Both the position numbers and the translations under genes were made by a program. Below, one piece after another: positions 1-32,000 of a stretch of DNA of 32,000 nucleotides; the stretch's first letter is position 1; every line of letters begins with the position of its first letter. Under the pieces are notes generated by a model. It was given only the letters and a program-made list of their open reading frames with translations. It made no database searches and was not told where the DNA came from. Source of the stretch: Pelorhabdus rhamnosifermentans (GTDB lineage: Bacteria; Bacillota; Negativicutes; UMGS1260); the NCBI RefSeq assembly GCF_018835585.1, contig NZ_JAHGVE010000006.1, positions 71,825 to 103,824 of the forward strand, in the 5' to 3' direction.

Positions 1-292
1 TCCGGCTGTAAAATCCTTTGTAGAAAGTTACAAACAAGAATACGGACAAACGCCGGACGCATTTGCAGCTCTCTCTTACGATGCCACTATGATGGTCATC
101 GAAGCCATGAAAGCCGCCAATAGTGCAGATCCTGTTAAAATTAAAGATCAACTAGCCAAAACGAAAGATTATGCGGCCGTATCAGGAATGATCAGTCTTA
201 ATGAAACACATGACGCCGTAAAAAGTGCCGTCATCATCGAAATGAAAGACGGTCTACAGACCTTCCGTGAAAAAGTAAATCCTGAAAAATAA
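1..292 (+). CDS. ABC-transporter substrate-binding protein, LivJ/LivK (branched-chain amino acid, Peripla_BP_6-like) type; 3' fragment, 5' end lies outside the window
   Basis: The frame is open from nt 2 (PAVKSFVESYKQEYGQTPDAFAALSYDATMMVIEAMKAANSADPVKIKDQLAKTKDY...) to the stop at 290-292. The sequence resembles the C-terminal lobe of Leu/Ile/Val-binding proteins. A hairpin terminator follows. Confidence 0.6.
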   Translation, partial: PAVKSFVESYKQEYGQTPDAFAALSYDATMMVIEAMKAANSADPVKIKDQLAKTKDYAAVSGMISLNETHDAVKSAVIIEMKDGLQTFREKVNPEK

Positions 293-297
293 AAGCT

Positions 298-345
298 CAA
301 AAAAAGTGCGGGGAAGCATAAATTATGCTCCACGCACTTTTTTTA
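298..345. terminator. Bidirectional Rho-independent terminator between the convergent livK-like and glyoxalase genes
   Basis: An A-run (298-304) is followed by an imperfect GC-rich hairpin, AGTGCGGGGAAGCAT / ATGCTCCACGCACT (305-338), and then a T-run (338-345). It lies between two convergent stop codons (292 and 360). Confidence 0.7.
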
Positions 346-359
346 TTGAATCACCATAA

Positions 360-731
360 TCAATCCCGCTCTGGAACAATCTCCAGCCAATATCCATCAG
401 GATCGGCAATAAAATAAATCCCCATCGCAACATTTTCGTAACAAATACAATCCATTTCCTTATGATGAGCATGAGCCGCTGCAAAGTCAGCCGTAACAAA
501 AGCCAGATGAATTTCATTATCACCTAAATTATAAGGCTTTTGACGATCACGCAGCCACGTTAATTCAAGCTTATGTTCTGTCTTGCCATCACCAAGATAA
601 ACTAGAATAAAGCTGCCGTCTGCGGCCTCTTTGCGTCTGACTTCCTTTAAATCCAAAGCCTCTTTATAAAAAGACAAGCTTTTCTCCAAATTGAACACAT
701 TTAAGTTGTTATGAGCAAAACGAAAATTCAT
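360..731 (-). CDS. VOC-family glyoxalase I / lactoylglutathione lyase-like protein (123 aa)
   Basis: ATG at 731, with AGGAGAG upstream. The size and the sequence FAHNNLNVFNLEKSLSFYKEALDL...HLAF...DPDGYWLEIV are typical of small glyoxalase/bleomycin-resistance (VOC) fold proteins. It sits 30 nt downstream of dhaM on the same strand. Confidence 0.7.
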   Translation of the reverse strand: MNFRFAHNNLNVFNLEKSLSFYKEALDLKEVRRKEAADGSFILVYLGDGKTEHKLELTWLRDRQKPYNLGDNEIHLAFVTADFAAAHAHHKEMDCICYENVAMGIYFIADPDGYWLEIVPERD

Positions 732-760
732 ACTAAAATCACTCTCCTATGTCTCATGTC

Positions 761-1153
761 TTAACATTTGTGTAAATCTCGCGCCCCTTCAGCAGCTGCC
801 AACACTTCATCAACTGTTCCACCAATAGAAGCCTGCACAACAGCAGCAACAGCGCCCTCAACAATAGGGGCATCGGCAATTTTAACATTTCTTCTGACTT
901 CCTCATCAAGAAATTCCAAAGCTGTTTCACTACTCATCACAGCACTACCCAAGTCAGCCAGAATAACAACTCCTGCATCTGTTTGCGCCTCACGGACAGC
1001 CTCGCTAATGCGCAAGGCATCTGTGCCGATGGAGCCATCTTCAAGACCGCCGGCAGCAATAATTTTCAGGTCAGGCATGGCCATCTGAGCCGCCAATTCC
1101 TTGATTCCTTCTGCAATTTTCACATGATGAGACACAAGAACAATCCCAACCAT
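761..1153 (-). CDS. dhaM: Dihydroxyacetone kinase phosphotransfer subunit DhaM (PTS EIIA-mannose-like domain)
   Basis: 130 aa with N-terminus MVGIVLVSHH (conserved His region). The start overlaps the dhaL stop (TAATG). Its position is third in a dhaK-dhaL-dhaM operon. Confidence 0.8.
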   Translation of the reverse strand: MVGIVLVSHHVKIAEGIKELAAQMAMPDLKIIAAGGLEDGSIGTDALRISEAVREAQTDAGVVILADLGSAVMSSETALEFLDEEVRRNVKIADAPIVEGAVAAVVQASIGGTVDEVLAAAEGARDLHKC

Positions 1154-1791
1154 TAAACCGCCTCCTTACTGCCATCACAAAATTGCGTGAGTGCCTGTAA
1201 CATAATAAAAGATGATGTAGCACCCGGATCCTGGTGGCCTAAACTCCGTTCACCTAAATAACTGGCCCGACCTTTCGTGGCAATAATGGTCTTGGTGAAT
1301 TCAATGCCCTGCTGTGCAGCATCACAGGCGGCATGCAAACATTCCGGCAAGGATTTTCCCGCCTCAAAAGTCTTTTGAAAAGCATCCTGCGCTGGTTCCA
1401 GCGCATCAAGCATCGTCTTTTCGCCACGACTGGCCTTACCTCGATCCTTAATGCCTTTAATTGCTGCCTGAAACATAAGCAGCGCTGTTTGTCCATCAAT
1501 CACTTCTTTTCCTGCGCTTGGTACAGCCGCACGCAAAAAAGCCGTTCCATAAAGGGGGCCCGATGCCCCGCCAACAGTAGAAATCAGTGTCATTCCAACA
1601 AGCTTCATTATTGCTCCAACTTCTTGGATCATCGTACCAGTCTTGAGTTTGACTACAACGGCTTCAAACCCCCGCGCCATATTGAGTCCATGATCGCCAT
1701 CACCAATGGCCGAATCCAAGTCTGTTAGATATTGCTTATTTTTGATAATTGCTTCGCCTACTGCAATAAGCGCTGCTGCTAAATCACCCAC
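1153..1791 (-). CDS. dhaL: Dihydroxyacetone kinase ADP-binding subunit DhaL
   Basis: Contains the DSAIGDGDHGLNMARGF motif (DhaL Mg/ADP site). The ORF-track start at 1824 is a TTG that overlaps dhaK by 16 nt. A GTG at 1791 lies 9 nt downstream of GGAGG and gives about 212 aa, the usual DhaL size. The exact start is uncertain. Confidence 0.85.
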   Translation of the reverse strand: MGDLAAALIAVGEAIIKNKQYLTDLDSAIGDGDHGLNMARGFEAVVVKLKTGTMIQEVGAIMKLVGMTLISTVGGASGPLYGTAFLRAAVPSAGKEVIDGQTALLMFQAAIKGIKDRGKASRGEKTMLDALEPAQDAFQKTFEAGKSLPECLHAACDAAQQGIEFTKTIIATKGRASYLGERSLGHQDPGATSSFIMLQALTQFCDGSKEAV

Positions 1792-1808
1792 ACCCGTCAA
1801 CCTCCAAT

Positions 1809-2804
1809 CTAAAATTGCACCCAAGCCGGCGTATCTGCCGGAGCAAGTAATAATGATTTTAATTCTTCATCCAATTTGAGAACAGAAACAGAGAGTCCAG
1901 CCATTTCCAATGAAGTCATGTAATTGCCCACAAAAGTTTTTGCAACTTGAATACCCTTAGCTGCTAAAATTTCAGCAACCTTACGGTTGGCCACATATAA
2001 TTCCATCAACGGCGTCCCCCCCAGTCCATTTACAAGTACAGCTACCTCTTCGCCAGACTGAACAGGCATATCAGCAAAAATTTTATCAAGCAAATGCATC
2101 ACAATTTCGTCAGCCGAACGAATGGCTTCGCGATGCGTACCCGGTTCGCCATGAATCCCCATGCCAATTTCCATTTCATTCTCATCAAGCACAAAACTGG
2201 GCTTCCCAGCTGCCGGAACGGTACAAGGTGCCAAAGCCATGCCCATGGATCGAACATTGGCAATGACTTTTGCGGCCACCCCTTTGACTTCCGCTAAATT
2301 ACCACCAGTCTCAGCCTTAGCTCCGGCTAATTTATGTACAAATAATGTCCCAGCAATCCCCCGGCGACCTGTCGTCCATGTGCTGTTTTCCACAGCCACA
2401 TCATCATCGACAATGACCTTATCCAATTGAATTCCGTCCGCTTCAGCCAACTCAGCAGCCATTTCAAAATTCAATACATCGCCTGTATAATTTTTAATGA
2501 CAAGTAGTACACCTTTACCACCATTTACAGCCTTAATGGCTTCATATATTTGGTCCGGCGTGGGTGACGTAAATACCGCTCCGGCAACAGCACCATCTAG
2601 CATTCCTTTGCCAACAAAGCCACCATGTGCAGGTTCATGGCCGCTGCCACCGCCACTCACTAAAGCCACTTTTTCCGTAGCTCCGCCAGCCCTTACTAAT
2701 ACATCAAATCCCGGCAATCTCTTCACATATTGTGGATGAGCGGCAACCATGCCTTCCAACATTTCCTCCACGACTTGTTCCGGTACATTCATAATCTTTT
2801 TCAT
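1809..2804 (-). CDS. dhaK: Dihydroxyacetone kinase DHA-binding subunit DhaK
   Basis: 331 aa with the GGGSGHEPAHGGFVGKGML motif. ATG at 2804 is preceded by GGAGGAGAAAGAA. Confidence 0.9.
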   Translation of the reverse strand: MKKIMNVPEQVVEEMLEGMVAAHPQYVKRLPGFDVLVRAGGATEKVALVSGGGSGHEPAHGGFVGKGMLDGAVAGAVFTSPTPDQIYEAIKAVNGGKGVLLVIKNYTGDVLNFEMAAELAEADGIQLDKVIVDDDVAVENSTWTTGRRGIAGTLFVHKLAGAKAETGGNLAEVKGVAAKVIANVRSMGMALAPCTVPAAGKPSFVLDENEMEIGMGIHGEPGTHREAIRSADEIVMHLLDKIFADMPVQSGEEVAVLVNGLGGTPLMELYVANRKVAEILAAKGIQVAKTFVGNYMTSLEMAGLSVSVLKLDEELKSLLLAPADTPAWVQF

Positions 2805-3102
2805 TTCTTTCTCCTCCAGCTTTTTATAATATTTTTGAATACCATAAAATCATCTAGACGAAAAATACTATCATAATGTTCTTAATTATTTCGGTAATTA
2901 TTATAGAATTCCTGCTATTTCCAGACAAGGATATGCTTTCAAATTATATAACAACTTTCAATGCAAATTTTATCGTAATCTATAACAAATAGTCTATGAA
3001 AATAAATGTCAACGTGTTAATATATCTTTATATCCTAACTCCTTTTTTAAGGCGTTAGGCTTGTTTTTATATAATAGCCAAACAAATGGATGAGGTGTAT
3101 AC

Positions 3103-4482
3103 ATGGGTTATGATTTTTCAATGGAAACGACCACTTTAATTATCGTGATGGTTACGTCTTTTGTGACCCCCTTTAGCGGCAGTGCCATCACACTCGCTTT
3201 GCCAGCAATCGGTACGGAATTTCACGGCGGCGCCTTACTATTAAGCTGGGTAGTCGCGGCCTTTTTACTTTCGACAGCAGCCTTTTTACTCCCCTTCGGG
3301 CGACTGTCCGATATTATAGGTCGCAAAAAAGTCTTTATTTTCGGTGTTGCCTTATTCGCTATTTCATCACTTTTTTCCGGCTTCGCCTGGTCCATCGAAG
3401 CACTGATCATTTTCCGCATGATTCAGGGAATTGCTAGTGCCATGATTTTCAGCACAGGGATGGCCATTGTCGCTTTAGTATATCCGGCCGAAAAACGCGG
3501 CAAAGCCATGGGACTTATTTCAGCTTCCATTTATATTGGCCTGTCACTTGGACCGGTACTTGGCGGATTACTTAACTATTATCTTGGCTGGCGCAGTATT
3601 TTTTATTTTACCACACTGCTCAGCGTCTTTACTACCTTGCTAACCCTTTGGCGCCTAAAAGGCGAATGGATTTCAAGCAAAGGAGAGAAATTTGACAAAG
3701 TCGGCAGCTTTAGTTATATGATCGCCCTCGTTTCCACTTTGTATGGTCTTTCAGAAGTCGCCAGATTGGAATGGGCTAAATATATTCTGGGACTGGGACT
3801 GTGTCTATTGCTATTGTTTCTTTATTATGAATCCAAACAGGAATACCCGCTATTTCCTATCCGGTTATTTCTCAGCAATCGGGTTTTTGCTTTTTCTAAT
3901 TTAGCCGCCATGATCAATTATAGTGCCACTTTTGCCATTGGATTTTTACTGTCTCTCTATCTTCAGGTTATCATGGGTTATGATTCACAAATATCCGGCT
4001 TGATTTTATTATCACAGCCACTGATTATGGCGTTATTTTCCCCCTTTGCCGGATCACTGTCTGATCGCATCGAACCGGCCATTGTTTCCTCTTGGGGCAT
4101 GGCTTTAAGTACACTCGGACTATCCTTTTTTATTTTTGTCACCCCGCAAACTTCCTTATGGATCATCATAGCCAGTCTGGCTTTAATCGGTCTGGGCTTT
4201 GCTCTCTTTGCCTCACCCAATAACAATGCCATTATGGGATCCGTGGAAAAAAGCTTTTATGGAGCCGCCGCTTCTTCACTCGGTACCATGCGCCTGATCG
4301 GACAAGCAGCAAGTATGGCCGTTGTAACCCTACTGTTATCAGGCAATTCCGGTAACATCAACTCAGGGGCCAGCTATATTGAACAGCTCGCAGGCGAATT
4401 TCATTTAGCCTTTATTATTTTCACCGTCATTTGCGGCTTGGGAATTCTTCCTTCATTCGTGAGAGGTAAGGTAACAAGGTAG
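3103..4482 (+). CDS. MFS transporter, drug:H+ antiporter-like (459 aa)
   Basis: Highly hydrophobic multi-TM protein with MFS motif A (GRLSDIIGRKKVF) after TM2. GAGGTG RBS lies 6 nt upstream of the ATG. Confidence 0.8.
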   Translation: MGYDFSMETTTLIIVMVTSFVTPFSGSAITLALPAIGTEFHGGALLLSWVVAAFLLSTAAFLLPFGRLSDIIGRKKVFIFGVALFAISSLFSGFAWSIEALIIFRMIQGIASAMIFSTGMAIVALVYPAEKRGKAMGLISASIYIGLSLGPVLGGLLNYYLGWRSIFYFTTLLSVFTTLLTLWRLKGEWISSKGEKFDKVGSFSYMIALVSTLYGLSEVARLEWAKYILGLGLCLLLLFLYYESKQEYPLFPIRLFLSNRVFAFSNLAAMINYSATFAIGFLLSLYLQVIMGYDSQISGLILLSQPLIMALFSPFAGSLSDRIEPAIVSSWGMALSTLGLSFFIFVTPQTSLWIIIASLALIGLGFALFASPNNNAIMGSVEKSFYGAAASSLGTMRLIGQAASMAVVTLLLSGNSGNINSGASYIEQLAGEFHLAFIIFTVICGLGILPSFVRGKVTR

Positions 4483-4496
4483 GCGCTATTCATAAT

Positions 4497-4527
4497 GAAA
4501 AAGCACTCAAAAACGAGTGCTTTTTTT
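4497..4527. terminator. Bidirectional Rho-independent terminator (MFS + / aminotransferase -)
   Basis: AAAAAGCACTC-aaaaac-GAGTGCTTTTTTT: a 7-bp perfect stem flanked by an A-run and a T-run, between convergent stops (4482 and 4531). Confidence 0.8.
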
Positions 4528-4530
4528 ATA

Positions 4531-5859
4531 TTATATAATTTCTTTGTCTACAATACCTAACACTTCATCCAGCTTTTTTAGTTCTTCTGTCAATTGTTCT
4601 TCCGTAATAATCAAGGGGGGAGCCACAAGTACCATATTTTCATGAGAATAAGTCATAAAATTCCGCTGCTCGAGCATCTTAACAATGCTCCCCATGATGC
4701 CTTGCGGATCTTCACCATATTCCACTAAGGGCTCTCTCGTTGTCTTGTCCTTAACAAGCTCGACTGCTGCAAACAGACCAATATAACGGACATCCCCGAC
4801 ACAGGCATGCTTTTCTTTCGTTTTCTCCAGCAAAGTTCCCAAGAGTTTTCCAACCTTCTGCACATTACCCAAAACATCATGTTCTCGGTAATAATTCAGT
4901 GTTGCCACACCTGCAGCGCAGGCGAGGGGGTGACCACTGTAAGTAAGACCGCAAAGAAGCGTGTGATCCTCAAAATAGGCTGCAATCTTCTTGCTGACAG
5001 CCACACCACCAAGCGGTACATAACCACAGGTAATGCCTTTAGCAAAGGTTACTATATCCGGTTGAATCCCCCAATGTTCAAAAGCAAACATCTTGCCTGT
5101 TCTACAATACCCCGCCATGACTTCATCACAAATCATCATAATGCCATAATCATCACAAATTTTACGTACACCTTGTAAATATCCATCAGGTGGAATAATC
5201 ACACCGTTAGAACCCGTAATGGTTTCCAGTACAATGGCCGCCACATTTTGCGTTCCTTCATAACGCACCTGTTCACGCAATTTCGCCACGTAATACGCAG
5301 CGGCTTTTTCACTGCTTTCAAATTCAAGGGATTCACGATAAACATAGGGGTCAAAAAATTTTACGAATCCTGGAATGCCTGGCTCCAATGGATAACGTCG
5401 AGGTTCCCCAGTCAAATTGCCCGCACCGTAAGTAGAACCATGATAACTCCGATAACGGCTTAACACCTTATTACGTCCTGTAACCATGCGCGCCATCTTC
5501 ACTGCATTTTCATTGGCATCAGCTCCGCCGTTGGTAAAAAAGACTTTTCCCATATTAGCGGGAAGTAAATCAATCACCATTTTAGCAAGGATAGAACGGG
5601 CTTCCACAGCATAGCTTGGAGCAATAAAGCATAGCTTTTGCGCCTGATCCTGAATGGCTTTAATAATCACCTGATTTCCATGCCCCAAATTCATATTCAC
5701 AAGTTGTGAAGACATATCTGTATACCTTTTGCCTTCAGCATCCCAGAAATAAATCCCCTCACTTTTGACAACTGGAATGGGATTGAGATTGCCTTGCTTT
5801 GACCACGAATGCAAATTATATTGTAAATCCTGTTCTTTTATTTCCTGACCTGTCATCAT
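4531..5859 (-). CDS. Class-III PLP-dependent aminotransferase (omega-amino acid:pyruvate / taurine:pyruvate-like)
   Basis: 442 aa. It carries MICDEVMAGYCRTGKMFAFEH (DEV..G..RTG motif) and DIVTFAKGITCGYVPLGG (PLP-lysine context). The substrate cannot be deduced by eye. Confidence 0.8.
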   Translation of the reverse strand: MMTGQEIKEQDLQYNLHSWSKQGNLNPIPVVKSEGIYFWDAEGKRYTDMSSQLVNMNLGHGNQVIIKAIQDQAQKLCFIAPSYAVEARSILAKMVIDLLPANMGKVFFTNGGADANENAVKMARMVTGRNKVLSRYRSYHGSTYGAGNLTGEPRRYPLEPGIPGFVKFFDPYVYRESLEFESSEKAAAYYVAKLREQVRYEGTQNVAAIVLETITGSNGVIIPPDGYLQGVRKICDDYGIMMICDEVMAGYCRTGKMFAFEHWGIQPDIVTFAKGITCGYVPLGGVAVSKKIAAYFEDHTLLCGLTYSGHPLACAAGVATLNYYREHDVLGNVQKVGKLLGTLLEKTKEKHACVGDVRYIGLFAAVELVKDKTTREPLVEYGEDPQGIMGSIVKMLEQRNFMTYSHENMVLVAPPLIITEEQLTEELKKLDEVLGIVDKEII

Positions 5860-5882
5860 TTTCTTTCACTCCCCTGAAATTT

Positions 5883-6268
5883 TTAGTAAATGCTGCGATA
5901 AATTGCAACCATTTCTTCATATCGTGCTTTTCGCGGATTCACTTTGGCACTGGCGTTACTGTTCAAATAATTCCGCCAAAGTATCCAGCCCGATGGCCTG
6001 TGCAATATTTCTGTACCGACTCGCACTAACGAATTGGTTATATTCTAAAACAGTAGGCAGCAGCATCGCATTGGGATGTTTTCTAATAAAGTATAGTCAC
6101 TGCCAACAATTGCCTTGATCCGTTCCAAAGTTCCATTACGTCTGATTGAACCGGAGCCGATTAAGATCAGTGGTTTCTTGCCGAAAGCACCAAGCTGTTG
6201 CCAAGCGAGTCGATAATATCCACATCGGCAAAAATCTTGGGTGTAGACAGAAAAGCAACACTGTGCAC
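5883..6268 (-). pseudogene. Remnant of an iron-containing (group III) alcohol dehydrogenase: frameshifted and internally deleted
   Basis: Three different minus-strand frames carry the fragments. (a) An N-terminal piece starts at GTG 6268, downstream of AGGAGG: VHSVAFLSTPKIFADVDIIDSLG. (b) GAFGKKPLILIGSGSIRRNGTLERIKAIVGSDYTLLENIP. (c) This is joined directly to the C-terminal region HPNAMLLPTVLEYNQFVSASRYRNIAQAIGLD, then after another frame change NPRKARYEEMVAIYRSIY-stop (5883). The whole remnant is about 386 nt, against about 1.15 kb for intact Fe-ADHs. Confidence 0.6.
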
Positions 6269-6281
6269 AATAAACCTCCTC

Positions 6282-6321
6282 ATAAAACAATGGGGCCTTG
6301 TTCTTTCGAACAAAGCCCCAT
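6282..6321 (-). terminator. Strong intrinsic-terminator hairpin in the leader upstream of the Fe-ADH remnant / aminotransferase operon
   Basis: On the minus strand, ATGGGGCTTTGTTC-GAAA-GAACAAGGCCCCAT forms a 14-bp stem (one G-U pair) with a GNRA loop, followed by TGTTTTAT. It ends about 10 nt before the AGGAGG RBS of the Fe-ADH remnant. Confidence 0.6.
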
Positions 6322-6361
6322 TGCTTATTTTGTCTAGCGTTATTCACATTTCTTGTACCTG

Positions 6362-6390
6362 ATTATAGCATCGCTCCCGTACACGCGCAA
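6362..6390 (-). promoter_or_regulatory. Candidate sigma-70-type promoter (-35 TTGCGC, 17-nt spacer, -10 TATAAT) upstream of the leader hairpin
   Basis: On the minus strand there is a perfect TATAAT (6362-6367) and a weak -35 (6385-6390) with a 17-nt spacer. This rests on sequence pattern only. Confidence 0.3.
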
Positions 6391-6439
6391 TGATTTAAAA
6401 CACAAAGCATTTTGTGCTGAAGCACATAGTCGTCCTGAT

Positions 6440-7600
6440 TTACAAAATATCTTTGATTTTAAAAGCCAACATCATTTTCAATCTCTCCTCAACACTGGCA
6501 ATATTGCAACCTGTAATTCCCTTAATTTTTCTCAGCTTATAATTAATTGTATTGCGATGCATATAAGTAAGTTTTGCTACAGACTGGACACTGGCATCAT
6601 TGTCAAGATAGCACTTGAGAGTATTCATATAATCCGTACCATGAGCATTGTCACAATCGGCAAGTCGGCCCAAAGTATCCTGATATATTTCACGCAATAC
6701 ATTTTTGTCTTCAGTGGAAAGTAAAATCTTATAAACACCCAGATCCTTATAATAAATCTTACAACAATTATTTTTAACAGCTAAATGCAATACGGATGCG
6801 GCCTGTTTATAACTTTTTGCAAGCATTACCAAGCCATTTTCATTCTGCCCGATACCTATATTTAGCTGATAGTGGCGTCCTGTTTTTTGATAATAATCGA
6901 TAATTCGATTAATACAGGTAGCTATTTCGTCCTCTTCAAACTTTGCAAAGATAATAGTCAAACGATTATCTTGCATAAAAATACTATACTTTTCGCTCAT
7001 ACGGTTAATAATATTTTCGGCATAAAGCCGAACAGCTGCAATATTACTCTTCGCACTAGCAGTTTGTTCTGAACGAATATCAAACACTACAGCACAATAG
7101 GACCAAGCAATTTGAAAACCATGACGCTCTAACTGTGCTTGATATTTAGAAAGATCCTCTGGAAAGAAGAGCGCGTTTTTAAAGGCACTTGACACACTCA
7201 TCTCGGTTTGCTCACTATTAATAATTTGGCGACAAAAATCCCGCGTCACATCCACCAGGCGTATATCCCACGGAAGCGTAAACAAGGGAAAATTGGTCTG
7301 CCTACAATAGGCTACAGTTTCTTCGGGAATCGCCTGAATATACGGGCCAATATTCACCACCAGCCCGCTGGCTTTATTATGAGTCAAACCTTGCACAAAA
7401 CCACTAAGCCAAGTTGCATCAGAGTGACCAATTCCAGTAGTAAACACCAGTTCATTGCCACGTAAAAAGGTTGCAACTTGCTCATCCTCTATCATATGAA
7501 CCCATTGAATAATATTTTCCAGTCCGCCGTCCCCTGCAATCAATTGCATTTGATAGGTTTGCTCGGCCTTTTTGCGAATTTTTTCCAATCTGATCGTCAT
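6440..7600 (-). CDS. PucR-family transcriptional regulator (386 aa)
   Basis: The C-terminal HTH region (VAKLTYMHRNTINYKLRKIKGITG) is typical of PucR/CdaR-like regulators, and there is a long N-terminal sensor-like region. ATG at 7600. Confidence 0.75.
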   Translation of the reverse strand: MTIRLEKIRKKAEQTYQMQLIAGDGGLENIIQWVHMIEDEQVATFLRGNELVFTTGIGHSDATWLSGFVQGLTHNKASGLVVNIGPYIQAIPEETVAYCRQTNFPLFTLPWDIRLVDVTRDFCRQIINSEQTEMSVSSAFKNALFFPEDLSKYQAQLERHGFQIAWSYCAVVFDIRSEQTASAKSNIAAVRLYAENIINRMSEKYSIFMQDNRLTIIFAKFEEDEIATCINRIIDYYQKTGRHYQLNIGIGQNENGLVMLAKSYKQAASVLHLAVKNNCCKIYYKDLGVYKILLSTEDKNVLREIYQDTLGRLADCDNAHGTDYMNTLKCYLDNDASVQSVAKLTYMHRNTINYKLRKIKGITGCNIASVEERLKMMLAFKIKDIL

Positions 7601-7635
7601 AATATCTCACCCGATAAGATTTGTCTTCTAAACTA

Positions 7636-8469
7636 TTATACATGCGCCTTAATGCTAGATAAAGCAGCAGCAAACTGGTGGAATTCACTGGCAAAAAGAA
7701 CATCACATGCAACAGAAAATAAAACAGCCAGCGTAATACACCCTGTAAACAGTGCTGGAGTCTTTAACTTAAATATCCATCGTTGAGCTAAATCGACCAA
7801 CGAATTCTTTCGGATAAATGTCAAAGGTACTAATTCTCTTGTCGGTAGTAATGCCGGTACATTGCTTGGCACAATAACTTGATCCCGGATTTTTTCAAAT
7901 TCTAAATCAACGATTTCCAAAAGCCCCGCTAAACGCGAAAAATTCCGACGTGTTTCATAAGATACCAGAGCCTTCCTTTTATATTCCAAATCATGCTCAA
8001 TCTCAGCCCATGCATGTTGTAAAATAGAACGAATTTGGATTTCCACCTTGCAGCCTGCAAACTTTTGATATTCTTTTAGTTGCAGCCGTTCATCCGATAG
8101 CGTAACAATCAAGTGCAAAGACAGATAGCCAAATCGATCAGGTGCTAAGACTTTTCGCTTATCAATAGAATTATCCACATCAATAGCAAATTCTTTTTGA
8201 ATAAAATCTGCCACCTGATTCACTTCATCTTCAAAATATGTAATAATGCGAATCCCACATAAATCAGTAATATCTTGCAAGTGGGCATAGCTTTTATTTG
8301 AGTTAACCAGTTTATTTTTGAGACTTGATTCTTCCTTCACTCGAGATACAACAGAATGAACACGTATGTTTTGTTCCTGTAACAGAATCGACATTAACGA
8401 CTCCATGCGTCCTGTAAACTCTTGATAGAAAGAATAGTTTTGCCGATATGTTTCGATGATCTCTGACAT
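7636..8469 (-). CDS. RelA/SpoT-domain (small alarmone synthetase-like nucleotide pyrophosphokinase) protein with a C-terminal hydrophobic segment
   Basis: Synthetase-domain motifs are present: DLCGIRIITYF, GYLSLHLIV and VEIQIRSILQHAWAEIEHDLEYK. I chose the ATG at 8469 (AGGAG about 11 nt upstream), giving 277 aa. The track's 320-aa version adds a low-complexity extension. The C-terminus contains ALFTGCITLAVLFSVACDVLFA, a possible TM helix. Confidence 0.7.
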   Translation of the reverse strand: MSEIIETYRQNYSFYQEFTGRMESLMSILLQEQNIRVHSVVSRVKEESSLKNKLVNSNKSYAHLQDITDLCGIRIITYFEDEVNQVADFIQKEFAIDVDNSIDKRKVLAPDRFGYLSLHLIVTLSDERLQLKEYQKFAGCKVEIQIRSILQHAWAEIEHDLEYKRKALVSYETRRNFSRLAGLLEIVDLEFEKIRDQVIVPSNVPALLPTRELVPLTFIRKNSLVDLAQRWIFKLKTPALFTGCITLAVLFSVACDVLFASEFHQFAAALSSIKAHV

Positions 8470-8788
8470 AAATCGTTCATCTCCTGCTATAAAAAAATAA
8501 TTCTTGATAGACAGGAATATTATACTACTTATTGATGACATAATTGTGACAAAACTAGACGAAAGTAAAAAAATACTGCTAAAATAGTCCCCATACAAAA
8601 ATAGAAAAGCAGCCTTAGCCTTGCTTTACACAAAGGTTGAGACTGCCTGTTTGCCGTTACCAGTGATGCAGTTTTCCCTAGCTAATTTTAAAAACAAAAA
8701 TGACTATTATCAATTAGCAGGCAGATAGTTGTTTCTTATGTTCCTCTCATGTAGCTTTTAAATTCTACAATCGAAAAACTTTTTATAG

Positions 8789-8989
8789 TCAGTTATTTAC
8801 GAAAACGACCTTAAAACCATCCATCCGAAGATTTGTTTCTAATGCTTCTGTCATTTCTGTTAAAGGTAACCGATGGGTAATTAGCTTATCAATAGGAAGA
8901 CCAATTTCTTTAGCCCGTTTTAAGAAAGCAAAGGTAGTGGGATTAGACTGATTTCCTCGTAAAAAATCTATGTTTTTATAGCAATTATT
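8789..8989 (-). pseudogene. C-terminal remnant of a zinc-type medium-chain (MDR) alcohol dehydrogenase
   Basis: Only the last roughly 65 codons are recognisable (FLKRAKEIGLPIDKLITHRLPLTEMTEALETNLRMDGFKVVFVNN-stop). The upstream space is occupied by the end of the MFS gene (stop at 8997), so no full-length gene is possible. Confidence 0.45.
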
Positions 8990-8996
8990 TGCTCTG

Positions 8997-10175
8997 TTAC
9001 GTATCCAATGTTTCTGAACCCTCTGCCGGCTCCTGGACAAACAAAGTAAAAACAAAACCCACTACAGGCAAAAAAGCCAGTAAATTAAATACCCAGGGCA
9101 ACCCCGATACATCAGCCATCCAACCCAGCCCTAATACTCCCATCGCTCCCAGTCCCATACTAAACCCAAGCGTCAATCCTGAAGCCATGCCAATATTACG
9201 CGGCATCATTTTCTGCGCTAATACTAAACTGCTCGTAAAGGTCGCTGCCAATAAAATGCTAACCAGTGCTAAAAGAATAAAGCCCAAAATTCCAGATGAA
9301 ATTTGAAAAAGAAACACTAACACAGCTACAGGTAAAATAGAATAAAACATGACTTGCCTGCTGCCATAACGGTCACTCATAGTACCGCCCAAAAGTGTTC
9401 CGACTGCTCCGGCAGCTAAATAAACAGTCAACAAAGAAGCGGCATAGGCAGAACTATCATGCAAAAAGGCGACGCAATACAACGGAACAAATGTACTAAT
9501 ACCAGAATTCACAGTTGCCCGTATCAACACCATTCCTAACAAAGCGATAAGTGGCAAGTTCACATTAACCGAAAGCTTTGCTTCAGCGGAAAAATTGCCT
9601 CTGTTCTGGGGCAAACGTGATAACTGCTTCATTACGAAAAGAAACATCATACTAATTGCAAGGTAAGGTAGTGCAAATAAATAGAGGGTAACGGAATCGC
9701 CAAGCAGCAAGGTTCCTAAAAAAGCCGATCCAATGGCAAATCCCGCATTACCGCCAACAGAAAATAAGCTAGCCCCTTTTCCCTTGGCTTTGCCACTGAG
9801 CCAATTGACCATCTTGGCCCCTTCCGGATGAAAAATAGCACTACCAAATCCACTAATCGCCGTGCACAACAGCACTAAAGGATAAGTAGGTACAAGCAAA
9901 GAAGCCAACATCACAATTCCTGTCACAAAACAACCAACAGGCATCCACCAAGGACGCGATTTTTTATCACTAAAATAGCCAAATATGGGTTGACTTACAG
10001 AGGAAGTCAGATTTTGTATCAAAATAATAGCCGTTAACTCAGCATAACTCAAGTCAAATTTCGCCTTAAAAAAGGGTAAAGCCACAAATAAGGCACCTGG
10101 CGCCAAATCGGTCACGGCATGTGCACACGTAATCACCCAAATCGAATAAGGAATATTTTTTATAGAACGTAACAT
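8997..10175 (-). CDS. MFS transporter (392 aa, about 12 TM)
   Basis: Hydrophobic multi-TM protein. ATG at 10175 is preceded by GGGGAGTGAG. It is divergent from an AraC-family regulator. Confidence 0.8.
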   Translation of the reverse strand: MLRSIKNIPYSIWVITCAHAVTDLAPGALFVALPFFKAKFDLSYAELTAIILIQNLTSSVSQPIFGYFSDKKSRPWWMPVGCFVTGIVMLASLLVPTYPLVLLCTAISGFGSAIFHPEGAKMVNWLSGKAKGKGASLFSVGGNAGFAIGSAFLGTLLLGDSVTLYLFALPYLAISMMFLFVMKQLSRLPQNRGNFSAEAKLSVNVNLPLIALLGMVLIRATVNSGISTFVPLYCVAFLHDSSAYAASLLTVYLAAGAVGTLLGGTMSDRYGSRQVMFYSILPVAVLVFLFQISSGILGFILLALVSILLAATFTSSLVLAQKMMPRNIGMASGLTLGFSMGLGAMGVLGLGWMADVSGLPWVFNLLAFLPVVGFVFTLFVQEPAEGSETLDT

Positions 10176-10349
10176 TATAACTCACTCCCCATCATAGTTG
10201 ATCACCGCTTTTATTAGAACAATATTGTTCATAAGCAGTTATCACATGCTATAATTATAGTGATAAAGTCAGATGGGTTCATGAATAATATTGCTCGATT
10301 ATAGCACGATATTGATATTTTATAAAATTGAGGAGAGAGAAAGCAAACA

Positions 10350-11213
10350 ATGATTATTACAAATAATGGTCATATGATCGACCAAGATATCCAGAGTGAT
10401 TTTCCAGTAAAAATAAGGCGTGCTCAATATCATGAACAAGGACCGATTCTAAAAAGTCATTGGCATGAAGAATTCATGATCTTTTATATCAAACAAGGTC
10501 AAGCCATCATTTATTGCAATTCCAAATCCATCCCGGTCGGTGCCGGAGATTTAATCGTAATTAATAGCAACGATATTCATTATATGGAAAATCTTTGTAG
10601 CGAGCTCATTGAATACTACTACATCATCATTAATTTTGCCTTTCTTCTCAGTAAACAAGAAGACTTATGCCAAACGAAATACATTAATCCCCTCATACAA
10701 CAACGTATTCGCTTTGAAAACCAGATAAAAAATGACAATGAGCTTCTTCATCAAGTGGAAGAATTAATTGATGAATATCAACAACAAAATCAAGGCTATG
10801 AACTTTTAATTAAAGCCGACCTTTATCATATTATAGTCCTGCTCATGCGACGGCATATAATGCCCATAGCTGAAGAAGAAAATAAGCGACAATATAATAT
10901 ACTCCATCAACTGCGCCCCGTACTAGAATACATTGACCAGCATTACACACAAAAGCTTACATTAGCGGAAATTTCCACCATGGCCAATATGAGCCGTCAT
11001 CATTTTTGCCGACTCTTCAAAAGCATTACAGGCAAACCACCCATTGATTATATTAATCATTTACGTATCAATGCAGCCATAGAGCTGCTAAAGGAAGGGC
11101 ATCTAAATATCAGCGAAATTGCCATGACCGTCGGATTTAATGATAGCAACTATTTCAGCCGTCTATTCAAAAAATACAAAAACTGCTCTCCCACATCGAT
11201 ACAAAAAAAATAA
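10350..11213 (+). CDS. AraC/XylS-family transcriptional regulator (N-terminal cupin + C-terminal double HTH)
   Basis: 287 aa. The C-terminal region LTLAEISTMANMSRHHFCRLFKSITGKPPIDYINHLRINAAIELL...ISEIAMTVGFNDSNYFSRLFKKY is a canonical AraC HTH. GAGGAGAG RBS is present. Confidence 0.85.
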   Translation: MIITNNGHMIDQDIQSDFPVKIRRAQYHEQGPILKSHWHEEFMIFYIKQGQAIIYCNSKSIPVGAGDLIVINSNDIHYMENLCSELIEYYYIIINFAFLLSKQEDLCQTKYINPLIQQRIRFENQIKNDNELLHQVEELIDEYQQQNQGYELLIKADLYHIIVLLMRRHIMPIAEEENKRQYNILHQLRPVLEYIDQHYTQKLTLAEISTMANMSRHHFCRLFKSITGKPPIDYINHLRINAAIELLKEGHLNISEIAMTVGFNDSNYFSRLFKKYKNCSPTSIQKK

Positions 11214-11246
11214 CAAGCATGAATGTCTGCCCGCATCTCGCAGTCA

Positions 11247-11411
11247 TCAATTTTCTATTAGCATTTCTTCCGATTCGTTGCCACAGACATTACAGACTAC
11301 AGATATTTTCCCTGTTTGACTGTCTGACGAGAATTTAATTAAATGAACCTCAAAATTTTCCATTTCACTCGATAATGTTTCAGTATTGCCACAGGTACAG
11401 CTAATTCGCAT
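11247..11411 (-). CDS. Small (54 aa) CxC...CxxC zinc-ribbon-like protein; below the ORF-track length cutoff
   Basis: GGAGG lies 6 nt upstream of the ATG (11411). Translation: MRISCTCGNTETLSSEMENFEVHLIKFSSDSQTGKISVVCNVCGNESEEMLIEN. The two Cys pairs are about 33 residues apart. It sits just downstream of the OMP terminator. Confidence 0.4.
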   Translation of the reverse strand: MRISCTCGNTETLSSEMENFEVHLIKFSSDSQTGKISVVCNVCGNESEEMLIEN

Positions 11412-11475
11412 ATGTTTACCTCCAATACATAGAATAGAAGAAATATTCGCTACATAGGTCGAAAGTCCTGTAAAT

Positions 11476-11511
11476 AAAAAAAACCCTCAACCAGAATAAA
11501 CCGATTGAGAG
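11476..11511 (-). terminator. Rho-independent terminator downstream of the OMP gene
   Basis: On the minus strand, a CTCTCAA...TTGAGGG stem (one G-U pair) is followed by T8, about 20 nt after the stop at 11532. Confidence 0.55.
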
Positions 11512-11531
11512 CTTAAAATTTCCTCATTGAA

Positions 11532-12146
11532 TTAAATCTTAAAAGTTACACCACCAACTACACCTTTTGCCGTAACATCACTTTTAGTACTATCACTAAA
11601 AGTTATATCCTTATATTTAGTATCGCGGTAGCCAATATTCAAATCAGTATTTTTGGCTAATTCATAACTAAGACCGATTTCATAACCAGAAACACGATTG
11701 CCTGTACTCAAGACACCATATGCTTTGGTGCTGGAAGTAATCGGCACATTGGCAGCAACTCCCACCACAACACCGTTATGCTGAGAACTTCCCACTGCCT
11801 GAGTCTGAGAGACACCACCAAAGACTGAAACGTTGACCAATGTATCAATAAGATTATCTACCAAGCATATCTGTTGTGCTTTAATTTCACTACTACCATT
11901 AAGTGATGTTTTCGTTTTAAAATCATTATAAGTATATTGTCCTGCAAAACCAAATCCAATACCTGCTGTAACACCATACCCCACGTTTTTCTTTCCATCT
12001 ACTTTTTTGCTACCCGATAAATCGGGGGCACTCAAATTCAAATCGAGTGCAACTTGTCCCAAAGAACAGTCTGGCAAAGGACCAGCCGCACAAACAGCAG
12101 AAGTTACAAGAACTAGTAAAATCGTCAGACAAAAAATTTTCTTCAT
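11532..12146 (-). CDS. Outer-membrane beta-barrel protein with Sec signal peptide (small porin / OmpW-OmpA-like family)
   Basis: Signal peptide MKKIFCLTILLVLVTSAVCAAG. The rest has the alternating Gly/aromatic-rich beta-strand pattern (GYGVTAGIGFGFAGQYTY, GYEIGLSYEL, NIGYRDTKY). AGGAGAG RBS is present. Confidence 0.7.
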   Translation of the reverse strand: MKKIFCLTILLVLVTSAVCAAGPLPDCSLGQVALDLNLSAPDLSGSKKVDGKKNVGYGVTAGIGFGFAGQYTYNDFKTKTSLNGSSEIKAQQICLVDNLIDTLVNVSVFGGVSQTQAVGSSQHNGVVVGVAANVPITSSTKAYGVLSTGNRVSGYEIGLSYELAKNTDLNIGYRDTKYKDITFSDSTKSDVTAKGVVGGVTFKI

Positions 12147-12304
12147 AAATTGATCTCTCCTCTAATTGTCAATATTGTGGACTACAGTAAAACTATAACA
12201 ATATAATCTTTTAAATTCATTTTATTTTGCTTTACTTTTCAAACCAAACGCATCATAACATTCTATGGCTTAAAAGTCAAAAAACGGCTTCTTATGTCCC
12301 TCCC

Positions 12305-12829
12305 TTACATTCCGACAGTCTTGATTGCTACATGATCCCATCCCACTCTGCAAAGAATTTCCGCACAAGCCACAGCATCACTTTCTGCTTCATGATGATT
12401 CAAGTCGATTTTTAAATAATCGGCTACGGTAGAAAGCTTGTGATTGTTCAGCTTGGGCCAAACCTTTCTTGCCACTTGTAATGAATCAATGACCTGAAAT
12501 TCAGGAATGGCAAACTGATAGGTTTTTAGCGCAGCAAGTAAAACCCCGGTATCAAAGCTAGCATTATGAGCCGCAATAATTTGATTCTCAATATAAGGCT
12601 GAATTTCCGGCCAGAGCACGCCAAACGTCGGTTCACTTTTTACTTTTTCATAGGTTATCCCATGAATATAAGTAAAAGTAAAATAACTCGTAGGCGGCTT
12701 AATCAGCCAGGATTTCCGTTCAACGATCCTGCCGGCGCGGACCACGGCAAGCCCGAGCTGGCAGGCACTGTTTTTCTGAAAATTAGCTGTTTCAAAGTCG
12801 ATAGCCGTAAAAGTCGGTTTTACGCTCAC
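12305..12829 (-). CDS. DEDDh-family 3'-5' exonuclease (DnaQ / Pol III epsilon-like), stand-alone
   Basis: Exo motifs are AIDFETAN (DxE), AHNASFDTGVL and HHEAESDA (H-x4-D). The track start at 12925 is a TTG that adds a hydrophobic, non-conserved 32-aa extension. A GTG at 12829, 9 nt after AAGGGGA, gives 174 aa. The start is uncertain. Confidence 0.7.
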   Translation of the reverse strand: MSVKPTFTAIDFETANFQKNSACQLGLAVVRAGRIVERKSWLIKPPTSYFTFTYIHGITYEKVKSEPTFGVLWPEIQPYIENQIIAAHNASFDTGVLLAALKTYQFAIPEFQVIDSLQVARKVWPKLNNHKLSTVADYLKIDLNHHEAESDAVACAEILCRVGWDHVAIKTVGM

Positions 12830-13109
12830 AATATCATTTCCCCTTTGCAGTACGCCAAATAAAAATTGCCCCACCCCAAACAAACAGAGTGGGAGTTTTA
12901 GCGGTATTAGAAGCATGGCAACCAACGCCTGTTTCTAATACCGCATTTAATTTATTTACATCTATGTTCATTGTGATATAAAAGCTTTTATTTTGTCCTT
13001 GATTAAAGTTGCCGTTTATTTCCCATGCTTATCATCACAATATTACTACTAGTATAGCATAAAGCATCGGCAAAACAAGCAGTGATACGATTGTTAAGAG
13101 GTGATCAGC

Positions 13110-13404
13110 ATGTTCTATTGGATGATGTTTTTTTTAGCTATTATTACGGAAGTCATTGGCACCAGCACCATGAAATTCATCAGTGAGTACGCTCCCGTAA
13201 AAGACCAGCTTTTCCTATTCGTTGCCATTTGATTATCTTATTATTTTCTATCCAAAAAAACTTTCTTATGCCATTTGGTGCGGTTTAGGCCTCATTGCCA
13301 CAACTTTGCTAGATTATATTTTATTCGAGCAAACGATTGACGCCAAAGGATGGCTTGGACTTTCTCTAATTACTTGCGGCATTGCAATTTTAACTTTTTC
13401 ATAA
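13110..13404 (+). pseudogene. SMR-family (EmrE/QacC-like) small multidrug efflux gene, frameshifted
   Basis: AAGAGGTGA RBS precedes the ATG at 13110. The N-terminal half (MFYWMMFFLAIITEVIGTSTMKF...) stops at 13230-13232. A TM2-like stretch (LIILLFSIQK) lies in a second frame. The C-terminal half (SYAIWCGLGLIATTLLDYILFEQ...GIAILTFS) is in a third frame, ending at 13404. One frame change coincides with an A7 run (13254-13260). Confidence 0.6.
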
Positions 13405-13459
13405 TCATAGTTCAGGCTACATACATAAAGGAAAGTAGGTCAGTCAATCTTTATGGAGT

Positions 13460-14339
13460 GTTTCAATCCACACGCCCGCGAAGGGCGTGACTTAATCTGA
13501 ATCTGAGTTTTCCCGTACTGTGCATTTCAATCCACACGCCCGTGAGGGGCGTGACTTTCAGTTAAAGGCAAATGGCGTAGTAAAGTTTTGTTTCAATCCA
13601 CACGCCCGTGAGGGGCGTGACGTTATTGAGATTAAGTTTAATGACTTTTTGGATGTTTCAATCCACACGCCCGTGAGGGGCGTGACTTGTAAGCCTGAAA
13701 TATTCGAAATGACTTATGAGTTTCAATCCACACGCCCGTGAGGGGCGTGACAAAGATTTGCTTGGAGAATGCAATTGGGTGCATGTTTCAATCCACACGC
13801 CCGTGAGGGGCGTGACCAAATAGGCTTCGTTGGTATCTGCAAAGTACAAGTTTCAATCCACACGCCCGTGAGGGGCGTGACGGTATTAAAGGCTGAAGGT
13901 CATGGCGTATCTGTGTTTCAATCCACACGCCCGTGAGGGGCGTGACAGCACCGCCTGTTAAATCCCCTCCTACTGCGTATGTTTCAATCCACACGCCCGT
14001 GAGGGGCGTGACGGTGATGTTTTTAAGCTGAATTGGCCTCCTTATGGTTTCAATCCACACGCCCGTGAGGGGCGTGACACCATGAGAGATATAGCCTACA
14101 AGTGCTTAAATGTTTCAATCCACACGCCCGTGAGGGGCGTGACTGCCTGGTGGCGAATCATTTACTCAGCCATACTTGTTTCAATCCACACGCCCGTGAG
14201 GGGCGTGACATGCTGAATTTTCGATTGGGATCAATAGTGATGGTTTCAATCCACACGCCCGTGAGGGGCGTGACCAAGATTACCCGATACGACCGCTTTC
14301 CCTGAAGGTTTCAATCCACACGCCCGTGAGGGGCGTGAC
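13460..14339 (-). CRISPR. CRISPR array with type I-C repeats: 14 repeats of 32 bp and 13 spacers of 32-34 bp
   Basis: The repeat on the plus strand is GTTTCAATCCACACGCCCGTGAGGGGCGTGAC; in the transcribed orientation it is GTCACGCCCCTCACGGGCGTGTGGATTGAAAC. It has a CACGCCC/GGGCGTG stem and an ATTGAAAC 3' end typical of I-C. Repeat starts: 13460, 13524, 13590, 13655, 13720, 13785, 13850, 13915, 13981, 14047, 14112, 14178, 14243, 14308. The repeat at 13460 has 2 substitutions and the one at 13524 has 1, marking the degenerate leader-distal end. This sets the leader next to cas2. Confidence 0.97.
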
Positions 14340-14503
14340 TGTCAGACTCAAGCCATAAGAAAATCATGCTCAGAAACACATGATTTTGCGAACCTCAAAA
14401 TAAAGTTCAGTAAAATAAAGATTTTTTACCATAAACAAGTCAAATTTGCTTTAGATCAAGCATGCGAATCTCCCAGGAAAACGATGAGCACTACAGGTTC
14501 GCA
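14340..14503 (-). promoter_or_regulatory. CRISPR leader (AT-rich region between cas2 and the first repeat)
   Basis: The call rests on position (between the cas2 stop at 14504 and the intact first repeat at 14339), AT-richness, and the polarity inferred from repeat degeneracy at the far end. No specific promoter hexamers are asserted. Confidence 0.5.
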
Positions 14504-14794
14504 TTAGATCATTAAGACCCCCTCCGGATCATATCCCGTCTTAGCACCAAAATGCTCTACACGATTTTTCCAGCTGTTACCGAGAAAATAATAACGTAAA
14601 CTATCTGTTTCCGGATCAACAATGCTTTCTAAACAGTGTTTTAATTCTGCAAATTGTGTTGGATCAACTAAGCATTCAAACACCGAGTTTTGCACTCGCT
14701 GACCATAATTGACACATTGCTTAGCTACTTTCCGTAGACGGCTTTTCCCTAAAGGCGTTATCACATTCACATCGTAGGTAATCAAAACCATCAT
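14504..14794 (-). CDS. cas2: CRISPR-associated endoribonuclease Cas2
   Basis: 96 aa with N-terminus MMVLITYDV (Cas2 beta1 with catalytic Asp). GAGGTG RBS is present. It is the last cas gene before the leader. Confidence 0.9.
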   Translation of the reverse strand: MMVLITYDVNVITPLGKSRLRKVAKQCVNYGQRVQNSVFECLVDPTQFAELKHCLESIVDPETDSLRYYFLGNSWKNRVEHFGAKTGYDPEGVLMI

Positions 14795-14804
14795 AGTTCA
14801 CACC

Positions 14805-15835
14805 TCATTTCCAGAAAAATGGCGGATAATCTTCCAAATCTCCTCGCATATGCCTAGCTAATAACATAGCCTGAACATATGGTACTAGACCTAAAGGAAT
14901 TTTTTTCTCCAAATAGGGATGGATGATTTCCTCTTGTTTTCTTTTTTGCCAAGCAGTCAATACTTCCTTACGTGTATCATCATCCATAACTACAGCACCA
15001 TTTTCTTTTTTTATAAATCCTTTAGCAGAAATCTGGTTGCGGTTAATCAAAGTCACTGCCAATCTATCTGCAAAATGAGGTCTCAATTCTTCCATGACAT
15101 CCAGCGCAAGACTAGGTCGTCCGTGTCGCTCCCGATGCAAAAATCCAACCTGCGGATCTAATCCAATGCTTTCTAAAGCGGCAACAACCTCATGTGCCAG
15201 CAGTGTATATAAAAAAGAAAGTGCGCATTAATATAATCAGTAGGTGGACGACGATTTCGATCATCCATGTGAAAATCCTCTTTTTGATTAAGTATTAACT
15301 GATTGAAATTCGAAAAATAAATTCGTGCTGCTTCTCCTTCAATACCACGTATTTCATCACCATTTTCTGCTCTTTCTAAGCGTTTTGGCATGTTTCCCAA
15401 CCATTGCAGCGCAGTTTGTAACACTTCATTATCAACAACTTCCGGATGATCCCGTAAAACGCGATGCAAAACTGCTCGACTATTGATAATTTTTGCTGCA
15501 ATAAACCGCCGGGACAAACGGGCAGATGTGTCCACATCATCGGACCAACGATATTGTGTACGTCTCAGCAAAACATTACCAGAAATATTGCCTGTTACAC
15601 GCCCCATAAATTTACCATAGGCAGTTAAAAATGAAAGAGCTACACCACGTTCACTACACAGGTACATTAATTTCGGACTGGCACCTGCAAAACCGAAACA
15701 AATAATTCCCTCTAAATTATGTACAGGAACACGAAACTTCACTTCATCGTTAACTTTAATCAACACATTTTCGCCATCACAAGCTAAATAAGAATCAGGC
15801 ATAGTTACATAGAGTGTATTTAAAAGTCGTCTCAA
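14805..15835 (-). pseudogene. cas1: cas1 (type I-C) split by a -1-nt frameshift at about 15222-15227
   Basis: The N-terminal ORF (15173-15835) has a TTG start overlapping the cas4 stop and reads MRRLLNTLYVT...NRRPPTDYINA before running into out-of-frame sequence. The other frame opens right at the junction (a TAA at 15228-15230 closes it upstream). It reads ALSFLYTLLAHEVVAALESIGLDPQVGFLHRERHGRPSLALDVMEELRP... through to the stop at 14805. Together the two parts total about 343 aa, a normal Cas1 length. Confidence 0.85.
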
Positions 15836-16521
15836 GAATCATCTACCTCCACACTGCACATGCGTGCCAAATAAGCCTTTACAGAATGACCATGCAATGT
15901 CCATTCCGGCTGACATTGTTCCACAAGAGAACATTGTGAACAATGCCTTCCTTTTTGCGCCTTGGGAGTCTTACCATCTTGGATAAGCTGATGCATTCTG
16001 AGGGCAAGTTCTACCGTGTGCTTTCGTAGCGTCTCATCCAATGTAATAGGTTCGCGATGTTTGGTTTGTCCATAAAAAAGGAACCCTTCATCAATGGATA
16101 TTTGCAACATTTCCTCTAGCGCTATGGCTTGCGCACACAACTGCACAGCATCTCGATCATCTTTTTTGGGGCGTCCGCGTTTATATTCAACAGGAGCAGG
16201 CCTCCACCATCCCTCGCGTCCTTCTAGTTCACACGTTTTTCCTGCAACGTAATTAGGACTTTGATAAAATTCTACAACGTCAGCGATACCTCGCAGTCCC
16301 AGTTGTTGAGAAACAAGTGGCATCGCTCGAACAATCCGCACCTTCTTCCGACTTTCATCTGCAAATGGATCATCTGTTCTTTCGTGAAGATGTTGTCCTT
16401 CTACAGTACGAACATTTTCTGACCAAACTTGTTCAATATGAATAAGTGCCCACTGACGTTCACAAAAAGCCATATGTTGAATTCCCGATAGCATAAGAAA
16501 ATCTTCTTCTGAATAGGACAT
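15832..16521 (-). CDS. cas4: CRISPR-associated RecB-like exonuclease Cas4
   Basis: N-terminal Cys (HMAFCERQW), RecB motifs (IADVVEF, VEYKRG) and a C-terminal Cys cluster (CSQCSLVEQC) for the Fe-S centre. The ATG at 16521 lies 1 nt after the cas7 stop. The track's upstream extension overlaps cas7 and is unlikely to be real. Confidence 0.9.
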   Translation of the reverse strand: MSYSEEDFLMLSGIQHMAFCERQWALIHIEQVWSENVRTVEGQHLHERTDDPFADESRKKVRIVRAMPLVSQQLGLRGIADVVEFYQSPNYVAGKTCELEGREGWWRPAPVEYKRGRPKKDDRDAVQLCAQAIALEEMLQISIDEGFLFYGQTKHREPITLDETLRKHTVELALRMHQLIQDGKTPKAQKGRHCSQCSLVEQCQPEWTLHGHSVKAYLARMCSVEVDDS

Positions 16522-16522
16522 G

Positions 16523-17394
16523 TTATTCACGCTCAATAATCGTAACGCCGTCCGACTTTTCCTTATTATTGACAATAATGCTATAGTCCGTAAATGCACG
16601 TGGCGGCTTTTCTTCATCATTGCGTTTTACAGTAACTAAGTCAAATAATTTATGTGCTGGAGCGTTTCCTAATGCTGTATCATGTTTAAAAACAACTAAT
16701 TTTCTGCTGGACATTTTACCACGAGCTGCCGAATGATCATTTTCAAACATATTTATAAGCGCCTGCCAAAAAATTTCAAGATCTTCTTCAGAAAATCCAG
16801 TCTTTTGTGCCAATGCTGCTGAAATATAGCCTTCAGCACGATAAACGGCGTAAGGTACAATGTGTTTACGTCCCATCGTACGTTCCTTGTCAGCATCCTT
16901 TTTATTTGCCACAGCCATGCGAGTAATCGTTATTTCTTGTGGAACAATGGGGTCCAAACTTTTAGCAAACCCAAACTGAATAGGTCCACGCACTTGCCCG
17001 CAATTTACTTCCATTGTCATAACTGCACCAAACGCTCGAATATCATAGAATCGATCACACATATATTGGGTTATCTTCTTAGCCTGATCAGGATCTTTGG
17101 GAAGTTTTTTAGACTCCGGCTTAATCTTTAATTCATTATAGGCAAGCTCATTGATATCATTTAGAACAGCCTTTTCACGCACATAAATATCAAAAGGACT
17201 ACTTCCGCCCTTTGCAAGTTCTACATAATTTCGAACTTTACGTTTGAGACAAACATCAGAAACAAGTCCCTGACTTGTTTCTGGATCAATACGTGGCATA
17301 TTTCCCGCATCTGGATCACCATTGGGGTTCCCATTTTCCACTTCAAAAAAAAGTACAAATTCATAACGATTATTCAATACATCACTCACGTTAA

Positions 17395-17398
<4 letters not shown>
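16523..17398 (-). CDS. cas7: Type I-C Cascade backbone subunit Cas7 (Csd2)
   Basis: 291 aa with ENGNPNGDPDAGNMPRIDPET, a hallmark Csd2/Cas7 motif. ATGA overlap with the cas8c stop. Confidence 0.9.
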
Positions 17399-19853
<2,455 letters not shown>

Positions 19854-22112
19854 CTAAAACATCAATATATCCGTCGATACCGTCACTTCCTTTGCATCTT
19901 TTAAGCCAAACTTCGAATCATAGAAACTGGGATCTGTCATAATTTTTATAAAATCGCCAATCGATTTGATTACACCTTCCTTCTCTAAAGCAGCCAACTC
20001 ATATTGATAAATTTGAACTACATAAGGTTGAAGACGTCGTACCATGCTAGCCGGAAAAGGATGATATTCAGTTTCTTCTATCAGTTGCTCAGCACGACTA
20101 TCCCAGGATACAACAACGGGAATTGTCTCACTGTCAATAAGCTGAAAGTTCTTGGCAATCGTTGCAAAAGGGAATGCCAAATCATCAGCTCCAGCTTGAA
20201 TCATGGGGAGTATTCCCTGCATATCAAGATTACCCCGTTCAAAATCAAATAATTGCCGAAAGTAATCCTCAATAGCCTCCAGCGATAGTAATTCACCATC
20301 TAATTCCTGTAGACGCCGCGCTGTACTGCGAGTCAAACCCGCAACAGAAGCAAACCTCCCTTTTTTAGGCATTCCATGCGGTTCAGGATCAAACACAATG
20401 ACCTGACCTGTCGAACGTCGTCCCTCACGATTACATCGTCCAGCTGCTTGAGCAATAGAATCAATTCCTGCCGCCGCACGATAAACAACAGGAAAATCAA
20501 CATCCACTCCCGCTTCAATAAGCTGAGTCGATACTACCCGGCAAACTTCACCAGCTTTAAGTGCCCGGCGTATCTCTGTTAAAACTAATTTACGATGTGC
20601 GGAACACATGCGCGCCGACAAATGGTAAGCTCCTTGCTGACTTTTTTCATATAACCGATTAAATAACAGTCGGGCATGTCGACGAGTATTGACAATTGTA
20701 AGCACCTGTGTCTGTTCAGCCATTGCTGCAGCTAAATTCTCATCAGACATTTCACTGCCATATTGAACAGTTACACGCTTAAAAATCTTTTGAAGATCTG
20801 CAGGGTCCTCCATAATTTCTACCGGCTCTAAATTTCCAGGAAGCAAATGATTAATAGCCGGTTGTGTCGCCGTACACAATACCACAGTCGCACCATAATT
20901 TAAAACTAATTCTGCCAATGCCCATAAGCAAGGCTTCATATATTCAAGTGGCATCATCTGGGCCTCATCTAATATAATCACACTATTAGCGATGTTATGC
21001 AGTTTTCGGCACCGCGAACCTTTATTGGCATAGAGAGATTCAAAAAATTGCACAGCTGTAGTAACAACAACAGGCATGTCCCAGTTTTCTGAAGCTAAGC
21101 GATGGCTTTTCTCATATGCATCCCAATCATCAAATGATCCTTCAGGATACTCAAAGTTGCTATGATGCTCAAGAACAACGTTATCATGCAACTCTTCGTC
21201 TTCTAGCGCCTCTCGAAAAATCTCAGCATTCTGTTCAATAATACCGGTATAGGGAATCACATAAATGACACGATCCCTATGATATTTAACCGCATGTTTC
21301 ATACCAAAAGCTAGCGATGAATAGGTTTTTCCCCCTCCAGTCGGTACCGTTAAAGTAAAAAGGCCGGGCTTAACATCTGCCATTTCCAAACATCTTGCCT
21401 GAATGGCCTGCCTTGCAGTATTAATAACTGAAGGATTTTTACGATTATGTTCGGCTAAAGACTCCAACTTCTTTTCTAGCCGTCCAAAAAGTGTTCTCAT
21501 CGATATAGGATTGGGCCGATTCATATACTTTTTCACATTCATAAATTGTTCGGTATCTAAATAATCCGCATCGACTAAGCAAGAATATAGCATACGAATA
21601 CAAAAAGAAAAGCTGAAAGCCGACATAGTAGAATCCCTTGCATGAGGCATACCTGCAAAATCCTGATTAGTTAAATTTGGTATTACAATTTCATTGCAAA
21701 ATACATGATAATCAGGAATATCCGTATTAACAAGCCGTTCCGGAAGATTTCTCAAAGCACCTTTATTTCCATCGGGTAATCCACCATGATGCCCAGCAAT
21801 AGTAAATGCCAAGGCACGGCCAATCTTATTACCAAATCTTCGATACACTTCCTGCGCCCCAGCTGTAGTATGATCGACTTTTCCAGATGAACCTTCCAGC
21901 CGTTTTTGAAATTTCTTTGAGTATTTACCAATATCATGTGACAAGCCTATGATTTCTCCCAATTTCCCTGCCCCAAATTTCGCTGCCCGCTCTTCTGTCA
22001 TTTGAGAAACTGCATCAAGATGACTTTTTAACAATTGCCATTCCTCTTTAGGTAAAACTTTTTTCGCCATCAGATCTTCTTTGGTGTGTCCGTAATATAT
22101 CACTATAATCAT
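19854..22112 (-). CDS. cas3: Cas3 HD nuclease / SF2 helicase
   Basis: 752 aa. HD-domain motifs LSHDIGKYS and IAGHHGG. Helicase motif I is TVPTGGGKT, motif II is ILDEAQMM, and later motifs are CTATQP, VSTQLIEAGVD and QAAGRCNREG. Confidence 0.9.
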   Translation of the reverse strand: MIIVIYYGHTKEDLMAKKVLPKEEWQLLKSHLDAVSQMTEERAAKFGAGKLGEIIGLSHDIGKYSKKFQKRLEGSSGKVDHTTAGAQEVYRRFGNKIGRALAFTIAGHHGGLPDGNKGALRNLPERLVNTDIPDYHVFCNEIVIPNLTNQDFAGMPHARDSTMSAFSFSFCIRMLYSCLVDADYLDTEQFMNVKKYMNRPNPISMRTLFGRLEKKLESLAEHNRKNPSVINTARQAIQARCLEMADVKPGLFTLTVPTGGGKTYSSLAFGMKHAVKYHRDRVIYVIPYTGIIEQNAEIFREALEDEELHDNVVLEHHSNFEYPEGSFDDWDAYEKSHRLASENWDMPVVVTTAVQFFESLYANKGSRCRKLHNIANSVIILDEAQMMPLEYMKPCLWALAELVLNYGATVVLCTATQPAINHLLPGNLEPVEIMEDPADLQKIFKRVTVQYGSEMSDENLAAAMAEQTQVLTIVNTRRHARLLFNRLYEKSQQGAYHLSARMCSAHRKLVLTEIRRALKAGEVCRVVSTQLIEAGVDVDFPVVYRAAAGIDSIAQAAGRCNREGRRSTGQVIVFDPEPHGMPKKGRFASVAGLTRSTARRLQELDGELLSLEAIEDYFRQLFDFERGNLDMQGILPMIQAGADDLAFPFATIAKNFQLIDSETIPVVVSWDSRAEQLIEETEYHPFPASMVRRLQPYVVQIYQYELAALEKEGVIKSIGDFIKIMTDPSFYDSKFGLKDAKEVTVSTDILMF

Positions 22113-22450
22113 CGCCTTTAACCAGAATACAATGTATAACTAGCAGTATCTTCAAGCAACATTTATTTAAGTGAATCAGCATCCACTCTTTTAAGTAGTT
22201 TCAACACAAGACATAATATCACATGTCAGGATGCTGCTAATGCATGTTTAAATAATTAGCCACAATAAATAATTTGTAACTTCTTAGATTAACCAAGACT
22301 TCTTATCCTCTATAACAAGTCCATCATATGGCAATAAAAATTTTTGTATCCATTAGACAATCTTTTCCCTTTTAAAGTAATCTTCGCATTTTTACACAAT
22401 TTTCCTCTTTTATCCGTCAACATCTTACAATAAAATTCCACATTCGTAAC

Positions 22451-22500
22451 TTTATAAAGAAGAAAGAGAACTGACACGCTGCTGTCAGTCCTCTTTCTTC
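22451..22500 (-). terminator. Rho-independent terminator at the end of the four-gene jet-like operon (overlaps the jetD stop codon)
   Basis: On the minus strand, GAAGAAAGAGGACTGACA-gcagcg-TGTCAGTTCTCTTTCTTC forms an 18-bp stem (one G-U pair) followed by TTTATAAA. It separates this operon from the cas3 promoter region. Confidence 0.6.
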
Positions 22501-23822
22501 TTTTGATTAATTTTTTGCATATCCTCACTCAACGATTCCACCAAAGCCTCCTGGTAACCTGCTAACTTCAATCGACGCATCTCTGCAACAACCTCCGCAA
22601 GTTCCGGATGGTAAACCGAATCCAGTTTTTTAATCCGCCTATCGTCAAGTTTTACCTGAGACAAACTAATAGCATAATCTGCCAGTCCGTAATGCCAAAA
22701 ATGCGCTTGATCCGGATAGCGTTCAACCAGTTTTTGAGCGATTAGTAAGCCTTCGGGATCAAAATCGCCGGAATACCGAACGGAGCAGCCTGCAGCAGCC
22801 AACCGTTCCACCGCCGCCCAGGAGGCCAGCTTAAACTGGCCGTGTGTACAAAGCAGCGGCGGCAAAAATCCCGTCTGTTGATAAAATAAATCCAGCAACG
22901 ACGAAAACACGCCGGAATTCTCTACAATAAAAACAGGACCACCGCACTTGAGCGCACCGTACAGATAGCGGCACTTCAACAACTCACGCAACGGCATATT
23001 GAGCATCGAACCATTCTCCCAGGCCTGCCTGAGATAAGGAAGCTCCTGCTTCTTATCCGCATCAGTAGCTGCCGCCAGTCCGGCACAAGTAATAAAATTC
23101 AAGACATCGTCTCGTAACAGTCCAAACGCATAGAGCCGCTCATTTTCTTCCTCTACGGCCGACTTATCATCTTGCGCCTGCCTACCTGAAAGTACTTTTA
23201 GCGCATCAAGCAGCCATTTCCCCGCTGGGGTCTGACTGTCAAAAACATGTGGATTACCGCAAATCCGCCGTGCAAATACCGACAGTCTTTCGTATTGAAC
23301 AGGCAGTTCCGTTAATGCACGCAGTACCAAATGAACATTTTCCTTAAAATGATGAACGTCATGCTCTAACGCCAAATGAACCGCCCGTGTACCAACCTGT
23401 CTGTCCCTCACCGCCTCCAGCCAAACCGGACAAAGCCCCTTTCGATATTGACTGCATAAATCCTGCCAGAATTGCCGCCGGAACTGAGCAGCCGCCTCCG
23501 CTTGTTCCGCCTTGCTGACCAACGAAGCACCACATAGATTTCCAAGTAACTCCAAAATATCAACACCTGAAAATCTTGTCTTTTCCAAAGCCTGAACAAA
23601 TTGTTCAAACCCAATCGACGCTTTTTGTCCAGTCTGATAGGAACGGCGAAAAAAAGCCGTAAAGGCACCTGCCTCTTCATGGCTCAAATTTGTTAAGACA
23701 ACCGTACCCCCCAGACGCCCGATACTGCAATATTTTTTTGCCAAAAGCGGGACAAGCCGGGAAAAACCAGCTTCCTGCCGGAAATAGCGAATAGCTTCGG
23801 CCAGTGCATCAGCCATCTTCAT
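22485..23822 (-). CDS. jetD: JetD-like protein (Wadjet type II; DUF2399/TIGR02679-like) with a C-terminal Toprim-type nuclease domain
   Basis: 445 aa. The C-terminal third carries GPVFIVENSGVF (Toprim acidic Glu) and, about 60 aa later, VRYSGDFDPEGLLIAQ (DxD). The start ATG overlaps the jetC end by 14 nt. The family assignment comes from motifs, size and gene order, not from a search. Confidence 0.7.
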   Translation of the reverse strand: MKMADALAEAIRYFRQEAGFSRLVPLLAKKYCSIGRLGGTVVLTNLSHEEAGAFTAFFRRSYQTGQKASIGFEQFVQALEKTRFSGVDILELLGNLCGASLVSKAEQAEAAAQFRRQFWQDLCSQYRKGLCPVWLEAVRDRQVGTRAVHLALEHDVHHFKENVHLVLRALTELPVQYERLSVFARRICGNPHVFDSQTPAGKWLLDALKVLSGRQAQDDKSAVEEENERLYAFGLLRDDVLNFITCAGLAAATDADKKQELPYLRQAWENGSMLNMPLRELLKCRYLYGALKCGGPVFIVENSGVFSSLLDLFYQQTGFLPPLLCTHGQFKLASWAAVERLAAAGCSVRYSGDFDPEGLLIAQKLVERYPDQAHFWHYGLADYAISLSQVKLDDRRIKKLDSVYHPELAEVVAEMRRLKLAGYQEALVESLSEDMQKINQKKKED

Positions 23823-26800
23823 TTACCGCCAAACTACGCGTTTTTCCATCCCACAAATAAGGAACAAGTGTAACAAACGGAGCATTTTTCGGACGAACAA
23901 GTTCATAAATAGCCAGCCGCGACACTGTGTCATAATCGCCCCACAGTGACTGAGAATTCATAATATAGTTAAAGCCGAGTTTTTCCACCAGATCAAACAT
24001 TTCTTTGATGTTATTTTCATCGACCCCGGCAAAAGCCTCATCCAAAGAAATGATATACGGTGCATCGTCTCTGGCTCCTTGATATTGGGAATACGCTGCC
24101 GAAAACAGTGGAACATACATAGCCATCGCTTTTTCGCCGCCGCTAAATTTGCCGAATGCACTATTGGTCAGTTCCTTTTTAGGTGAATCGCCACGCCGAT
24201 AATACAGAGTAAAAGTAAACCAGCGCCGAAAATCCAAAACTTCCTGAATAGCCCTTTGAAAAGTTACAACTTGCCCCACAGCGGCCGCCTTAGCTTGATC
24301 AATGCGGGAACGGAAATGTGCAATAAGCTTATTCATATCCTCTTCTTTAAGCAGCCGATGATCACTGCGCAATAATTCGACAAGTTCCTCCGTATCCAGC
24401 TGTTCATCGTTATCCGCTGTCAGCGGCCGCCAACGGAGAGAAAAACTCAAATTGCTTGATGTATCCAGCTTCGACATCAAATCATTCATCTTACCGGCCC
24501 ATAACTCAGCATTTTGAATCCGCTTACTGATCACGCGACCAATGCTGTTCAAAATAACTTCTTCATAAAGCTCCCGGTCCTGTTGAGATTGAATCAGCTT
24601 CTGCATTTCAATCTGCTTGTCCATCAGACTCAAGGCAACGGCAGGTGCTGCTTTACGGCTGTCATATTCCAGCAAAATACGTTGGCGGCGCATGTTCTGC
24701 CGTAACGAAGCGACGTAAAGCGCTAAATTCTCATCTTCCACACCCGTCAGTTTTTCAGGAAGAACCGTATCGGAAAAAATCTCATCCAGTGTCAGCCGGT
24801 ATTCCATAAGTACCGACAACTCACGGTAAAAACTTTCACTGATCCTAGTAGTGGCTTTGTCCCTATCATCATTTTTCAGCACAGAGCCATGCTGCTTAAG
24901 CACTTCCGCCGCCGTAAGCGTTTCACCGCCGTCAATCAAATGAAGCTGCGCTTCCTGATCAAAGGCCTGCTGCCAAACGGTAACGATTTCAGTAAAAAAT
25001 TCACACTCGGCAGCAAGCTGAGAGGCCGTAACCGCAAGCTGCTCGGCCGCCAGTTCTGTGCGCGCACGTTCTTCTGCCAGCTGCTTAATCTCTGTCGGCA
25101 GCTCCCCCAACCGCCTGATCACAAAATTACTGCGTTCCATAATTTTTTCAGCACCAAGATCAGCCAAGCGCTGCGTAAAATTTTCAAGTTGCAGTTGCTT
25201 GGTTTTGACGTTTCCTTCAAGAACCAGTTGTTCTCCTCTTAAACGGTCCACATCCGCCTGGTTTTCAGCCAGACGGATTTTACTCTGATCCAAATTTTTG
25301 CAGTCAGCCTGAAACCGTTGATGCGTAAGTTCCAGTTGATGTAAAAATCTCTCATACTCCCGCAGACTCGCCAAAGCGGCCTCGAATAATTCTTCCTGAA
25401 GGAGCAGTGAAATATCCCCGGCCTGCTGCTTAATCAGGGCGGACAAAGAACGACTCTTGTCAACAGCAGCGCGATAACGCGCATCTTTCTTATGCAAATC
25501 TTCGTCACGGACCTGACTGTTCTGCCTTTTCTCCCTCAGTTGATCATAAACTGCCAAAACCCCGTCTGGTGCCGGTAGCCCAGCCCGAGCGGCCTGCAAA
25601 TGGTCGATGGCATCCTGTACAAAACGCCTGTCAGTGGCAAGTTGGCTCAAAGTACAGTCATAAGCAGCCAGTTCTTCCTCTAACCGTTCAATTTCCCGCA
25701 ACCGGTACTGATGTCGGGCTTCAAAACCAATAAATTTAGCCTCATCCTGCAAAGGAGCCCGGCCTGTCACAAGACCACTACAATAAGACCCGTAAGAAAC
25801 AGATAAAACAGGTACACTACCTGCATCTGATAAATAATTGATAGTATCATCAATTAAAATACTGCGTAACACTTCATCAACATCACCAGCCGTCACTCCC
25901 GCCGAACCGGATAAAGCGGGTTCCAAATAATCAGCCAGCGTAGCGGAAAGTATGGCCGGCTCAGGGTGAATCACCTGATCGTACACGTCTTTGTCCAGAC
26001 TCTTCCAGGCCGAATGAGGCACAATCAAAGCATCAAGCAGTCCCATTTCCGTCAGAGCAGCTTCAATTCGCTCACGTTGCTTGGGCTGTACATGATGCTG
26101 AAATTCCACAGCCGCATAAAAAGGTACCGCCGGAATATGATCCTCAGCAAGTTTTTGCCGCGCTTCCATAACAGCAGCCGGACGGAATGGTTCAGGGTCT
26201 TTTTTACCCTTCCAGTCGGCAAGTTCCGCTTGCAGCACCTGTTTTTCAGACTCCGCCTGCTCCATTTTCTGCTGCAACCGGTGGCTTTCCGTAAGATGCT
26301 GCCCATACTGACGCTGATAGGCAACATCAACAGACTGGAGGACATCCTGCCAGGAAGATTCTTCCGGCAAATTCTGCAAGGCTAAGGTGGCACTGCGGAT
26401 TTCCTCCGCTTCCATGGGTAACACCGTCTGTTCTTCTTTCACCCATTGATAAAACCGCCCCAGTAATTCCTCTTTGGCTGTAAACAGTGCTGTTTCAGCC
26501 TGGCGGACAGCCTCACGGGCTTCATCAAAAGCCTGCCTGGCTTCATCCGCTTCTTTCCCGGCAAATTCCTGCTGTTTTTTTGCAGCTGTCAGATTCCGCA
26601 GTTGGCCTAAGATACGGTTGAGTTTTTGCTGATAACCAGTTAGTTCCTGCTTCCACAGTTTAAAAGAATATTTTTGTCCGTAAGATCGTTCAAATTCCCG
26701 CACAGCAGACGCATGACCCTGATAAGTCCCTTCCGATGCCAGTCCGCCAAGATCCTCCATGCACTCCAGCATCTCATTCTCGGCAGCATCCACAGCCTGT

Positions 26801-27957
26801 TCGGCCGCCGCCATTTGCTGCTTTTCACGCTGTTCACTCCGTTGTTTCTCCTGCAGCCGTTGTCCATTTTGAGTCAGCGAATGATTCAAAGCCCTTACCT
26901 CTTCCGCGACTGACTGCTTTTGTTTCTCCATTTTGAACACATCATGATCCTTGAGCTCTGTTTCTTCCTGACGCAAAACAGCTTCCAGCCGCTCCAGCGC
27001 AGTAAGATCTTCAGCAAGCTCATGACATCGGCTGACTTTTTCCTGCTGTTCTTTCAAACAAGTACGACGGGACTGTTCGGAACGATTGAACCGCTGCGAG
27101 GCCCGGGTGAGTTCATCGGCCTTCTGAACCAAAATAAACAGATTATAAGCATCGTACTGGCGGCTCAGCCGTTGCAAAGCACTGCGGTCCCGCTCCAATT
27201 GATCGATTTGCTGTTTTGTCTGCTCAATGTTTTCAATAACATCCGATAAGGGTCTCAGTTCTTCTTCCGTTAATGTCGGCAACGAATCCGTCAATATTTC
27301 ATGAATGACACTGGGTTTAAAATCCTTGGACAACTTCGGACTGCGCAGTTGAATCAAAAGTTCCATCAAATCTTTATAAGCATCCAATGAAGAAAAGCCA
27401 AAAACATATTTATTAACGAGATTCATATACTCACGCTGACTGCGAACAACCTGACCGCCTGTACCAATCAGCCGCTCCAACTCCGGACGGGTTAAAGGGA
27501 TCTTTTCTTCCTTGCCGTCCACCGCGCTATATTCTGTTTTATACAGCAAAAGATCCCGATTCACCCGCCGGCTGTCTGTCACGATAAAGCCCCAAAAATC
27601 CAGTGCTGATCCGCGTTTAGCCCGCAGACCAATACCTGTTGTCACATACTGATCGCTATTTTGCCGCTTATATTCCAAATAAAGATAGCCTGTCCGCTCC
27701 TCGCGGTCCACCACATCCCGTTCTCCCAATAAATAATCCTCCATCCGCCTGTCACGTGAGCCGAAAGGGTCCAGGCGGTTAGCGGAAATTTTGCCGTCAA
27801 GCAGCACCGTAACCAGACTCTGCATGGTTACCGATTTACCCGAACCATTTAAACCGCGCAATAACAATTTGCCAGCGGAAAATTGGAATTCTCCCTGATC
27901 GTAGTACCAAAAATTAAACAACCCGGCCCGATTGATTTGCCATTTATTCATTCCCAT
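23809..27957 (-). CDS. jetC: JetC-like SMC/Rad50-family ATPase (Wadjet type II; TIGR02680-like), about 1382 aa
   Basis: N-terminal Walker A LRGLNGSGKSVTMQS (GLNGSGKS = nt 27832-27855). A central region of roughly 900-1000 aa is rich in E/Q/L/R/A heptad-like coiled coil. The C-terminus has FGKFSGGEKAMAMYVPLF (signature-like) and APYIISLDEAFAGVDENN (Walker B / D-loop). I chose the ATG at 27957 (GGAGTGG 6 nt upstream). The track's 38 extra codons overlap jetB. Confidence 0.8.
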   Translation of the reverse strand: MGMNKWQINRAGLFNFWYYDQGEFQFSAGKLLLRGLNGSGKSVTMQSLVTVLLDGKISANRLDPFGSRDRRMEDYLLGERDVVDREERTGYLYLEYKRQNSDQYVTTGIGLRAKRGSALDFWGFIVTDSRRVNRDLLLYKTEYSAVDGKEEKIPLTRPELERLIGTGGQVVRSQREYMNLVNKYVFGFSSLDAYKDLMELLIQLRSPKLSKDFKPSVIHEILTDSLPTLTEEELRPLSDVIENIEQTKQQIDQLERDRSALQRLSRQYDAYNLFILVQKADELTRASQRFNRSEQSRRTCLKEQQEKVSRCHELAEDLTALERLEAVLRQEETELKDHDVFKMEKQKQSVAEEVRALNHSLTQNGQRLQEKQRSEQREKQQMAAAEQAVDAAENEMLECMEDLGGLASEGTYQGHASAVREFERSYGQKYSFKLWKQELTGYQQKLNRILGQLRNLTAAKKQQEFAGKEADEARQAFDEAREAVRQAETALFTAKEELLGRFYQWVKEEQTVLPMEAEEIRSATLALQNLPEESSWQDVLQSVDVAYQRQYGQHLTESHRLQQKMEQAESEKQVLQAELADWKGKKDPEPFRPAAVMEARQKLAEDHIPAVPFYAAVEFQHHVQPKQRERIEAALTEMGLLDALIVPHSAWKSLDKDVYDQVIHPEPAILSATLADYLEPALSGSAGVTAGDVDEVLRSILIDDTINYLSDAGSVPVLSVSYGSYCSGLVTGRAPLQDEAKFIGFEARHQYRLREIERLEEELAAYDCTLSQLATDRRFVQDAIDHLQAARAGLPAPDGVLAVYDQLREKRQNSQVRDEDLHKKDARYRAAVDKSRSLSALIKQQAGDISLLLQEELFEAALASLREYERFLHQLELTHQRFQADCKNLDQSKIRLAENQADVDRLRGEQLVLEGNVKTKQLQLENFTQRLADLGAEKIMERSNFVIRRLGELPTEIKQLAEERARTELAAEQLAVTASQLAAECEFFTEIVTVWQQAFDQEAQLHLIDGGETLTAAEVLKQHGSVLKNDDRDKATTRISESFYRELSVLMEYRLTLDEIFSDTVLPEKLTGVEDENLALYVASLRQNMRRQRILLEYDSRKAAPAVALSLMDKQIEMQKLIQSQQDRELYEEVILNSIGRVISKRIQNAELWAGKMNDLMSKLDTSSNLSFSLRWRPLTADNDEQLDTEELVELLRSDHRLLKEEDMNKLIAHFRSRIDQAKAAAVGQVVTFQRAIQEVLDFRRWFTFTLYYRRGDSPKKELTNSAFGKFSGGEKAMAMYVPLFSAAYSQYQGARDDAPYIISLDEAFAGVDENNIKEMFDLVEKLGFNYIMNSQSLWGDYDTVSRLAIYELVRPKNAPFVTLVPYLWDGKTRSLAVNEDG

Positions 27958-29155
27958 GCCCGTCCACTCCCTGTCGATAATCTTTTGGATATTGCCCCAC
28001 GGCCCGTGCCAGAGAAGGACGCAAACAAACCATGCCTGTTTCTTCCTCAATATGAGCAAACTTCCACTCAACGAGTTCCTGAAGAACTTGCTGTGATAAT
28101 TTAGCTAACGACCATGTGCGCACTTCCTTGCTCCAGCCATGATCGGTCTGTTCTTTGCAAAGAAGCAGCAGCCGCTCAAATTCAGCAGGCGTCAAAATCA
28201 CCCGGCCTTCCGTTGTCGGCACATTCACGCCATCTTCTACCGTGGCCCGAACATAGCGGGCAAAGTGAAGCAGCACATCAGATACAGCCCGCTGATCAGG
28301 AAACACGGTCGCAAAAACCCGTTTTTCCGGTAAGGTAAGCATGGCCACCTGTTCATATAATTCAAACGCAAACAACGTATGAGCAGCAATATCATCGAGC
28401 AGACGATTGCGCCGATTGCGCAAATACAAAAAGTCGTCCTCCTGAGCCTCCCCCTTATCATAAGAAGGCGTCAATAACAATTGACGATAAATACGATTAC
28501 GGCGCGTCCGGCCGGTTTTCTGATTCTCATCATCGGCCCGTTCGGCTTGAATCAGTTCATTCTTATCGGCATACTGAAATAAATCCTTGGGATAAGAACG
28601 CAGAAAATAGCGGGACAGACTCGGCACCTCAAACAATACTTCCTGTTCCTGACTGCCGGAAAAACCGCCTATTTCTCCGTCCACCCGGCTCAAGATAGCC
28701 TGATCACAGGCAAAACTCAAGACACGAACAAGAGTCCGGCGCCATTCATAACTTTCCCAGTTGATTTCCGAGTCGTCCGTCTCATCGTTAACCGGATACA
28801 AGACAGGTAACGCCTCACACAAATCGCTCAGCAGAAACTGTTCATCAATACTTTTATTTTCAAGATACGCCAGCAGACAACACAGCAAGGCATAGTCCCG
28901 GGGTTTTTCCAATTCGGAAAAGCCCATCCAGCTTTCGGCTTGATCCGGAATTTTTTCAAGTTTGGCAAAATCCTTATGAACCAAGAGATAAAAACCGCAT
29001 TTATCGAAAAAGTAATTGCGCAGCATCTGTTCCCGCTCACGAATTTGCTGATACAGTTCAGGCTCCCTGTCCCGAATCACCCAATATTTTTCAAGCAATT
29101 GAGCCGCTGTTTCCCGATCCGTATCGTCAAAAGTTAATATTTTTTCCTGTTGCAT
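27944..29155 (-). CDS. jetB: JetB-like protein (Wadjet type II; DUF2398/TIGR02678-like; MksE/KITE-equivalent position)
   Basis: 403 aa. GGAGGGG RBS is present, with a 14-nt gap after jetA and a 14-nt overlap with the jetC start. The assignment rests on size and position in the cassette; I can name no catalytic motif. Confidence 0.55.
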   Translation of the reverse strand: MQQEKILTFDDTDRETAAQLLEKYWVIRDREPELYQQIREREQMLRNYFFDKCGFYLLVHKDFAKLEKIPDQAESWMGFSELEKPRDYALLCCLLAYLENKSIDEQFLLSDLCEALPVLYPVNDETDDSEINWESYEWRRTLVRVLSFACDQAILSRVDGEIGGFSGSQEQEVLFEVPSLSRYFLRSYPKDLFQYADKNELIQAERADDENQKTGRTRRNRIYRQLLLTPSYDKGEAQEDDFLYLRNRRNRLLDDIAAHTLFAFELYEQVAMLTLPEKRVFATVFPDQRAVSDVLLHFARYVRATVEDGVNVPTTEGRVILTPAEFERLLLLCKEQTDHGWSKEVRTWSLAKLSQQVLQELVEWKFAHIEEETGMVCLRPSLARAVGQYPKDYRQGVDGHGNE

Positions 29156-29169
29156 TACGTACCCCTCCG

Positions 29170-30642
29170 CTAGGATAATACTTCAATAACAAAATCAGGC
29201 AACGTCAGCCGGCCATCTAAACACGTCAAGGTAATCGAAGCATCACTTTGCCTGACCAGACGAATTTGCCGGCCCTGTTCCGTCTTCGCGGTGTGATTTT
29301 GACTAGCCATACATTTACCGATCCACGCCAACAAAGTTTTCCGAATAAACGGTTCCTGCACAGGCAACTGAGCGATGACAATCCGGTTGTTCTCAATGAT
29401 GGAGTCAATCAGTTCCTGCTCCCGGCGCCGTTCAGCCAAGTACTGCTCCAAAGCAGCAGTTTTCTCCGCCGCGCGTCCTATAACAGCCCCTGGACGCCGT
29501 TTCTCCCGATAAGTATTTGTACGCGGTTTCACCGTAATCTTCATAGGAGCCACTTGCCAGACCGACTGGTACATATTTTCACTTTCCGCCTGATCGGCAA
29601 AAACATGCCGGACCTGAGACAAGCCAAACAGCATTGCCGACAGGGCATGCGCCTCAGCAATGCTGTTCTCTTGTGCAAACCAGGTGGCAAGATGAAGATA
29701 ATCCTTATAACGATTGCGTACATTTTGCTGCTTCTCACCAATTCGCTGTACAAAGCGGGTAATGCGGCGAATCGTTTCTGTTGTTTCATTTTCCAATGAT
29801 GTCAGTTCACTGGCCCGGCCCGGAATACCCAAAAACCAGTCCCGCAAGCTTTGCCACTGGTCCTGATACTTGAGTACAAATTCCTCATGACTCAACGTTT
29901 CCTCCAGTCGCGGAATCGACAGCTGATAACTGGCAAGCTCCTGTGCGGCCCGCTCAAAAACCTCCGTTTCAAAATTACGCAAAATGCTTTCAATATTATA
30001 AGAAACCTGCTGCAAACCTAAAATGAATTTACGCAAATAATCGGCAAAGGAATCTTTATAAACCAGAAAAGCCTCGGTCATCATCCGTTCTTCTACTTTC
30101 TCACTTTTCAAATGGGCTAAATAATCAGAAGCACTTTGTACGATCTTTTTAAAATACGAATACACATCTTCCCAGGCCTGATTCAGTTCTGATCCCTGTC
30201 CGGTTTTAGCCTCCTCCTGAAATCGTGACAGGGACTGAAACAATCTGTCGAACATCGTCGTTTCCAGTGATCCGCCAAAAGAATTACCTATTTCATAAAG
30301 ATGCTCAACCATGCGCTCAATTTCCACTGTATAAGGCGTACACTGATAACGGAATTTTTTTCGTTTAAAATCTTCTATTGTCATCACGCGGCCTGTTTCC
30401 TGACGTGGAATAAGATTTTTCCATTCCACAAGCTGCTTCAAATCCTGCTGCAACTCATCTTCCGTATAATCGGCAAAAACTTCATCCTGTCTCAAATACT
30501 GATAAACATCTTCAGGGAAGAGGTATTGACGCATTTTTTCATGCTGAACATAAAAATAGTGCAAAATTCCCCGGTAGCGCCGCACATTTCCAGCTGATAA
30601 ATAAGTTGTTTCTGGAATGGCTTTTAAACATTTATCATCCAT
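29170..30642 (-). CDS. jetA: JetA-like protein (Wadjet type II; DUF2397/TIGR02677-like; MksF/kleisin-equivalent position)
   Basis: 490 aa. The track start at 30645 is a TTG. The adjacent ATG (30642) lies 7 nt after AAGGAG. It is the first gene of the cassette, and the assignment rests on size and position. Confidence 0.55.
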   Translation of the reverse strand: MDDKCLKAIPETTYLSAGNVRRYRGILHYFYVQHEKMRQYLFPEDVYQYLRQDEVFADYTEDELQQDLKQLVEWKNLIPRQETGRVMTIEDFKRKKFRYQCTPYTVEIERMVEHLYEIGNSFGGSLETTMFDRLFQSLSRFQEEAKTGQGSELNQAWEDVYSYFKKIVQSASDYLAHLKSEKVEERMMTEAFLVYKDSFADYLRKFILGLQQVSYNIESILRNFETEVFERAAQELASYQLSIPRLEETLSHEEFVLKYQDQWQSLRDWFLGIPGRASELTSLENETTETIRRITRFVQRIGEKQQNVRNRYKDYLHLATWFAQENSIAEAHALSAMLFGLSQVRHVFADQAESENMYQSVWQVAPMKITVKPRTNTYREKRRPGAVIGRAAEKTAALEQYLAERRREQELIDSIIENNRIVIAQLPVQEPFIRKTLLAWIGKCMASQNHTAKTEQGRQIRLVRQSDASITLTCLDGRLTLPDFVIEVLS

Positions 30643-30869
30643 CAAAGTTCTCCTTGTTCTGTATCATCCTTAATTTCAGCAGCTATTTTACAATCAGCAT
30701 AGACAAATAAAATTCCTTATAATCAAATAAAACAGTCAATCTTGACTTATTTCCCGATTTTTCGCCTAAATTCCTCTTTCAAGAATCATAAATTGAAAAA
30801 TCCCATTGACTGTCCACTCTACGGATGCACTCTTTTCCCAAGGCTAATCCAGTATGCAGCGCTGTATTT

Positions 30870-30966
30870 TTATCCACATATCCACAATGCTGTTTTACTT
30901 GGCATTGTGGATAATGTGGATAAGCCTGTTTATAACCCAATGTTTCGTACCTATAGTTGTGGATAA
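30870..30966. promoter_or_regulatory. Cluster of five DnaA boxes (four perfect TTATCCACA, one ATATCCACA)
   Basis: TTATCCACA at 30870-30878 and ATATCCACA at 30878-30886 lie in one orientation. TGTGGATAA at 30906-30914, 30915-30923 and 30958-30966 lie in the other. The first four form a near-perfect 21-bp inverted repeat around an 11-nt spacer. Confidence 0.6.
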
Positions 30967-31051
30967 CCTTGTGATTAATGCCCTAATCGCCCATGCAACT
31001 GCGATCATCAGGCGGGAGAGGGAATTCAGGGAAAAGGAGGACGAACCATAC

Positions 31052-31099
31052 AAAAAAAGCTGCCTCAAACAGGTGTTAAAAAACCTATTTCGAGACAGC
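31052..31099 (-). terminator. Rho-independent terminator of the tRNA/rnpB operon
   Basis: On the minus strand, GCTGTCTCgAAATAGGT-ttttta-ACACCTGTTTGAGGCAGC forms a long stem with G-U pairs only in this orientation, followed by T7. It lies about 30 nt downstream of tRNA-Gly. Confidence 0.65.
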
Positions 31100-31130
31100 C
31101 TCTTTACGATTTGGTTTGCCGTTAATTTTA

Positions 31131-31205
31131 TGGAGCGGAAAACGAGATTCGAACTCGCGACCCTCGCCTTGGCAAGGCGATGCTCTACCACTGAGCTACT
31201 TCCGC
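31131..31205 (-). tRNA. tRNA-Gly (anticodon GCC), CCA encoded
   Basis: The reverse complement is GCGGAAGTAGCTCAGTGGTAGAGCATCGCCTTGCCAAGGCGAGGGTCGCGAGTTCGAATCTCGTTTTCCGCTCCA. It folds by hand into a full cloverleaf with anticodon loop TTGCCAA. Confidence 0.9.
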
Positions 31206-31282
31206 ATGACTATATTATGACGAACCTGATCAGATTTGGATCAACGATCTTCGCCGTGACAGGACACGTTATCTAGAAATTT

Positions 31283-31358
<76 letters not shown>

Positions 31359-31372
31359 GTTTATAAGAAAGT

Positions 31373-31449
31373 TGGTGGCCCCGGCAGGATTCGAACCTGC
31401 GACCCTTTGATTCGAAGTCAAACGCTCTATCCAGCTGAGCTACGGAGTC
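31373..31449 (-). tRNA. tRNA-Arg (anticodon TCG), CCA encoded; acceptor stem has an A2-C71 mismatch
   Basis: The reverse complement is GACTCCGTAGCTCAGCTGGATAGAGCGTTTGACTTCGAATCAAAGGGTCGCAGGTTCGAATCCTGCCGGGGCCACCA. The D, anticodon (loop CTTCGAA) and T arms are canonical. The acceptor stem GACTCCG/CGGGGCC has one mismatch and one G-U pair. Confidence 0.75.
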
Positions 31450-31461
31450 TCTATATCAAAA

Positions 31462-31813
31462 CAGCCTTCTTTAGAAACCATAAGCCAGTTTCTGTTTTAG
31501 AAAATTATCTATCTAACGCTAATACAGCGTTCTTCCTTTTGGTTCGTATTCCCTACAGGAAGCTCCCCTACCGAAATTTGGGTTTCTGCCTCGTGGAGTT
31601 TACCGCTTTTCACTAGGTTGTCACCAACCTACTCACTCTCTGTGCACTTTATGATTACTTTCAACTACGTGAGTCGATTTCATCGTCGTCAGAGCTAAGC
31701 TCTGCCCCATCTTGCGATGGGCACGAACATTACGGCCATCACAGGTCGTGGCAGTCTGGACTTTCCTCAATACTGCCTAACGCAGTACCGCAATTTTCCG
31801 TTTCTAAAGCTGA
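31462..31813 (-). ncRNA. rnpB: RNase P RNA (rnpB), bacterial type A; ends approximate
   Basis: The minus strand carries the universal P4 elements GAGGAAAGTCCAGAC (5' side; plus-strand GGACTTTCCTC at about 31759-31769) and ACAGAAACTGGCTTAT (3' side). It also carries GCGGTAAACTCCAC and CCCAAATTTCGGTAGGGG, which resemble E. coli M1 RNA. P1 pairing is CTTTAGAAAC / GTTTCTAAAG. Length is about 350 nt. Confidence 0.8.
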
Positions 31814-31891
31814 CTGGATTTTTACCGGAGCCCAAAATGCCGTCTCTTTGTATGGACATAGCTAAGATAACATTTCATTTCAGGCAAACAT

Positions 31892-31966
31892 TGGAGGCGA
31901 CACCCAGATTCGAACTAGGGAATTAAGGTCTTGCGAACCTTAGCCTTACCACTTGGCCATATCGCC
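31892..31966 (-). tRNA. tRNA-Cys (anticodon GCA), CCA encoded; anticodon loop reads TCGCAAG (C at position 33)
   Basis: The reverse complement is GGCGATATGGCCAAGTGGTAAGGCTAAGGTTCGCAAGACCTTAATTCCCTAGTTCGAATCTGGGTGTCGCCTCCA. The overall sequence is very similar to Firmicute tRNA-Cys, with a 3-bp D stem and an A13-A22-type mismatch. The anticodon stem is AAGGT/ACCTT. Confidence 0.75.
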
Positions 31967-32000
31967 ATTCTGGATTTCCTATTGTATCAGATTACTTAAC

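What the first reader, a model, noticed from the sequence alone, without database searches (positions are those of the whole stretch)
22485..30642. Four-gene SMC-ATPase / Toprim-nuclease operon: Wadjet type II-like JetABCD cassette
Four co-directional, translationally coupled genes encode proteins of 490, 403, about 1382 and 445 aa. There is a 14-nt gap between genes 1 and 2 and a 14-nt overlap at each of the other two junctions. The sequence shows the following directly. Gene 3 has an N-terminal Walker A (GLNGSGKS), a very long E/Q/L/R-rich coiled-coil middle, and a C-terminal SGGEK signature-like motif plus an hhhhDE Walker B (YIISLDEAFAGVD). This is SMC/Rad50/MukB-like architecture. Gene 4 ends in a Toprim-like pair of acidic motifs (FIVENSG ... 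SGDFDPEG). From established knowledge, this order and size pattern matches the TIGR02677/02678/02680/02679 (DUF2397/DUF2398/SbcC-like/DUF2399) cassette, which Doron et al. 2018 classified as Wadjet type II. It is related to MksBEFG. Wadjet senses small circular DNA by loop extrusion and cleaves it with JetD. Structural and mechanistic work has concentrated on type I, so type II and any representative from a diderm Firmicute are essentially uncharacterised. The family is therefore described, but this instance is the most interesting and least understood system in the window.
Basis: partly seen in the sequence, partly recalled or inferred. Interest (0 to 1): 0.85.

Follow-up and report, generated by a model that had tools for sequence, protein, structure and literature searches.

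The report
Ordinary type II Wadjet anti-plasmid operon
This is an intact four-gene Wadjet type II (JetABCD) plasmid-defence operon in the chromosome of a Sporomusaceae bacterium; it is a textbook member of a family whose type II form was already reconstituted and solved by cryo-EM in 2025, so it is real but ordinary.

Summary
Four intact, co-directional minus-strand genes of 490, 403, 1382 and 445 aa lie at 22485-30642, with a 14-nt gap and two 14-nt overlaps. The Wadjet type II interpretation is also confirmed.

- **Family models:** all four proteins exceed the curated cut-offs of TIGR02677/02678/02680/02679 and Pfam DUF2397, DUF2398, SbcC_Walker_B and DUF3323+DUF2399. Their best PADLOC models are JetA2/B2/C2/D2.
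- **Solved structure:** JetA, JetB and JetC match the cryo-EM structure of Neobacillus vireti type II JetABC (9QE0/9QE1) end to end, at E = 1e-136, 5e-88 and 1e-278.
- **JetD:** it has no sequence match in the PDB. A high-confidence AlphaFold2 model (pLDDT 94) hits only MksG, JetD-I and topoisomerase VI-A. The Toprim acidic residues E301, D353 and D355 are invariant in 82 homologs.
- **JetC:** the ATPase motifs are invariant.
- **Host:** a Negativicute, because a flanking protein is 100% identical to one from Sporomusaceae bacterium BoRhaA.

nvJET-II was shown in 2025 to cleave circular DNA in an ATP-, JetABCD- and Mn2+-dependent way. The family is known and this instance is unremarkable, so interest is low.

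The parts
29170..30642 (-). jetA (type II kleisin subunit, 490 aa). An AGGAG Shine-Dalgarno sequence at 30654-30650 lies 7 nt upstream of the ATG.
   Evidence: Pfam DUF2397 at 3.9e-144. TIGR02677 scores 400.7 bits against a cut-off of 165.85. PADLOC JetA2 at 5.6e-187. PDB 9qe0_E JetA at 1.4e-136, covering residues 3-484 of the query and 6-491 of 500 in the chain. The SD sequence was read.
27944..29155 (-). jetB (type II KITE subunit, 403 aa). It has the long form expected of a tandem KITE. A GGAGG sequence lies upstream of the ATG.
   Evidence: Pfam DUF2398 at 5.8e-93. TIGR02678 scores 261.6 bits against a cut-off of 124.65. PADLOC JetB2 at 4.6e-133, plus a weak hit of residues 19-109 to the type I MukE-like JetB1 model (0.0019). 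PDB 9qe0_D JetB at 4.6e-88 as one stretch, residues 5-396 against 5-385 of 389, which spans both KITE lobes.
23809..27957 (-). jetC (SMC-family ABC ATPase, 1382 aa). Walker A G35-S42, Q46, signature S1272-K1276, Walker B/D-loop L1305-D1313. Coiled-coil arms at about 250-600 and 760-1130, hinge at about 600-760.
   Evidence: TIGR02680 scores 886.8 bits against a cut-off of 462.85, covering profile positions 1-1355 of 1356. Pfam SbcC_Walker_B at 2.1e-24. PADLOC JetC2 at 1537 bits. PDB 9qe0_A JetC at 1.1e-278, residues 4-1380 against 5-1360. The motifs are invariant in 10 JetC-II sequences. Composition profile.
22485..23822 (-). jetD (nuclease subunit, 445 aa, or 443 aa if it starts at 23816). 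An N-terminal helical DUF3323 (CAP-like) domain is followed by a C-terminal DUF2399 Toprim domain with E301, D353, D355 and E357.
   Evidence: Pfam DUF3323 at 1.1e-45 and DUF2399 at 5e-31. TIGR02679 scores 235.5 bits against a cut-off of 196. PADLOC JetD2 at 1.4e-137. AlphaFold2 pLDDT is 93.9 for the whole protein and 94.0 for the domain. Foldseek finds only MksG 8b7f, JetD 7til and Top6A 1d3y/2zbk/9o7o at the top. Invariant residues.
22459..22500 (-). An 18-bp perfect hairpin spanning the last codons and the stop codon of jetD, followed by a U-rich stretch. It is the probable terminator of the operon.
   Evidence: RNA fold gives -29 kcal/mol with z = -7.6; none of 200 shuffles folds as well. 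Sequence.
31052..31105 (-). A boundary element rather than part of the system. It is a strong hairpin with a U7 tail just downstream of tRNA-Gly. As the probable terminator of the tRNA/rnpB cluster, it implies that jetABCD has its own promoter somewhere in 30646-31050.
   Evidence: RNA fold gives -34.7 kcal/mol with z = -6.6. tRNA positions.

Best explanation
This is a complete, apparently functional Wadjet type II (JetABCD-II) anti-plasmid system in the chromosome of a Sporomusaceae bacterium (Negativicutes).

**Mechanism.** The mechanism is inferred by homology to the reconstituted N. vireti system.
- Two JetC SMC ATPases, one JetA kleisin and one tandem-KITE JetB form a motor unit.
- Two motor units dimerise through the JetA N-terminus.
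- The complex loads on DNA and extrudes loops using ATP.
- On a small closed circle (up to a few tens of kb) extrusion runs to completion and the motors stall. This converts the complex to a cleavage-competent state, which docks and activates the JetD dimer.
- The JetD Toprim site (E301, D353, D355) then makes a sequence-independent double-strand cut. The cut is probably Mn2+-dependent, as in nvJET-II.
- The linearised plasmid is degraded by host exonucleases. The large chromosome and linear DNA are spared.

**Shown here:** gene order, integrity, family membership, conserved catalytic motifs, the Toprim fold of JetD and the host lineage.

**Inferred:** every biochemical step.
For: - **Operon:** there are four intact collinear genes with short overlaps.
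- **Family membership:** all four exceed the curated TIGRFAM and Pfam cut-offs, and the PADLOC type II models are the best hits.
- **Solved homologs:** JetA, JetB and JetC match PDB 9QE0/9QE1 end to end.
- **Conserved sites:** the ATPase motifs are invariant across 10 JetC-II sequences. The Toprim residues E301/D353/D355/E357 are invariant across 82 JetD-II sequences.
- **JetD fold:** the JetD model has pLDDT 94, and its only significant structural neighbours are MksG, JetD-I and Top6A. The Toprim domain gives TMq 0.48-0.57.
- **Conservation:** the same four-gene operon occurs in three metagenomic relatives, with JetC and JetB 74% identical and JetD 64-67% identical.
- **Transcription unit:** terminator-like hairpins bracket the unit.
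[quoted passage not shown] It needs JetABC, JetD, ATP and Mn2+, and cuts at random sites.
Against: - No functional data exist for this operon or for any Negativicutes Wadjet.
- No convincing sigma-70-type promoter was found upstream; the scan did no better than shuffled sequence.
- JetC is only about 36-39% identical to Bacillales type II JetC. Quantitative properties such as metal requirement, size limit and JetD docking may therefore differ from the N. vireti system.
- Two nearby genes, cas1 and an SMR gene, are split. Some decay or sequencing error exists in the neighbourhood, although none is seen in the jet genes.
Confidence: 0.9

Rival explanations
1. The operon is a decaying or silent relic. 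It is recognisable as Wadjet II but is no longer expressed or active in this host.
For: The adjacent type I-C cas1 is split into two ORFs, and an SMR gene at 13101-13404 is also split. No clear promoter was detected. GC3 of the jet genes (0.46-0.47) differs from that of the neighbours (0.27-0.39), which suggests foreign origin.
Against: All 8.2 kb of coding sequence is intact. Every invariant catalytic residue is retained. Shine-Dalgarno sequences and coupled junctions are preserved. Relatives at 64-74% identity keep the whole operon, which indicates purifying selection.
Confidence: 0.05
2. The complex has been domesticated for chromosome organisation, like MksBEF or MukBEF, and is not primarily a defence system.
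For: The nvJET-II resting state and hinge resemble those of MukBEF. The authors speculate that MukBEF/MksBEF arose from Wadjet by loss of the nuclease.
Against: The nuclease gene jetD is present, intact and translationally coupled to jetC, and its Toprim residues are invariant. The operon sits beside a CRISPR-Cas locus in a defence-island-like context. Domesticated systems lack JetD.
Confidence: 0.03
3. It is a different SMC/Toprim defence system that only looks like type II. Candidates are Wadjet type I or III, Lamassu, Gabija/OLD-type systems, or SbcCD/Rad50.
For: JetC shows weak partial hits to JetC1 models and to SMC_N. JetD shows weak hits to JetD3 models.
Against: Type II models score 440-1540 bits over their full length, while type I/III models score 13-48 bits over fragments. 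All four TIGRFAM hypothetical-equivalog cut-offs are exceeded. No Lamassu, Gabija or OLD models hit.
Confidence: 0.01

Closest known systems
Neobacillus vireti LMG 21834 Wadjet type II (nvJET-II; PDB 9QE0/9QE1; Roisne-Hamelin, Liu & Gruber, bioRxiv 10.1101/2025.03.10.642339)
   Same: It has the same four-gene order and similar subunit sizes: JetA 490 vs 500 aa, JetB 403 vs 389 aa, JetC 1382 vs 1371 aa. JetA, JetB and JetC are homologous end to end, at E = 1e-136, 5e-88 and 1e-278. The JetB match spans both KITE lobes. The JetD Pfam/TIGRFAM architecture is of the same type.
   Different: JetC is only about 36-39% identical to Bacillales type II JetC. The host is a diderm Negativicute, not a monoderm Bacillus relative. 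The Mn2+ requirement, the roughly 50-kb size limit, the channel-less hinge and the elbow position are assumed, not tested. nvJetD is not in the PDB, so JetD could not be compared directly.
Wadjet type I (E. coli GF4-3 ecJET-I, 8BFN/8Q72; P. aeruginosa PA14 JetABCD, JetD 7TIL)
   Same: It shares the SMC-kleisin-KITE motor plus a Toprim nuclease, and the extrusion-cleavage logic against circular DNA. The JetD model matches 7TIL structurally (E = 1.5e-4 for the full length; Toprim domain TMq 0.48).
   Different: There is no detectable sequence similarity of JetD to JetD-I in the PDB. Type I HMMs hit only fragments. Type I has a short JetB that forms a homodimer, a doughnut-shaped hinge, a V-shaped resting state and Mg2+-supported cleavage. 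JetD is not interchangeable between the types.
Corynebacterium glutamicum MksBEFG (MksG nuclease, PDB 8B7F)
   Same: MksG is the best Foldseek hit for full-length JetD (E = 3.9e-6, prob 1.00) and gives TMq 0.57 for the Toprim domain. It is also a plasmid-defence SMC system with a Top6A-like nuclease.
   Different: The aligned residues are only 12-13% identical. It belongs to the Mks/type I-like lineage, with different JetA and JetB families.
Topoisomerase VI A subunit / Spo11 (1D3Y, 2ZBK, 9O7O)
   Same: The fold of the JetD C-terminal Toprim domain is shared (TMq 0.51-0.57, prob 1.00), as is the acidic E...DxD metal site.
   Different: JetD acts as a hydrolytic nuclease activated by an SMC motor, not as a tyrosine-linked topoisomerase. 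According to the literature, the catalytic Tyr of the CAP domain is absent in JetD-I. This was not examined here.
MukBEF / MksBEF condensins
   Same: They share the SMC-kleisin-KITE architecture. The type II hinge and resting-state geometry resemble MukBEF according to the nvJET-II study.
   Different: The condensins have no nuclease subunit, they act in chromosome organisation, and their KITE is a homodimer of short subunits.

Membership tests
Wadjet type II (JetABCD-II) | Four adjacent co-directional genes in the order jetA-jetB-jetC-jetD | tested here: met
   Minus-strand ORFs at 30642..22485 with a 14-nt gap and two 14-nt overlaps. Relatives L011 and L012 have the same order.
Wadjet type II (JetABCD-II) | JetA belongs to DUF2397 / TIGR02677 | tested here: met
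   PF09660 scores 481.5 bits (cut-off 28.5) and TIGR02677 scores 400.7 bits (cut-off 165.85). PADLOC JetA2 at 5.6e-187. 9qe0_E at 1.4e-136.
Wadjet type II (JetABCD-II) | JetB belongs to DUF2398 / TIGR02678 and has the long (about 390-400 aa) tandem-KITE form | tested here: met
   PF09661 scores 312.3 bits and TIGR02678 scores 261.6 bits (cut-off 124.65). PADLOC JetB2 at 4.6e-133. The protein is 403 aa, and a single alignment to nvJetB covers 5-385 of 389, which includes both lobes. Internal duplication is not detectable by profile-profile comparison (E = 0.42). This agrees with the reported strong divergence of the two lobes.
Wadjet type II (JetABCD-II) | JetC belongs to TIGR02680: a long SMC-like ABC ATPase with intact Walker A, signature and Walker B motifs | tested here: met
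   TIGR02680 scores 886.8 bits (cut-off 462.85) over the full length. The motifs are invariant in 10 homologs. 9qe0_A at 1.1e-278.
Wadjet type II (JetABCD-II) | JetD has DUF3323 + DUF2399 / TIGR02679 with a C-terminal Toprim fold and conserved E and DxD residues | tested here: met
   Pfam and TIGRFAM scores are above cut-off. The AlphaFold2 domain model has pLDDT 94 and pTM 0.89. All ten best Foldseek hits are Top6A, MksG or JetD, nine of them with TMq 0.48-0.57. E301, D353 and D355 are invariant in 82 sequences.
Wadjet type II (JetABCD-II) | [quoted passage not shown] | not tested
   This is inferred only from end-to-end homology to nvJetC and from the composition profile, which shows arms, a hinge and a break at about 395-450.
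Wadjet type II (JetABCD-II) | ATP-, JetABC- and JetD-dependent cleavage of circular but not linear DNA, and plasmid restriction in vivo | not testable with these tools
   This has been shown for nvJET-II only.
Wadjet type I | JetB of the DUF4194 (MukE-like, about 240 aa) family, JetC of the DUF3584 type I family, JetD of the DUF3322/DUF2220 family | tested here: not met
   Only fragmentary, weak PADLOC hits were found: JetB1 at 0.0019, JetC1 at 1e-13 or weaker over the head segments only, and no JetD1 hit. JetD and its profile find no JetD-I in PDB sequences.
Wadjet type III | JetD3 (DUF2239/DUF2220) and the type III JetA/B/C models | tested here: not met
   JetD3 models hit only residues 294-372, at 5e-7 and 2e-6. 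No JetA3, JetB3 or JetC3 hits were found.
MukBEF / MksBEF condensin | A three-gene SMC-kleisin-KITE system without a nuclease | tested here: not met
   An intact jetD is translationally coupled to jetC.

The most novel reading that the evidence does not exclude
The five-box DnaA-box cluster lies at 30870-30966. This is inside the only stretch that can hold the jet promoter, between the tRNA-Gly terminator and jetA. The cluster might place this Wadjet-II operon under DnaA control. That would couple expression of a plasmid-restriction motor to the replication-initiation state of the host, a kind of regulation not described for any Wadjet system. A more modest alternative is that this Negativicutes JetD-II docks on JetABC or uses metal ions differently from the N. 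vireti system.
Probability: 0.06. Interest if true: 0.45.

Novelty: already known. Interest (0 to 1): 0.13.

Why it matters
It matters little beyond annotation. The locus can be labelled confidently as a Wadjet type II anti-plasmid system. This has a practical consequence: Sporomusaceae strains that carry it will probably resist transformation with small circular plasmids. Deleting jetABCD, or using large or linear constructs, may therefore help genetic work, as was shown for the native Wadjet system of Clostridium cellulovorans (PMC12287153). It also records a type II system in a diderm Firmicute, a group for which I found no Wadjet literature. The sequence gives no sign that it works differently from the characterised N. 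vireti system.

Tried and rejected
- **Source contig:** exact-sequence look-ups of the window's JetD and of the 100%-identical DhaK (P0121) found no contig on record (one search failed for lack of capacity). The source contig could therefore not be fetched.
- **Representative genomes:** the single GTDB scan found only Bacillales operons at 32-39% JetC identity, not the source genome.
- **Nearest relative:** the contig of the 99%-identical DhaK relative (L013) ends just past the MFS gene. It cannot show whether that strain carries the operon.
- **JetD against PDB sequences:** JetD and an 82-sequence JetD profile both gave nothing below E = 0.28. Only the fold comparison worked.
- **JetB halves:** profile-profile comparison to show the tandem-KITE duplication was not significant (E = 0.42), although the best local alignment is in a plausible register.
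- **tRNA integration:** no duplicated tRNA-Gly 3' end and no long direct repeats flank the island, and no integrase was seen.
- **Structured RNA in the 488-nt leader:** there were only sub-threshold miRNA-model hits, caused by the inverted DnaA boxes.
- **Promoter scan:** the number of sites found was no higher than in shuffled sequence.
- **DnaA boxes in relatives:** there are none upstream of jetA in L010-L012, so the cluster is not a conserved feature of the operon.
- **Strain name:** 'BoRhaA' is not in the taxonomy dump or in any paper held.
Full report
**Observation.** The region 22485-30642 holds four long ORFs on the minus strand. jetA is 30642..29170 (490 aa from the ATG; an AGGAG lies 7 nt upstream, and an in-frame TTG lies 3 nt further up). 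jetB is 29155..27944 (403 aa). jetC is 27957..23809 (1382 aa from the ATG; the ORF is open from a TTG at 28071). jetD is 23822..22485 (445 aa). The closest relatives use an 8-nt ATGnnTGA overlap at the C/D junction. The window's third jetD codon is an ATG that would give the same geometry, so JetD may be 443 aa. There are no internal stops.

**Family assignment.** The four products match Pfam DUF2397 (3.9e-144), DUF2398 (5.8e-93), SbcC_Walker_B (2.1e-24, with sub-threshold AAA_29 and SMC_N hits), and DUF3323 (1.1e-45) plus DUF2399 (5e-31). All four exceed the curated cut-offs of the NCBIfam hypothetical-equivalog models. TIGR02677 scores 400.7 bits (cut-off 165.85), TIGR02678 261.6 (124.65), TIGR02680 886.8 (462.85) and TIGR02679 235.5 (196), in each case over essentially the whole profile. 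In PADLOC the best models are JetA2, JetB2, JetC2 and JetD2, at 620, 442, 1537 and 457 bits over the full length. Type I and type III models hit only fragments at 13-48 bits.

**Relation to solved structures.**
- JetC matches PDB chain 9qe0_A ('JetC', 1371 aa) at 1.1e-278, over residues 4-1380 against 5-1360.
- JetA matches 9qe0_E at 1.4e-136.
- JetB matches 9qe0_D at 4.6e-88, in one alignment covering 5-385 of 389.
- These entries are the cryo-EM structures of the Neobacillus vireti type II JetABC complex (bioRxiv 10.1101/2025.03.10.642339).

That study reports a JetA1B1C2 motor unit that dimerises through the JetA N-terminus. [quoted passage not shown] Plasmid cleavage needs JetABC, JetD, ATP and Mn2+. 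It acts on circular or artificially circularised DNA but not on linear DNA, cuts at random positions, and fades in vivo for circles of 50 kb and beyond. The same system restricts plasmids when moved into B. subtilis. Type II is therefore no longer uncharacterised.

**JetD.** This is the one subunit with no solved relative by sequence. Neither the protein nor a profile of 82 homologs finds anything in the PDB below E = 0.28. I modelled it with AlphaFold2 on that alignment and obtained mean pLDDT 93.9. The nine best Foldseek PDB hits (all nine with E below 0.002) are C. glutamicum MksG (8b7f, 3.9e-6), topoisomerase VI-A (1d3y, 9o7o, 9o0g, 9o8p) and P. aeruginosa JetD (7til), all with probability 0.99-1.00. 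Whole-chain TM-scores are diluted by the two-domain architecture, so I also modelled residues 256-445 alone (pLDDT 94.0, pTM 0.89). Its ten best hits are again only Top6A, MksG and JetD, nine of them with TMq 0.48-0.57. In the 82-sequence alignment E301 (VENSG), D353, D355 and E357 (SGDFDPEG) are invariant. This is the E...DxD signature of Toprim domains, a point that rests on established knowledge.

**JetC details.** Walker A (G35-S42), Q46, the signature SGGEK (1272-1276) and LDEAFAGVD (1305-1313) are invariant in an alignment with nine other type II JetC proteins at 36-74% identity. Conservation is concentrated in the two head halves and in a central block at about 583-760. The intervening stretches are poorly conserved, almost free of Pro and Gly, and 57-71% E/Q/L/R/K/A, with a Pro/Gly-containing break at about 395-450. 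This is the expected SMC layout of head, arm, hinge, arm and head. I did not model the hinge or the elbow.

**Context and host.**
- Upstream on the coding strand lie tRNA-Cys, RNase P RNA class B and tRNA-Arg/Val/Gly.
- A strong U7-tailed hairpin follows tRNA-Gly (-34.7 kcal/mol, z = -6.6). An 18-bp hairpin spans the jetD stop codon (-29 kcal/mol, z = -7.6). jetABCD therefore looks like a self-contained transcription unit.
- Downstream is a type I-C CRISPR-Cas locus with cas3, cas5, cas8c, cas7, cas4, cas1 and cas2, plus a 14-repeat array.
- GC3 of the jet genes (0.46-0.47) is higher than that of the cas genes (0.27-0.32) and of the other flanking genes (0.35-0.39). This suggests separate horizontal acquisition.
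- The DhaK protein encoded at 1809-2804 is 100% identical to a protein of 'Sporomusaceae bacterium BoRhaA'. Its next relatives are other Sporomusaceae and Selenomonadales, a family in the class Negativicutes.
- An outer-membrane beta-barrel protein in the window and TonB-dependent receptor/ExbBD genes beside the operon in relatives fit a diderm host.
- The nearest database operons are metagenomic: JetC and JetB 74% identical, JetD 64-67% identical. They have the same gene order. Named Sporomusa JetD proteins are 43-46% identical in the multiple alignment (42-47% by BLASTP).
- I found no paper that links Wadjet with Negativicutes.

**Mechanism.** By homology I take this to be a working Wadjet-II. 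The JetA/JetB/JetC motor dimer would extrude DNA using ATP. Complete extrusion of a small circle would stall the motors and license the JetD dimer. The Toprim site would then cut the DNA without sequence preference, probably with Mn2+. Family membership, integrity and catalytic-site conservation are shown here, and all activity is inferred. The rivals are a silent relic, a domesticated condensin, or another SMC/Toprim system. Each is disfavoured by the intact ORFs, the retained nuclease and the subtype-specific HMM scores.

**Verdict.** The novelty claim is not supported, because this is an ordinary instance of a described and now biochemically and structurally characterised system, and PADLOC or DefenseFinder would call it automatically. 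Interest is low. Its only modest points of interest are its host lineage and an unexplained DnaA-box cluster in its upstream region.

Noticed in passing
window 30870-30966: A cluster of five DnaA boxes lies within 97 bp, in both orientations: four perfect TTATCCACA and one with a single mismatch. It sits between the tRNA-Gly terminator and jetA, 225-325 nt upstream of the jetA ATG. Only one other perfect box occurs in the whole 32 kb. GC skew does not change sign anywhere in the window, so this is not obviously oriC. The cluster is absent upstream of jetA in relatives L010-L012. It might be a DnaA-box cluster of the B. subtilis DBC kind, or a regulatory site.
   Followed up: partly
window 14805-15835 (minus strand): The cas1 gene of the type I-C locus is split into two ORFs. 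ORF 15835..15173 matches Cas1 profile positions 1-191, and ORF 15140..14805 matches positions 219-283. This is either a frameshifted or interrupted pseudogene, which would disable spacer acquisition, or an assembly error.
   Followed up: partly
window 13101-13404 (plus strand): A small multidrug resistance (SMR) gene is also split. A 43-aa ORF matches profile positions 2-33 and a 60-aa ORF matches positions 55-93. This is a second broken gene within 2 kb of the broken cas1, which hints at local decay or indel errors in the assembly.
   Followed up: no
window 13460-14339 and 14504-22112: This is a complete-looking type I-C CRISPR-Cas locus lying directly downstream of jetD. It has cas3, cas5, cas8c/csd1, cas7, cas4, cas1 (split) and cas2, plus an array of 14 repeats of 32 nt (GTTTCAATCCACACGCCCGTGAGGGGCGTGAC) with 13 spacers. 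The two repeats furthest from the cas genes are degenerate. The spacers were not searched against phage or plasmid collections.
   Followed up: partly
window 31131-31966 (minus strand): An RNA gene cluster runs tRNA-Cys, RNase P RNA class B (218 bits), tRNA-Arg(TCG), tRNA-Val(TAC), tRNA-Gly(GCC), and ends in a strong intrinsic terminator at 31052-31105. The defence island (jet plus cas) starts right after it, but no att-like duplication of the tRNA-Gly 3' end was found.
   Followed up: yes
L010, L011, L012 (metagenomic relatives): In the closest relatives the jet operon is followed by a cobalamin/iron-type ABC importer, a TonB-dependent receptor, CbiZ, ExbB/ExbD/TonB and an RNase T-like exonuclease. 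In L010 the same type I-C cas genes then follow. In the window the transporter block is missing and cas3 directly follows jetD, while the RNase T-like gene (12305-12925) lies beyond the CRISPR array. The neighbourhood is thus related but rearranged.
   Followed up: partly
window 7636-8598 and 6440-7600 (minus strand): A small RelA/SpoT-domain protein (320 aa), possibly a small alarmone synthetase, lies next to a PucR-family regulator that carries a GGDEF-like domain. Neither is related to the finding.
   Followed up: no
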